Assembly (NCBI GenBank): GCA_964509455.1 | Contig: CAZDXS010000157.1 | Coordinates: 1 to 59,473 of the forward strand | Source: an uncultured Enterobacteriaceae bacterium | GTDB lineage: Bacteria; Pseudomonadota; Gammaproteobacteria; Eutrophobiales; Eutrophobiaceae | DNA length: 59,473 nt | Direction: 5' to 3' | In this document: positions 1-59,473 of the stretch, in pieces | Layout: each line of letters starts with the position of its first letter | Numbering within the stretch: the first letter of the stretch is position 1 | Notes under the pieces: model-generated | The model's input: only the letters and a program-made list of their open reading frames with translations | Told to the model about the DNA's origin: nothing | Databases searched by the model: none | Program-made: the position numbers and the translations under genes

Positions 1-630
1 CTCTATGCCAGTCGTCGCAACCCCTCCCGCCAATGATGCCCCCGCAACCCGGCGATATGTAGTTCCGGCGGAGACCGGGCCGCGAGGGACTTTGCGAGGA
101 TCCTCCGCCGGAAATTCAGTCAGCGGCAATGACGGCCGGCAACTACCGGTGCCGCGCCTCCCGCGCCGCCCGCACTTGCCCGGCGAACCCGCATTTGTCC
201 GATGCCGCGCCTCCCGCGCCGTCCACCGCGCCCGAGGCCGCGCCGCTTGCCCGGCATCATCGCATTTTTCCCTGCCGGCTGTCGTAAATCCTTCCGTTAA
301 TAGCGCCCTCGCAACCCGGCGATATGTAAATCCCGGCGGAGACCGGGCCGCGAGGGACTTTGCGAGGATCCTCCGCCGGAAATTCAGTTAGCGGCAATGA
401 CGGCCGGCAACTACCGGTGCCGCGCCGCCTGCGCCTCCCGCGCCGCCCACCGCGCCCGATGCCGCGCCGCCTGCGCGGCGCCATCACATTGTCTCCATGC
501 CAGTCGTCGCAAATCCTCCCGTTAATAGCGCCCTCGCAACCCGGCGATATGTAAATCCCGGCGGAGACCGGGCTGCGAGGGACTTTTCGAGAGATCCTCC
601 GCCGGAAATTTAGTTAGCGGGGACGACAGC
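1..630. repeat. Three copies of an ~90-115 bp palindromic intergenic repeat (units start 43, 310, 535)
   Basis: CGCAACCCGGCGATATGT...CCGGCGGAG-N29-CTCCGCCGG-AAATT recurs three times; the CCGGCGGAG/CTCCGCCGG arms form a stem. Confidence 0.9.
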
Positions 631-649
631 CGGCGGCCGCCGTTCCCGG

Positions 650-1507
650 CTACTTGGCCACCACCACCATGGCCGGCCGCAACAAGCGCCCGTTCAGCTC
701 GTATCCTTTCTGCATCACCTCCATCACCAGGCCCGCTTTGTGGTCCTTGGAATCCTGCATGGAGACGGCCTCGTGCCATTCCGGGTCAAACTTCTCGCCC
801 AGCGGTTCAATGGGGCGCACCCCGAACTTGTCCAGGCAGTCGAAAAACATTTTCAGGGTAAGTTCCATGCCTTCCCGCAGGGCCGCGGCGTCCGCCTCCG
901 CCGCGGCGTCAATGCCGCGCTCCATGCTGTCCGCCACGGGCAACAACTCTTTTACAAATCTCTCCAGGGCGTACTTGTGAGCGTTCTCCATGTCGCGGGC
1001 GGTGCGCTTGCGCAGGTTGTCCATTTCCGCCGTGATGCGCAGCGCTTTGTCGAGGTTCTCCTGGGCCTGTTGTTCCAGGCGCTGGTTTTCCTGCGCCAGG
1101 ACGGCGAACTCATCCACGGCCGCGGCGGCGCTGTCGGCGACGGCCGCGGCTGTCTCGCCGTTGGTGGCGTTTCTGTCACCGGCGGTCGCATTGCCTCCGT
1201 CCGCGTCGATTGCCGCGGCGTTGCTGTCGCCGCCGGTCGCGGCGGTTGTCTCCCCGTTCGCGGCGGCGTTGTCGGCGGCGGTCGCGGCGGTCGTCTCCCC
1301 GTTCGCGGCGGCGTTGTCGTTGGCAGTCGCGGCGGTCGTCTCCCCGTTTGCGGCGCTGTTTTCGCCGGCGGCCGCTGTGTTGTTGTCGCCAGGCGCCGCG
1401 CCGTGGCCGTCAGCGCCGGCGGCCGCGCGCCCGGCAGAGTTTCCCCCGGACTCCCCGGCGGCGGCTGTTGCGTCCTGTTGTTCTGTTGCCTGTTCAGTCT
1501 TGGTCAT
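650..1507 (-). CDS. grpE: Nucleotide exchange factor GrpE with long low-complexity N-terminus
   Basis: AEMDNLRKRT, LLPVADSMERG, GEKFDPEWHEAV, QKGYELNGRLLRPAMVVVAK; ATG at 1507; downstream of hrcA. Confidence 0.96.
   Translation of the reverse strand: MTKTEQATEQQDATAAAGESGGNSAGRAAAGADGHGAAPGDNNTAAAGENSAANGETTAATANDNAAANGETTAATAADNAAANGETTAATGGDSNAAAIDADGGNATAGDRNATNGETAAAVADSAAAAVDEFAVLAQENQRLEQQAQENLDKALRITAEMDNLRKRTARDMENAHKYALERFVKELLPVADSMERGIDAAAEADAAALREGMELTLKMFFDCLDKFGVRPIEPLGEKFDPEWHEAVSMQDSKDHKAGLVMEVMQKGYELNGRLLRPAMVVVAK
1236..1360 (-). repeat. 45-bp coding tandem repeat (x3) in the grpE N-terminus
   Basis: GTCGCGGCGGT(T/C)GTCTCCCCGTT at 1236, 1281, 1326; encodes NAAANGETTAATAxD. 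Confidence 0.9.
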
Positions 1508-1571
1508 GGATGTGTCCCGTGAAGTGAAAAAAGTCCGTGCGGCGCCTTGGACGCGCACCGTCCCAACAGGA

Positions 1572-2639
1572 TTATTGGGGCTGATTTGTAGAATTCAAGG
1601 CCGAGCCCAGGATGCGGGCGGTCACGTCCACGAGAGGGATGACCCGCTCGTAGTGCATGCGGGTGGGCCCGATGACCCCCAGCACGCCTAACACCCGCCC
1701 CTCCATCTCGTAGGGAGAGGTCACGATGCTGCAGTCGTCCAGCACCTCGTAGCCCGACTCCTCGCCGATGAAGATTTGCACCCCCTTGGCGTTGATCGCG
1801 TGTTCCAGCAGGTGCAGGATGTCCCGCTTCTGGTTGAAGCTTTCGAACAGGCGCTTTAGCTTCTCCAAGTCGTGGAGGTCGGCCACGTCCATCAGGTTGG
1901 TGTGGCCCGAGATCACCACGTCGTCATCGGCGGCGGGCGCGTCAAAGGCCTGTTGCGCCATTTCAATGGCCGTTTGCATCAGCTCGTTGACGTCTTCTTT
2001 CAGCTTGTGCAACTCGCCCAGCACCTGGCCGCGAATGGCGCCCAGGGCCTTGCCGCGGCAGGCGGAGTTGAGGTAGTTGGCGGCCTCTTGCAGGCGGGCG
2101 GGGGAGTAGGGCTTGGCCGTGCGGATGATGCGGTTCTGGATTTCCTTGTTGCTCCACACCAGGATGACGAGGATGCGATTCTCCGACAGGGCGACGAACT
2201 CGATGTGTTCCAGAGCGTTTTGCCCGACCCGAGGCAACATGACGACGGCGGCCAGCCGGGTGATGTCGGACAACATGCTGGAAGTGCGCTTCACCAGCAA
2301 CTCGACGCCGCTTTCCGCGGCCATTTCCCGCGCCATGCGCTCCACCTCCCGCTCCGCCGGTTGCTCAATGCGCAACAAGTGGTCGATGAACAGTCGGTAG
2401 CCGCGGGCCGTGGGAATGCGTCCGGCGGAAGTGTGGGGGGATTGCAACAGCCCCATGTCCTCCAAGTCCGCCATTACATTGCGTATGGTGGCGGGGCTCA
2501 GCGCCAGGTCGGTGTCGCGGGCCAAGGTGCGCGACCCCACCGGCTGGCCGTCCCGGATGAAATGCTCAACCAGGGACTTGAACAGCGCCAGGTTGCGCTC
2601 GTTCAACTCGGAAACGGAACGGGGGTGATTTTTTCTCAT
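1572..2639 (-). CDS. hrcA: Heat-inducible transcription repressor HrcA
   Basis: QPVGSRTL, LSPATIRNVMADLE, PHTSAGRIPT, GVLGVIGPTRMHY; likely ATG at 2639. Confidence 0.96.
   Translation of the reverse strand: MRKNHPRSVSELNERNLALFKSLVEHFIRDGQPVGSRTLARDTDLALSPATIRNVMADLEDMGLLQSPHTSAGRIPTARGYRLFIDHLLRIEQPAEREVERMAREMAAESGVELLVKRTSSMLSDITRLAAVVMLPRVGQNALEHIEFVALSENRILVILVWSNKEIQNRIIRTAKPYSPARLQEAANYLNSACRGKALGAIRGQVLGELHKLKEDVNELMQTAIEMAQQAFDAPAADDDVVISGHTNLMDVADLHDLEKLKRLFESFNQKRDILHLLEHAINAKGVQIFIGEESGYEVLDDCSIVTSPYEMEGRVLGVLGVIGPTRMHYERVIPLVDVTARILGSALNSTNQPQ
1574..1599 (-). promoter_or_regulatory. Putative sigma32 promoter for grpE within the last codons of hrcA
   Basis: Minus strand CTTGAA-N13-CCCCAAT versus consensus CTTGAA-N13/14-CCCCATnT; upstream of a heat-shock gene. 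Confidence 0.6.
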
Positions 2640-3005
2640 GGTTTTCGCACGGCGATGCCGGGCTGTCGCCCCGGGGCGCCTCCCTAAGGGAGCAGGCGCC
2701 GCCCGGCGCATCCGGCAAGGCAATGTTGGCATGTTGCTTCGCGGTTTTGCGGTTATCCTCCGAATTTCAAGTTCCCATATTACCAGAGTTTCCCCTCGCG
2801 GCGATGCATTGTCGGCGCGGCGCTTGCTCGCCTGCGCCGCCGGGAACGGCGGCGGGCGACGCGTTGTCGGCATGGTGCGCCGCGTCCTTGATGATTTGGT
2901 TGCTGTGACCCGCGCCGGTCAGGGTTGCCTGGCGCCGAACGAATATCCCAGGTTTGCGTCCTTGCAGCGAAGCGCACCCGTTCCCCGCCTTCCCGCCTCC
3001 CCGCG

Positions 3006-4016
3006 TCAGGGATGCGCCCCAGGTTTCCGCTTTCCCTTGAACAACTCCTCCGACGGCGTCCAGTCCGTTGCCTCCCGGTCCGCCAGGCGCAACCACTCGG
3101 TGATTCGTTCCGACGGGGAACAGGGAAATCCCCAGTATTCCTCGAACAGCCGCTCGTCCAGCCTGGCGGCGGCGTTCCCCATTTCCGCCTCTATGTCGCG
3201 CAAGGCATCGATGATGTACTTGTGTCCCCGCTTTCCGCCGCGGGCACCAACGCTGCCCGCGCTGAATAAATCGCGCAGTTGCGGCGCGAATATTGCGCGT
3301 TGCGTGATCAGGTAAAGGCCCGCCCGGTCGTATTTCCCGCGCCGCCTGCCGGAGCGGGTGACTTCCGGGCACAACAGCGCGGCCTCTGCTCGCGCCTCCC
3401 GTTTTTCCTCGTCGGGCAACGTTCGGTAAACCCTTACTGCGATGGGGAGGGTATGAGACGGGTCAAGCCACCAGAGACGCTCGCCTTCCCCGAGCCGCTT
3501 TTTGGAGTATTCCCGGACGTGACGCATTTTCTCCTCGTCATCGAGGGCCGCGAATTCGTCATACCCCACCGCCAGCTGTTCAAACAGCGGGGCGCGGTCG
3601 CCGTCCATCTCGATTGCGAAGCGCGGCGAGTTGGACACGCGAACATGGGTAATGCAGTCCTCGTAGCGCCGCCATCTCACTTCCGGCGTTCCCCCGATTT
3701 TGCCCAACACAACATAGACGTCTTTTACTTTGGGGTCGCGCATCCCCTCAAAGATGCTGTTGCCCACGGCGAGCCACTTGTCCTGTTTCGTGTACTTGAC
3801 TTCAACGCCGTAGCCGTTGACCCGAATATCTGGGAAAGCGTGCCGGTGGAACGTTGGAGAAACCGCGACGTTCGCATCTCCAGCGGCGGCGCGAAGCATG
3901 GCCTGAACGCCTTGCTCAAAACTTTCCGGATCGCGGTAGCGTGCGCTCGTCCTGACACTATCAGTCAGCATCTCGACGGCGCGGTCGAGAACCAGTTCAA
4001 ATTCTTTACGGTTCAA
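3006..4016 (-). CDS. Putative type II restriction endonuclease (PD-(D/E)XK)
   Basis: FPDIRVNGYGVEVK fits PD-x(n)-EVK; TTG start overlaps the stop of the upstream C5 methyltransferase. Confidence 0.7.
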   Translation of the reverse strand: MNRKEFELVLDRAVEMLTDSVRTSARYRDPESFEQGVQAMLRAAAGDANVAVSPTFHRHAFPDIRVNGYGVEVKYTKQDKWLAVGNSIFEGMRDPKVKDVYVVLGKIGGTPEVRWRRYEDCITHVRVSNSPRFAIEMDGDRAPLFEQLAVGYDEFAALDDEEKMRHVREYSKKRLGEGERLWWLDPSHTLPIAVRVYRTLPDEEKREARAEAALLCPEVTRSGRRRGKYDRAGLYLITQRAIFAPQLRDLFSAGSVGARGGKRGHKYIIDALRDIEAEMGNAAARLDERLFEEYWGFPCSPSERITEWLRLADREATDWTPSEELFKGKRKPGAHP

Positions 4017-5061
4017 GACGTCCCCTGACGGCTTGCGCGATGTGCCACGCGAGCGCGGGAGGAACGGCGTTGCCTATCTGGCGCTCCATCTCCCGCATAC
4101 CGCCGTGAAAAGTGAAAGAGTCGGGGAAAGACTGCAACCGTGCGGCCTCGCGCAGGGAAATGCGCCGCGCCAGGCTATAGTGCCATTGAATATTGCCGTG
4201 ATGCTCCGCTCGAATCGTGGTGGCCGGCTTATTTGCCGCGAGCCGTCGGTCGCCTTGCTCCGGACTCCGCTTGGCCTTGCTCCAAATATGTCCGAATGCG
4301 GGCGTCTCGGGTTGCCCCTCAAGATCAGCCAGCGCTTCGCTCGCGGTTATATGCGCCAAGGCGGGCGCTGGATGAGCAAACGCCGCGCCGTCCCGCACGC
4401 CGACAATGAACAGGCGTTCACGCATTTGCGGCACGCCGTAATCGGCCGCCAGGTAAAGACGATAACTTACCCGGTAGCCTGTTGCCCTGAAGTCCGCAAG
4501 CATCTGGTTGAAAAATGGGCGTCCATGAGCCTGCAACAGCCCCTTTACATTTTCCGCTGCGAAAACCCTGGGTTGCACGCGCTTGATCGCCTCCACCATG
4601 TAATGATAGAGAACAGTGCGCCCGCCGCCGGCGCCGCGCTTCGCGCCGTTTATGGAAACGTCCTGGCAGGGGAAGCCGCCGATGAGCACGTCCGCCGCCT
4701 CAGGGAGGGTCTCGATGGCGTCGGCGATGTCCCCTTCGTTGATGACGCACCCCAGGTTCTCAGCGTACGTGCGGCACGCCGCCGCGTTGTTGTCGTTCGC
4801 CCACACAATCTCGAACGGCAAGCGCGGGTAGTGCGTTCCCGCGAAAAAGAAGCCGCCCGTAAAGCCAAGGTCCATGCCGCCGCAGCCTGAAAACAGGCTG
4901 ATCACCTTGTGCCTTGCCCGGGCGCGGCCGCGCCCTCCGGCGGTGCCGGGGGTGTGCGCCGCCCGGCGGCGCCCGTGCTTCTTGCGGCCGCGGCCGTCCT
5001 CTCCGGCAACAGGTTGAGCGGCGGCGCCGGAAGCGTGTTGGGGGACGGGGCGGGCGCTCAT
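4006..5061 (-). CDS. DNA (cytosine-5)-methyltransferase
   Basis: FSGCGGMDLG (I), GGFPCQ (IV), ENVKG (VI), QMRERLFIVG (VIII), RQIGNAVPP (X). Confidence 0.95.
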   Translation of the reverse strand: MSARPVPQHASGAAAQPVAGEDGRGRKKHGRRRAAHTPGTAGGRGRARARHKVISLFSGCGGMDLGFTGGFFFAGTHYPRLPFEIVWANDNNAAACRTYAENLGCVINEGDIADAIETLPEAADVLIGGFPCQDVSINGAKRGAGGGRTVLYHYMVEAIKRVQPRVFAAENVKGLLQAHGRPFFNQMLADFRATGYRVSYRLYLAADYGVPQMRERLFIVGVRDGAAFAHPAPALAHITASEALADLEGQPETPAFGHIWSKAKRSPEQGDRRLAANKPATTIRAEHHGNIQWHYSLARRISLREAARLQSFPDSFTFHGGMREMERQIGNAVPPALAWHIAQAVRGRLEP

Positions 5062-5522
5062 GGCGTGTCGCCGGGCGCGGGCTTGTCGCAGGCCGTGCCC
5101 GGCGCGGGGTTAAAAAGGCTGTTGCCGCGCCGCCGCCGTACTCCACCCGTCAGCCGTGCGCCGGGAAACCTTTCGCGGGAACTGCGGCAAGCCAGGGTGT
5201 TCCGGGCATTCATCAGGCGTTTATCCTCGTGTGATTGCTGTTGTCGGGCAAATGCCTTGCCCGGTCTGCCCGGCCGCTTCTGTGGAAATCTTGCACCGGC
5301 GCCGTTCGGGCAAGCGACGCCCCGCTTGCTCAGCTGGATATCCTGCTATTTTATCGCACAATCGTCCGCCGGGGTAAAATCATCTTGGTTGTGCGGCGCC
5401 GACGTGGTATCCTGCATGCCAATGACGGGCCGCAGCCTGCGGGCGCGGCCGGGCTTTCCGCCAATGACAACAAGGAAAAATAAGCCGTCCCGCGTTGCCC
5501 CGGGGCGTAGAGGACAACGACC

Positions 5523-6383
5523 ATGTTCAAGACCATAGCCCTTATCACCAACAGCAGCACGGAAAAAATCATCCACACCTTGCAGGCGGTCATAGAGTAC
5601 CTGCAGGGTCGAGATGTGGAGGTGGTGCTGGATGAGTTCTCCGCCGGCCTGGCGCCGGACCTGAACCTCAGGCAGGGGGGCGCCGACTATTTCGGCTCGC
5701 ACTGCGACCTGGCCATCACCATCGGCGGCGACGGCACCATGTTGCGCGCCGCGCACCTGCTGACGGACTACAACGTGCCGTTGCTGGGCATCAACCGGGG
5801 GCGGCTGGGCTTCCTTGCCGACATTCCCGCCGATTCCGTCATCGAGCGCTTGGAGGAGATACTCAGCGGCAACTACGTAGAAGACGAACGCTTTCAGTTG
5901 CACTGCGAGGTGGAGAGCAAGGGCAAAATCCTGCTGGAAAGCCGCGCCTTCAACGAGGTGATTGTGCAAAAATCCAACGCGGCCCGGCTGGTGGAGCTGG
6001 AGACGTTTGTCAACGGCAACTTCCTCCACAACCAGCGCGCCGACGGCATGATCATCTCCTCGCCCACCGGCTCCACCGCTTATGCGCTGTCCAGCGGCGG
6101 CCCCATACTGCACCCCACCCTGAACGCTCTGTTGCTGGCGCCCGTCAGTCCGCACACGTTGAGCAATCGTCCCATCGTCATCGACGGCGACAGCGTGGTG
6201 GAAATCGTCATCAGCTCGCAGCAAGTGGACCGGGCCTGCCTGACTTGCGACGGCGAAATCGTTTGCGAGCTGACCACGGGCGACAAGGTGAACGTGCAAA
6301 AGAAAGACAAAAAGATACGGCTCATCCATCCCGCAGACCACGACCATTTCAAGACGCTGCGGGACAAGCTGAACTGGGGATGA
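5523..6383 (+). CDS. nadK: NAD kinase
   Basis: GGDGT, GINRGRLGFL, FNE, ADGMIISSPTGSTAYALSSGGP; adjacent to recN. Confidence 0.96.
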   Translation: MFKTIALITNSSTEKIIHTLQAVIEYLQGRDVEVVLDEFSAGLAPDLNLRQGGADYFGSHCDLAITIGGDGTMLRAAHLLTDYNVPLLGINRGRLGFLADIPADSVIERLEEILSGNYVEDERFQLHCEVESKGKILLESRAFNEVIVQKSNAARLVELETFVNGNFLHNQRADGMIISSPTGSTAYALSSGGPILHPTLNALLLAPVSPHTLSNRPIVIDGDSVVEIVISSQQVDRACLTCDGEIVCELTTGDKVNVQKKDKKIRLIHPADHDHFKTLRDKLNWG

Positions 6384-6474
6384 ACCGCCGTCGCCCGTCT
6401 CTTCGCGTTGCGCGCGCCTTGGGCGCGGGGTGCGTTGCACCGGGTATGAACCACCACCGCGCCGGCGCCGCCCG

Positions 6475-8205
6475 ATGTTAACGCGTCTTTTCATCATCAA
6501 CTTCGCGGTCATCGACCGCGTGGAGATAGCCTTTCAGGAAGGATTGACCGTGCTGACCGGCGAAACCGGCGCCGGCAAGTCCATATTAGTGGACGCCCTG
6601 GGGCTGGCGTTGGGCGGCCGGGCGGACCCTGCCGTCATCCGCACCGGTTGCGACCGTGCGGAAATCAGCGCCGAGTTCAACATCGACGGCAACGAAGACC
6701 TGTTGCGCCTGTTGCAAGAGCAGTCCATTCCGGTGTACGAAGACGGACTGACGCTGCGCCGGGTGGTGAACGCCGCCGGCCCCTCCCGCGCCTACGTCAA
6801 TGCCGCGGCGGCGCCGGCGCAACTGTTGCGGGAAGTCGGCGCCTGCCTGGTGGATATTTACGGCCAGCATGCGCATCAGTCCCTGCTGAAAAGGGGCGAA
6901 CAGCGGGAGTTGTTGGACGATTTTGGCGACTACGGCGCCGTGCTGGGGCAGGTGCGCCGGTCTTTCGCCCGGTGGGACGCGGCCGCTCGCGAACTGGGGC
7001 GGCTGACCCAGGGCGGAGAGGAGTTTGACGCCCAGGCGGCGTTGCTTCGCTACCAGGTGGAGGAGCTGGACGGGCTGGATCTGCAGGAAAACGAGCCGGA
7101 GCGCCTGGAGGTCGAGTACCGGCAGCTGGCCAACGCCGACCGCCTGCTGGAAGTCACCCAGGCGTCCCTGCACGACCTGTACGGCGGCGACCAGTCCCTG
7201 AACGACCGCCTCGGCGCCGTGAAAAGGGAGCTGGCTTCCCTGGAGAAACTGGACGCCGGCCTGGCGAACGTGGGCGAGTTGCTGGAGAATGCGACCATAC
7301 AGGTGGCAGAGGCGGCCGACGAATTGCGCGCCTACCTGGACGGACTGGAGCAGGACCCCGCCCGCCTGCGCGCCGTGGAACAACGCCTGGAACTGTTGCA
7401 AGACACGGCCCGCAAGCACCGGGTGTCGCCCGGGCAACTGTACCAGCGTCACCTGGCGTTGCGGCAGGAGTTGGAGGAGATGGAGGGCGCCCGGGAGCGG
7501 GTAGCGGAACTGGAGCAGGCCCAAGATGCGGCGCTGGCGGAGTACCGGGCGGCGGCGGCGCAACTGGGCGAGCACCGGCGCGAGTCCGCCGCGGCCATGG
7601 CGGCGCAGGTCGCGGAGCTCATTCGCTCCCTGGGCATGCCGCAGGCGGAGTTCCAGGTCGCGGTGGAGACGGCGGCGGACGCACAACCCCGCGAAAAAGG
7701 CGACGACCAGGCGGAGTTCCTCATCTCCGCCAACCCCGGCCAGGCGCCGCAACCGCTGCGCAAGGTGGCGTCGGGCGGGGAGTTGTCGCGCATCGGCCTG
7801 GCGGTGCAAGTGAGCGTGAACCGGGACCGGGCCTTGGAGGCCATGATCTTCGACGAGATTGACGCAGGCATCGGCGGCGGAGTGGCGGAAATCGTGGGGC
7901 GGTTGTTGCACGAACTGGCGGCCGGCCGGCAGGTTTTCTGCGTCACCCACCTGCCGCAGGTGGCGTCCCAGGGAGACCATCACTTCCAGGTGGTGAAAGC
8001 CTCCGACGGGCAGGCTACTGAGACCCGCGTCGTGCCGCTGGCGGGGGACGAGCGAGTGGAGGAAATCGCCCGCATGGCCGGCGGCGTCACGGTCTCGGAG
8101 CGCTCCCGGGAACACGCACGGGAGATGTTGGGGCAGGGGGACGGGGACGCAGGCGCCGGCGCGGACGCGAGCGCCGGCGCGGAGGCGGGCGCGGACAGCC
8201 CGTGA
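6475..8205 (+). CDS. recN: DNA repair protein RecN
   Basis: TGETGAGKS, coiled coil, ASGGELSR, IFDEIDAGIGG, CVTHLPQVA; ATG at 6475. Confidence 0.96.
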   Translation: MLTRLFIINFAVIDRVEIAFQEGLTVLTGETGAGKSILVDALGLALGGRADPAVIRTGCDRAEISAEFNIDGNEDLLRLLQEQSIPVYEDGLTLRRVVNAAGPSRAYVNAAAAPAQLLREVGACLVDIYGQHAHQSLLKRGEQRELLDDFGDYGAVLGQVRRSFARWDAAARELGRLTQGGEEFDAQAALLRYQVEELDGLDLQENEPERLEVEYRQLANADRLLEVTQASLHDLYGGDQSLNDRLGAVKRELASLEKLDAGLANVGELLENATIQVAEAADELRAYLDGLEQDPARLRAVEQRLELLQDTARKHRVSPGQLYQRHLALRQELEEMEGARERVAELEQAQDAALAEYRAAAAQLGEHRRESAAAMAAQVAELIRSLGMPQAEFQVAVETAADAQPREKGDDQAEFLISANPGQAPQPLRKVASGGELSRIGLAVQVSVNRDRALEAMIFDEIDAGIGGGVAEIVGRLLHELAAGRQVFCVTHLPQVASQGDHHFQVVKASDGQATETRVVPLAGDERVEEIARMAGGVTVSERSREHAREMLGQGDGDAGAGADASAGAEAGADSP

Positions 8206-8469
8206 CAGTGTTGACCATGTCCGCTCGCCTGGATGCCGTTCCCCGAAGCGCGGCGCCTGCATCACCTTGTGCGGCGCCGCATGCGGCGCCGTGGCGCGGC
8301 GCGGGCGCACCTGCCGTTGTCGCAACGCCGCGAATGCGCCGGTGCGCAGGCGCGGCAAGCAACGCCGGCCTGGCGCGGATGCCGGCGCCCGGCGCGGCAA
8401 ACGCCTCAGCATTCTCTCCACGGCGCCCGCGAAACTGGTAAACTGGCTGGCAGGCAACAAGGCAACATC

Positions 8470-10062
8470 ATGGCATCCAAGCGCAAACAAAAAAACGACG
8501 CGAGCCGCACCGCAACCGCCGCCAACGGCGCGAATCTGGGCTTCGAGAGGCGGCTGTGGGCCGCCGCAGACAAGATGCGCGGCAGCATGGACCCCTCCGA
8601 GTACAAGCACATCGCCCTGGGCCTCATCTTCCTCAAGTACATCTCCGACGCTTTCGAGGCGCACCGCGCCGCCCTGCTGGAAAATAAACAGGCGGATGCG
8701 GAAGACCCGGACGAGTACCTGGCCGCCAACGTCTTCTGGGTTCCCGACAAGGCCCGCTGGTCCCACTTCCAGGCCCATGCCAGGCAACCGTCCATCGGCA
8801 AGATTATCGATGACGCCATGCATGCCATAGAGTCCAGGAACAAGATCCTCAAGGGCGTGTTGCCGAAAATCTACGCGCGCCCCATGCTGAACAAGGTGAT
8901 GTTGGGAGAGTTAATCGACCTTGTCAGCGGCATCGGCATGGGCGAGAAGAGCGACCGCTCGCGGGACGTGCTGGGCCGGGTCTATGAGTATTTTCTGGGC
9001 GCTTTCGCCAGCGCCGAGGGCAAAGGTGGCGGCGAGTTTTACACGCCCAGTTCCATCGTACGCCTGCTGGTCGAGATGCTGGAGCCCTACAAGGGCCGCG
9101 TCTATGACCCCTGTTGCGGCTCCGGCGGCATGTTCGTGCAGTCAGGGAGGTTCGTGGAAGAGCACGGCGGGCGCATCGTCGACGACATCGCCATCTACGG
9201 CCAGGAGAGCAACCCCACCACTTGGCGGCTGGCGCGAATGAACCTGGCGGTGCGGGGCATACCCGCGGAACTGCACTGGAACAACGAGGGCAGCTTCCAC
9301 AAGGATGCGCTGCCTGACCTCAAGGCCGACTTCATCCTGGCCAACCCGCCGTTCAACGATAAGGACTGGGGCGGCGAGCGTCTGCGGGAGGACGCCCGCT
9401 GGCGGTTTGGTGTGCCTGTGAGCAATTCCAACTACGCCTGGTTGCAACACATACGCCACCACCTGGCGCCCGGCGGCGCGGCGGGCGTGGTGCTGGCTAA
9501 CGTTACCATGTCCTCAGGAAAGTCCGACGAGGCCGCCATTCGCCGCGCCCTAGTAGCGGCAGACCAAGTGGACTGCATGGTGGAGTTGCCGGGACAACTT
9601 TTCTACACCACCTCGAGCCTCGCCTGTCTGTGGCTCCTTTCCCGCGACAAAAATGCCGACAAAAAAGGGGGGCGCGACCGCCGCGGCCAGGTGTTGTTCA
9701 TCGATGCCCGCGCCCTGGGCCGCATGGTGGACCGCAAGCACCGGGAATTTACGGACGAGGACATTGAGAAGGTGGCGCGTTGCTACCATGCCTGGCGCGG
9801 CGAACCAGACGCCGGCGAGTACCAAGACATTCCGGGCTTTTGCAAGGCCGCGACCCTGGAGGAAATCGAAGAGCGCGACTGCGTGTTGGCACCGGGACGC
9901 TACGTGGGGGCGGCGCCGGTGGAGGAGGACGGCGAGCCGTTCGCAGACAAGATGCGGCGCCTGGCCGCGGACCTGGGCGAGCAACAGGCCGAGGGGGCGC
10001 GGCTGGACGCGGAAATACGCCGCAACCTGCAAAAACTGGGCTTTGACGCGGGGAAGTCGTGA
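8470..10062 (+). CDS. hsdM: Type I R-M methyltransferase subunit
   Basis: [31 protein letters not shown]; ATG at 8470. Confidence 0.95.
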
Positions 10063-11312
10063 ACATCGACCAACAGGAAGTGGAGCGCCAACTGTGCTTG
10101 GGCGAGGACAGCCGCTGGGAATTCAAGCAAGTGGAGTTTCGCGGCGACAAGCCCGTCAGCCCGTCGCGGGATGATTTGGCCGACGAAATCGCGGCCCTCG
10201 CCAACACGGACGGCGGCGCGGTATTGTGCGGCGTAACGGATGCCGGCGCGGCCCAGGGGCTGTCCAGGGAGCAAATGGATGCTCTGGACGTGCTGGTGGT
10301 GGATGTATGCTCCGATGCCATCCATCCCCCCATAATCCCCGACACACGCCGCTTGGAAGTTGCCGGCGGCAAGCCGTTGCTGTTGGTGCGCGTTTCAGCG
10401 GGTGACGCCGTGCATGAAAGCCCCGGCGGCGACTTTCAGCGAGAGGGCAACTCCCTGCGGCGAATGACCGACGAACAGCGCCTGCGCCTGGCGCAACGGC
10501 GCGGGCAAGCGCGCTTCCTGTGGTTCGATAAGCAACCCGTGCCAGGCACCGGCTTCAACACCTTGGAAGAGAGCCTGTGGAAACCGTTGTTGAGCGCCGC
10601 CGGCGCCGCCGACCCCAGGGCGGCGCTGAAGAGGATGGGCCTGTTGATAAATGATGACAAGCAGAGGTTGCGGGCGTCGGCGGCGGGCATACTGCTGTGT
10701 TGCTCCGCGCCTGATGAGTGGTTTCCCAACGCCTGCATCACGGCTGTTTGCTATCGCGGCGAGGACCGGGCATCAGGACAGGCGGACGCGCAAACCATCA
10801 GCGGCCCGCTTCCCCGCCAAATCAAGGAAGCCGTTGCTTTCGCGGTACGCAACATGCGCGTGCCCGCTCTCAAGGCGCCGACCCGGGAGGAGCGGCCCCA
10901 GTACAGCGAACAAGCGTTGTTCGAGGCGGTGGTCAATGCCGTCGTCCACCGCGATTACGCCATCAAGGGCAGCCGGATTCGCTTGTCCATGTTTGCCGAC
11001 CGGCTGGAGCTTCAATCGCCCGGCCAGTTGCCCAACGGCATGACCGTGGACAGCCTGGGAGACCGGCAATCGGTACGCAACGAGGTGTTGGTTGCGATTC
11101 TCGGCAGGGCGCCGGTGAACGGCATTCGCGGCGGCGGCGACCGGTTGTATCTCATGGAGCGGCGCGGGGACGGCATACCCATTATTCGGCGCGAGACCCG
11201 GGCGCTCAGCGGCAAACCGGCGCAGTTCAAAATGGTGGACGGAGTGGACTTGCGCCTCACCCTGCCCGCGGCCCCGCCGCAGGCGCCGACCCCCGTCCGT
11301 CCAATGCGCTGA
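10059..11312 (+). CDS. AlbA_2 (Schlafen-like) domain + RecG-C/HATPase_c_4 domain protein
   Basis: [19 protein letters not shown] at N-terminus; [26 protein letters not shown]-terminally; GTGA overlap with hsdM stop. Confidence 0.85.
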
Positions 11313-11352
11313 GGCGCATCTCGGTAAGTTGCCGCGCTGGGACCGGGTAACG

Positions 11353-11886
11353 TGGTAAGGAAACCGCTGTTTTGTTACCATGTTCACGGCGATATGGTAA
11401 GGAAGTCGCCGTTTCGTTACCATGTCTTTGGCGATATGGTAAGGAAGTCGCCGTTTCGTTACCATGTCCTGGGCAATGTGGTAAGGAAAGTGCCGTTTTG
11501 TTACCATGTCCTCGGCGATGTGGTAAGCAAAGCACCGTTTTGTTACCATGTGCCTGGCGATATGGTAAAATAACCACCGTTTCGTTACCATGTTTCTGGC
11601 GATATGGTAAGATAACCGCCGTTTCGTTACCATGTCCACGGCAATATGGTAAGCAAACTGCCGTTTCCTTACCATGTCCTGGGCGATGTGGTAATAAAAC
11701 CGCCGTTTCGTTACCATGTTTCTGGCGATATGGTAAAGAAATCGCCGTTTCGTTACCATGTCCTCGGCGATGTGGTAAGGAAAGCGCCGTTTCGTTACCA
11801 TGCCCGCGGCAATATGGTAAGCAAAGCACCGTTTTGTTACCATGTCCTCGGAAATTTGGTAGGATAACCACAACTTTTTTATCATG
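11353..11886. repeat. Strict 42-bp tandem array (12 full units + degenerate 13th) with internal dyad symmetry TGGTAA-N16-TTACCA-N14
   Basis: TGGTAA every 42 bp from 11353 to 11815, TGGTAG at 11857; TTACCATG in all 12 full units; no indels. Confidence 0.97.
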
Positions 11887-12993
11887 TCAAAGTCAAGCGA
11901 TACCCTGACCAACCTGCCGCCAGCCGTTGACCTGGAGACGGCCCCGGTGCTGAAAGCGCTGACGACTGCCCACCGGGCGCTCGCGGAGTTGAAAGGGCGT
12001 GCCGCTACCATTCCCAACCAGAGCATTCTGGTCAATACTCTCACCCTGCAAGAGGCGAAAGCATCATCTGCAATAGAGAACATCGTTACCACCCAGGACG
12101 AACTCTTTCAGGCGGAGCTGTCTCCTGAAAATACGCAATCTGCAGCAACTAAGGAAGTAGCTCGTTACCGTGAAGCATTGAAATTGGGCTTCAAACGCCT
12201 GGAAGATTCCCAAGGCATCATCTCTAACAACACGCTGATCAAGATGTTTCAACTGTTGAAAGAAAGGAGTGGTGGCTTTCGGGAGACGCCTGGCACCGTG
12301 CTAAAAGACGGCCGCACCGGGAGAACTATCTATACGCCGCCGCAGGATGCTAACGAGATCGTGGCGTTGATGACGGACCTGGAACGCTTTGTCAACGAGG
12401 ACGATGCCTGCCCCTTGGATCCACTGACCAAGATGGCGCTCATTCACCACCAGTTCGAGAGCATCCACCCTTTCCCCGACGGCAACGGCAGGGTCGGGCG
12501 CATCCTGAATGTCCTCTACTTGGTCCGTGTCGGCTTGCTGGAATCTCCGATACTTTATCTCAGCCGCTACATTATTCGAACCAAAAATGATTATTACCAC
12601 TTGCTCCAAGCAGTGCGCGGCAACGGCGATGAGGCCGATGCGTGGAGGAAATTGGTGCTGTATATGCTGGAGGGAGTCGCGGAGACGGCGTGCGCCACGC
12701 TGGAGCTGGTGGAGGGCATGCGGGAGCAGACGGCCGCCGCCAAGCATCGCATGCGAACGGAGTTCCCCAGGATGTACTCCCAGGATTTGCTGAACAACCT
12801 GTTTCGGCACCCCTACACGCGCATCGAGTTCGTAGCGGAGGAACTGGACGTCACGCGGCACACGGCCGCCAAGTACCTGGACGCCCTGGCGGGGGCGGGC
12901 TTCGTGCGCAAGCATCGAGTGGGGCGCAACAACTACTATATTAATGAGCGGCTCGTGCAACTGTTCCTGGACGCCGCCGGCGAGTCCCAGTGA
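11884..12993 (+). CDS. Fic family protein (SoFic-like; N-terminal inhibitory helix, C-terminal HTH)
   Basis: HPFPDGNGRVGR Fic motif; SSAIEN inhibitory motif; C-terminal VTRHTAAKYLDAL...G HTH-like segment. Confidence 0.93.
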   Translation: MSKSSDTLTNLPPAVDLETAPVLKALTTAHRALAELKGRAATIPNQSILVNTLTLQEAKASSAIENIVTTQDELFQAELSPENTQSAATKEVARYREALKLGFKRLEDSQGIISNNTLIKMFQLLKERSGGFRETPGTVLKDGRTGRTIYTPPQDANEIVALMTDLERFVNEDDACPLDPLTKMALIHHQFESIHPFPDGNGRVGRILNVLYLVRVGLLESPILYLSRYIIRTKNDYYHLLQAVRGNGDEADAWRKLVLYMLEGVAETACATLELVEGMREQTAAAKHRMRTEFPRMYSQDLLNNLFRHPYTRIEFVAEELDVTRHTAAKYLDALAGAGFVRKHRVGRNNYYINERLVQLFLDAAGESQ

Positions 12994-13052
12994 GCGACGG
13001 GGAAGCATCGGTCGTCAACCCAGGCCGGCGCTGTACAGACCTGCCCTGGAGA

Positions 13053-13061
13053 TGGTATACT
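13053..13061 (+). promoter_or_regulatory. Putative extended -10 promoter for the membrane protein-TIR pair
   Basis: TG-G-TATACT about 26 nt before ATG 13087. Confidence 0.45.
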
Positions 13062-13086
13062 CGACTCAAATTTGGAAACCTTGACG

Positions 13087-13473
13087 ATGGAAGCGAAACT
13101 CAAACATCTTGAATTCATTCAGGGCGTGATTAACCGCCTTGCCGCCGCCTCGTTCAGCGTAAAACGATGGGCCGTGCTCTTGGTGTCGGCGCTCATCTTT
13201 TTGCTGGCGAGAGAGGGGACGTTCGAGTTTGCCTGGGCGGGCTTTGCGTCAGTGGCGATATTCTGGGGGCTTGACGGCTACTTCCTGTGGCAAGAGCGGC
13301 TGTTCCGCGCCCTTTACGACCACGTTCGCAACCTGGACGACCGGGAGATCGACTTCTCCATGGACGCCCGCGCTTTCAAGCGCAGTTGGCTTGGCGCGGT
13401 ATTCTCCCGGACATTGGTCCCGTTTTATCTCGTGCTGGCCGCGCTGGTCGGCGCGGTGGCGTTCATTAACTAA
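13087..13473 (+). CDS. Small multi-pass membrane protein (putative TIR-associated effector)
   Basis: HLEFIQGVINRLAAASFSVKRW, three hydrophobic segments, LDGYFLWQERLFRALYD; directly upstream of the TIR gene. Confidence 0.75.
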   Translation: MEAKLKHLEFIQGVINRLAAASFSVKRWAVLLVSALIFLLAREGTFEFAWAGFASVAIFWGLDGYFLWQERLFRALYDHVRNLDDREIDFSMDARAFKRSWLGAVFSRTLVPFYLVLAALVGAVAFIN

Positions 13474-13494
13474 CCGGACCGAGAGGTGGCAAAA

Positions 13495-13938
13495 ATGGTG
13501 CGACAAGTATTTTTCAGTTTCGAGTACAAGCACGACGTATTACGGGCCAATGTTGTCCGTAAGAGTGGGCTAACTCAGGACCGTGATGATGCTGGATTTG
13601 TGGATGCTGCCGAATTCGAGAAAATTGAGAAAAGAGGTAAAGAAGCCATCAAGAAGTGGATTAGAGAGCAACTTTACGGAACGTCTGTTACTGTCGTGCT
13701 GGTTGGTTCTCATACTTGCGATAGTTACTACGTCGATTATGAGATCGAACAGAGCAAAGCACGAGGCAACGGTCTATTGGGGATTGATATCAGCGAGATA
13801 AAGGATCCAAAGAAAGGGAGGAGCCGGTGTTGCGGTATCATCCCGGCAGGTTATCCATTCTACAGTTGGTTTGGAGACGACGGTTACAAAAATATGGGCG
13901 ATTGGATTGAGAAAGCCGCCAAGGATGCCGGGCGCTGA
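13495..13938 (+). CDS. TIR-like domain protein (ThsB/DUF1863 type)
   Basis: VFFSF, GTSVTVVLVG, YVDYEI (catalytic Glu), RGNGLLGI; GAGGTG Shine-Dalgarno before ATG 13495. Confidence 0.88.
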   Translation: MVRQVFFSFEYKHDVLRANVVRKSGLTQDRDDAGFVDAAEFEKIEKRGKEAIKKWIREQLYGTSVTVVLVGSHTCDSYYVDYEIEQSKARGNGLLGIDISEIKDPKKGRSRCCGIIPAGYPFYSWFGDDGYKNMGDWIEKAAKDAGR

Positions 13939-14084
13939 TCATTGGTAGTTCTCATGGGCATGAACGAAGCGTCCCTGCTGGTGGATTTGCGGCCCGACCG
14001 CTCGGCGCTCGTGCGAGGCACCGCTCGCCGTCCCGAGTTTTTGTCTGTGCAGATAAAATACCCGGCACGAATACCGGAGAACCC

Positions 14085-15296
14085 ATGAACTGGGTAGATA
14101 CAACGGTTGGTAACTTCTGTCCATTCAAGTATGGGAAAACCCTGCGCGCCAAGGACAGAAAAGGAGGTGGCGTTCCCGTCTATGGATCAAACGGGATCGT
14201 CGGCTACCACAACGAGGCCTGTGTGGAGGGTGGCGGTGTGATTATTGGTCGAAAGGGTAGCGTTGGATGTGTACATTATTCCGACAACTCCTTTTGGCCA
14301 ATTGACACGACATTTTACGTTTCTAGCGAAGTTAAATCGGAAAATCTATTTTGTAGTTACCTGCTTTCTACCTTGGGACTACAAAATATGAACTCCGATA
14401 CGGCGGTTCCCGGGCTGAATAGAAATTATGTCCATAGCCTGCCAATTCGGATACCCCGGACTCAGAAAGAGAGAGCAAATTTGATTAATCCTCTGCGTGC
14501 CATCGACGACAAAATCGAGTTGAACCGGCGGACGAACGAGACGCTGGAGGCGGTGGCGCGAACGATCTTCAAGGACTGGTTCGTCGATTTCGGCCCCACC
14601 CGCGCCAAGATGGAAGGCCGCGACCCCTACCTTCCCCAGCACCTCGTTGATATCTTTCCAACCCGCCTCGTGAACTCCGAACTCGGCCAAATTCCGGAGG
14701 GGTGGGCGACTGGCACGGTCGCCGATCTCGCTGATCGAATTATCGACAAGGTTGATCATTTTGCTGAATGGCAAGCAGAGCCTCTTATCGATCTCAGCCG
14801 CATGCCACAGCGAGAAATCGCTTTGATGGATTGGGGCCTTGGTGGAGAGTTGACGACCTCGATCACAAGATTTCAGTTGCGAGACACGCTGTTTGGGGCC
14901 ATACGGCCATATTTCCACAAGGTTGGGGTTGCTCCTGTAAATGGCGTAACGAATGTATCAGTGTTTGTCGTTAGGGCAAAAGTGAATGCTGACTGGCCTT
15001 TTATCGCGCTCTTCTGCTCAATGAGCGATACGGTTTCCTGGGCAACGCGTGTCGCGAAGGGGACGAAGATGCCAGTCGTGAGTTGGCCGGATTTCGCTGA
15101 TGCGTCGCTCGTAGTCCCGACATCGCCCCTGCGTATGCGTTTCAATCAGATGGTAGGGCCTCTCCTTGATCGTATCATTGCGAACGCAATCGAATCCAAT
15201 GCACTAGCGGCAACACGCGACGCGTTGTTTCCCAAGCTTATCTCCGGCGAAATCCGAGTGGAGGACGTGGGTGGAGATGTCGGGGAAGCAGTATGA
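14085..15296 (+). CDS. hsdS: Type I R-M specificity subunit
   Basis: Two TRD-like halves; conserved IDDKIELNRRTNETLEAVARTIFKDWFVDF, IPEGW, LAATRDALFPKLISGE. Confidence 0.93.
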   Translation: MNWVDTTVGNFCPFKYGKTLRAKDRKGGGVPVYGSNGIVGYHNEACVEGGGVIIGRKGSVGCVHYSDNSFWPIDTTFYVSSEVKSENLFCSYLLSTLGLQNMNSDTAVPGLNRNYVHSLPIRIPRTQKERANLINPLRAIDDKIELNRRTNETLEAVARTIFKDWFVDFGPTRAKMEGRDPYLPQHLVDIFPTRLVNSELGQIPEGWATGTVADLADRIIDKVDHFAEWQAEPLIDLSRMPQREIALMDWGLGGELTTSITRFQLRDTLFGAIRPYFHKVGVAPVNGVTNVSVFVVRAKVNADWPFIALFCSMSDTVSWATRVAKGTKMPVVSWPDFADASLVVPTSPLRMRFNQMVGPLLDRIIANAIESNALAATRDALFPKLISGEIRVEDVGGDVGEAV

Positions 15297-16357
15297 AAAA
15301 AGCAGTTCGTCAATTTCGTGAAAAGGCGATCAATGCCCTGATACTCTCCATTGATCACTTCAATCGCCCTTGGGACCAAGGTAGAACCGAAGCCGTGCTT
15401 ATTATGTTCGATCATTCGTTTGAAATGCTTCTCAAGGCTGCGATCTTGCATCGACGAGGCAAGATACGAAAGCCGCGTGAAAGGCAAACAATCGGATTCG
15501 GCGATTGCGTCCGGAAAGGGCGAACTGATGTAAATCTGAAAATTCTGAATGACGAGCAGGCGCTCACACTCCAGGCAATCCACGAACAGCGCAATGCTAC
15601 CTATCACCACCTTATCGATATTTCCGAACATCATTTGTACTTCTATGCTCAGTCTGGGATTACTCTATTCCGAGACATCCATGATGATGTTTTTGAAGAA
15701 AAATTGATAATTCATTTACCCGAAAGAGTCCTCCCAATTTCCACAACTGCACCGAAAGATTTGTCCGCACTATTCGATAATGAAGTCAACGAAGTCAAAA
15801 AACTTCTGTCTCCCGGTACTCGTACAAAAATGGAGGCCATGGCAAAGGTTAGAAGCCTGTCAACGCTTGAAAACGCAGTGAATGGAAACTACGGGCAACC
15901 AGGCGATAGAGAACTTGAAAAGATATGCAAGCGCATCTCCGGCGGAGAAGCATGGAAATCCGTTTTCCCTGGCGTGGCGCTTATCAATATCTCTTCTGCA
16001 CCTGAGGGGGCGACTATCAATTTTCGTCTTACCAGAAATGCAGGGGTTCCGATCCATCTCCTGAAAGAAGAAAGGATGGGGGCTGTCGTTGCGCTACGCC
16101 GAGTGAACGAGACTGATTTTTATAATCTGGGTGCGAAGCAATTGGCTAAGAAAGTTGGGATCACGGTGCCGAAGTTAGTCGCCATCGTAGATTATCGGGG
16201 GATCCGGACGGACGAGGATTACTACAAGGAAATCCGGATCGGTAGTACGGTGCACAAGCGATATTCGCAACATGCTATTCGTAAAATTCAGAATGCTCTG
16301 GTTACCGAATCCATCGAAGAGATATGGGTAGCTTGTCAGAAAAAACGCAAGAAATAA
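15293..16357 (+). CDS. DUF3644-like HEPN-type protein
   Basis: HSFEMLLKA and RNATYH (Rx4H); ATGA overlap with hsdS stop. Confidence 0.65.
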   Translation: MKKAVRQFREKAINALILSIDHFNRPWDQGRTEAVLIMFDHSFEMLLKAAILHRRGKIRKPRERQTIGFGDCVRKGRTDVNLKILNDEQALTLQAIHEQRNATYHHLIDISEHHLYFYAQSGITLFRDIHDDVFEEKLIIHLPERVLPISTTAPKDLSALFDNEVNEVKKLLSPGTRTKMEAMAKVRSLSTLENAVNGNYGQPGDRELEKICKRISGGEAWKSVFPGVALINISSAPEGATINFRLTRNAGVPIHLLKEERMGAVVALRRVNETDFYNLGAKQLAKKVGITVPKLVAIVDYRGIRTDEDYYKEIRIGSTVHKRYSQHAIRKIQNALVTESIEEIWVACQKKRKK

Positions 16358-16358
16358 G

Positions 16359-17078
16359 ATGGCTCGATTCACCCAAAATGATGAGGATAGCGTAGTTATG
16401 GTGGGGGAAATATTCCAAGGCAATTGCCCTTATTGTGGCACTCGACAGGTGGCATTTGAGATTCTGCGTTTTACTCCTGACGATCTTAGGGGTTTAACTA
16501 TGACGATAGGTGGGATGAATTTTCCCGTACCAATGGATGTAGATATATTTGCAAAATGCGCACAATGTGACCGTGGAGTTGCAGGGGAAGCACGGATTAC
16601 GCTCGATAGAGGCGCATCGGGTATCGAGATTCTCGAGCCCAAGGTCTTTTCTCGACCCGACATTCCAACATTGAGGCATATTCCCCCAGATGTGAGGGAT
16701 ATTTTTAGAGAAGGCCAGGAGAGTATGTGGGACAAACGCTACATGGCAGCTGGGGCGATGTTTCGCAAAGCATTGGAAGCAGGAATGAAAATCAAGTTTC
16801 CTGAACTCCGAGGGTCTTTGCAGAGGTGTATTGATCAGGCGAAGAAAGACAGTCTTCTAACGGCAGAGATGGCGGAATGGGCTCACCAAATACGCTCTCT
16901 TGGCAACGAAGCTGCGCATGAGGAACGCTTCTTGGAAGACGATGCCAAAGAGTTGCACACATTTACCCTCTTGGTACTGCTCTACCTATTTACGTTGCCG
17001 GAGATGATGAAAAACGCCCGTGAAAAGAACAAGCTTGATTCCGAAAATGCCGAGACTACGACTCGTGCTGAAGAGTAA
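16359..17078 (+). CDS. DUF4145 (HEPN) domain protein with N-terminal Zn-ribbon-like Cys pairs
   Basis: CPYC/CAQC; AAGAMFRKALE; IRSLGNEAAHE. Confidence 0.8.
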   Translation: MARFTQNDEDSVVMVGEIFQGNCPYCGTRQVAFEILRFTPDDLRGLTMTIGGMNFPVPMDVDIFAKCAQCDRGVAGEARITLDRGASGIEILEPKVFSRPDIPTLRHIPPDVRDIFREGQESMWDKRYMAAGAMFRKALEAGMKIKFPELRGSLQRCIDQAKKDSLLTAEMAEWAHQIRSLGNEAAHEERFLEDDAKELHTFTLLVLLYLFTLPEMMKNAREKNKLDSENAETTTRAEE

Positions 17079-17092
17079 GGATTGGTACTGAC

Positions 17093-17341
17093 ATGACTGC
17101 CCCTGTTTCTGATGCAAGGATGAACTACCCCGCCATCAACTATTCGGAATTTTCTGAATTCGCAGGAGCGCGTCCGCCAAGCGCCTGGATGTCCTATCTG
17201 GCGCGAGTCCAATGGGCGGTAAGCCCAGGTGAAAGCTACCATATATTGTGGAATAGCCAGGATCCAATACAGGGACTTGATCTGACATACCGTATCTGGT
17301 ACCATTCGTTGGTAGTGAATTGTCGTACATTAACTGGTTAG
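17093..17341 (+). CDS. Small hypothetical protein (82 aa)
   Basis: Fills the gap between DUF4145 and patatin on the same strand with short spacing; no motif recognised. Confidence 0.35.
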   Translation: MTAPVSDARMNYPAINYSEFSEFAGARPPSAWMSYLARVQWAVSPGESYHILWNSQDPIQGLDLTYRIWYHSLVVNCRTLTG

Positions 17342-17359
17342 CCCGGGAGGTTGCCCGCG

Positions 17360-18286
17360 ATGGAACGGGTTTGTCGCATTCTCAGCCTGGACGGCGGGGG
17401 GTCGAAAGGTTTCTACACGCTCGGCGTACTCCGGGAGGTAGAAGCCATGTTGCCGCGCCCCATCAACGAGACGTTTGATCTCATTTTTGGAACCAGCACC
17501 GGTTCGATCATCGCGGCGTGCCTGTCGCTCGGCCGCTCCGTGGACGAGATTCATCAAGCGTACCGCAAGTATGTCCCCCGCATCATGGGGGTGGCATGTC
17601 CCGGCGCCAGGACCGCGGCGTTGCGGGCGGCGGGGGAGGATATTTTCGGCGATGCGGGTTTTGACCAAGTGAAAGTCCGCCTCGGGATTGTCGCTACCCG
17701 GTGGCAACGTGAAACCCCGATGATCTTCAAGAGCAGTGAGAGCCAAGCCCATGGGCGCCGGGCAACTTTTGAACCCGGCTTTGGTTGCTCCATTGCTGAT
17801 GCGGTGGAGGCTTCCTGCGCGGCGTATCCCTTCTTCAAGCGGAAAACGGTTGCCACGTCCGGGGGCGAGAAAGTTGAACTCTTCGATGGCGGGTATTGCG
17901 CGAACAACCCGACTCTGTACGCCCTCGCCGAAGCGACCACCGTGCTTGGGCATGCGCCGGAAAATTGTCATGTTCTGAGTATTGGCTGTGGTCAATACGC
18001 GCCGCCGCGGCGCAGTTTCATTCGGCGGTTATGTAAGGCAATCATTTTTCCAGCACTTGTGGAGAAAGTCGCTAACGTAAATTCGACATCGATGGACCAG
18101 TTGCGGCAACTTCTGTTTTCGGCGGTGCCGACGGTACGAATCAGCAATACTTGCGAAAAGCCGGAATTGGCGACCGACATGTTCGAAGACGACCTGGAAA
18201 AGTTGAACCTCCTTTGGCAACAAGGCAGGCACTCGTTCGCCGCCCGGGAGAAACAAATCCGAGAACTGCTCCTGGAGGAGGAATAA
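17360..18286 (+). CDS. Patatin-like phospholipase, CBASS effector (CapE/CapV-like)
   Basis: LSLDGGGSKG, GTSTG, DGG; GGAGG before ATG 17360; 2 nt upstream of the CD-NTase. Confidence 0.9.
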   Translation: MERVCRILSLDGGGSKGFYTLGVLREVEAMLPRPINETFDLIFGTSTGSIIAACLSLGRSVDEIHQAYRKYVPRIMGVACPGARTAALRAAGEDIFGDAGFDQVKVRLGIVATRWQRETPMIFKSSESQAHGRRATFEPGFGCSIADAVEASCAAYPFFKRKTVATSGGEKVELFDGGYCANNPTLYALAEATTVLGHAPENCHVLSIGCGQYAPPRRSFIRRLCKAIIFPALVEKVANVNSTSMDQLRQLLFSAVPTVRISNTCEKPELATDMFEDDLEKLNLLWQQGRHSFAAREKQIRELLLEEE

Positions 18287-18288
18287 TC

Positions 18289-19182
18289 ATGGCAATTTCT
18301 GAACAACAGCTGGAAACCTGGTCCCACCAAGGGTCAGTGGCGCAGTCCAGCAACACCTACAATTCAATCAAGGCGGTTCTCGAAGCTGGAGAGGCGCCTT
18401 ATGCCCACAGGCACTTCGAGGTTTACCTGCAGGGTTCATACGGCAACCACACCAACGTGTATGCTGAGAGCGACATAGACATTGTTATTTGTCTTATGGG
18501 CGTTTGGTACCGTGATATATCGAATCTGTCTCCGGAAGAACAGGCCGTATACAATGCTGACCACTGGCCGGCGCAGTATGGGTTTCATCATTTCAAAAAT
18601 GACGTTTTGATCTGGCTCAGAGAAAATTTCGGGGCCGGTGTTTGCCAGGGGAAGAAAGCGATTTTCATTCCCGGAAACGGTGGCCGGCGGGAGGCGGATG
18701 TGCTTGCCTGCGTTGAACACCGTAGATACGTCTCGTACCGTCCCAATGGAATTCAATACTACACCGGGATTTGCTTCTGGGCTACTGACGGCCGAGTGTT
18801 TATCAACTTTCCCAAACAGCACAAGGAAAACTGTAAGGGCAAACACCAGAACACGCAGGAGCAATTCAAGCCGAGTGTTCGCATCTTGAAGAACATGCGC
18901 AAAGCCATGGCAGATGAGGGCTATCTGCCGGATGGCGTCGCGCCCTCCTACTTTCTCGAGGGGATGTTGTACAATGTTCCTGATCAATATTTCGGCGTAC
19001 AGTACCAGCCGACCATTGAGAATTGCCTGCGGTGGTTGGAGCAGTGTGATTCGGAAAAACTGGTCTGCGCGAATTGTTTGCACTGGCTGATTAGAGACAG
19101 CCAAGTTGAATGTTGGAACTTGGGGGACTTTCAACTTTTTCTGGACTCCGCCCGTAGATACTGGGATAATGGCGGCCGCTAA
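18289..19182 (+). CDS. cdnE: cGAS/DncV-like nucleotidyltransferase, CdnE type
   Basis: QLETWSHQG, YLQGSYGNHTNVYAESDIDIV, ADVLAC, INFPKQH, FKPSVRILKN, PSYFLEGMLYNVP. Confidence 0.9.
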   Translation: MAISEQQLETWSHQGSVAQSSNTYNSIKAVLEAGEAPYAHRHFEVYLQGSYGNHTNVYAESDIDIVICLMGVWYRDISNLSPEEQAVYNADHWPAQYGFHHFKNDVLIWLRENFGAGVCQGKKAIFIPGNGGRREADVLACVEHRRYVSYRPNGIQYYTGICFWATDGRVFINFPKQHKENCKGKHQNTQEQFKPSVRILKNMRKAMADEGYLPDGVAPSYFLEGMLYNVPDQYFGVQYQPTIENCLRWLEQCDSEKLVCANCLHWLIRDSQVECWNLGDFQLFLDSARRYWDNGGR

Positions 19183-19232
19183 CAGTGCGGCCGCTTGTGA
19201 ACCGCGTCCGCCGCCATGCTGGGTAACCGACT

Positions 19233-19451
19233 ATGAAATCTGCCACGACCAAGAAGAGACAGCGCCTCAGTCAGGAGGAAATTGAGCAGACCTTTCGCGA
19301 TCTGGGTCTCGATGACCCGGAGGTGCGCCGCCGCTTCCAGCAACTCTCAGAATTTGAGGGCTGGTCCAGCGGCTGGAAAAGGCGGGAATATTACGACCGC
19401 TTCGCCATCAACAGAAGAAATTTCGTGGGGAGAAATCCAGGAGACAAGTAA
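19233..19451 (+). CDS. Small hypothetical protein (72 aa) coupled to the S49 peptidase
   Basis: TAATG stop/start overlap with the next gene. Confidence 0.55.
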   Translation: MKSATTKKRQRLSQEEIEQTFRDLGLDDPEVRRRFQQLSEFEGWSSGWKRREYYDRFAINRRNFVGRNPGDK

Positions 19452-20446
19452 TGCCAAGTTGGAATGAACTGCTAAATGAAATTCAGAATGCCGAAGGCCC
19501 ATACGATGCAATCCTCCGTAGGTATTTAGCCAAGCTTCATAAGGTAACCGGCCGCAACGTGATCGTTTATAGCTCGGGTTGGCTTCAAAAGGGGATGATG
19601 CCGGGGGTGGAGATCAATGATGATGACAAGAATGGTTTCATGGCCGCCATTCATAAAATGGACAGGGACAAGGGGCTGGACCTTATCCTGCATACGCCGG
19701 GTGGAGAGGTGGCGGCGGTCGAATCCATTGTCAACTACTTGCGGGCAATGTTCCGAACGGACATGCGGGCGATTATTCCACAATTGGCGATGTCCGGCGG
19801 CACGGTGATTGCTTGTGCCTGCAAGGAAATCATCATGGGGAAGCACTCCAGCCTGGGGCCGATTGACCCTCAGTTAAGGGGCATTCCGGCTCATGGCGTG
19901 ATTGAGGAATTTGAGCGCGCCAAAAAGGAGGTTAAAGCAAACCCCAGCACCATTCCGGTATGGCAAGCCATAATCAACAAATATCACCCCACCCTGATTG
20001 GAGAATGTGAGAAAGCAATCGCCTGGTCCACGGAGATGACCGAGGAATGGTTGCGCACGGGGATGTTCAAGGGAGAAAGCAATGTTGGCAAGAAGATTCA
20101 GGAAATACTTGATCAGCTGGGCGATCATGCCCTGACGAAGTCCCATGAACGACACCTGGCTTTTGATCGTTGTGTAGATATGGGCCTCAAGGTGAGCGCC
20201 CTGGAGGATGACGATGATCTCCAGGAGGCGGTGTTGTCGTTGCACCATGCGTGCATGCTCGCCTTTACTTACACCCCCGCTTTCAAAATTATTGAAAACC
20301 ACGATGGGGTGGCGTTCATTAAGAAGTTTACGCCAGCGCCGTCACTGCTAACCCGGGAGATGTCGGCCACATCCCAGGACCAGCCGCCGCCCATGCCGGA
20401 TGCCAGCGGAGCGCCGGCAAAAGAATCCGCAGGCCGCCAGGGTTAG
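19451..20446 (+). CDS. SDH_sah / S49 (ClpP-crotonase fold) serine peptidase
   Basis: LDLILHTPGG, PQLAMSGGTVIA, SSLGPIDPQ. Confidence 0.85.
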   Translation: MPSWNELLNEIQNAEGPYDAILRRYLAKLHKVTGRNVIVYSSGWLQKGMMPGVEINDDDKNGFMAAIHKMDRDKGLDLILHTPGGEVAAVESIVNYLRAMFRTDMRAIIPQLAMSGGTVIACACKEIIMGKHSSLGPIDPQLRGIPAHGVIEEFERAKKEVKANPSTIPVWQAIINKYHPTLIGECEKAIAWSTEMTEEWLRTGMFKGESNVGKKIQEILDQLGDHALTKSHERHLAFDRCVDMGLKVSALEDDDDLQEAVLSLHHACMLAFTYTPAFKIIENHDGVAFIKKFTPAPSLLTREMSATSQDQPPPMPDASGAPAKESAGRQG

Positions 20447-20779
20447 CAGGGCGCCAAAGACCTTTGAAGCACGGGAGTTTGCCAACGGCGCACCGGCGGC
20501 CAACCAGGCGCCGGCGTTGCGGCTCGCGGCGTTCTATCACTGGGCGCGGGGGACGGAAATCTTGGCCCGTTGCCTGTTGCGGGGAGGGCAGGCAACCCCG
20601 TTCAACTCGCTGGACAAGCATTTCGAAGCCGGCGTCAAGGCGGCGACTGCCGCCGGCGATGCCCGGCACGAAGTCATCCTGCGCTGGTTCTGCGCCGCGG
20701 CGCACATCATGGTCGCCGATTCATCCCGGCGGGCGCCGGGCGCCGTCAACTTGAACAGGGACGCGGCGCCGCCAACCCC

Positions 20780-23700
20780 ATGAGCTACCTGGCGGAAAGC
20801 GACGTAGAAAACACGGCGCTTGAATGGTTTGCGGGGCTTGGCTACGCCGTGTTGCACGGGCCGAACATCGCTCCAGACGGGGCGGCACAAGAGCGGGTCA
20901 GTTATGACCAGCCGCTGTTGGAAGGCCGCCTGCGCGCCGCCCTGGAGCGCCTCAATCCGCACTTGCCGCCCGCCGCGTTGGAGGAGGCGTTGCGCCGTTT
21001 GCAACAATCCGAAACGCCCTCCCTGGTCGAAGAAAACCGCCGCCTGCACGGCTTCCTGGTCGAGGGCGTTCCAGTGGAGACCCGGCGCAAGGACGGCAGC
21101 CTCGGCGGCGATGCGGTGCGTTTGCTGGACTACGAACGGGCGGACGCCAATGACTGGCTGGCGGTCAACCAATATACGATGATTGAAAACGGCAACAACC
21201 GCCGCCTCGACGTCGTGGTGTTCGTCAACGGCATGCCCCTGGCGGTCATCGAGCTCAAGAATCCCGGCGATGAACACGCCACGCTGGAAAGCGCTTTCAA
21301 CCAGTTGCGCACCTACCGGGACCAGGCGCCGTCGCTGTTTCGCACCAATGCCGCGCTGGTCATCTCGGACGGGGTAACAGCGCGCATCGGTTCGCTCACC
21401 GCGCCCCGCGAACGCTTCATGCCCTGGCGCACGGTGGCGGGAGAGGAGCCGGTCCCGGGCGCCGCGCCGGAGCTGGAAACGCTGGTGAGCGGCGTGTTCG
21501 AGAAGAGCCGCTTCCTGGCGTTGGTGCGGGGGTTCACGGTGTTTGCCGACAAGGATTCCGGCCCTGCCAGGATCCTGGCGGGCTATCACCAGTTCTTTGC
21601 CGTGCGCCGGGCGGTGGAAAGCACCGTGCGGGCGTCCGCCCCCGACGGCGACCGGCGCGTCGGCGTCATCTGGCATACCCAGGGCTCCGGCAAAAGCCTG
21701 CTCATGGTGTTCTACGCGGGGCAGGTCATCCGTTGCCCCGCCATGGAGAACCCCACCATCGTGGTGCTTACCGACCGCAACGACCTGGACAGCCAGCTGT
21801 TTGCGACGTTCTCCGCCTGCCGCGACCTGTTGCGCCAGACGCCGCATCAGGCGCAGGACCGGGAAGACCTGCGGCAGCGCCTGTCCCGTCCCTCCGGCGG
21901 CGTGATTTTCACCACCATTCAGAAGTTTGCGCCCGCCGCCGACGCCGCGGATTACCCCGCCATGACCGACCGCCGCAACGTGGTCGTGATTGCCGACGAG
22001 GCGCACCGCAGCCAGTACGGATTCAGGGCGAACGTGGACCACCGAACGGGGCGGGTCTCTTACGGCTTCGCCGGCTACCTGCGCGAGGCCCTGCCCGGGG
22101 CCTCGTTCATCGGTTTCACCGGCACGCCCATCGAGCATGACGATGCGAACACGCCCGCCGTCTTTGGCGACTACCTGGACGTGTACGACATCAACCGCGC
22201 GGTGGAGGACGAGATTACTGTCCCCATCTACTACGAGAGCCGTCTCGTCCGCATCGACCTGAGCGAGACCGAGATGCCGCGTCTTGACGAGGACATCGCC
22301 CGGGTCATGGAAGGAGACGTGGAGGTTGCCGGCGCGGGCGACCATCCCGAGGCCGCCGCCTCCCAGGGCGTTGAGTACGAGCCGCCTCCTTACCAGGAGG
22401 ACGGCGCCGGCCAGGCTGAGTTGGCGGAGGAGGAGCAGGAAAGATTGACGCGCAAGTGGACGCGGGTCGAGGCCGTGGTGGGCGCCGAGAAGCGCCTCGC
22501 CATGATTGCGGAAGACCTGGTTCAGCACTTCGAGGACCGGTTGGCGGGCATGGACGGCAAGGCCATGGTCGTGTGCATGAGCCGCCGCATCTGCGTCGCC
22601 CTGTATGAGCAGATTACCAAGTTGCGCCCCGGCTGGCACAGCGATGACGACAACGCCGGGGAGATCAAGGTGGTGATGACCGGTGCGCCGTCCGACCCGG
22701 CGGAGTGGCAAGCGCACGTCGGCGGCAAGGGCCGCCGGGAATTGCTGGCGCGGCGCATTCGGGACCATGAAGACCCGCTGCGGCTGGCGCTGGTCCGGGA
22801 CATGTGGTTGACCGGCTTTGACGCGCCCTGCGTGCACACGATGTATGTTGACAAGTACATGGGCGGGCACAACCTCATGCAAGCCATTGCCCGCGTGAAC
22901 CGGGTCCATCAAGACAAGCCGGGCGGGCTGATCGTGGACTACATCGGCATTGCCCAGAAGCTTAAATCCGCGCTGGGGGAGTATTCCCACGCGGACCGGC
23001 AACATGCGGGCATAGATGAGGCGGAAGCCGTTCGGGTGTTGCAAGAGAAGTACGAAACCGTGTGCGCCATGTTCCACGGGTTTGATTACCAGGCGGCCTT
23101 GTCCGGCTCGCCGCAGGAGCGCCTGGCGACCCTGGCGGAAGCGATGGAGTGGATCCTGGCCATGCAACGGCGCGACACGGCGGCGGCGGAGTCCGCCGCG
23201 GACAAGAAGCGGGCGCGGCGCCGGTTCGATGATGCGGTGCTGGCCCTTTCCAAGGCTTTCGCCTTGGCGGCCGCTAGCGACCTGGCGCGGCAAATCCGGG
23301 ACGAAGTCGGGTTCTTCCAGGCCGTGCGCGCGGCCCTTGCCAAGACCCGGATGATGGCGGACGCGGCCACCGCCGAGCAGGAGTTTGCGATTCAGCAACT
23401 GGTCAGCCGCGCCGTCATCTCCACCGACATTGTTGACATTCTCAATGCGGATGGACTGAAAACGCCGAATGTCTCCATTCTTTCCGACGAGTTCTTGGCG
23501 GAGGTGCGCGACATGGAGAAAAAGAACCTGGCCCTGGCGGTGTTGCACAAGCTGCTCAACGACGCCATTCGCTCCCGCAGCCAGGAAAACGTGGCGCAAT
23601 CGCAGGCTTTTTCCGAGCGGCTGAGAGAGTCCGTTGCCCGTTACTACCTGAATGCCGCCACGGCGGCGGAGGTGATCCAGGAGTTGATCAACTTGGCCAA

Positions 23701-24025
23701 GGATATTCGCGCCGCCCACCAGCGCGGCGAGGAAGAGGGCCTCAGCCAGGAGGAAATCGCCTTTTATGACGCCCTGGCGCAGAATGAAAGCGCAGTGGAG
23801 GTGATGGGCAACGAGCAGCTTTGCGTCATTGCCCAAGAGTTGCTGAACAGCCTGAAAGCCAACGTGCCCGTCGACTGGCAACACCGGGAAGCCGCCCGCG
23901 CCGAAATGCGGGTGCGGGTGAAGCGCATCTTGAAAAAGCACGGCTATCCGCCGGACCTGCAAGATGCCGCGGTGCAGACGGTGTTGCAACAGGCCGAGGC
24001 GTTGGCCGCGCGCTGGGCCGCTTGA
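20780..24025 (+). CDS. hsdR: Type I restriction enzyme R subunit
   Basis: [18 protein letters not shown] nuclease motif; [39 protein letters not shown]; ATG at 20780. Confidence 0.96.
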
Positions 24026-24246
24026 CTGCGGCTCGCGCCCGCTTGAACCGTTCCCCGGCCTCCGCCCGATAAATTTGCATCGGGGCGCCTTACGGGGTAT
24101 CATCCAGAGTGGAAATTACGCCCGCGCGCGGTGCGCGGCCGCCATTGGGAGCAACTGGGAAGCCATCGCGCATCGGCGGGTGCGCGGCGGCGCCGGGGTT
24201 GCGAGAATGGCGGGGATTTGTTCAACAGAGAATAGGAGAACGGAAA

Positions 24247-25938
24247 ATGCGCCTGACGCAGGTGGACATCAAAAACTTTCGCGGCATCAATGAATTATCG
24301 CTGAATCTCAATGAGTTGTGCGTCTTGATTGGGGAAAACAACGCCGGCAAGTCGTCGGTGCTGGACGCCGTACGCTGTTGTCTGGCGGGCTCCTTGTCTT
24401 TCGCTGACTACGACTACCACCTGGCGGAACCGGGCGCCGACCCGACCACGGCCGCGCCCATTAAAATCACGCTGACTTTCGCCGAGAGTGCGTTGGAGAG
24501 GTGGCCGGACGACACCGATCAAGCCCTTGTTGGCGTTGTGCAATTTGATGAGGATGACTTGCGGGTTGTTGCCCTGCAGGCAACAAGTCAATACAGTGCC
24601 GGGGCCAATGACCATGTTCCCAAACATGAGTTTTTGGATCTGAACGGGAAGCCGTTGTCTCCAACAAAAAGCCGCGGAGCGTTAGGCGTTCTTCGCCGCA
24701 ACGTTCCGGTTTTTCATCTTTCGGCCCTGCGCGACGCCGTCCAGGCGTTTCACCCAGAGTCACCGTTCTGGGGGCCGTTCGTCAAGTCCCTGGAGCTGGA
24801 TGACGAGAGCCGCGCGGAACTCGAGAAAGCACTGCTCGCCCTGAATGACAAGATCATGGAGGGACACAAGGCTTTCGGCAAAGTGAGGGCGGGCCTGGGC
24901 GAGGCAGCAAAAATTCTGCCCCACGGGGACGCAACCCCGGTCTTGATCAATGCGCTCCCGTCCAGGGTTTTTGACCTTTTGTCCCGCACCCAGGTTACTC
25001 TTGCTTCCCAGACCGGCGCCCACATTCCCCTGGCCCGACATGGCGGCGGCACGCAAAGCGTTGCCGTCCTCTGCCTGTTTGACGCCTTTTTGCGAAGTTA
25101 CCTGAAAGCCAGGTACGGGGAGCATGCGGCGCCCATCTTGGCGCTGGAGGAGCCAGAAGCGCACTTGCATCCGGCGGCGGCCGCGGCAACCGGCAAAATG
25201 TTGCGGGCCATGTCCGGGCAAAAGCTCATATCCACCCATTCCGGCGACTTGTTGGCGAGCGTCCCGTTCCGCAACATTCGCAGGCTGCGGCGGCGCAACG
25301 GCAAAATCACCGCGCACCAGCCCTATGACGAGTTCACCGCCGCTGAACGCAAGCGGCTGGACTACCACATACGCGCCACCCGGGGCAGCCTGTTGTTCTC
25401 CCGTTGCTGGTTGCTGGTCGAAGGGGAGACGGAGGCGCTGTTGCTGGCCGGTTGCGCCCGCGCCCTGGGGTGCGACCTGTATGCGGACGGCGTCTCGTGC
25501 GTGGAGTTCAGCAAGAACCTGGCCGTTGACCAGTTCATCCGGCTGGCCGACAGCCTGGGCATTGAATGGTTCTTGTTTGTCGACGGCGACGACAGCGGGA
25601 AGAGATACGCCAGGGCCGCCCAGCGCCGCCTGCAGGACCGTGAACGGGATGGGCATATTCGCGCACATGACCATGCGAGCATCGAACTCTTGCTGTGCCG
25701 CGCAGGCTACGGCGACGTGTACCAGGCGTCCATCGCGGCCCAGAAGCGGGACAGCATCACCGCCGCGGCGGGAACGCCCGATTATTGGAGCCAGGTGCTG
25801 GCGGCCCAGGGAACCTCGAAGCCGCGCAATGCCCTGCGGGTGGCGGAGAAGATTGCCGCCGGGGGAGAAAGCGGCGTGCCCGCGGTTCTGCACGAGGTCA
25901 TAGAGCGGGTGCGAGAGCAGGCAAGGGGGGCGGGGTAG
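24247..25938 (+). CDS. OLD-family ABC-ATPase/TOPRIM nuclease (GajA-like)
   Basis: GENNAGKS, GGGTQS, LEEPEAHLHP, STHS; TOPRIM LVEGETE and DGD. Confidence 0.9.
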   Translation: MRLTQVDIKNFRGINELSLNLNELCVLIGENNAGKSSVLDAVRCCLAGSLSFADYDYHLAEPGADPTTAAPIKITLTFAESALERWPDDTDQALVGVVQFDEDDLRVVALQATSQYSAGANDHVPKHEFLDLNGKPLSPTKSRGALGVLRRNVPVFHLSALRDAVQAFHPESPFWGPFVKSLELDDESRAELEKALLALNDKIMEGHKAFGKVRAGLGEAAKILPHGDATPVLINALPSRVFDLLSRTQVTLASQTGAHIPLARHGGGTQSVAVLCLFDAFLRSYLKARYGEHAAPILALEEPEAHLHPAAAAATGKMLRAMSGQKLISTHSGDLLASVPFRNIRRLRRRNGKITAHQPYDEFTAAERKRLDYHIRATRGSLLFSRCWLLVEGETEALLLAGCARALGCDLYADGVSCVEFSKNLAVDQFIRLADSLGIEWFLFVDGDDSGKRYARAAQRRLQDRERDGHIRAHDHASIELLLCRAGYGDVYQASIAAQKRDSITAAAGTPDYWSQVLAAQGTSKPRNALRVAEKIAAGGESGVPAVLHEVIERVREQARGAG

Positions 25939-26009
25939 TGGTTGCGGACGCCGGCGTCGCCGACGGTGCTTCCCCCGGCAGGGCGACCCCCACAAGGAGA
26001 CGCAGGGCG

Positions 26010-27935
26010 ATGGTGGATGTGTCCGATTTCAGCGGCGGCCAGCGCCGGGCGGTTGAATGGCAGGACGGGCCGTTGCTGGTTCGGGGCGGCCCCGGCGCCG
26101 GCAAGACGCGCGTTCTTGTCTACCGGATAGCGCGCCTGATTCTCGACAAGCCCAGGGATAACTTCCGGGTGTTGGCCCTGTCCGCCACCGGCCAGGCCGT
26201 TGCGGAGATGAAAAAGCGTTTTATGGAGTCAGCGCCTGACTACGACAGGTTGTATTCCCTCTATGACCAGCGGGTGGAATTTGAGACGTTCCACTCGTTC
26301 CTCGCGGGGCTCTTGCGCTCCTATGGACACCATATCGGCCTTGCCTGGAGGAAGCTCACCATGCTTACCCGGGACACGGACCGGCATGGGTTGCTCGATG
26401 AGGCGATGAAACGGGCAGGGGCCTTTCAGCCCAGCGAGAAAATGTTGCCGCTGGTTGCCTGGTTGACCGAGAGGGACATTGCCCCAGGCGATGCCCTGCC
26501 TGCGCTGCGGGAAGCATCTGTTGAAAACCCCGAAGCGCCGGCGGCCGTTTACCAGCAGTACCGGGCCCTGATGATGGAACGACAATGCCTGGACTCCTGC
26601 GGCGCCATGGCCGAGGGGCTGGCCGTGTTGGATTCCCGCTCCGGCTTTGTCGGCAAGCACATGCGGGTGGTCTATCCCTACATCTGCGTGGATGAGTTCC
26701 AGGACGTCAGCTTCTTGCAGTACCAGGCGCTTTGCCGGCTTGTCAGTCCGGACACGAAGAACATTTTCATGACCACGGACGGGCGGCCCCTGCCCGCATG
26801 GAACGGCGCATACCCGGCGCGGCGGGACGCCCCGCCAGGCCCTTTCGACGCGGAGCTGTTGCAACTGCCGGAGAACCACGAATGTCCGCCCAAGGTTGTG
26901 GGACTGGCGCACCGTCTCGTGGTCCGCAACCCGGGCGGGGTTGCTGAAAAAGGCGTTCCCGAAGCGGGCCGAAAAGAGCCTGCCCCCGTCGTTCACTGCC
27001 AGGGATTTGACGACTTTGCCGGAGAGGCGGACTGGGTGGCGCAACACATCGCCGCGCGGGACCGCGCCGCCCAAGCCCGGTGCGTGGTGCTGGCGCGCAC
27101 CCGGCGGCTCATCGAGCAGGTTCCCGCGGCCCTTGGCGCCCACGGCCTTGACGGCTGCCTCGCCCCGCACCGGGAACCGTTTGACAGCGCACCCCTGCGC
27201 TGGCTTCACGCCGTTCTGCGACTGGCGCACTCGCGAAACCGCCGCGAGTATTTGCGGCGAGTCTGCGATGCGTTTTCCATGATCGAGGGCGTCCGGGTCG
27301 ATGTTGAAGATGTCGCAACCCACGCCGCCGTCGGCGACGGCGACTGCCTGCGCAGCTGGACGGAGGCGGCGCTGAGGCAGAACCTCAGTAAAAGGAGCCG
27401 CGACCTGCTGGAGCAATCGCTGGCGCCGAAGCTGGTCGACAGGCTGGAGGCGCTGGGCTTCGAGGAAGACGCCGCCCAGTGGCTGGATGCCCTCCCCGGC
27501 GCTGCCCCGAATGACGCGGACAGGCTTGCCGCGTACGAGGAAGAGAAAGAAATCTGGAAGCAACTGATGAGCGAAATCATCGCGCAACACGACCGGCGGG
27601 AGATAACCCTGCGCCTGTTGTTGCGGGAGCTGGACCTGCGCTTTTCGTCCCCGGAGCCGCCGCCGGGCGCCGTCCCCTGTCTCACCATTGACGAGGCCCG
27701 GGGCATGGCGTTTGACCACGTCTATCTCGTGGGCATGGTCGAAGAGCAGTTGCCGCACTGGGACGCAATCCAGCAAGGGGACGACAGCCGCGAGATGGAA
27801 GAAGAGCGCCGCAGTTGTTTTGCGGCCGTCACCCGCACCCAGGAAACGCTGACCCTGACGTACTCGGGCAACGTGCTTGGGCGCCCGCGCCGGCCGTCCC
27901 GGTTCCTCTACGAGATGGGGTTGCTGGAGGATTGA
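26010..27935 (+). CDS. UvrD/Rep-family helicase (GajB-like) with degenerate motifs; alternative GTG start at 25938
   Basis: GGPGAGKT and DEFQD intact; motifs III-VI diverged; immediately downstream of the OLD nuclease. Confidence 0.85.
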   Translation: MVDVSDFSGGQRRAVEWQDGPLLVRGGPGAGKTRVLVYRIARLILDKPRDNFRVLALSATGQAVAEMKKRFMESAPDYDRLYSLYDQRVEFETFHSFLAGLLRSYGHHIGLAWRKLTMLTRDTDRHGLLDEAMKRAGAFQPSEKMLPLVAWLTERDIAPGDALPALREASVENPEAPAAVYQQYRALMMERQCLDSCGAMAEGLAVLDSRSGFVGKHMRVVYPYICVDEFQDVSFLQYQALCRLVSPDTKNIFMTTDGRPLPAWNGAYPARRDAPPGPFDAELLQLPENHECPPKVVGLAHRLVVRNPGGVAEKGVPEAGRKEPAPVVHCQGFDDFAGEADWVAQHIAARDRAAQARCVVLARTRRLIEQVPAALGAHGLDGCLAPHREPFDSAPLRWLHAVLRLAHSRNRREYLRRVCDAFSMIEGVRVDVEDVATHAAVGDGDCLRSWTEAALRQNLSKRSRDLLEQSLAPKLVDRLEALGFEEDAAQWLDALPGAAPNDADRLAAYEEEKEIWKQLMSEIIAQHDRREITLRLLLRELDLRFSSPEPPPGAVPCLTIDEARGMAFDHVYLVGMVEEQLPHWDAIQQGDDSREMEEERRSCFAAVTRTQETLTLTYSGNVLGRPRRPSRFLYEMGLLED

Positions 27936-28011
27936 TCATGCGCCGGAAGACGAAGCCGATGAAATTCGCCCAGAAGACGCCCGGTCGTCCATGGGCGAGG
28001 AGGTCTCGAGC

Positions 28012-29049
28012 ATGACCGACGACAACCACGCCAACGGCGAGGTCCTGCTCTACGTCACCAAGGATGGGCGGGCCCGCGTGGAATGCCGCTTTCAGGACGA
28101 GACGATTTGGTTGTCGCAGGTCCTGATGGCGGAGTTGTTTGACCGGGATGTGCGCACCATCAATGGGCATTTGCAGAATCTGTTCGAGGAGGAGGAATTG
28201 TCTCCTCGGGCAACCATCCGGAAATTCCAGATAGTTCGCCAGGAAGGGGGCCGCCGGGTCGCCCGCACCATTGAGCATTACAACCTGGAGGCCGTTCTGG
28301 CGGTGGGCTTTCGGGTGCGCTCCCCTCGCGGGACCCAGTTCCGGCGCTGGGCCAATGAACAACTTCGGGAATACCTGCATAAGGGCTTCGTGTTGGATGA
28401 CGAACGGCTCAAGAACCCCGCCGTTCCCGGCGCATCCCCGATTCCTGACTATTTCGACGAGCTGCTCGAGCGCATCCGCGACATTCGCGCCAGCGAGCGG
28501 CGGATGTACCTGCGCGTGCGGGAAATTTTCGCACTGGCCGCCGATTATGATCCGGTGGACGCTGAAACCGCGCGGTTCTTTCGTTTCATCCAGAACAAAC
28601 TGCACTTTGCCGCTACCGGCCGAACCGCCGTCGAGATAATTGCCGAGCGCGCCGATGCGTCCCAGGCAAACATGGGGCTCGCCACTTGGAAAGGAGAGGT
28701 CGTGTGCAAGGGCGACATCACCATCGCCAAAAACTACCTGAACGAAAATGAAATCAGCGAGTTGAACCGCATTGTCGTCATGTGGCTGGATTTTGCCGAA
28801 GACCAAGCCCGGCGCCGCAAACAAGTGTTTCTTGCCCAGTGGCAGGAAAAACTGGACGACTTTCTTCGCTTCAACGAGCGGGACGTCCTGCCCGATGCCG
28901 GCAGGGTCAAGAAGCAGGACTCCGACGAAAAAGCGAACGCTGAGTATGCCGTCTATGCCGAGCGCCGCCGGCAGGCGTTGGAAAAAACGGGAGCGCAGGA
29001 GAGCGTCAAGCAACTGGAGGACCTGGCGCGCCGCGCGTCAAAAAAATGA
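28012..29049 (+). CDS. RhuM-family (virulence RhuM) DNA-binding protein
   Basis: DETIWLSQ, YNLEAVLAVGFRVRS, GFVLDDERLK, IRDIRASERR, AKNYL; GAGGAGG before ATG 28012. Confidence 0.92.
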   Translation: MTDDNHANGEVLLYVTKDGRARVECRFQDETIWLSQVLMAELFDRDVRTINGHLQNLFEEEELSPRATIRKFQIVRQEGGRRVARTIEHYNLEAVLAVGFRVRSPRGTQFRRWANEQLREYLHKGFVLDDERLKNPAVPGASPIPDYFDELLERIRDIRASERRMYLRVREIFALAADYDPVDAETARFFRFIQNKLHFAATGRTAVEIIAERADASQANMGLATWKGEVVCKGDITIAKNYLNENEISELNRIVVMWLDFAEDQARRRKQVFLAQWQEKLDDFLRFNERDVLPDAGRVKKQDSDEKANAEYAVYAERRRQALEKTGAQESVKQLEDLARRASKK

Positions 29050-29075
29050 GCCGCGAAAGCCCGCCCTTAGGTCGC

Positions 29076-29184
29076 GGGCAACTCAGGAATTTCCTGAGTT
29101 CACCTGCCGGGCGCCCGACGCTGGATTTAAGCAAGCGCCGGCCCTAGTTGCGGGCAACTATTAGGAAATTCCTAATAGTTGCCC
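29076..29184. repeat. Two related perfect palindromes (21 bp at 29080-29100; 33 bp at 29152-29184) between convergent genes
   Basis: AACTCAGGAA-T-TTCCTGAGTT and GGGCAACTATTAGGAA-A-TTCCTAATAGTTGCCC. Confidence 0.9.
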
Positions 29185-29233
29185 AAGGAAGGGGGGCGCC
29201 CGGCGTTGCTCCCGTAGCGACTGTCGTTGCCGC

Positions 29234-30055
29234 CTAAATCGGCAATTGCTCCAGCCACGGGATGAAGTCGGGGTCGGGCTTCTCCTCGACGTGATGATTG
29301 TGCCAAAGCAGGGAGTTCCGTACGGCGGCGCGGCCGCTGTGGTTGCCCAGCCACTGCGGATAGGACGGCGGCGGCGCATCATGGTATGCCGACAGCAACG
29401 CGATGCTGTTGCGCTTCAGGTAGCCGCGCTTGCTGTCGGGCCCCGGCGCATCGTCAATGCCGACCACCGCGAAAGGCAACTTGCCGATGTACTCGGAGAC
29501 CAGGCGCTCCAGCGGTAACTCCCGCTCTTCCAGAACGGCGCGGTCCATGCCCAGCGCCCTGGCGGCGCTTCCCGGGTCTGATTTAACCCCCCAGGATTCT
29601 ACGCATTCGTGGTCGCCGCGCCCCATCAGTGCATCCCCCACCAGCAAGCGAAAAATGGAGCCTCGATGGTTGCCGCCGCCGGACCTGCGGCTCCCCCGAT
29701 GTTGCGACAGGCGGCCCCACAACGTGGACTTTGCGTCGGCTTTCAAGGCATGCGTTCCCACGCGCACAACGCGGGAGCAGTCCGGCTCCCAGAAGAAATA
29801 CACGCCGCGCCGCGGCAACCCCATTCCGCCGTCGGCATCCGCCAGGTAGCGATAACCGTACTGGGCCTCGACCAAGCGCTCCAGCCAGCGGTAGAACCGC
29901 TCCCGCCATTGGCGGAGTTGCTCCCGCTCAGTCGTCACGAGCGCGGGTGGTGCGACTGGTTTGCAACCAACCAAGCGTTTTAGCCATTGGCGGAACCGCT
30001 TCCACCATTGGCAACGTTGCTTCCGCCCAGTTGTCACTGGCGCGGGCGGCACCAC
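29234..30055 (-). CDS. GIY-YIG-like protein, paralogue 2 (E-to-K at the predicted metal ligand)
   Basis: GVYFFW...RVVRVG...LWGRLSQH; YLKRNSIALL; closely similar to the adjacent paralogue. Confidence 0.6.
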   Translation of the reverse strand: MVPPAPVTTGRKQRCQWWKRFRQWLKRLVGCKPVAPPALVTTEREQLRQWRERFYRWLERLVEAQYGYRYLADADGGMGLPRRGVYFFWEPDCSRVVRVGTHALKADAKSTLWGRLSQHRGSRRSGGGNHRGSIFRLLVGDALMGRGDHECVESWGVKSDPGSAARALGMDRAVLEERELPLERLVSEYIGKLPFAVVGIDDAPGPDSKRGYLKRNSIALLSAYHDAPPPSYPQWLGNHSGRAAVRNSLLWHNHHVEEKPDPDFIPWLEQLPI

Positions 30056-30109
30056 CTTGCTACGAGGTCTGACAACGGTTTTCGTCCTCGCACCCGAACT
30101 TCTTGTCGC

Positions 30110-30805
30110 TCATTGCTTGTCGCATTTAATCGGCAACCGCTCCAGCCACGGGATGAAGTCGGGGTCGGGAGTTTCATCGACGTGATTCTGGTTCCACAAC
30201 AACGAGCGCCGCACCGCACCGCGGTTGCTGTGGTTGCCCAGCCACTGCGGGTAGGACGGCGGCGGCTTATCGTGATATGCCGACAGCAACGCGATGCTGT
30301 TGCGCTCCAGGTAGCCGCGGTCGCTGTCCGGCCCCGGTGCATCATCAATACAGGCCACCGCGAAAGGCAACTTGCCAATGTACTCGGAGACCAGGCGTTC
30401 CAGCGGCAACTCCCCCTCAGTTAGCTCGGAGCGGTCCATGCCCAGCGCCCTGGCGGCGCTTCCCGGGCTTGATTTGTACCCCCAGGATTTCACCGGTTTG
30501 TGATCGCCGCACTTCATCAGCGCTTTCCCCACCAGCAACCGAAAGATGGAGCCGCGATGATTGCCGCCGCCGGATCCGAGGGTCCCCCGATGTTGCGACA
30601 GTCGCCCCCACAACGTGGACTTCGAGCCGGCTTTCAAGGCATGCGTTCCCACGCGCACGACGCGGGAACGGTCCGACTCCCAGAAGAAATACACGCCGCG
30701 CCGCGGCAACCCCGTCCCGCTGCCGGCATCCGCCAGGTAGCGATAGCCGCCCTGATTTGCTACCAGCAATTCCAGCCACTGGTAGAACCGCTCCCGCTCA
30801 GTCAT
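30110..30805 (-). CDS. GIY-YIG-like protein, paralogue 1
   Basis: GVYFFW...RVVRVG...LWGRLSQH; YLERNSIALL; LWNQNH; ATG overlaps the DUF6884 stop (ATGACTGA). Confidence 0.65.
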   Translation of the reverse strand: MTERERFYQWLELLVANQGGYRYLADAGSGTGLPRRGVYFFWESDRSRVVRVGTHALKAGSKSTLWGRLSQHRGTLGSGGGNHRGSIFRLLVGKALMKCGDHKPVKSWGYKSSPGSAARALGMDRSELTEGELPLERLVSEYIGKLPFAVACIDDAPGPDSDRGYLERNSIALLSAYHDKPPPSYPQWLGNHSNRGAVRRSLLWNQNHVDETPDPDFIPWLERLPIKCDKQ

Positions 30806-31244
30806 CCCGGGCGCGGGAGGCACAACAGTTTTGCAACCAGCTCAGTTGCTCCCCGATTCTCATCCCCTCCATCGGCACGTCCACCTCGTATCCGGCATCC
30901 TCCAACGGCGCCGCCAGGTTTTCGCGGTACCTGGCGCCCGCCAGGAAGACGAACCGGCAGGGATCCAGTTTCAGCAAGTCCTCAAGCACCGGGGCCGCCC
31001 AGTTCCGCCGCTCCCGTGCACCCATATTGTTCAGGGTTTTCTCGTACGGCTCGATCTCCTTTTCCGGGTCAACCAGCCCGTATTTCGCCGAGAGTATGAA
31101 CCAGGGGCATCCCTTGGCCTCCACGTAGCGCCGCGCCTTGAGGAACCAGTCGGATTGATACAAGTCCTTGGCTGCGCACGGGTAGCCCTGTTTTACCGAG
31201 ACGCAGGAAACCAAGTAAATAGTGTCGTCGTTATGTGCGTTCAT
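30798..31244 (-). CDS. DUF6884-like protein
   Basis: IYLVSCVSVK...AKDLYQSDWFLKARRY...WFILSAKYGL...IEPYEKTL...LAGARY...PMEGMRIGEQL; family name from memory. Confidence 0.7.
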   Translation of the reverse strand: MNAHNDDTIYLVSCVSVKQGYPCAAKDLYQSDWFLKARRYVEAKGCPWFILSAKYGLVDPEKEIEPYEKTLNNMGARERRNWAAPVLEDLLKLDPCRFVFLAGARYRENLAAPLEDAGYEVDVPMEGMRIGEQLSWLQNCCASRARDD

Positions 31245-31302
31245 CGTTCTTATTCTGTGATGGAAACGCAGGATGATACCACAGCAGGCAAATCATGGGG
31301 CG
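31238..31302. repeat. 65-bp direct repeat, copy 1 (extended -10, 5'UTR and ATG of the DUF6884-like gene)
   Basis: 64/65 identical to 38842-38906; contains TG-G-TATCAT on the minus strand. Confidence 0.95.
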
Positions 31303-31457
31303 CAACCGGGGGAGGGCGCTACCACCGCCGCCCACCATGCCACCGGGGGCAGAGAGCGGATGGTTCGGCGTTCCCGGCGCCGCGCGGGGGAAATCATAGG
31401 CGCAACCGAGGGCGTTGTTGCCGCCGCCCGCCGCGCCGCGTCATCACTACGGAGGCG

Positions 31458-34241
31458 TCACGTTTTGTCGCCGCCCGTGGTGAGGCGCTTATCCAGTTCC
31501 ACAAATTGCTGGAGCGTGCTAAAACCGCCGCGGTCGAAGTCGACCTGGTTCACTCGCAGGTAGCGCCAGGGGATGCCGATTTCCTTGCTCACCCGTTCGC
31601 ACCACTGCGCCATGGCGTTGTCCTTTGCTTCCGTTCCCTCCCAGACACGCCCTTTCGTCTCGATGATCCAGTTCACTTCGCCGGCATCGGTTTTTTGCAC
31701 CACCACCCAGTCCGGATAGTAGAAGCCAATGGCGCCGCTCGCTTTCAGGTAGTCCACTCGAAACTGGCTGCTGGAATCTCCTTGCTCGGTGGTGCCCAGC
31801 GCGGCGAAGCGCACCACGTCTTTTGCGATGTCCAGAAACTGGGCGAAGCGGCGCTCGAAGCCGTTGTAGGTCGCCACGTAGTTGAAGACCGTCTTCTTTG
31901 CTCGAGGCGGCGGCAGGTCGCGCCGCCAGAGGAACTTCTTGGTCTCGGAAAGATGGTGGTCCTCCTTGTCGAACTCAATGACGCGCCGCACGACCGTCAA
32001 CTCCGCGATTTTGCGCGCCAGGTACTTGGCGATGCCTTCCCGCAAAGGCAGGCGGTTGAGGTGCGAGCGCACCGCTTTAGCATTAATGTCGACTTCCCTG
32101 CCGAAACAACGCGTCGTCACGTAGTCCCGCACGATGGGGTATAGCTCTGCGAAGCGGTTAGGCAGTTTAGCCTCGCCGATGACCTTGTTGGTAATGCTTG
32201 CCAGCAACTCTTGGGCAAGGAGCAACTCGCCCTCGATGGGTTCTACGTGGATCTCGGTCTCCGTGGGGGCGAATTTTATCTTGAGCGTAACGCGGAATGG
32301 CTCGTCCAGCTCCTTCTGATCGTAGATCGCCTCCAACTCGTCGACGCGAAGTTCCGCCAGCTTGCGAATGTCGTACGCCAGGCTTGGCTTGGTGATTGGA
32401 ATGGCGATGTCGTACTTTATCTTCTCCTGCACAGGCTCGATGATGACCCCCACCGGTGGGTCGGTTTTGGTGACGGCTACGCCCACGCCCTCCGCCTCCA
32501 GTTGCTCGCGCAGAACCTTCAGCAGGTTGCGTGTGCCCAGAACTTCCAGGGTTTGCGTCCGGTCCTGGCTTACCCCAGCCATGAGGCGCAACCCCCTGCC
32601 GATGACCTGCTCCGGCAGGATCTCGGCCTTGGCGGTGAACGGGCGCAGACCCAGCACCACGGAGACGTTCCGCACGTCCCAGCCTTCGCGCAACATCATC
32701 ACGCTGACGATTGCCTTGATGTTGCTCTCTGCCGCGTCGATGTCGCGCGCCGCCGCCCGGGCCTTGTCCAGGTCTTTCTTGGTGATCTCGCCCGCCGTGT
32801 CCGTGTGAATCACCAGCACTTCATCTTGCTTGAAGCCGAACTCTTTGGTTTGCCGCAGGTAGTTGCCGATGGCGTCCGCATAGACGTTTTTCTCGGTCAT
32901 GATGAACAGCACCGGGCGCGTGTTGAGTTTTTTGTAGGTCTCATGATGCACTTTCCAGCGTAGCACCGCGGCCTGCAACCAGTAACCGTACTTCTCGACG
33001 ACATTTTCCTTGGTGATGCCGTCGGGATCTTCCTGGGGTTGCTTAGGATCGTCCTCCTTGGTGACGATGAGCGGCGCCTTGACGATGCGGTCTTCCACCG
33101 CTTGGGCAAGAGGGTAGTCGCATACCGTCCAGGGGAAGTACATCCCGTTCTGATCTTTCGGCGTGGCGGAAAAGTCCAACCACATTGCGAGCCCCTGCGG
33201 CAACGCGTCGTGAATGGCGAGCAGGGATCGACTCCATTGCAGATCCTCGTCGTGAACATGGTGGGCCTCGTCATTCAGCACCACCAGATCGTTTAGCGAC
33301 TTCATCCTTTCCAGCATCGAGCGTTGACCTGAAGATGCCAGGTCTTTCGCCGGCGGGCCCAGTAGCGCATCGATGGGGTTGGCGGGCATCCACTCCTTGT
33401 CCCGCGACTCGTAAAGTTGCTGGATGTTGGTGAGAAAGAGGTTGCCCGAGGCGGCGGGATCCGCGGCATCGCCGCGCAGGATTACGTTCTGGCTGAAAGC
33501 CCCTTTCCACTCCGGCGGGACCAGCGGTAGCCTGTGAAAGATGCTGTTGTCCCTGAAGTCCTTTTCCAGCCGCTGGTAAACAATTACGTTGGGCGCGACA
33601 ATCAAGAAATTGGTCGAGAGCCCCGAGTCCGCCACTTGTTGTTTGTGAAGCCGGGCCCAGACAATGGCCATGGCCATGACCCAGGTCTTGCCCGAGCCGG
33701 TCGCCATCTTGAATGCGAAGCGGCGCAGATCCTCCGGCGGGAGATCCTGCACTCCATCATTATTCAGCTCGGGAACGTAGCGGCGCAATTGCCGTCGGCC
33801 ATCCATGGTGGTTTGGAACTCGATGTCGTCGGCTAGCAGGTCTTTTTTGAACTTGCTTGCATACTTCTTGATCAAGTCCTGTACATCGCGTTGCCCGGCG
33901 ATCTCCACCCGCCACACCAGCGTCTCGATGGCTTCGCGCTGGCAGAAGTGATAGCGGAACGTGTCATCAAACCCCGGGACTTCATGGTCCTCCTCGAACC
34001 AGTACCCGAAAAGGCGCCGCGTCACGGCGGAGGCGCCGGCGTAGCCCCCCTCCCGCCACGCATCCACAGCAGTACGGATCTTCGGCACCAGCAACCGCTG
34101 GCTGTCGCGCCGGCCGGCTTCCACCCGCCAGCCGGTAGCGGCCGCCTCGTCTTTCACCAAGTGGGAAGTGGGCTTTTCCCATGGGCAACGGCCCGGAATT
34201 TCCGGCAGGTCTTTGTCGTAGGCGATGACGGATTTTGCCAT
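31458..34241 (-). CDS. res: Type III restriction enzyme Res subunit
   Basis: FKMATGSGKT, NDEAHH, FSATP, MLREGWD, EQVIGRGLR; C-terminal YPDW...IETKG nuclease. Confidence 0.92.
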   Translation of the reverse strand: MAKSVIAYDKDLPEIPGRCPWEKPTSHLVKDEAAATGWRVEAGRRDSQRLLVPKIRTAVDAWREGGYAGASAVTRRLFGYWFEEDHEVPGFDDTFRYHFCQREAIETLVWRVEIAGQRDVQDLIKKYASKFKKDLLADDIEFQTTMDGRRQLRRYVPELNNDGVQDLPPEDLRRFAFKMATGSGKTWVMAMAIVWARLHKQQVADSGLSTNFLIVAPNVIVYQRLEKDFRDNSIFHRLPLVPPEWKGAFSQNVILRGDAADPAASGNLFLTNIQQLYESRDKEWMPANPIDALLGPPAKDLASSGQRSMLERMKSLNDLVVLNDEAHHVHDEDLQWSRSLLAIHDALPQGLAMWLDFSATPKDQNGMYFPWTVCDYPLAQAVEDRIVKAPLIVTKEDDPKQPQEDPDGITKENVVEKYGYWLQAAVLRWKVHHETYKKLNTRPVLFIMTEKNVYADAIGNYLRQTKEFGFKQDEVLVIHTDTAGEITKKDLDKARAAARDIDAAESNIKAIVSVMMLREGWDVRNVSVVLGLRPFTAKAEILPEQVIGRGLRLMAGVSQDRTQTLEVLGTRNLLKVLREQLEAEGVGVAVTKTDPPVGVIIEPVQEKIKYDIAIPITKPSLAYDIRKLAELRVDELEAIYDQKELDEPFRVTLKIKFAPTETEIHVEPIEGELLLAQELLASITNKVIGEAKLPNRFAELYPIVRDYVTTRCFGREVDINAKAVRSHLNRLPLREGIAKYLARKIAELTVVRRVIEFDKEDHHLSETKKFLWRRDLPPPRAKKTVFNYVATYNGFERRFAQFLDIAKDVVRFAALGTTEQGDSSSQFRVDYLKASGAIGFYYPDWVVVQKTDAGEVNWIIETKGRVWEGTEAKDNAMAQWCERVSKEIGIPWRYLRVNQVDFDRGGFSTLQQFVELDKRLTTGGDKT

Positions 34242-34243
34242 GA

Positions 34244-36107
34244 CTATTTCACCTCCACGGCGAACACCTGCGAGGTGTCATTGCCGAAAATGTCAATCAC
34301 CTTGACGAGGATGCGGTACTTGCCCGGCTTCTCGTAGGCATGCGGGTCGGAGACCAGCGGCAGTTGGCGCTCCTTGCGCGTGCGGTACGCCACCCAGCCT
34401 TGCATGAAAGTATCGTTGCGGAAGTCCCAGTCCACCGCCCAGTAGTCGATGTAGTCCGACGACTCCTGCACCTTGTCGCGCACGTCCTCCGGAATCAGCT
34501 CGGTGTTGGGGATGACGAAATTTTTCAGCGCCACCTGCGCGGTAAGTTTCTCCGGTTGCTTGATCTTGGCTTCCAGATACGCCAGCTGGAAAAAGTGTAC
34601 GTCGCCCTGTGCCACGGCCTGCTCCTCTATCGCCTCTCGAGGAATCTGCAAGAGCAGAAGATTCACGCCTCGGTTTCCTGCCTCTGACACCATCAGGTTT
34701 CCGTTAAGGCCCATCTCCCACTCCCAGCCAAGTACGTGCAACTCGTCCTGCTTGAGCTTCACGCATTCATCCACCGCGGCATCGATATCGTTTATGGTTA
34801 CTGGCGCTTCTACCGCGCCGATGCGGACTAGGGCCTTGCCTTTCCTGCCGTGCAGGTGCGTCATGTCTGCCAGCGGCTGGGCGCCGTAAAGATTGAGAAT
34901 GAAAGCCAGGTACTCGTAGAGCGCCTGCTCCGTGAGCGGCCTGCCTTGCGCTTCGCCGAAAGTCACATCCTGCCAGTGTTGGTGCTCGTACTTGCCGAGA
35001 TTGAGGATCTCGAAAGGTTTGCAGTTCTCGATGCCGAGCAAGCGCTTGCGGGTGACATGAGTGCCCCAGCGCCCCAGGTCGCAACCAATCCAACGACGGC
35101 CCAGCTTCTCGGCGACAGCGAGGGTGGTGCCGGAGCCGCAGAAAAAGTCGGCGACTAGGTCGCCCTCGTTGGAAGATGCCTTGATGATGCGTTCCAACAA
35201 GGCCTCGGGCTTTTGGGTGGGGTAGCCAACTCGCTCGCTACTCATCGGTTGATTCTGCATAGAATTTATATCTGCCCAGACCGTAGAAACCGCTTTGCCT
35301 TCGGTTAAATAGCGGCGGCGGCCAGCAAGAACATAATACTGTCTCCCATTCTCGTCCACTTGATCGTGTTTATCGACCCACTCTTGCGAATGCGGAACAA
35401 GTTGTTTGTTGAATACTGGACTACCTTTGTGGTAGTAAAACAAAACATCGTGATTCCTAATCCACTTATCTGCCCTGGCTTTATAGCCACTAACTGCTTC
35501 GCCCATCCGCCAAATTATCTCATTTCTAAAATTATCTTTCCCAAAAACTTCATCCATCAACAACCGAACGAAGCTATTCACACGCCAATCGCAATGTACG
35601 TAAATACTGCCGTTATCAGCGAGCAAGTCGCGCATCAAGACGAGGCGCTCCCAGATCATCGCGACATAACTGTCCACCCCCTTACTCCAAGTGTCGCGAT
35701 ACGCCTTTTCCTCGATAACAGATTGCTCCTTTTCGACCTCGAGGCTATCTTCACCAATCTGCGCCTTAAAGGAAAAATCCGCCCCTGTCGCAAACGGCGG
35801 GTCAATGTAGATGAGGTCAATTTTACCCGCCAATCTCTCCAGCAAAGACCCCATCACCAGCAAGTTGTCGCCCCATATCAGCTTGTTTTGCCAGCCATTT
35901 TCGGGGTTGCCCCCCCCAGGTTTTAAATAACGTGTCTTGTGGGCCGAGTCGTCCTTTATGAGCCTCGCGCGTGGCGCGGGTCTCGTTCACGGCCTCGATG
36001 ACCTGGAACGGCAGGTTGACGCGCGGCACCTCCTTGAGTGCGCCATTCTCGTCGTACTTGCCCGGCCACACCAGTTCGGTTTTTTCTACGGCGTTGATTG
36101 TTGTCAT
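34244..36107 (-). CDS. mod: Type III Mod (beta-class N6-adenine MTase), copy A; frameshifted at a G8 tract (G7 or G10 restores the frame, ~620 aa)
   Basis: ELVWPGK N-terminus in one frame, NKLIWGDN-IDPPF-TRD-DFFCGSGTT in another; junction is the homopolymer at 35910-35917. Confidence 0.9.
35910..35917 (-). repeat. Poly-G(8) tract in mod copy A
   Basis: C8 on the plus strand at the frameshift point. Confidence 0.9.
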
Positions 36108-36270
36108 GGTCTCTGATGTCTTGTATGGGTTCGCAATTGCTTGGGATTGTAACACAGGTTCGCCTCTCCCTGTTAGTGGGAATACAACTCCCCGCCAGGG
36201 TCTATGGGAAGCCAAGGGCGCATCGCCCAAGCCGCTCCCGGCGCGATGGCGATGACGGACCCCGGCATGG

Positions 36271-38141
36271 CTACTTCACCTCCACGTCGAAGACCTGCGA
36301 GGTGTCGTTGCCGAAAATGTCAATCACCTTGACGAGGATGCGGTACTTGCCCGGCTTCTCGTAGGCATGCAGGTCGGAGACCAGCGGCAGATTGCGCTCC
36401 TTGCGCGTGCGGTATGTCACCCAGCCCTGCATGAAAGTGTCGTTGCGGAAGTCCCAGTCCACCGCCCAGTAGTCGATGTAGTCCGACGACTTCTGCACCT
36501 TGTCGCGCACGCTCTCCGGAAGCAGCCCGGTGTCAGGGATGACGAACTCTTTCAGCGCCACTTGTACAGTGAGTTCCTTCGGGCGCTTGATCTCGGCTTC
36601 CAGATACGCCAGCTCGAAGAAACGCACGTCGCCCTTGGCCACGGCCTGCTCCTCCATCACCTCGCGAGGGATCCGCAAGAGTTGGAGCTTTACGCCTTTT
36701 TGCTTCGCCAGCCCCACCACCAGTTTGTTGAGTCCCATCTCCCATTCCCAGCCGAGCACGTGCAACTCGCCCTGCTTGATCTTCACGCACTCTTCTACCG
36801 CGGCATCGATCTCGTCTATCGTTACCGGGGCATCTACGGCGCCGATGTGAACCATCGCCTTGCCTTGCTTGCCGTGCAGGTGCGCCATGCCCGCCAGCGG
36901 TTGGGCGCCGTAAAGCTTCAGAATGAAAGCCAAGTACTCGTAGAGGGCCCGCTCGGTGAGCGGCTTGTCCTGCGCCTCACCGAAAGTCACGCCTTGCCAG
37001 TACTGGCGTTCGTACTTTCCGAGGTTTAGCACTTCGAATGGATTGCAGTTATCGATGCCGAGCAAGCGCTTGCGGCTGACGTGGATGCCCCAGCGTCCCA
37101 GGTCGCAACCGATCCAGCAGCGGCCCAACTTTTCGGCAACGGCAAGGGTGGTACCGGAACCGCAGAAAAAGTCAGCGACCAGATCTCCCTCATTAGACGA
37201 TGTCCGAATGATTCTCCTGAGGATGCTTTCGTTTTTCTGGGTATCGTATCCTGTCTTCTCCTGCGAGAAGCTTTTGATCTGAATCGAATCAAGTGAATCT
37301 TCCCCCCTGAGCTCGAACTCGAACGAGTTAGCATTCCATACGTCCTCTATGGGATAGCCCTTGCCTTCTGTCTCACCGCCCCTTCGTTCGTAGCCAGAGG
37401 GGTACGGAACGTACTCTTTATTAAACGTGAAATCATCAGGCGCCTTAACATAGAAGAGAATCGTGTCGTGATTCCGAATCCAGTTCTTTGCGGCGCTCTT
37501 GTAGCCTGAAATCCAGCCGATTCGCCAGACGACCTCCCGCTGGAATGAGTCGATGCCAAAAATTTCGTCCATCAAGGACTTAACGTAGTGGCCGACCGTG
37601 GCATCCAGATGAACATAAATTGAACCTCGCGGGCTCAAGAGAGAACGCATAAGGGTGAGGCGATCCCGGATCATCTCCAGATAGCCGGCAAGGCCGCTCC
37701 CCCAGGTGTCGTGATACGCTTTTTCCTCGATAACAGATCGCTCTTTCTTTAACTCGGGGCCCTTTTCGCCAACCTGCGTTTTGAATGAAAAATCCGCCCC
37801 CGTCGCAAACGGCGGGTCAATGTAAATGAGGTCAATTTTCCCCGCCAACTTCTCTAGCAACGACCCCATCACCAGCAGATTGTCGCCCCAGATTAGCTTG
37901 TTGCGCCAACTCTCCGCCTCGACGCTGTCGCTTTCGGGCGCACCCCCCCCCCCCAGATTTTGTAGAACGTGTCTTGTGGGCCGAGCCGTCCCTTATTCGC
38001 CTCCCGCGTGGCGCGGCTCTCGTTCACGGTCTCGATGACCTGGAACGGCAGGCTGACGCACGGCGTCTCCTTGAGACGGCCGTCCTCGTCGTACTTGCCC
38101 GGCCATACCAGTTCGGTCTTGGTTATGTCGATTTTCGCCAT
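36271..38141 (-). CDS. mod: Type III Mod, copy B with a different TRD; frameshifted at a G12 tract (G13 or G10 restores the frame, ~623 aa)
   Basis: MAKIDITKTELVWPGK N-terminus out of frame with NKLIWGDN-IDPPF-TRD-DFFCGSGTT; junction is the homopolymer at 37943-37954. Confidence 0.9.
37943..37954 (-). repeat. Poly-G(12) tract in mod copy B
   Basis: C12 on the plus strand at the position homologous to the G8 tract of copy A. Confidence 0.92.
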
Positions 38142-38155
38142 GTGCTTCGGAGTGC

Positions 38156-38848
38156 TTACAACAGCCCGGCTTTGCGGAAACTGAAAGTCTCTTGTTGCGA
38201 CACAATCAGGTGGTCCAGGATGCGCAGGTCGACGGTTTCCGCGGCTAGGACGACGGCGCGCGTGGTCACCTTGTCCTGCTCGCTGGGCTGGACGTTGCCG
38301 TTCGGATGATTGTGGGCAAGTACCAGGGCCGCCGCCCGGCGCCGTAGCGCTGCCTCGACCACGCGGCGCGGATACACGGCGGCGCGATTGACCGTGCCTT
38401 CCTGCAAGGTCTCCACGCCGTCGCGGAGCAGTCGGCAACCGGAGTCCAGGTACGCCACGGCAAACACCTCGTGCTGGAGCATGCCGATTTTGGCGCGCCA
38501 GAAATCACTGAGCCGGCCGGGGTCGAGCAACACCTCCCCTTCCTCGGACGCCTGTTGCAGGTAGAGCGTTGCCGCGGCGCGAACGGCCTGCAGGTTGACG
38601 GCGGCCACTTCGCCCACGCCCTTGACCGACTGGAGTTCCGCCAGGGGCGCATCGAGGATGCCGCGCAGGCTGCCGAAACGCGCCAGCAGGGCCTTGGCGG
38701 CCGGCTTGGTGTCTTTTCGGGGGATGGCCAGGGTCAGGAGCATCTCGATGACCTCGTACTCCGCAAATCCCGCCAATCCTCCCTTGCGGAAGCGCTCGCG
38801 CAGTCGCCGGCGGTGCTGTACGTAGTGCGGCTGTTCCTGTCCGTTCAT
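38156..38848 (-). CDS. radC: RadC-family JAB/MPN domain protein
   Basis: HRRRLRERF, LLTLAIPRKDTKP, GTVNRAAVYPRRV, HNHPNG...PSEQD, ILDHLIV. Confidence 0.93.
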   Translation of the reverse strand: MNGQEQPHYVQHRRRLRERFRKGGLAGFAEYEVIEMLLTLAIPRKDTKPAAKALLARFGSLRGILDAPLAELQSVKGVGEVAAVNLQAVRAAATLYLQQASEEGEVLLDPGRLSDFWRAKIGMLQHEVFAVAYLDSGCRLLRDGVETLQEGTVNRAAVYPRRVVEAALRRRAAALVLAHNHPNGNVQPSEQDKVTTRAVVLAAETVDLRILDHLIVSQQETFSFRKAGLL

Positions 38849-38906
38849 CGTTTTTATTCTGTGATGGAAACGCAGGATGATACCACAGCAGGCAAATCAT
38901 GGGGCG
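38842..38906. repeat. 65-bp direct repeat, copy 2 (extended -10, 5'UTR and ATG of radC)
   Basis: 64/65 identical to 31238-31302. Confidence 0.95.
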
Positions 38907-39016
38907 GTGCGCTGACGCCCCGGCTTTCCCAGTGCCGCATGGGCGCCGCCGCACGTGTCGGACAGGGACAGCGTCCTCTCGCCGGCGTCTCCGCCGTAAC
39001 ACCTGCACGGCGCCGC

Positions 39017-42000
39017 CTAATCCAGCGCCGCCGCGTCCGCCGGCGCGCCCGCCGCCCGGCCGGTCAGCCGCAGGCGCAGGTCAAACACCAGGCTCAGCAT
39101 GGCGGGCACCACAAACAAGGTGAGCAAGGTGGCGAGCAGCAGGCCGCCAATCACCACGCCGCCTATGCCCCGGTACAACTCCGAGCCGGCGCCGGGGGCC
39201 AGGACCAGGGGCAGCATGGCGAACGTGGAGGTGCCGGCGCTCATGAAGATGGGGCGAATGCGGTTGCGCACCGCCTCCCGAATGGCCGCGCGCGGCGCCA
39301 TGCCCTCCTTGCGGGCGTGATTCAGGGACTGGTGCACGATGAGGATGGGGTTGTTGACCACCGTCCCCAGCAGGATGATGAAGCCCAGCATCGTCAGGGC
39401 GTCCAGGGGTTGATAGGCCAGGGTCGCGTTGACCAGGGCCAGCCCTAAGAAGCCGCCCAACACGGCCAACGGTACGCTGAGCAGGATGACCACGGGATAG
39501 AGAAAGCTTTCAAACAGCGCGGCCATGAGCAGGAAGGTAATGAGCAGGGCCAGCAACAGGTTCCATTTCAGCGCCGCGCCCGCCGCCGCCAGCTTGTCGG
39601 CGCTGCCGCTCAGCTCCACCCGGTACAGCCCGCCGAACTTCCCCTGGTCTTTCATGGGAGCGATGAGGTCCCGCTGAATGATTTCAATGGCCGTTTCCGT
39701 CGGCATTTCCGCAACGGGCAGGACGCGAATGGTGATGGTGCGCTCCCGTTCCCGGTGGTTGATTTGCACCGGCCCGGCGGCCGGCGACACCCGGGCGATG
39801 GCGCCCAGGGTGACCAGGCGCCCGTCCGGCGTGGCGATGGGCATCTGTTCCAGGGTATGGGTGCTGTGGGCGAAGTTTTTCTCGGCGCGCACCCGGATGT
39901 CCAGCTCCCGCCCCTCGTGCTGGTAGTCGCTGACCTTGACGCCGTCCACTAGGGCGCTCACCGCAAAGCCCAGGTCGCGGTTGGAGACGCCCAGCTCCGC
40001 CGCCCGCCGCCGGTCAATTTCCACCCGCACCTCCGGGTTGCCCAGGTCCAGCCCCGGTATGGGGAAGGCCTGGGCGCCGGGCATGGCCGCGCCCACCGCC
40101 TGGAATATTTCCGCCCCCAGGGCGATGAGGCGGGACAGGTCCGGCCCCTTGATTTCAATGTCAATGCTGCGCCCCTCGCCGCTTTCATCCTCGAAGATGC
40201 CCCATTGTTGCAATATGGGGATGGCGCCGGGAACGCCCGCCATGGTTTCATACAGCAACGGCATCAGCTCGCGGGTGCGGCGCGGCTCGTTGACGGTGGC
40301 GCCCAGGAACAGGATGGGGCCCTGGAAGCCAAAAAAGAACGTGTCCAGCCCGCCGCCGGGCTGCGCCGCGGCCGCCGGCGAGTTGCGGGGGTGGGTCTTG
40401 AGTTCTTTCAGGGCGTGGTAAAACCGCTGGTGAATGTCGGCCCGCTCTGCCACCGTGTACCCCGGCGGCGGCAGGATCAGGCCGAACAGGAAGTCGGTGT
40501 CGCCCATGGGTAGGTACTCCGTCTTGGGCATGATGGCGATGCTGACGCTGACCGCCAGCGCCATCGCCGCGCCCACGACAACCAGCCGCCGCGCTATCGA
40601 GGCGTTGATCCAGTCTGCCAGGGTCACGATGCGCTCCCGCGCCGCCAGCGCCAGGGCGGCTCCGCCCCAGATCCCGTGAAAGCCGCCGGCCCTGACAATG
40701 CCTCCAGCGATGGCGTTTCCAGCAATACCTCCGCCGCTTCCCTCGCCGCCGGCGCCGCCGGCAACACCTCCACCGCCGCCGGTATCTTTCTCGCCGCCAG
40801 TGCCCTCGGCAATGCCCCCGGTGTCGGTAATGGCACCGCCGCCGGCACCGCCCGCGTCGGCTCCGCCGGCGATGGCGCCCGCGCCCCCACCAGCGCCGCC
40901 CCCCAACATGCGCGCCGCCATGGTGGGAATCACGGTGACGGCCGCCAGCAGACTGAGGGCGACGGCGCAACTGATGGCCACGGCAATGTCGGCGAACAGC
41001 CTGCCGATTTCCTCCTCGATCAAGACCACCGGAGCGAACACGGCCACCGTGGTCAGGGTGCTGGCCAGCACCGCCCCCCACACTTCCGTCACGCCGTCCT
41101 GGGCGGCCCGCAACCGGGACTTGCCGCCTTGCCGGTGGCGGTAGATGTTCTCCAGCACCACGATGGAGTTGTCCACCACCATGCCGGTGGCAAAAGCGAG
41201 GCCGGCCAGGCTGATCACGTTAATGGTGCTGCCGAACACCGCCATCATCAAGAACGTGCCGATGATGCTGATGGGAATGGCGAGGGCGGCGATCAAGGTG
41301 CTGGCGGCGCTGCGCAGGAACACCAGCAACACCAGCACCGCCAGTGCCCCGCCCAACAACAGGTTGTTGCGAACCAGCTTCACGGCGCTCTTGATGTAGC
41401 CGGTCTGCTCCCATGCCAGGACCAGGCGCAAGCCGCGCGGCTCCAGCAACTCCTCGTTGATGCGCGCCGCTTTTTCCGTCACCGCCGCCATGATGTCCAG
41501 CTCGTTGGCGCCCGGCTCGCGCTGTATGTTCAGGGCGATGGTGCGGTCGCGCAGGGTGAACAGGGCGCTGGTGGGTTTTTCGTGGGTCAGCTCCACCCGG
41601 GCCACGTCCCGCAGATAGACGGGCACGCCGTTGCGGCTGGCAATCACGATGTTTTCCAGGTCCTGCGGCGACCGGTACTCGCCCACGGTGCGCACCACGT
41701 AGCGGCGCTTGCCTTCGTCAAAATCACCGCCGCTGTAGTTGCGGTTCTCCCGCTCAACAGCGGCGGCGAATTCCAGCAGCGTCACCTGCCGCAAGGCCAG
41801 CCTGGCCGGGTCGACGACGACGTGCACCTCCGCCTCGCGCCCGCCGTACACGTAGGACGCCGACACGCCCTCCACCCGCTCCAGCTCGGGCACCACGTAG
41901 TCGTCGATGAAGTCGTACACGGTGGAAATGTCGCCGGCGAAGCCGTTGTCCGGGGTCGGGTCCAGCTGAAACCAGGCGATGGCGCCGGAAATGCCCGACT

Positions 42001-42388
42001 GCCCCGAGATCACCGGCTTTTTGGCGTTCGCCGGGTACGATTCCACCTGGTCCAGGCGGTTCGACGCCTTGAGGCGGGCGGCGTCCTTGTCGGTCCCCAC
42101 CTGGAAGCGCAAGGTGATTTCGCCGTAGCCGTCGTGGCTTTCGCTTTCCATTTTCACCAGTCCCGGCAGTGACTTGAGCTCCTCTTCTTGCTCGTTGATG
42201 ACGTCTTGTTCAATTTCCAGGGGGCTGGCGCCGGGCCATTCGGTGGTCACCGTGATTTCCGGCTTGACCACGTCCGGGGTCAGCTGCACGGGCAGGTTGA
42301 ACAGGGCAATGAGACCGAACAGCGCCAGGAAGATGACCCCCACCGAGGTGGAGACCGGGTAGCGAATGCAGGCCTGTATGAGGTTCAC
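39017..42388 (-). CDS. RND efflux transporter permease (AcrB/AcrD/AcrF family) with Gly-rich insert
   Basis: NLPVQLTPDV, SLAGLAFATGMVVDNSIVVLENI, RIRPIFMS; GTG at 42388 overlaps the MFP stop. Confidence 0.93.
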   Translation of the reverse strand: MNLIQACIRYPVSTSVGVIFLALFGLIALFNLPVQLTPDVVKPEITVTTEWPGASPLEIEQDVINEQEEELKSLPGLVKMESESHDGYGEITLRFQVGTDKDAARLKASNRLDQVESYPANAKKPVISGQSGISGAIAWFQLDPTPDNGFAGDISTVYDFIDDYVVPELERVEGVSASYVYGGREAEVHVVVDPARLALRQVTLLEFAAAVERENRNYSGGDFDEGKRRYVVRTVGEYRSPQDLENIVIASRNGVPVYLRDVARVELTHEKPTSALFTLRDRTIALNIQREPGANELDIMAAVTEKAARINEELLEPRGLRLVLAWEQTGYIKSAVKLVRNNLLLGGALAVLVLLVFLRSAASTLIAALAIPISIIGTFLMMAVFGSTINVISLAGLAFATGMVVDNSIVVLENIYRHRQGGKSRLRAAQDGVTEVWGAVLASTLTTVAVFAPVVLIEEEIGRLFADIAVAISCAVALSLLAAVTVIPTMAARMLGGGAGGGAGAIAGGADAGGAGGGAITDTGGIAEGTGGEKDTGGGGGVAGGAGGEGSGGGIAGNAIAGGIVRAGGFHGIWGGAALALAARERIVTLADWINASIARRLVVVGAAMALAVSVSIAIMPKTEYLPMGDTDFLFGLILPPPGYTVAERADIHQRFYHALKELKTHPRNSPAAAAQPGGGLDTFFFGFQGPILFLGATVNEPRRTRELMPLLYETMAGVPGAIPILQQWGIFEDESGEGRSIDIEIKGPDLSRLIALGAEIFQAVGAAMPGAQAFPIPGLDLGNPEVRVEIDRRRAAELGVSNRDLGFAVSALVDGVKVSDYQHEGRELDIRVRAEKNFAHSTHTLEQMPIATPDGRLVTLGAIARVSPAAGPVQINHRERERTITIRVLPVAEMPTETAIEIIQRDLIAPMKDQGKFGGLYRVELSGSADKLAAAGAALKWNLLLALLITFLLMAALFESFLYPVVILLSVPLAVLGGFLGLALVNATLAYQPLDALTMLGFIILLGTVVNNPILIVHQSLNHARKEGMAPRAAIREAVRNRIRPIFMSAGTSTFAMLPLVLAPGAGSELYRGIGGVVIGGLLLATLLTLFVVPAMLSLVFDLRLRLTGRAAGAPADAAALD

Positions 42389-43677
42389 GGCAGGGGGTAG
42401 GACAACGGCTCGCCGCGCACCGGTTGCCCCGGGCGCAGGCGCTCGTTGCCGCGCGTGATGACCCGGGCGCCGGGGGCGATGTCGCCCTCCACCACGGACC
42501 ATACGCCCATGGCCGCTGTTGTCGTCACCGGCGCCGCCACGGCGGTTGAGTCTTCTCCCACCAGGTATACCAGGTCGTTGCCGCCTTGTTGCACAACGGC
42601 GTCCTTGGGCACCAGCACGCCGGACGCGGCGCGGCGCAACGGAAACGCGGCGCGGGCCAGCATGCCCGCCCCGATGCCGGCGCCGGGGTTTTCCAGGCGC
42701 AGCTTCACCGGAAAGGTGCGGGCCTGCGGGTCGGCGCGCGGCACCACCGCGCGAATGGTCGCCGCGTACTCCTTGCCCGGCAACGAGTCGAAAGCAACGG
42801 CGGCCGCGGCGCCCGGCGCCAGGTCGCCGAAGTATTTTTCCGGCACGTCAACGTGGACTTCCAGCGTTTCCGTGGACAGGATCTCCAGCGCCTCATCGCC
42901 CACGCCGCTCCATTGCCCCACCTCGGTGTGGCGGGCGACCACCACGCCGTTGAAGGGCGCGTGAATGACGCTGCGCTCCAAGTCAAAGCGGATGCCGGCG
43001 ATTTCCGCGCGCAGGCTTTCAATGTTCCACTGCCAGGCGGCGAATTCGTATTGCGCCTCGTCCATCACCTGTTGCGAGATGGTGTTCTCCTCGATCAACT
43101 GCCGCGAGCGTTCCAGCCTTTTTTCCGCCAGGTTTTTGCGGGCCTGCGCCTCTTTCAGGCGCGCCTGCGCCGCTTTCAGGCGCAGCTCCAGCGCCGTGGT
43201 GCGCAACCTCACCAGGGGTTGACCCTGGGTGACCCGGTCTCCCTCCCGCGCTTCCAGCGCCACCACCAGCCCCGCCGTTTCGCCGGCCAGCATGCTGACG
43301 TAAGGCGCTTCTACGTAGCCCGGCAGTTTTACAAGTTGCTCGACCGGCCGCGCCACGGCCTCGGTGTATTTCACCGGGGCTGCCGGCGGCGCCGGGTCCT
43401 GGGCGTGCGTTGCCGCGCTGAAACAGCACAGGCAGGCGGCCGCCAGCGCCGCGCGCCCGCGTTGCTGGAAGATGCCGGCCCGGCGGCAGCCGGATTGCCG
43501 TTGCCCGCTCACGGGGCGGGCATGCGACCTAGGCGGTTGCGCCGCGTTGCCCGGTGCGCCCGTTGCGGCGCCGACCCGGGCCGGGGGTCGTGCGGCGGTT
43601 GCCGGGGACGCCCGTCCGCGGAATGAGGGGTTGCCGCGGGCACGTTCAGCCCGGCCCAGAGGCCGCGCGTCCGGCAA
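42385..43677 (-). CDS. RND periplasmic adaptor (membrane fusion protein); true start uncertain, probably downstream of 43677
   Basis: EGDRVTQGQPLV, IHAPFNGVV, PRADPQARTFPVK, GMLA, VPKDAV. Confidence 0.88.
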   Translation of the reverse strand: MPDARPLGRAERARGNPSFRGRASPATAARPPARVGAATGAPGNAAQPPRSHARPVSGQRQSGCRRAGIFQQRGRAALAAACLCCFSAATHAQDPAPPAAPVKYTEAVARPVEQLVKLPGYVEAPYVSMLAGETAGLVVALEAREGDRVTQGQPLVRLRTTALELRLKAAQARLKEAQARKNLAEKRLERSRQLIEENTISQQVMDEAQYEFAAWQWNIESLRAEIAGIRFDLERSVIHAPFNGVVVARHTEVGQWSGVGDEALEILSTETLEVHVDVPEKYFGDLAPGAAAAVAFDSLPGKEYAATIRAVVPRADPQARTFPVKLRLENPGAGIGAGMLARAAFPLRRAASGVLVPKDAVVQQGGNDLVYLVGEDSTAVAAPVTTTAAMGVWSVVEGDIAPGARVITRGNERLRPGQPVRGEPLSYPLP

Positions 43678-44551
43678 AGCGGGTGGAGAACCTGAATACC
43701 TGCGCCTCGCACACGTCCAGGCAACGGCCGCAGTTGGTGCAATCGCCGTGGCGGATGACCGTCGTGTCCTGCTCGCGTTCCGGCTTCAAGGCCGGCATGA
43801 TCACGTGCGGTTCCGGGCAGACGCGAAAACAATCGCCGCAGTCGGTGCAGGCCGTGCGCCGGGCGGCGTTCATGCGCACGATGGAGAACCGGCCAATCAA
43901 GCCGTAAAACACGCCCACCGGGCACAGGTGGCCGCACCAGCCGCGGCGCGTTATCAGCAGGTCGAACAAGAACACGGCCGCGACGACGGCCCACGCCATG
44001 CCCAGCCCGAAAACCAGCCCCCGTTGCAACATGGTGATGGGGTTCACCGCCTCCCAGGCAATCACGCCGGCCGCGGCGGAGACCGCCAGCGCCGTCGCCA
44101 GGAGCCAGGCGCGGGCGGACTTCTTGATGGGCCAGTTCAGGTTGAGCCGCAGGCGGCAACGCAACCAGTGGGCCGCGTCCGTAACCACGTTGATGGGGCA
44201 TACCCAGGAGCAGTAGGCGCGGCCGCCGACCAGGAAATAAAAGGCGAAAACAATGGCGGCGCCGCTGAGGGCGGCGCTTTCCACGGCGTGGCCCGAGGCC
44301 ATGGATTGCGCCAGGATGAACGGGTCCGTCAGGGAGACCGTACCCAGGATGGAGCTGGACGCCAGGTTGCCCTTCACCCACCAGACGCCAAGCCAGGGGC
44401 CTGCCAGGAACAGGGCCAGGGTGGAGAATTGCACGGCCCGCCGCAACAAGAGCCACTTGTTTCTCGCCAGCGGGCCGCGACGCCCGGCCGCCGGCGTCGG
44501 TCGCGGCGCACACTCAGGCGGCGGTGCGCGCTCAGGCAATGCCGCCGGCAT
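43646..44551 (-). CDS. NapH/MauN-family membrane polyferredoxin
   Basis: LRRAVQ, GRAYCSWVCP, WCGHLCPVG, CTDCGDCFRVCP, CTNCGRCLDVC. Confidence 0.9.
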   Translation of the reverse strand: MPAALPERAPPPECAPRPTPAAGRRGPLARNKWLLLRRAVQFSTLALFLAGPWLGVWWVKGNLASSSILGTVSLTDPFILAQSMASGHAVESAALSGAAIVFAFYFLVGGRAYCSWVCPINVVTDAAHWLRCRLRLNLNWPIKKSARAWLLATALAVSAAAGVIAWEAVNPITMLQRGLVFGLGMAWAVVAAVFLFDLLITRRGWCGHLCPVGVFYGLIGRFSIVRMNAARRTACTDCGDCFRVCPEPHVIMPALKPEREQDTTVIRHGDCTNCGRCLDVCEAQVFRFSTRFAGRAASGPG

Positions 44552-45188
44552 CCTGCTTGGCCAGTCGCCGCGGCAACACCTTGATGGACGCTTTTTCCGT
44601 CACGCAGTCCCGCTCACACTTGCCGCAACCGGTGCAGTGCTCGGCATGCACCGTGGGCTCGAAGTAGGTGCGGTTGTCCGTGCGCTTTTGCTCCATGGTG
44701 ATGGCCTCGCCCTTGACGGGGCACGCCAGGAAGCAGGCGCGGCAATGGGCGGTGCCGGTGACGCTGTAGCAGGTGTCCGGGCCGGTGAGCACGGCGACGC
44801 CCATGTCGGCGTCCCTGATGTCGTCCAGCTCCTGGGACAGGGCGCCCGTGGGGCAGGCCGCGGCGCAGGGAATGTCCTCGCACATCTCGCAGGGAATCTC
44901 GCGGGCGATGAAGTAAGGGGTGCCCGCCGCCGGCCCCGGCGCCCCGAACGCGGCCAGCTTCAAGGTGTCGTAAGGACAATCCCGAACGCACAGGCCGCAC
45001 CTGACGCAGGCGCCTAAAAAGTCGTTCTCGGGCAGGGCCCCGGGCGGGCGAATGGCCCAGGGCGGCGTGGCGGCGGACTGCCGGGAATACACGCCCAGCA
45101 ACAGCCCCACGACGCTCATGGAGCCTGCTGCGTGGGCGCATTGCCCGATGAAACGCCGCCGGTTCATTCGTTGTTGCTCAGCGCTCAT
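44532..45188 (-). CDS. NapG/MauM-family ferredoxin with Tat-like signal
   Basis: MNRRRF; IRPPGA; CVRCGLCVRDCP, CEMCEDIPCAAACP, CTGCGKCERDC. Confidence 0.9.
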   Translation of the reverse strand: MSAEQQRMNRRRFIGQCAHAAGSMSVVGLLLGVYSRQSAATPPWAIRPPGALPENDFLGACVRCGLCVRDCPYDTLKLAAFGAPGPAAGTPYFIAREIPCEMCEDIPCAAACPTGALSQELDDIRDADMGVAVLTGPDTCYSVTGTAHCRACFLACPVKGEAITMEQKRTDNRTYFEPTVHAEHCTGCGKCERDCVTEKASIKVLPRRLAKQDAGGIA

Positions 45189-45394
45189 TATTCATTACCT
45201 GCCCGGGCGGCGCACGGTAAACGGCGCCGGATTCATTGCGCCTCCCCCCGGTTGCTGTTGTGACCCGGCCATCATCGCACAAAACGGGACGACTCTCCAG
45301 CGGCGCCGTGTTGCGGCGGTCGCGGCGCGGCGCCTTGGCGGGGGCGGGGAACACTAGAGCGGCGCTTCTGCGTGTTGTCGCCTGTTGGCAGACG

Positions 45395-45654
45395 CGCTGT
45401 GTCGAGAGCGCCGGGCGCGGCGCGGTGCTTCGAAAGGGGGAGGCGGGAAAGCGCCAGGGCGGTGCCGCATCCATGTCATGCCGCCGGTTGGCGGCCGTGC
45501 TGTGTCGAGAGCGCCGGTCGCGGCGCCGCGGGCCGCGGTATTTCTGCCGCCGCGCTTCGATAAGGAGGCAGGTGGGAAAGCGCCAGGGCGGTGCCGCATC
45601 CATGTCATGCCGCCGGTTGGCGGCCGTGCTGTGTCGAGAGCGCCGGTCGCGGCG
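45395..45654. repeat. Intergenic direct repeat (81 bp identical at 45445 and 45574, plus a partial third copy)
   Basis: GGGAAAGCGCCAGGGCGGTGCCGCATCCATGTCATGCCGCCGGTTGGCGGCCGTGCTGTGTCGAGAGCGCCGGTCGCGGCG twice, period 129. Confidence 0.9.
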
Positions 45655-45770
45655 TTTCTGCCGCCGCGCATAACGTTGTAGAATCGGCATGGAACTGCAA
45701 CCCGTCAACCAAAGCAATGCATATATAATGGCTCTTGTGCTCTCCACGACCGGCGCCGGGGACGTCTCCC

Positions 45771-46322
45771 ATGGCGTTTGACCCGGTCATTCACCAGGCC
45801 GCCGCGCTGGCGCTCGCTTACGTCTTCATCCTGGCGGGACTGCACAAGTGCCGCGCCCCGCGAGAGTTCGCGCTCACCCTGGAAAATTACCGGGTGTTGC
45901 CGGGCTGGTTGAATCGCCAGTGCGTTTACCTGATTCCCGTGGCGGAAATCATGACCGGCGCCGCCCTGGCGTTGCCGCCCACCGCCCGCCCGGCGGCGTG
46001 GTCGGCAACCGTATTGTTGGGCGCCTACACGGCGGCCATCGGCGTCAACCTGCGGCGCGGGCGGCGCGACATGGACTGCGGTTGCGGCGGCCCCCGGCAG
46101 AAGCAGACTCTGGGCGAATGGATGTTGGCGCGCAACGCCCTGCTGTTGCTCCTGGCGTTCATCGCGGCCTGCCCGGTGCAGCCGCGGCCCATGCTCTGGT
46201 TGGACTGGGCGGTCACGTTGCTGGCAGCCGCGGCGGGTTGCCTGTGCTATGACATCGTCAACCAGTTGCTGGCGAACCGGGACCTGTTGAAGAACCTGCA
46301 AGAGGAGCGCCGCCATGCTTGA
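45771..46322 (+). CDS. mauE: Methylamine utilisation protein MauE-like
   Basis: FILAGLHK, LENYRVLP, NLRRGRRDMDCGCGG, LARNALL; overlaps mauD. Confidence 0.85.
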   Translation: MAFDPVIHQAAALALAYVFILAGLHKCRAPREFALTLENYRVLPGWLNRQCVYLIPVAEIMTGAALALPPTARPAAWSATVLLGAYTAAIGVNLRRGRRDMDCGCGGPRQKQTLGEWMLARNALLLLLAFIAACPVQPRPMLWLDWAVTLLAAAAGCLCYDIVNQLLANRDLLKNLQEERRHA

Positions 46323-46941
46323 CGCCCTGGTTGTCTCCAACCTGGCGCTCTGGGTCATCGTGCTGGTCTTGTTGGTGGTGGTTTTCGCGTTGGCGCGGCA
46401 AATCGGCGTGCTGTATGAACGGGTGGCGCCGGCGGGCGCTTTGATGGTCAACCAGTCCCTGCGTCCCGGCGCCGTCGCGCCCGAGCTGGACCTTGTGACC
46501 ATCGATGAGCGGCAGATCCATGTCGGCGGTGCGCGGCAGGACGCCAGGAGCACCCTGCTGTTTTTCCTGGCGCCCGATTGCCCGGTGTGCAAAACCCTGT
46601 TGCCGGTGCTGTTCTCGGCGCACCGGGAGGAGAAGGACTGGCTGGACGTCGTGCTGGCCAGCGACGGCGCCGCGGAGCAGCACCGGGAGTTCATCGAGCG
46701 CCACAAGCTGTCGCGCTTCGACTACGTGCTGTCGGAACTGCTGGGACGCAGCTACGGGGTGGGCAAGTTGCCTTACGCGGTACTGGTGGACGAGCAGGGC
46801 AAGGTCGTCACCATGGGCATCGTCAACTCCCGGGAGCACCTGGAAAGCCTGTTCGAGGCGAAAGAACGCGGCGTGGCGTCCATCCAGGAATACGTCCAAA
46901 AATACCACGCCGACAACGCACCTCGGAAAGAGACGGGGTGA
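46315..46941 (+). CDS. mauD: Methylamine dehydrogenase accessory protein MauD
   Basis: ALARQIGVLYERVAPAGAL, FLAPDCPVCK, LPYAVL, GIVNSREHLESLFEA. Confidence 0.93.
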   Translation: MLDALVVSNLALWVIVLVLLVVVFALARQIGVLYERVAPAGALMVNQSLRPGAVAPELDLVTIDERQIHVGGARQDARSTLLFFLAPDCPVCKTLLPVLFSAHREEKDWLDVVLASDGAAEQHREFIERHKLSRFDYVLSELLGRSYGVGKLPYAVLVDEQGKVVTMGIVNSREHLESLFEAKERGVASIQEYVQKYHADNAPRKETG

Positions 46942-46949
46942 GACCCGCG

Positions 46950-47260
46950 GCGGCGGTTGTCGCGGCGGCGGGGCACTGAGTCCTGCGTCCCTGCCCGTTG
47001 TCGCGGCGGCGGTTGTCGCAGCGGCGGTTGTCGGTGGGTGCGGCGCGAGGCGGTGCGGTTATGCCCGCGCAGCAATGCGGCGGTGGGCTGAGGCCCGCGC
47101 CCCTTGTCGGTTTCCCGCGACGGCGGTTGTCGTAGCAACGGGCTGAGCCTTCCGTCCTTGCCCGTTGTCGCGGCGCCGGTTGTCGGCGAGTGCGGCGCGA
47201 GGCGGTGCGGTTATGCCCGCGCAGCAATGCGCCGTCGGGCTGAGCTCCGTGCCCCTTGCC
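46950..47260. repeat. Imperfect ~150-bp duplication with GCGGCGGTTGTC microrepeats
   Basis: TGCGGCGCGAGGCGGTGCGGTTATGCCCGCGCAGCAATGCG at 47039 and 47191. Confidence 0.8.
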
Positions 47261-47332
47261 GGTTCTTGACCAGGCCATTGCGCCGGCCCGGGGGCGCGGT
47301 GAAATGTCGAGGCCGGCCGACCGGCCCGGTTG

Positions 47333-48247
47333 CTACGCTATTCTGAGGGCGTGGTGAAACAGCTCCTGCGTAAAAGCATCCCATTGCTCGCCGTCGGACG
47401 CGAGCTCATCCAGCAGAAACACCTTGATTGCGCCGATTTGCTCCAGGCGTTGTTGCATTTCGGGCGTGACCACGCCCGCAATTAAAATGTTGACGCACCC
47501 GGGGGGCGTTTCAGCAAAACTTTTTTGCATGGCGCCCAGGCGCTCAAGTGCGCCGGCTGGGTCTTTGCCGCCTTTTATCTCGACGGTCGCGATGGCGGCG
47601 CCGTTTCTCTCAAACTTGATGTCGGGCTCGGACCCGTAAAACATCAGGGTGTCCTGTTTCAGCGTGAACGCGCCGTCCGGGTCCTCGGCAACCACCATCC
47701 CCTGTTTCCTCAGCCGGTCCGCGACCCTTGTTTTGATCAGGCGTTCCGCCGCCTGTCCAATTTTGTTGCGGAACATGCCGTCAAGGCGGATCCCCATGGT
47801 CGCCAGGATGCTCCGATAGCCGTTTTCCAGCGTCCAGTCCGTTGATCCCGTAATGATCGATGAAATGACGGAGTTATAGACGCGATCCACTCGAATGGCG
47901 CTTTGCGGGGAAATGGCCCGTTTTCGGGCGCCGGTCTCCCAGTCCGCCACCGATACCGCCAGTTGCGTTACCTGTTTCTGCGACAACAGCGCCATGCCCC
48001 GGTAATACTGGGAGGCGGTCGGATGGGCCGACAATACCTCGGGGTGAGCAAATACCCGGGATGGGCGTATCCCGTTTTCAGCAACATGTTCCCAGGCTTT
48101 CGGGCAGATCATGAAGTTCTCCAGGGGCTGGAAATCCAGGGGCTTGTCGTACCCATCCACCAGTTCCCTGAGTGTTTCATCCGTGCGTTGCCGTATGAGA
48201 TCCGAGAGCAGGCGCGAGCGGTACTGCGCGTCCTGCAAGTCAGTCAT
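47333..48247 (-). CDS. Putative type II restriction endonuclease (resembles XcyI-family proteins)
   Basis: EPDIKF...VEIKGGKDPAGALER PD-(D/E)XK core; ATG overlaps the MTase stop. Confidence 0.7.
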   Translation of the reverse strand: MTDLQDAQYRSRLLSDLIRQRTDETLRELVDGYDKPLDFQPLENFMICPKAWEHVAENGIRPSRVFAHPEVLSAHPTASQYYRGMALLSQKQVTQLAVSVADWETGARKRAISPQSAIRVDRVYNSVISSIITGSTDWTLENGYRSILATMGIRLDGMFRNKIGQAAERLIKTRVADRLRKQGMVVAEDPDGAFTLKQDTLMFYGSEPDIKFERNGAAIATVEIKGGKDPAGALERLGAMQKSFAETPPGCVNILIAGVVTPEMQQRLEQIGAIKVFLLDELASDGEQWDAFTQELFHHALRIA

Positions 48248-49784
48248 TCTTTCTTACCCAGCGGTAAACGCACTTGCGGATTTCCCGCCTGCCGAATTTC
48301 GCCATTTGCTGGCTGGAGTTCCCCTTGCCGCGCGGCAACATCCACAGGTCGGCGCAGGCAAACCCGCACTGCTCCGCAAAGTCCGACAGGATGAAGTCAA
48401 CCGGCACTTCCTCGCCGTGGTACTGCACGTTGTCGTTCACCATGACGACCACGCCGCCGGGGCGCACCACCCTGCCCAGCTCCGCGATGACAATCGCCAT
48501 TTCGAAGAAGTAGCCTTCCAGCAGGCGTATGACGTGCTTGTTGCTCAGTTCCTCGGCCTTTTCTTGCAAGATGCTGAGAATTTCCTGCAGGGCCGGCTGC
48601 TCCTGGTGCATGGCGCAGGCTTGTTGCAGTATGCGGTCATCGTCGGCGTAGATGCGCCGCAGCCACTCCCGCTTGCTTTTGTTCTCGACGGTCGCCGTCA
48701 GCAGGCTTTGCCGGAGCCGGGAGAAGCCCGCCTGGTCGAGCCCCAGCCATGCCAGCTCCAGGGCGTAGGTTCGCGTGTAGTCGTACCGGTTGGCGTAGGG
48801 CGGCGAGGTCATCACCATGTCGAACCGGCCGGTCGGTTGTTGTCTGAGCAACTCCAGGCAGGAGCCGTTCAGCAGGTCCGGGCGCCCGCGCCGACGCATC
48901 TCTTTGAAAACCGATATGTCCTGCAAGATGTCGGACAGCCGGTCTTTCAGCGCTTGCTGGAAAGGGACGATGGGGCCAACGTCAAACTTCGCGCGCAACG
49001 AGCGCCCGGCGCGATAGTCCCAGCGCAGGTATTGCCCGTCTTTGCGGGTGAAACTGGCGGCTTCCAGTCCCGTCATGCACGCCAGGTCCAGCAACAACTT
49101 GACTTCCGGATCATCCGCCCCGGCCAGGAAGCGGCGGGCTTTGGCTATCTCTGCTTCCGCGGCGTCGGAAAAAGCGTGCTTCGTGATGTTGACATGGGGG
49201 AACGCAAACCGCGCCGGGGCGCGTTCCGCAGAAGCGACTTCCCGCAACAGCGCATCGCCGGCGCGGCGCAACTTCGTCGCCGATGCGCCGTTGGCCGCGC
49301 GGGCGATCCCCCGCCCCACCTGGATGCCCACCGGCATGATTTCAATGCCCGTGCCGTTCAGCCCGTTCCAGGCCGCGGCCAGCGGGGTTGTCGCGATGCC
49401 GGCGAACGGGTCCAGCACTTCCCGCGGGCGATGCTCGTTCAGAAAACGCTCCACCAGCGCCAGCGAAAATCCCTCCTTGTACTTGGCCCAGCGAAAGCCG
49501 GGAACCGCGCGGTTCCCCTGATAGGACACCAGCGTTCGCGTGAGACGCTCATCGACGGACAGCCTGGCGGCAAAACGCTCGTACAGGGCGCGGCGGGCGG
49601 CGGCCTGTCCGCCCGAGAGCGATGCGGCCTTGTTGCCCGGGACGGATGCGCCGGGCTCCTCGAACAGCGGCAGGTTTGTCATTTGCGGACCCGCGGCGGC
49701 GCCTGTCTCATGTTGTCGCCGGTTGCCTGTTGTCGCGGATGTGTGTTTGCTTGCGGCCGCCGGGTGCGCCGGCCGCCGGGTCAT
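48240..49784 (-). CDS. DNA N4-cytosine methyltransferase (alpha order)
   Basis: DPFAGIATT (motif I variant) precedes TSPPY (motif IV); ATG at 49784 overlaps the DUF2783 stop (alternative 49682). Confidence 0.85.
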   Translation of the reverse strand: MTRRPAHPAAASKHTSATTGNRRQHETGAAAGPQMTNLPLFEEPGASVPGNKAASLSGGQAAARRALYERFAARLSVDERLTRTLVSYQGNRAVPGFRWAKYKEGFSLALVERFLNEHRPREVLDPFAGIATTPLAAAWNGLNGTGIEIMPVGIQVGRGIARAANGASATKLRRAGDALLREVASAERAPARFAFPHVNITKHAFSDAAEAEIAKARRFLAGADDPEVKLLLDLACMTGLEAASFTRKDGQYLRWDYRAGRSLRAKFDVGPIVPFQQALKDRLSDILQDISVFKEMRRRGRPDLLNGSCLELLRQQPTGRFDMVMTSPPYANRYDYTRTYALELAWLGLDQAGFSRLRQSLLTATVENKSKREWLRRIYADDDRILQQACAMHQEQPALQEILSILQEKAEELSNKHVIRLLEGYFFEMAIVIAELGRVVRPGGVVVMVNDNVQYHGEEVPVDFILSDFAEQCGFACADLWMLPRGKGNSSQQMAKFGRREIRKCVYRWVRKND

Positions 49785-49975
49785 GCGTTTTTCACGTATT
49801 CCAGCACTTCGTCCAGCACCTCCATGTCGCCGATGTGGTTGGCCAGCATCAAGATGACCTTGGCGTTGAGCTTGTGGCTTTCTTCGGACGACAATCCCTC
49901 GTGCAACGCTATCAGGCGGGCGTAGAAGTCGTCCGGGTTGGAAACGCCCAGTTCGGTTCGCAGCCTGCCGGCCAT
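49781..49975 (-). CDS. DUF2783-family protein
   Basis: PDDFYARLIALHEGLS...LNAKVILMLANHIGD. Confidence 0.85.
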   Translation of the reverse strand: MAGRLRTELGVSNPDDFYARLIALHEGLSSEESHKLNAKVILMLANHIGDMEVLDEVLEYVKNA

Positions 49976-50928
49976 CAGTTCCCTTCCAGCGCCTCCCACA
50001 TCTCGGCGTCCCGCTGGGCCGTCCAGATCTGCGGGTCAGTTGTGCCGCCGGCGATGTCGTAGGCGCGGGCCACATTGAACGGCAGGCAGTGGTCGAAGAT
50101 CACCCAGTCGCTAAAGCGCGGCTTCAGTGCATCGTAGGTATCCTGGTAAATCTCTTTCAGGTCTTTTCTCTGGTCCCTGCCGGCCTTGACTTCGTCGTAC
50201 AGGGCGATGATGAAATCGCGGGTGCCCTGGACGCCGTCGCGGATCGTCTCGGGCGTGGTCAGCGCATCGCCGCGCCCCGGCACGACGGCCGCCGGCTCTA
50301 ACGCCAGGATGTTGTCCAGGGTGGCGGGCCAGTCCAGCAGGTAGGCGTCGCCGGTGTAGGGGGTGGCCCCGTATTCCACCAGGTCGCCGCTGTACAGCAC
50401 TTTTTGTTGCGGCAACCAGACCACGGTATCGCCCTTGGTGTGGCCGCGCCCCAGTTGTAAAAACCTGACCTCCATGTCGCCCAGCCACAGCGACATCTCG
50501 CCGCGGAACGTGATGGTGGGCCAGGTCAGCCCCGGTATGCTTTCATGGCCGTTGAACAGCCGGGGGAAGCGCTCAAACTCGGATTGCCAGTCCTGCTCGC
50601 CGCGCTCCACGATGAGGTCGCGGGTGTCCTGGCTGGCGATGATGTGCTCCGGGCCGTAGGCGGCGGCGCCCAACACGCGCACCGCATGGTAATGAGTCAG
50701 CGCCACGTATTTGACGGGCAGGGGCGTCGTCTCGCGGATGAAGTCCAGCACGCGCTGGGCCATGAGCGGCGTGGCCTGCGTGTCCACCACGATTACGCAG
50801 TCGTCGCCGACGATCACGCCGGTGTTCGGGTCGCCCTCGGCGGTGTAGGCGTAGGCGCCGTCCGCCAGCCGGCTGAAAGTGACCTGTTTCTCCTCGGTAT
50901 CCGCCTTGGATGCAAATTCTTTCGCCAT
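49975..50928 (-). CDS. MBL-fold metallo-hydrolase
   Basis: EGDPNTGVIVG, THYHAVR, GRGHTKGD, SGDL, PGRG. Confidence 0.9.
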   Translation of the reverse strand: MAKEFASKADTEEKQVTFSRLADGAYAYTAEGDPNTGVIVGDDCVIVVDTQATPLMAQRVLDFIRETTPLPVKYVALTHYHAVRVLGAAAYGPEHIIASQDTRDLIVERGEQDWQSEFERFPRLFNGHESIPGLTWPTITFRGEMSLWLGDMEVRFLQLGRGHTKGDTVVWLPQQKVLYSGDLVEYGATPYTGDAYLLDWPATLDNILALEPAAVVPGRGDALTTPETIRDGVQGTRDFIIALYDEVKAGRDQRKDLKEIYQDTYDALKPRFSDWVIFDHCLPFNVARAYDIAGGTTDPQIWTAQRDAEMWEALEGN

Positions 50929-51281
50929 TTTGGACTGGTTCTCCTGTCGTTTTGGGTGCGCCCATCATAGACGAATTGCCGCGCTTGGGCAAGCGGACTT
51001 TGGCGCGGCGGGCGGGAGGCGCGCGTCGCCGCGGCAACGTCGGCGCCGCCGCGGCGTTCCGCCGCCGGCATGGCCCGCTGGCGCGGGCGTGCTTACCTGG
51101 TTGCGGCGCTGAATCGGCGCTTGCTCCGATGCCGCGGCGAAGTCCGTTGTTGCGGTGCGCCCCCACCCCTCTCGCGTCATTACTGCCTGCCGTTGCAGTA
51201 GTCGGCGGCGCGGCGGGCGGCGGCGCACGGCGCCGCGGCGTCTTGCCGACGGCATTGCCCGCCGGCGCACCGCAGGCGCAC

Positions 51282-52355
<1,074 letters not shown>

Positions 52356-52733
52356 TCACGCCCCCGCCCGCCAGGTTGCGTGCGCCTCGCAGGGCGCACA
52401 CACATCGTAGCCTGGTGCGGCGGCGAGCCTGGCGCACGGCCACGGCCCCGCCCGCCCTGCCATTCGTGCGGAATATTGTCTCGGTTGGTTCATATCGTTC
52501 TTGCCGGCGCCGCGCAACACTCCTCCGGCCGGCGCGGCCGTGAGGCGGACGAAGCCCTGGTCGCCCCGGCCACGGCGAAGCGCCGGGCGGCCGGCACCGG
52601 GCGTCGGCATCGCCGTCGGCATGGGTTCCGCTACGGGGCTCCTTTCGGTCTTGCGTTGCTATCGGATTCTACAACAGAAAAAATTCCCGTCCAAGCGCAT
52701 GGGCGGCTCTGCTCGCACCGCAACTCGTCTCCG

Positions 52734-54026
52734 TCAGGGTTGCTCGATGTCGTAGTCGGTGAACGGCCGCAGCCCCTCCGCCCAGGCGAACAGCTGTTCG
52801 TCCCGCCCTCGGTCGCAGACCAGTTGCACGCCCACGGGCAGTCCCTGCGCCCCCCGGGTCAGCGGTAGATTCAGGCAGGGGGTTTGCAACAGGGTCCAGA
52901 TGCGGTTGAACGTCGGGTCGCCCGTGTTGTCCAGCCCCGGCGGGGCCGTGTCCGGCGCACTGGGGGTGAGCAACAGGTCGGCCCGGGCGAACACGGCGGC
53001 GAGAAACCGCCGGCCCCGGTCGCGGGCGTCCGCCGGCTCCTTGTCAAGGGAGGCGTCCAGTCGCCGCCCCTGCGCCACCAGGTCCCGGGTCTCCGGCCTG
53101 GTTTTGTCGGGGCATCGGTCCACGACGGGCCCCAAGGAGCGGGCGGCGCCCCGGGCCAGGCATGCATGCAGGGCTTCTGCCAGCCCCTGGAGCAGGTCTT
53201 CGTCCGGCTCAATGACTTCCACGCCGGCCGCCGCCAGTTTCCGGGCAAAGCCGATCACGCTGTCCCGGGTGTGGGCGGAAGCCTCGTCCCACGCCGGCGT
53301 GCGCACCAGGGCGACCGCGGCGGGGCGCACCGCGGGCGGCGCCGCCGGGCGGCGGCCGGACAGCACGCCGTGCAACAGGCGCAGGTCCTCCGGCTCGCGG
53401 GCGAACCCGCCCAGGGTGTCCAACTCCGGCGCCAGCGGATGCACGCCGTCCAGGGAGTAAGCGCCGTAGCTGGGCTTGTAGCCGAAGATGCCGGTATAGG
53501 CCGCCGGGCGGATGATGGACCCCGCGGTCTGCGTCCCCAGGGCCGCGGGCACGTGAAAGTCCGCCACGGCCGCCGCGGAGCCGCTGGAGGAACCGCCCGG
53601 CGTGTGGTCCAGGGCATGGGGATTGGCGGTTTTGCCGGGCGCGTAAAAGGCGAACTCCGTGGTGACCGTTTTTCCCATGATCACCGCGCCCGCCTGTTTC
53701 AGCAGGCGCACGCAGGCCGCGTCCGCGGCGGGGTAGTGGTCCAGGTACGCCTGCGACCCGTAGCCGGTGGGCAGGTTCACGGTGTTGATGATGTCCTTGA
53801 CGCCCACCGGTACGCCGTGCACGGGACTGGACGGCGGCCGCTCATCGCAGGCCCGCGCCTGCGCCAGGGCCTGCTCCGGCTCCAAGTACGCCCAGGCCTT
53901 GAGTTGCGTCTCCCTGGCGTGGATGCGCTCCAAACAGGCGGTTGCCAGGTCAACGGAGGTGAACTTGCCGGCGGCAATGCCCCTGGCGGCGGCCGCCAGT
54001 CCCAGCAGGTGCAACTGCGCCGTCAT
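52734..54026 (-). CDS. Amidase signature family protein
   Basis: GVKD (Lys), PGGSSSGSAAAVA, GTQTAGSIIRPA. Confidence 0.93.
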   Translation of the reverse strand: MTAQLHLLGLAAAARGIAAGKFTSVDLATACLERIHARETQLKAWAYLEPEQALAQARACDERPPSSPVHGVPVGVKDIINTVNLPTGYGSQAYLDHYPAADAACVRLLKQAGAVIMGKTVTTEFAFYAPGKTANPHALDHTPGGSSSGSAAAVADFHVPAALGTQTAGSIIRPAAYTGIFGYKPSYGAYSLDGVHPLAPELDTLGGFAREPEDLRLLHGVLSGRRPAAPPAVRPAAVALVRTPAWDEASAHTRDSVIGFARKLAAAGVEVIEPDEDLLQGLAEALHACLARGAARSLGPVVDRCPDKTRPETRDLVAQGRRLDASLDKEPADARDRGRRFLAAVFARADLLLTPSAPDTAPPGLDNTGDPTFNRIWTLLQTPCLNLPLTRGAQGLPVGVQLVCDRGRDEQLFAWAEGLRPFTDYDIEQP

Positions 54027-54156
54027 AGCGCGCGGATTGGAAGCGGAGCAAATTTTTGTATGATATGCCGCATACCTGGATTATAATGACACAATGCGTT
54101 GCCTGGAGCATCGCCATTGTAAACCCAACAACACACATTAATGTAAGGAGCATGAG

Positions 54157-54639
54157 ATGAAGCTATCTAATCTTGTTCTTGCCGCCGCGGTATTGGCGCT
54201 TTCGGGTTGCACGGAATCAGGGCCGCCGGCTTTGAAAGTGGATAAGTCCGTGTACGTCGACGCCCCGTTTGACCGGGTGTGGAGCGAACTGAGCCCTTTC
54301 TGCGCCATCAGCGACTGGCATCCCGCCGTGACCGGTTGCGAAGAACGCGATGAAAACGGTTCCTCGTTTCGGATTCTCACCCTGGGAGACGGCGCCCAGA
54401 TCAAGGAAAAACACCTGAAAGATCTGGATAACGGCTACGCCTACTCGATCATCGAAGGGCCGTTGCCGGTGAAAAACTACAACGCCAGCTTCGAGATCGA
54501 CAAGCAGGGCGAGGGCGCGAGAATTACCTGGAAGACGTCTTTCCATGCCGCCGAGGGCGCCGGCGACAGCGAGGCGACGGACGTCATCTCCGGTGTTTTC
54601 GATGCCGGCCTTGCCGAAATCAAGAAGCGCTTTATGTAA
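54157..54639 (+). CDS. SRPBCC/polyketide cyclase (MxaD-like) lipoprotein
   Basis: LALSGC lipobox; ISDWHPAV, RILTLGDG, YSIIEGPLPVKNY. Confidence 0.8.
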   Translation: MKLSNLVLAAAVLALSGCTESGPPALKVDKSVYVDAPFDRVWSELSPFCAISDWHPAVTGCEERDENGSSFRILTLGDGAQIKEKHLKDLDNGYAYSIIEGPLPVKNYNASFEIDKQGEGARITWKTSFHAAEGAGDSEATDVISGVFDAGLAEIKKRFM

Positions 54640-55287
54640 CCAGGCGCGGTAGCCGGGCAGGGGCGTGCGGGCGGGTGACCGCGGCGCCCGCCCTTGCGCC
54701 CTCGTCTGATGCAGGCGCCGGCGGCTGCGGCCGCACTCGCGGCGCTTGCGGCGAGGCGGCGCGTTGTGACCGCGGCGGCATAAGGGCGGCCGGCGGCACG
54801 AGTAGTCGTGCGGCGCGGGAGAAAGTCGGGAAGTGAAGGCGCTCGCGGCGAGATGCGGCGCGAAAGTGCGCTCTTGCTCGCATTAACGAGGCGGCTGTTG
54901 CGCCCGCACCCGTAACAACCTTGCTCGCGGCGCGGCGTCAAAAAAGTGCGCCCCGGGGCGCGGCCATGATACTGCCCCCGGCCGGAACCGCGCCCCAAGG
55001 CGGCTTTGTGGAGATAACCCGACCGGGCAGACTCCAGCAAACAGCGTATTCAGTTTTTCCCGTTTTCGATGCCGGGCAACATCTCCCTGCGCGGGGTCTC
55101 CCCCTACCTTGGCGCGTTCGTTGCGCCTGCGGCCGCGCCCGTGCCTGTGGCGCGGCGCAATGCCCGGGGGCGCTCCTGCCGGCATTGGCGGCGCTTGTTG
55201 TGTCCGTAGCCGCGGTTGCGCCAAGCGGATGCCCGGTGCTTGGGCTCTCATGTTGCTCCTGCGCCCGGCGGACACCCGGCGCTTGGG

Positions 55288-55459
55288 CCCTCGCGTTGCC
55301 CCCGCGTTCGGCGGACGCCTGTCGCCTGGGCCCTCGCGTTGCCCCCGCGTTCGGCGGATGCCTGTCGCCTGGCCCCTCGCGTTGCCCCCGCGTTCGGCGG
55401 ATGCCTGTCGCCTGGCCCCTCGCGTTGCCCCCGCGTTCGGCGGACGCCCGGCGCCTGGG
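55288..55459. repeat. 43-bp tandem repeat x4
   Basis: CCCTCGCGTTGCCCCCGCGTTCGGCGGA(C/T)GCC units at 55288, 55331, 55374, 55417. Confidence 0.92.
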
Positions 55460-55480
55460 CGCTCGCGGCGCCCGCGCCCC

Positions 55481-56617
55481 TCAGGTCTCGTCAAATATGT
55501 CCAGCGGCAGGAAGGCGGAGACCACGAAGTTGGGAACGTCCACCATCTCGGAGATCTTCAAATCCACGGCGACGCTGCATATAGCGTAAGCCTGTTGCTC
55601 GTTGTAACCCCGTTCGCCGACCAGGTACTCAATCATGTTAAGCAGGGCGTTGCGCGCCGCCAGGGTGGCGTCTTCCGCTTCCGCCGTGCCGTCCTTGCGG
55701 CAGGACTGGCCGGTGGTAGCGAAAAACCGGCGCGGGGCGGCCGCCGCCGGCGCGTCCGGGGCGGTCTCGCCGTCGCAGTAGAATTGCAGGTCTGTTATGC
55801 CGCCCGCGGCCGCCGCGCCTTTCAACAGGGAAAACGAGCCGTAAAAAGTCGCGCTCATTTCCACCGCCGTGCCGCAACATTCATTGTCCCCCTGGGCAAA
55901 ATGGGCGTCGCCCACTGAAAACAAGGCGCCCGGCACATACACCGGCAGGCGCACTGTGACGCCGGCGGTCAGCTGCTTGACGTCCACGTTGCCGCCGGTC
56001 TCGTGGGGGGCGACGGTGCGTATGGCCCGGGCGGCAATGCCGGGTTGCTGCGGCACCGCATCGGCGGCATCGGGCAACAACACCATCCCGCCGCGGGCCT
56101 GTAAGTCCGCCTCGCGCTGGTTGATCCGCTCCAGCAGCTCGTGGGACGGCGCCGTGCCCATCACGCCCATGAAAGGAGCGCCCGGCAACCGCACGCCGGG
56201 CAGGTCGTCGGACACGGCAAAACCGTCGGCAATGTTCCAGCGGACGATGTGCGGCTCCGTGTAAACATCGCGCAGAAAGCCAAAGCCCGGCACTTGCACG
56301 GTGAAGCCGAACGGTTGCGGCGCCACCTGGTGAATCTTGACCTCCAGCACGTCGCCCGGCGCGGCGCCGTTGACGTACACCGGGCCGGTCAGGGGATGCA
56401 CCCGGTTCAGGTTGACAGCGCCCACCTCCGCCGCCGTGGTGGTCGGCGTTACCTGTCCGTCGAAAGCGTCCCGCGTCTCCATGCCGATGACCTGCCCCGG
56501 GTCCACTTCCGCCGCGGGCTTGATGTCGGGATGCCAGCGGTTGTGCCCCGTTGCCGGCTCCTCGCCCAGGGCGCGGGCGCGGTCAATGCGAATGTACTCG
56601 TTGGCGCTTGTGGTCAT
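55481..56617 (-). CDS. Acetamidase/formamidase family protein
   Basis: HNRWHPDI, HPLTGPVYV, PHETGGNVD, LFSVGDAHFAQGDNE, YAICSVAVDL. Confidence 0.92.
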   Translation of the reverse strand: MTTSANEYIRIDRARALGEEPATGHNRWHPDIKPAAEVDPGQVIGMETRDAFDGQVTPTTTAAEVGAVNLNRVHPLTGPVYVNGAAPGDVLEVKIHQVAPQPFGFTVQVPGFGFLRDVYTEPHIVRWNIADGFAVSDDLPGVRLPGAPFMGVMGTAPSHELLERINQREADLQARGGMVLLPDAADAVPQQPGIAARAIRTVAPHETGGNVDVKQLTAGVTVRLPVYVPGALFSVGDAHFAQGDNECCGTAVEMSATFYGSFSLLKGAAAAGGITDLQFYCDGETAPDAPAAAAPRRFFATTGQSCRKDGTAEAEDATLAARNALLNMIEYLVGERGYNEQQAYAICSVAVDLKISEMVDVPNFVVSAFLPLDIFDET

Positions 56618-56641
56618 GGCGGGGCGGTTTCTCCCAGGTTG

Positions 56642-57130
56642 TTATTTTGAGGGCGCCGGCTGCGGCGCGGGCATGGGCGCATCATGGTACGGTACGACTT
56701 TCTTCACATCCAGGACCAGGTGCTTGATTTTCCAGCCGTTCGCGGCGCGCGCGAAATCGCACTCGTAGGTGGCGGCCAACCAGTGGTCGCGTTCTGCGCC
56801 GGTCTCCTCGCGCATGGCGGCCAGCTCCCACAGCCACCAGAAAGCGTGGGCGGAATCCAGGTCTGCGGCAAGATCGATGATGGGAGAAACCGGAAAGTGC
56901 AAGGACCAGGTGATCCTCTCTCTGCCGATTTTCGCAAGTTCTGCGGCAATTATGTCCCCTCCGACGAATTTTCCGAAGCCTTTTGCCTCCCAAACCGCAT
57001 TTTCTGCTAATAATGGGCGTATTTTTGCAGGATTATTGCGTTCGTCTCCCGCCCGGGCGTACCGGGCGATGACGCCCCGTATGTCTTCCGCCGCCGCCAG
57101 CCGCGCCACTTGCCGCTCCAGTTCGGTCAT
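56642..57130 (-). CDS. SnoaL-like/NTF2-fold protein
   Basis: LAAAEDIRGVIARYAR, YECDFAR...WKIKHL. Confidence 0.8.
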   Translation of the reverse strand: MTELERQVARLAAAEDIRGVIARYARAGDERNNPAKIRPLLAENAVWEAKGFGKFVGGDIIAAELAKIGRERITWSLHFPVSPIIDLAADLDSAHAFWWLWELAAMREETGAERDHWLAATYECDFARAANGWKIKHLVLDVKKVVPYHDAPMPAPQPAPSK

Positions 57131-57142
57131 GGTCGGCGCCGC

Positions 57143-57490
57143 TCAGTGCGGGTCATCGCCGTGCACGGCAATGAAGCGCTTTTCTTCGAAGCTGTGCGGC
57201 ACGTCCGGGTCGCCGTCGTACAACTCGACGTTGGGCGCGATTTCCGCTTGCATCAGCGCCAGGTCAAACAGGCGCGCGGACCGCTCGGGCAGCTTCCCCA
57301 GGGGGTACTCGTCCACGTGTTCCAGGATGCGCTCTAGGTGCGGCAGTACGGCGTTGTAAAAGGCGATCAGCTCCTCCCGGGTGGACGCCAGCCGCTTGTC
57401 CCAGCGGCTGTTCTGCGTGGGCAAGGCCCATTCCTCCGCCCAGCTTTCCAGCTCGGCGAAGCCCTCGGGCAACCGCTTAGCCGCCGCCAT
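57143..57490 (-). CDS. Conserved hypothetical protein (115 aa)
   Basis: Overlaps the Rieske gene stop, 12 bp from the next gene; LPEGFAELESWAEEWAL...FYNAVLPHLE. Confidence 0.7.
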   Translation of the reverse strand: MAAAKRLPEGFAELESWAEEWALPTQNSRWDKRLASTREELIAFYNAVLPHLERILEHVDEYPLGKLPERSARLFDLALMQAEIAPNVELYDGDPDVPHSFEEKRFIAVHGDDPH

Positions 57491-58685
57491 TCAGGTACTT
57501 CTCCAGCACGTGGTAGCCGTGCCTGACGAGTATCTCCTCGTCGTGCAGGTTCATATACTCCTTGCTGCCGGACTTGAGGGAGAAAAACGTACCCTCCATG
57601 GTCGCCGTGTCTTCCAGCCAGGCGTTGCGTTGCAACACCATGGCGTGCTCCAGCGCCCACTTCTCGCTGTTGGTGGTGGGCGCCTTCACGTAATATTTCC
57701 CCTCCCACAGGCAACGCTCGCAGCCAATGGGCCAGAACTGGTGGGTGAACCAGATGCCTTCCGCTACGTGCAACAGCCAGTTGGGAAAGAACACGCTCAG
57801 CTCGAACGCGTAATCATCGCGCCGCTCGTCGTTCAGGGTGGGCGGCAGGATGGTCTCGTTGATGTTGTTCACCAGCGAGCCCCGGGCCTTGACCTGGGCC
57901 AGGGCGGCCACGGGCGGCGTCTCCCGGGGCGGGTTGAAGCACACCGCGGTGGTGCGATGGTCGCCTAGCAGTTTGATCATCTGCAAGCCGATTGAGAACG
58001 TGCCGGGGAACGAGCCCGCGTGGATGGTGTTTACGTGGTAGGCCTCGGAAAAAGCGTCCAGCCCCACTTTCCAGTTGCAGTTGAGATAGGTGTAGTAGGT
58101 GAAGTTATGGCTGATCTCGCCGTAGGGGAACCCGGCGAAATGCTTGCCCATATCGCCCAGGTACTCGCGCAGTCCCACGGCGGGGTTCTCGTCCAGGTTG
58201 ATGAAAATGAAGCCCTCCCAGGTGTCGCAACTGATGGGCGCCAGGCCGTTTTCGGACTTTTGGAAGCAGGGCGGCATGCCGGCTTCTTCTTGCACGCCGA
58301 TGAGTTCGCCCTGGTCGTTGTAGGTCCAGGCGTGGAAGCGGCAACTGAACGCCGCCCGGCGCCCGAAGTTGTCCCACTCGCCCTCGGGCACGACCACCGT
58401 GTTTCCCCGATGGGAGCAGGTGTTGTGGAATGCGCGAATCTCGCCGTCCTTGCCGCGCAGCAACAACACCGAGGTGGAGGCGAAATCCAGTCGCTTTAGC
58501 TTGTAGCAACCCGGTTCCGGCAACTCCTCCTCCCTGCCGGCGTGCAACCAGGTTTTTTTGAAGACCCGCTCCATTTCCCGCTCATAGACCTTTTCCGAGA
58601 TGCAGGACTCGACGGGAACAGGGGCCTCGCCCAGCCAGGGATACTCCCCGGCCCAGCGCCGCCCTTCGGTTGCGGTCGCGCACAT
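57477..58685 (-). CDS. Rieske non-heme iron ring-hydroxylating oxygenase alpha subunit
   Basis: CSHRG...CRFHAW Rieske ligands; NWK, EAYHVNTIH, ED iron ligands. Confidence 0.94.
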   Translation of the reverse strand: MCATATEGRRWAGEYPWLGEAPVPVESCISEKVYEREMERVFKKTWLHAGREEELPEPGCYKLKRLDFASTSVLLLRGKDGEIRAFHNTCSHRGNTVVVPEGEWDNFGRRAAFSCRFHAWTYNDQGELIGVQEEAGMPPCFQKSENGLAPISCDTWEGFIFINLDENPAVGLREYLGDMGKHFAGFPYGEISHNFTYYTYLNCNWKVGLDAFSEAYHVNTIHAGSFPGTFSIGLQMIKLLGDHRTTAVCFNPPRETPPVAALAQVKARGSLVNNINETILPPTLNDERRDDYAFELSVFFPNWLLHVAEGIWFTHQFWPIGCERCLWEGKYYVKAPTTNSEKWALEHAMVLQRNAWLEDTATMEGTFFSLKSGSKEYMNLHDEEILVRHGYHVLEKYLNGGG

Positions 58686-58750
58686 AATAGCGCACCCCCC
58701 TTTATGCGTGTGATGAAGTGGGTTATTATAGCCGCAAATCCGCGCCAATG

Positions 58751-58930
58751 GAACGGGGCGCGAAGTCGCCGCCCCGCCGCGGCGGAGTGCGCGTCAGCGG
58801 CGCCGGCGGGAACGGGGCGCAGTCCCGCCTCTTCCGCTACGGCGGGGTGCAGATTGTCGACGCCGGCAGAAACGGGGCGCGAAGTCGCCGCCGCGGCGGA
58901 GTGTGCGTCAGCGGCGCCGGCAGGCGCGAA
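58751..58930. repeat. Imperfect ~59-bp tandem repeat x3 in a divergent intergenic region
   Basis: AACGGGGCGC(GA)AGTC...CGCCGGC units near 58751, 58810, 58870. Confidence 0.8.
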
Positions 58931-58988
58931 GCAAGAACAACAACCAACGGCAAGAACGGCAACAAGACCAACAGGGGGGAACGCCGCC

Positions 58989-59473
58989 ATGACCGAATCA
59001 TTGCGCTTTGGCGCTTACGTTGAATTCCAGTGCCCGCCGGGCCATGACCACGCCGCGCTCATCGAGGACGTGTTGAGCCTGGCCGTGCACCTGGACCAGA
59101 GCGGCTTTCACGTGTTCACCACGCTGGAGCACCCGTTTTACGAAAAGTTCGCCGTCAATCCCAACCCGCTGGCGGTGTTCGCGCACCTGGCGGAGCGCAC
59201 CGAAAACCTGCGGTTTCGCGCCTTGTGTCACACCCTGCCGTTGCACAACCCCATGGTCCTGGCCGGCGAGATTGCGATGGTGGACATACTGACGAAGGGG
59301 CGCATTGAATGCGGCGTCGGGCGCGGGCATCCCTGGCTGTGCGCACCGGCAGACTTGCCCATGGAGGAAAGCATGGGGCGCTACGTGGAATGTCTGGACA
59401 TCTTGCAAAAAGCCTGGACCGAGCCGTCTTTTTCCTACGCGGGCGAGTACTACAACGTAACAGACGTCGCCGT
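58989..59473 (+). CDS. LLM-class flavin-dependent oxidoreductase (runs off the window end)
   Basis: Hand translation from ATG 58989: MTESLRFG...EHPF...PNPLAVFAHLAERTENLRF...HNPMVLAGEIAMVDILTKGRIECGVGRG. Confidence 0.9.
   Translation, partial: MTESLRFGAYVEFQCPPGHDHAALIEDVLSLAVHLDQSGFHVFTTLEHPFYEKFAVNPNPLAVFAHLAERTENLRFRALCHTLPLHNPMVLAGEIAMVDILTKGRIECGVGRGHPWLCAPADLPMEESMGRYVECLDILQKAWTEPSFSYAGEYYNVTDVA

What the first reader, a model, noticed from the sequence alone, without database searches (positions are those of the whole stretch)
34244..38141. Two tandem type III mod genes with different TRDs, each switched OFF at a homologous poly-G tract, sharing one res
Seen: the copies are nearly identical at both ends but differ in the TRD between DPPF and FxGxG. 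Both are frameshifted at the same position after CAAGACACGTT...AAAA(C/T)CT: G8 (G7/G10 in frame) and G12 (G13/G10 in frame). Other genes in the window read intact. Known: simple-repeat phase variation of mod creates phasevarions, and Res is inactive without Mod, so OFF/OFF is safe. Inference: a two-bit switch (none, A, B, both) with unequal switching rates set by tract length, possible mixed ModA/ModB complexes, and TRD exchange through the shared flanks. I know single phase-variable mod loci but not this tandem shared-Res design.
Basis: partly seen in the sequence, partly recalled or inferred. Interest (0 to 1): 0.85.

Follow-up and report, generated by a model that had tools for sequence, protein, structure and literature searches.

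The report
Two poly-G-switched methylase genes, one nuclease
An uncultured environmental gammaproteobacterium carries two side-by-side DNA-methylase genes feeding one restriction nuclease, each currently broken by a slippery run of Gs; this is very probably a reversible on/off switch, but the same layout is already described in mycoplasmas.

Summary
On the minus strand lie radC, modA (38141-36271), modB (36107-34244) and res (34241-31458). Both mods are Type III beta-class methyltransferases with a DPPF motif, a divergent recognition domain (TRD, 20% aa identity) and FCGSG. Their flanks are 74-89% identical in protein. Each is out of frame by one base at a homologous poly-G tract (G12, G8; in frame only at 7/10/13).

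Nothing else in either gene is broken. dN/dS between the copies is about 0.2, and Res keeps every invariant residue.

The indirect evidence favours real contingency tracts:
- A third allele in another MAG has G9 at the same codon and is also out of frame.
- None of 197 other homologues has the tract.
- The genome has 29 G/C runs of 12 or more where about 0.01 are expected. Such runs occur in 20 of the 22 other same-genus genomes, closed ones included.
- Shorter homopolymers show no excess of frameshifts.

The claimed novelty does not hold. The Mycoplasma bovis PG45 locus Mbo45ORF167P (three SSR-bearing mod alleles plus one res; enzyme Mod2Res1) and M. pulmonis are direct precedents.

Verdict: a new member of a known kind, of moderate to low interest. 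Mixed ModA/ModB complexes remain speculation.

The parts
38838..38906 (-). Upstream copy of a 69-nt direct repeat. It holds an extended -10-like TGGTATCAT (38885-38877) and the radC start codon. Probable operon promoter and 5' leader.
   Evidence: family D8, 97% identical to 31234-31302; motif coordinates. Promoter function is inferred from sequence only.
38156..38848 (-). radC-like JAB-domain gene (230 aa), first gene of the block. It ends 14 nt before modA.
   Evidence: Pfam RadC E 4e-35. radC also precedes mod in relatives.
36271..38141 (-). modA, a Type III Mod allele. It is out of frame at G12. The 5' frame stops at 37893-37895. The downstream frame is intact to the stop at 36271.
   Evidence: The in-frame product would be 623 aa and is up to 81% identical to full-length homologues.
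37943..37954 (-). Poly-G tract of modA (G12 on the coding strand; in frame at G10/G13).
37239..37674 (-). Approximate target-recognition domain (TRD) of modA, between DPPF (37818-37807) and FCGSG (37167-37153).
   Evidence: Protein alignment and DNA identity profile. This TRD type is shared with many homologues.
36173..36268 (-). Stub of a res 5' end after the modA stop (ATG at 36268; MPGSVIAIA..., 31 codons). It is preceded by the same GGAGGTGA ribosome-binding site as the real res.
   Evidence: (repeat D1 spans the mod stop and res start).
36108..36270 (-). 163-nt modA-modB spacer with an extended -10-like TGTTACAAT (36154-36146) about 40 nt upstream of the modB ATG. Possible own promoter of modB-res.
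   Evidence: The consensus scan found nothing significant, so this is inference.
34244..36107 (-). modB, the second Type III Mod allele. It is out of frame at G8. The 5' frame stops at 35823-35825. The downstream frame is intact to the stop at 34244.
   Evidence: The best non-self homologue is 71% identical.
35910..35917 (-). Poly-G tract of modB (G8; in frame at G7/G10), at the codon homologous to the modA tract.
35215..35659 (-). Approximate TRD of modB. Its core is 20% identical in protein to that of modA.
31458..34241 (-). res (927 aa). It starts 2 nt after the modB stop. Walker A (residues 180-186), DEAH (324-327), motif VI (545-552) and the PD...ExK nuclease motif (843-863) are all intact.
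   Evidence: Pfam. Alignment A1 with six homologues at 69-78% identity; every invariant column is kept.
31234..31302 (-). Downstream copy of the 69-nt repeat, heading the next operon (start codon of the 148-aa ORF 30798-31244). Together the two copies bracket the 7.6-kb radC-modA-modB-res block.

Best explanation
This is a Type III restriction-modification locus with two tandem, independently phase-variable mod alleles (different recognition domains) and one shared res. It sits in a defence island of an uncultured gammaproteobacterium.

Shown:
- The gene layout.
- Intact catalytic motifs in both Mods and in Res.
- A homologous poly-G tract about 190 nt into each mod.
- Both tracts are one base away from the reading frame (G12, G8; ON at 7/10/13).

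Inferred:
- Slipped-strand mispairing at the tracts switches each Mod between full-length and truncated forms (82 or 94 aa). This gives up to four states: none, A, B or both.
- G12 should switch much faster than G8, because mismatch repair is present.
- Res cannot find DNA without Mod, so the present OFF/OFF consensus is harmless.
- Either Mod, when ON, forms Mod2Res1 with the shared Res through the conserved N- and C-terminal parts, and sets both the methylation motif and the restriction motif.
- res is translationally coupled to modB (2-nt gap, ribosome-binding site inside the modB 3' end). When modB is OFF, about 1.6 kb of untranslated mRNA precedes res. Res output is therefore probably tied more to the modB state than to the modA state.
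- The pair arose by recombination between two mod-res units, which left a res 5' stub after modA. Later gene conversion homogenised the ends, including the tract-bearing 5' module.
For: 1. Anatomy, motifs and frame arithmetic.

2. No lesions other than the tract. Both downstream frames are open for 558-560 codons. dN/dS between the copies is 0.18 (core) and 0.21 (C-terminal 322 codons), with dS of 0.5-0.75. This means long-term purifying selection on both.

3. Res keeps all invariant residues against six homologues.

4. The tract is a derived, lineage-specific feature. Of 199 homologues with the KLIWGDN motif, only the window's two carry it. The others read ...FDVW/YEGKEGDTFEEGW there.

5. The only other family member with a run of 7 or more Gs at this spot is L030, from another MAG on a MEGAHIT-style contig. 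It has G9 at the same W codon, follows radC, and is also out of frame. The same site therefore shows three lengths: 8, 9 and 12.

6. The genome-wide G/C homopolymer lengths are bimodal (counts 105, 16, 3, 4, 1 for lengths 7-11, then 5, 7, 6 for lengths 12-14, plus 7 longer). There are 29 tracts of 12 or more, where extrapolation gives about 0.01. Many sit just after start codons, and paralogues show a mix of in-frame and out-of-frame states.

7. Tracts of G12 or longer occur in 20 of the 22 other same-genus genomes, closed ones included. They occur in only 3 of 18 genomes from other genera.

8. This is not a general homopolymer problem of the assembly. The frameshift-signature rate is 7% at 6-mers and 4% at 7-mers. 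Six internal G/C 8-mers read through ORFs, and only the modB tract is shifted.

9. The tandem is unlikely to be a misjoin. The longest exact match between the copies is 63 nt, and the res stub has diverged.

10. Direct precedent for the design and for an OFF copy in genomic DNA: PMC5909438 and 10.64898/2026.05.01.722158.
Against: - The tract lengths rest on a single MAG consensus, and a G12 run is hard for any platform.
- No second assembly of either allele exists in the protein collection. The best non-self hits are 81% and 71% identical, so same-allele length polymorphism is not shown.
- G8 is below the 9-nt criterion of Atack 2018, and MutS and MutL are intact. modB may be a slow switch or effectively locked off.
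- Three OFF states out of three tracts is compatible with random phase (probability 0.30), but equally with decay.
- Promoter and terminator scans were not above shuffled controls, so the independent transcription of modB-res is a guess.
Confidence: 0.68

Rival explanations
1. Homopolymer miscount. One or both tracts are really in frame (G13/G10, G7) and stable in the organism. On this reading the frameshifts are consensus errors of the metagenome assembly.
For: The genome is a 270-contig MAG. Many contigs end at long poly-G/C runs, so the assembler clearly struggled with them. G12 is long enough to be miscounted on any platform. Reads could not be inspected.
Against: Shorter homopolymers show no length-dependent excess of frameshift signatures, and six other internal G/C 8-mers read through ORFs. 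An independent MEGAHIT-style contig from another MAG is also out of frame at the same site. Even if the true length were G13, a 13-nt G run inside a gene is itself hypermutable, so the locus would still be a contingency locus.
Confidence: 0.13
2. Decaying locus. Both mods are pseudogenes that happened to die at their most mutable site, res is an orphan on its way out, and no adaptive switching occurs.
For: Both copies are OFF. Other family members are inactivated by plain nonsense codons in the same linker region: TAG in L035 and TGA in L044. This shows the family is often lost. G8 with intact mismatch repair reverts slowly.
Against: There are no further lesions in 3.3 kb of mod or 2.8 kb of res. 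dN/dS is about 0.2, and Res invariants are all kept. The tract is a derived feature shared by three alleles and kept long (12, 9, 8), not eroded. The genome and its genus maintain dozens of such tracts.
Confidence: 0.12
3. Leaky OFF state. RNA-polymerase or ribosome slippage on the G run restores the frame in a fraction of products. On this reading the genes are expressed constitutively at a low level, not switched at the DNA level.
For: Transcriptional slippage on long homopolymers is established in bacteria (general knowledge). G12 is in the length range where it could occur.
Against: Slippage is best documented for A/T runs. It would not explain why tract lengths differ between alleles, or why paralogous tract-bearing genes are found in both frames. 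Nothing was tested here.
Confidence: 0.04
4. Assembly chimera. Two strain-level alleles of a single mod-res locus were joined into a false tandem.
For: The copies share 80-98% identical flanks, and the source is a metagenome bin.
Against: The longest exact shared stretch is 63 nt. The junction carries a diverged res stub plus about 130 nt of unique spacer. The same tandem layout, with intact mods, exists in a closed genome of the same genus for another Type III family.
Confidence: 0.03

Closest known systems
Mycoplasma bovis PG45 Type III locus Mbo45ORF167P (mod3-mod2-mod1-res; enzyme Mbo45V), and the similar cluster in M. pulmonis
   Same: Several adjacent mod alleles have conserved 5' and 3' ends and different central TRDs (about 70% identity). 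Each has a simple-sequence repeat at the same place in the gene. One res follows the last mod. A copy was found OFF in genomic DNA. The enzyme is Mod2Res1 (PMC5909438; 10.64898/2026.05.01.722158).
   Different: There the repeat is the dinucleotide AG/GA (11-24 units), there are three mods, and the host is a small-genome, host-adapted mollicute. Here the repeat is a mononucleotide G run, there are two mods, and the host is an uncultured 65% GC gammaproteobacterium with intact MutS and MutL. The locus lies in a defence island and is preceded by radC.
Poly-G phase-variable Type III mod genes: Helicobacter pylori modH/modJ/modL, Campylobacter upsaliensis modU
   Same: A mononucleotide G[n] tract lies inside the mod ORF, with multiple TRD alleles per gene (PMC5909438).
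   Different: Those are single mod genes per locus, in epsilonproteobacteria that (from general knowledge) lack MutSL repair. There are no tandem alleles sharing one res.
modA allele families of Haemophilus influenzae and Neisseria (phasevarions)
   Same: Conserved flanks with an exchangeable TRD. ON/OFF switching by a repeat in the 5' part of the ORF. TRD exchange by recombination (PMC3311624, listed; PMC5909438).
   Different: Those use tetranucleotide repeats and carry one allele per strain at the locus. Many have inactive res and act as regulators. Here res is fully intact and no regulon is known.
EcoP15I / EcoP1I prototype Type III enzymes
   Same: mod-res gene order with close coupling, a beta-class Mod (motif IV, then TRD, then motif I), and an SF2 helicase plus PD-(D/E)XK Res. 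Res depends on Mod for recognition (review PMC12707154).
   Different: The prototypes have no repeat tract and a single mod.
res-mod-mod locus in a same-genus closed genome (G013:C1, locus L033 7118-13876)
   Same: Two tandem mods with almost identical ends and a swapped TRD (76% overall identity) next to one res.
   Different: It belongs to a different Type III family (38% identity), has res upstream, no repeat tract, and both mods are intact.

Membership tests
Type III restriction-modification system | Mod is a beta-class N6-adenine methyltransferase: motif IV (DPPF/Y) precedes the TRD, and motif I (FxGxG) follows it | tested here: met
   Both copies have DPPF then FCGSG. PF01555 E 2e-41 and 2e-45.
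Type III restriction-modification system | Res has SF2 helicase motifs plus a C-terminal PD-(D/E)XK nuclease | tested here: met
   ResIII E 2e-20 and a weak RE_endonuc match. Walker A, DEAH, motif VI and PD...ExK are all at invariant columns of alignment A1.
Type III restriction-modification system | mod lies immediately upstream of res and is closely coupled to it | tested here: met
   modB stop at 34244-34246 and res ATG at 34241, with the ribosome-binding site GGAGGTGA inside the modB 3' end.
Type III restriction-modification system | ATP-dependent cleavage that needs two inversely oriented unmethylated sites; hemi-methylation of one strand | not testable with these tools
   Needs biochemistry.
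Phase-variable (SSR-switched) Type III mod | A simple-sequence repeat inside the ORF of a length known to slip (9 nt or more for mononucleotides in Atack 2018) | tested here: met
   modA has G12 at 37943-37954. The criterion is quoted.
Phase-variable (SSR-switched) Type III mod | The same length criterion applied to the second copy | tested here: not met
   modB has G8, one below the survey's threshold. The tract is homologous to G12 and G9 tracts, so it may be a contracted, slower switch.
Phase-variable (SSR-switched) Type III mod | Repeat length differs between cells or strains while the rest of the gene stays intact | tested here: inconclusive
   The homologous tract is 8, 9 and 12 nt long in three alleles, all otherwise intact.
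Phase-variable (SSR-switched) Type III mod | ON/OFF protein expression and an ON/OFF methylome; for a phasevarion, a regulon that changes with it | not testable with these tools
   Needs methylome and expression data.
Multi-mod, single-res SSR locus (Mbo45ORF167P type) | Two or more adjacent mod paralogues with conserved ends and different TRDs | tested here: met
Multi-mod, single-res SSR locus (Mbo45ORF167P type) | A repeat tract at the same position in every copy | tested here: met
   Both tracts follow the W codon after CAAGACACGTT...AAAA(C/T)CT.
Multi-mod, single-res SSR locus (Mbo45ORF167P type) | Exactly one res, adjoining the last mod | tested here: met
   Only a 31-codon res stub follows modA. 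The full res follows modB.

The most novel reading that the evidence does not exclude
The pair could work as a true combinatorial device. When both tracts are in frame, ModA and ModB would form heterodimers on the shared Res. In the Mod2Res1 architecture one protomer reads the site and the other methylates, so a heterodimer could give a specificity or strand pattern that neither homodimer has. Because res is coupled to modB, modA-only cells would then be mainly epigenetic variants and modB-ON cells restricting variants.

This would be one element of a genus-wide repertoire of long poly-G switches. That repertoire spans methylases, secreted proteins and a multi-copy small-peptide family, and is maintained in a free-living gammaproteobacterium despite intact mismatch repair.
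Probability: 0.1. Interest if true: 0.65.

Novelty: new member of a known kind. Interest (0 to 1): 0.35.

Why it matters
The locus extends the multi-mod, one-res, repeat-switched Type III design beyond mollicutes. The new host is an uncultured, GC-rich, mismatch-repair-proficient environmental gammaproteobacterium, and the locus sits in a defence island. This fits the idea that stochastic switching of restriction specificity is a general bet-hedging tactic against phages and not only a trait of host-adapted pathogens.

There are practical consequences:
- Annotation pipelines will call such genes pseudogenes.
- Methylation-based binning of metagenomes may split one population into several 'methylotypes'.
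- Long poly-G tracts fragment short-read assemblies of this genus.

The design itself is not new, and function was not shown here.

Tried and rejected

2. Exact and degenerate scans for the tract-bearing 5' module (GPQDT[FL][YF]K[IT]W + G7) in genome contigs and metagenome contigs gave 0 hits.

3. A looser scan (G7, then 15-45 nt, then KLIWGDN) gave only L030. It also hit an unrelated mod with an in-frame G7 (L031, L032).

4. Search for ON or other-length versions of the same alleles in the 5.8-billion-protein collection. The best non-self hits were 81% (modA) and 71% (modB) identical.

5. Shorter homologues that looked like further OFF alleles (P0132, P0114) were stopped by nonsense codons (TAG, TGA), not by repeats.

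6. Survey of 400 genomes of the phylum. The family is sparse (1 hit), so tandem frequency could not be estimated. Five homologue contexts and two same-genus loci have a single mod.

7. Plasmid collection. Only 73-76% identical partial hits in Nitrosomonas plasmids, with no tract.

8. Consensus promoter and terminator scan. Nothing above shuffled controls.

9. Pfam on the tract-bearing small peptides gave no family.

10. Taxon naming. RecA is a singleton cluster, and the nearest named hits are only 'Gammaproteobacteria bacterium' MAGs at 82% identity or less.

11. Assembly chimera and a general homopolymer error were considered and judged unlikely.
Full report
**What is there.** The interval lies on the minus strand of a 59-kb contig from a 270-contig, 2.78-Mb, 64.9% GC metagenome-assembled genome. 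The nearest named RecA relatives are 'Gammaproteobacteria bacterium' MAGs at 82% identity or less. The gene order is:
- radC, 38848-38156
- modA, 38141-36271
- a 163-nt spacer
- modB, 36107-34244
- res, 34241-31458

. Earlier first-reader notes place CBASS, Type I R-M and Gabija-like genes around it, so this is a defence island.

**The two mod genes.** Both mods hit PF01555 and have the beta-class order DPPF, TRD, FCGSG. Res is 927 aa. It keeps every column that is invariant among six homologues of 69-78% identity. These include Walker A, DEAH, motif VI and the C-terminal PD...ExK nuclease motif.

**The frameshifts.**
- modA has G12 (+ strand C12 at 37943-37954). Its 5' frame ends after 82 aa, and the +1 frame is then open for 560 codons to the normal stop.
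- modB has G8 (35910-35917). Its 5' frame ends after 94 aa, and the next frame is open for 558 codons.

Total lengths are 1871 and 1864 nt. Codon-by-codon reading shows both need a tract of 7, 10 or 13. The tracts follow the same Trp codon in a shared derived sequence, GRLGPQDT(F/L)(Y/F)K(I/T)W.

**How alike the copies are.** The flanks are similar, not nearly identical:

| Region | aa identity |
|---|---|
| before the tract | 74% |
| C-terminal 322 codons | 81% |
| last 93 codons | 89% |
| TRD core | 20% |

**Are the genes alive?** Apart from the tract there is no lesion. dN/dS between the copies is 0.18 in the catalytic core and 0.21 in the C-terminal region, with dS of 0.5-0.75. Both have therefore been under purifying selection for most of their divergence, and they are not a recent duplication. 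dS falls to 0.30 in the 5' module and 0.13 in the last 93 codons. This mosaic fits gene conversion at the ends and TRD replacement in the middle.

**How the pair arose.** Directly after the modA stop there is a diverged 31-codon stub of the res 5' end, with the same ribosome-binding site. The pair therefore arose from two mod-res units, one of which lost its res. A 69-nt direct repeat (97% identical) carries an extended -10-like motif and a start codon. Its two copies bracket the whole 7.6-kb block.

The indirect evidence is as follows.

(a) The tract is lineage-specific. Of 199 homologues with the KLIWGDN motif, only the window's two have it. The others read ...FDV(W/Y)EGKEGDTFEEGW at that spot, a purine-rich stretch that could be its precursor.

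(b) A collection-wide pattern scan found one further family member with a tract. L030 is a MEGAHIT-style contig of another MAG with radC upstream. It has G9 at the same Trp codon and is again out of frame. The same site thus shows lengths of 8, 9 and 12.

(c) Genome-wide, G/C homopolymer counts fall exponentially and then rise again:

| Length (nt) | 5 | 6 | 7 | 8 | 9 | 10 | 11 | 12 | 13 | 14 | longer |
|---|---|---|---|---|---|---|---|---|---|---|---|
| Count | 4726 | 858 | 105 | 16 | 3 | 4 | 1 | 5 | 7 | 6 | 7 |

That gives 29 tracts of 12 or more against roughly 0.01 expected. Many lie 10-35 nt after a start codon, and paralogues are found both in and out of frame.

(d) G12 or longer tracts occur in 20 of the 22 other genomes of the genus, single-contig ones included. 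They occur in only 3 of 18 genomes from other genera of the family and class.

(e) The assembly shows no length-dependent excess of frameshift signatures at 6-8-mers. Six internal G/C 8-mers read through ORFs, and only the modB tract is shifted.

(f) The tandem is not a repeat-induced misjoin. The longest exact match between the copies is 63 nt, and the junction is unique.

Together these points make contingency tracts the best reading. Against it:
- MutS and MutL are intact.
- G8 is below the 9-nt criterion of the REBASE survey, so modB is probably a slow switch.
- No second assembly of either allele exists to show same-allele polymorphism.

**Mechanism.** The layout, motifs, tract homology and frame states are shown. 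The following steps are inferred:
- Slippage toggles each Mod.
- Res needs Mod for recognition, so OFF/OFF is safe.
- Either Mod can load the shared Res through the conserved termini, giving up to four restriction and methylation states.
- G12 switches faster than G8.
- res is coupled to modB, and about 1.6 kb of untranslated RNA would precede it when modB is OFF. Res output should therefore follow modB more than modA.
- The spacer's TGTTACAAT may give modB-res its own promoter. The consensus scan did not support any promoter above background.
- Mixed ModA/ModB dimers are possible in principle but untested.

**Comparison with the known.**
- Atack et al. 2018 describe three co-localised mod alleles in M. 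bovis PG45 (M1-M3.Mbo45ORF167P). They have GA[n] tracts at the same place, conserved ends and variable TRDs. The authors propose duplication followed by TRD diversification (PMC5909438).
- A 2026 preprint describes the locus as one res plus three mods of about 70% identity, with 11, 14 and 24 AG repeats. mod1 is OFF in genomic DNA, the enzyme is Mod2Res1, and a similar cluster exists in M. pulmonis (10.64898/2026.05.01.722158).
- Poly-G tracts in Type III mods are known from H. pylori and C. upsaliensis, and repeat-bearing mods are known from environmental species.
- Within this genus, a closed genome has res-mod-mod with two intact TRD-swapped mods of another family.
- Earlier notes of this scan report similar poly-G tandem mod loci in other MAGs. 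I treat these only as leads.
- The usual context of this mod family is radC-(UvrD/PD-(D/E)XK helicase-nuclease)-mod-res with a single mod.

**Verdict.** The phase-variation reading is well supported indirectly but not proven. The novelty claim is not supported. This is a new member of a known kind: poly-G instead of AG, two mods instead of three, and an environmental, repair-proficient gammaproteobacterium instead of a mollicute. Interest is 0.35. The more unusual thing seen on the way is the genus-wide set of long poly-G/C tracts, including a multi-copy family of small tract-bearing ORFs with no Pfam match.

Noticed in passing
whole genome G000 (e.g. C102:390-402, C116:6830-6843, C191:434-446, C251:12975-12990, C267:10296-10307); relatives G001-G022: The G/C homopolymer length distribution is bimodal, with 29 tracts of 12 or more. 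Many contigs end at such tracts. G12 or longer tracts occur in 20 of the 22 other same-genus genomes, closed ones included, but in only 3 of 18 genomes from other genera of the family and class. MutS and MutL are intact. The genus appears to run many poly-G contingency loci.
   Followed up: partly
G000:C102:363-620 and C102:~1-260, C116:~6800-7050, C115, C184 (3 copies), C191:~220-470 (-), C227 (2 copies), C251:12966-13200, also C51, C59:470-700, C205, C217: A family of at least 12-15 small ORFs (55-90 aa), often in tandem. Each has a C12-C16 tract after codons 3-11, then a conserved W(R/Q)TP(R/Q)LTDLD motif, a variable tail and a C-terminal (G/P)S. Copies are found both in frame (C102, C13) and out of frame (C116 C14, C191 C13, C115 C12). 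There is no Pfam hit. They might be phase-variable secreted peptides or RiPP-like precursors.
   Followed up: partly
window 31234-31302 and 38838-38906: A 69-nt direct repeat (97% identical) with an extended -10-like TGGTATCAT and a start codon brackets the radC-modA-modB-res block. The downstream copy heads the next operon. This suggests the 7.6-kb block was inserted or recombined at this promoter module.
   Followed up: partly
window 36173-36268 (-): A 31-codon stub of a res 5' end (MPGSVIAIA...), with its own GGAGGTGA ribosome-binding site, follows the modA stop. It is a relic of a lost second res.
   Followed up: yes
L033 (G013:C1:1742000-1759000) 7118-13876 (-): A same-genus closed genome has res (888 aa) followed by two intact tandem mods (625 and 642 aa). 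These are 76% identical, with virtually identical ends and a swapped TRD, and have no repeat tract. It is a second, unrelated tandem-mod Type III locus in the genus.
   Followed up: partly
G000:C123:4855-4867: Another methyltransferase gene (NRLILGDS...IYIDPP) carries a G13 tract about 100 nt upstream of its catalytic core, here in frame. The contig ends inside the gene. C68:12-56 has a G45 run in front of a 708-aa methylase-like ORF at a contig start.
   Followed up: no
L038 1625-9831; L039 2403-7881; L041 2353-11384; L028 5625-13756: Homologues of this mod usually sit in a conserved cassette: radC, a roughly 950-aa UvrD-helicase/PD-(D/E)XK protein, mod, res. In one case a nucleotidyltransferase-HEPN pair sits between mod and res. 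The window and L030 lack the helicase gene.
   Followed up: partly
L035 454-456; L044 1483-1485: Two close homologues are cut short by single nonsense codons (TAG, TGA) in the linker or the KLIWGDN region, just where the window's genes carry their poly-G tract.
   Followed up: yes
L034 (G006:C1:2738000-2750000) 3900-4150 and 6345-6358: Two tandem copies of a roughly 450-aa N4/N6 methylase have identical N-termini. The first is preceded by a roughly 66-nt tandem repeat array. Between them, a G14 tract sits after codon 4 of a signal-peptide protein on the opposite strand.
   Followed up: no
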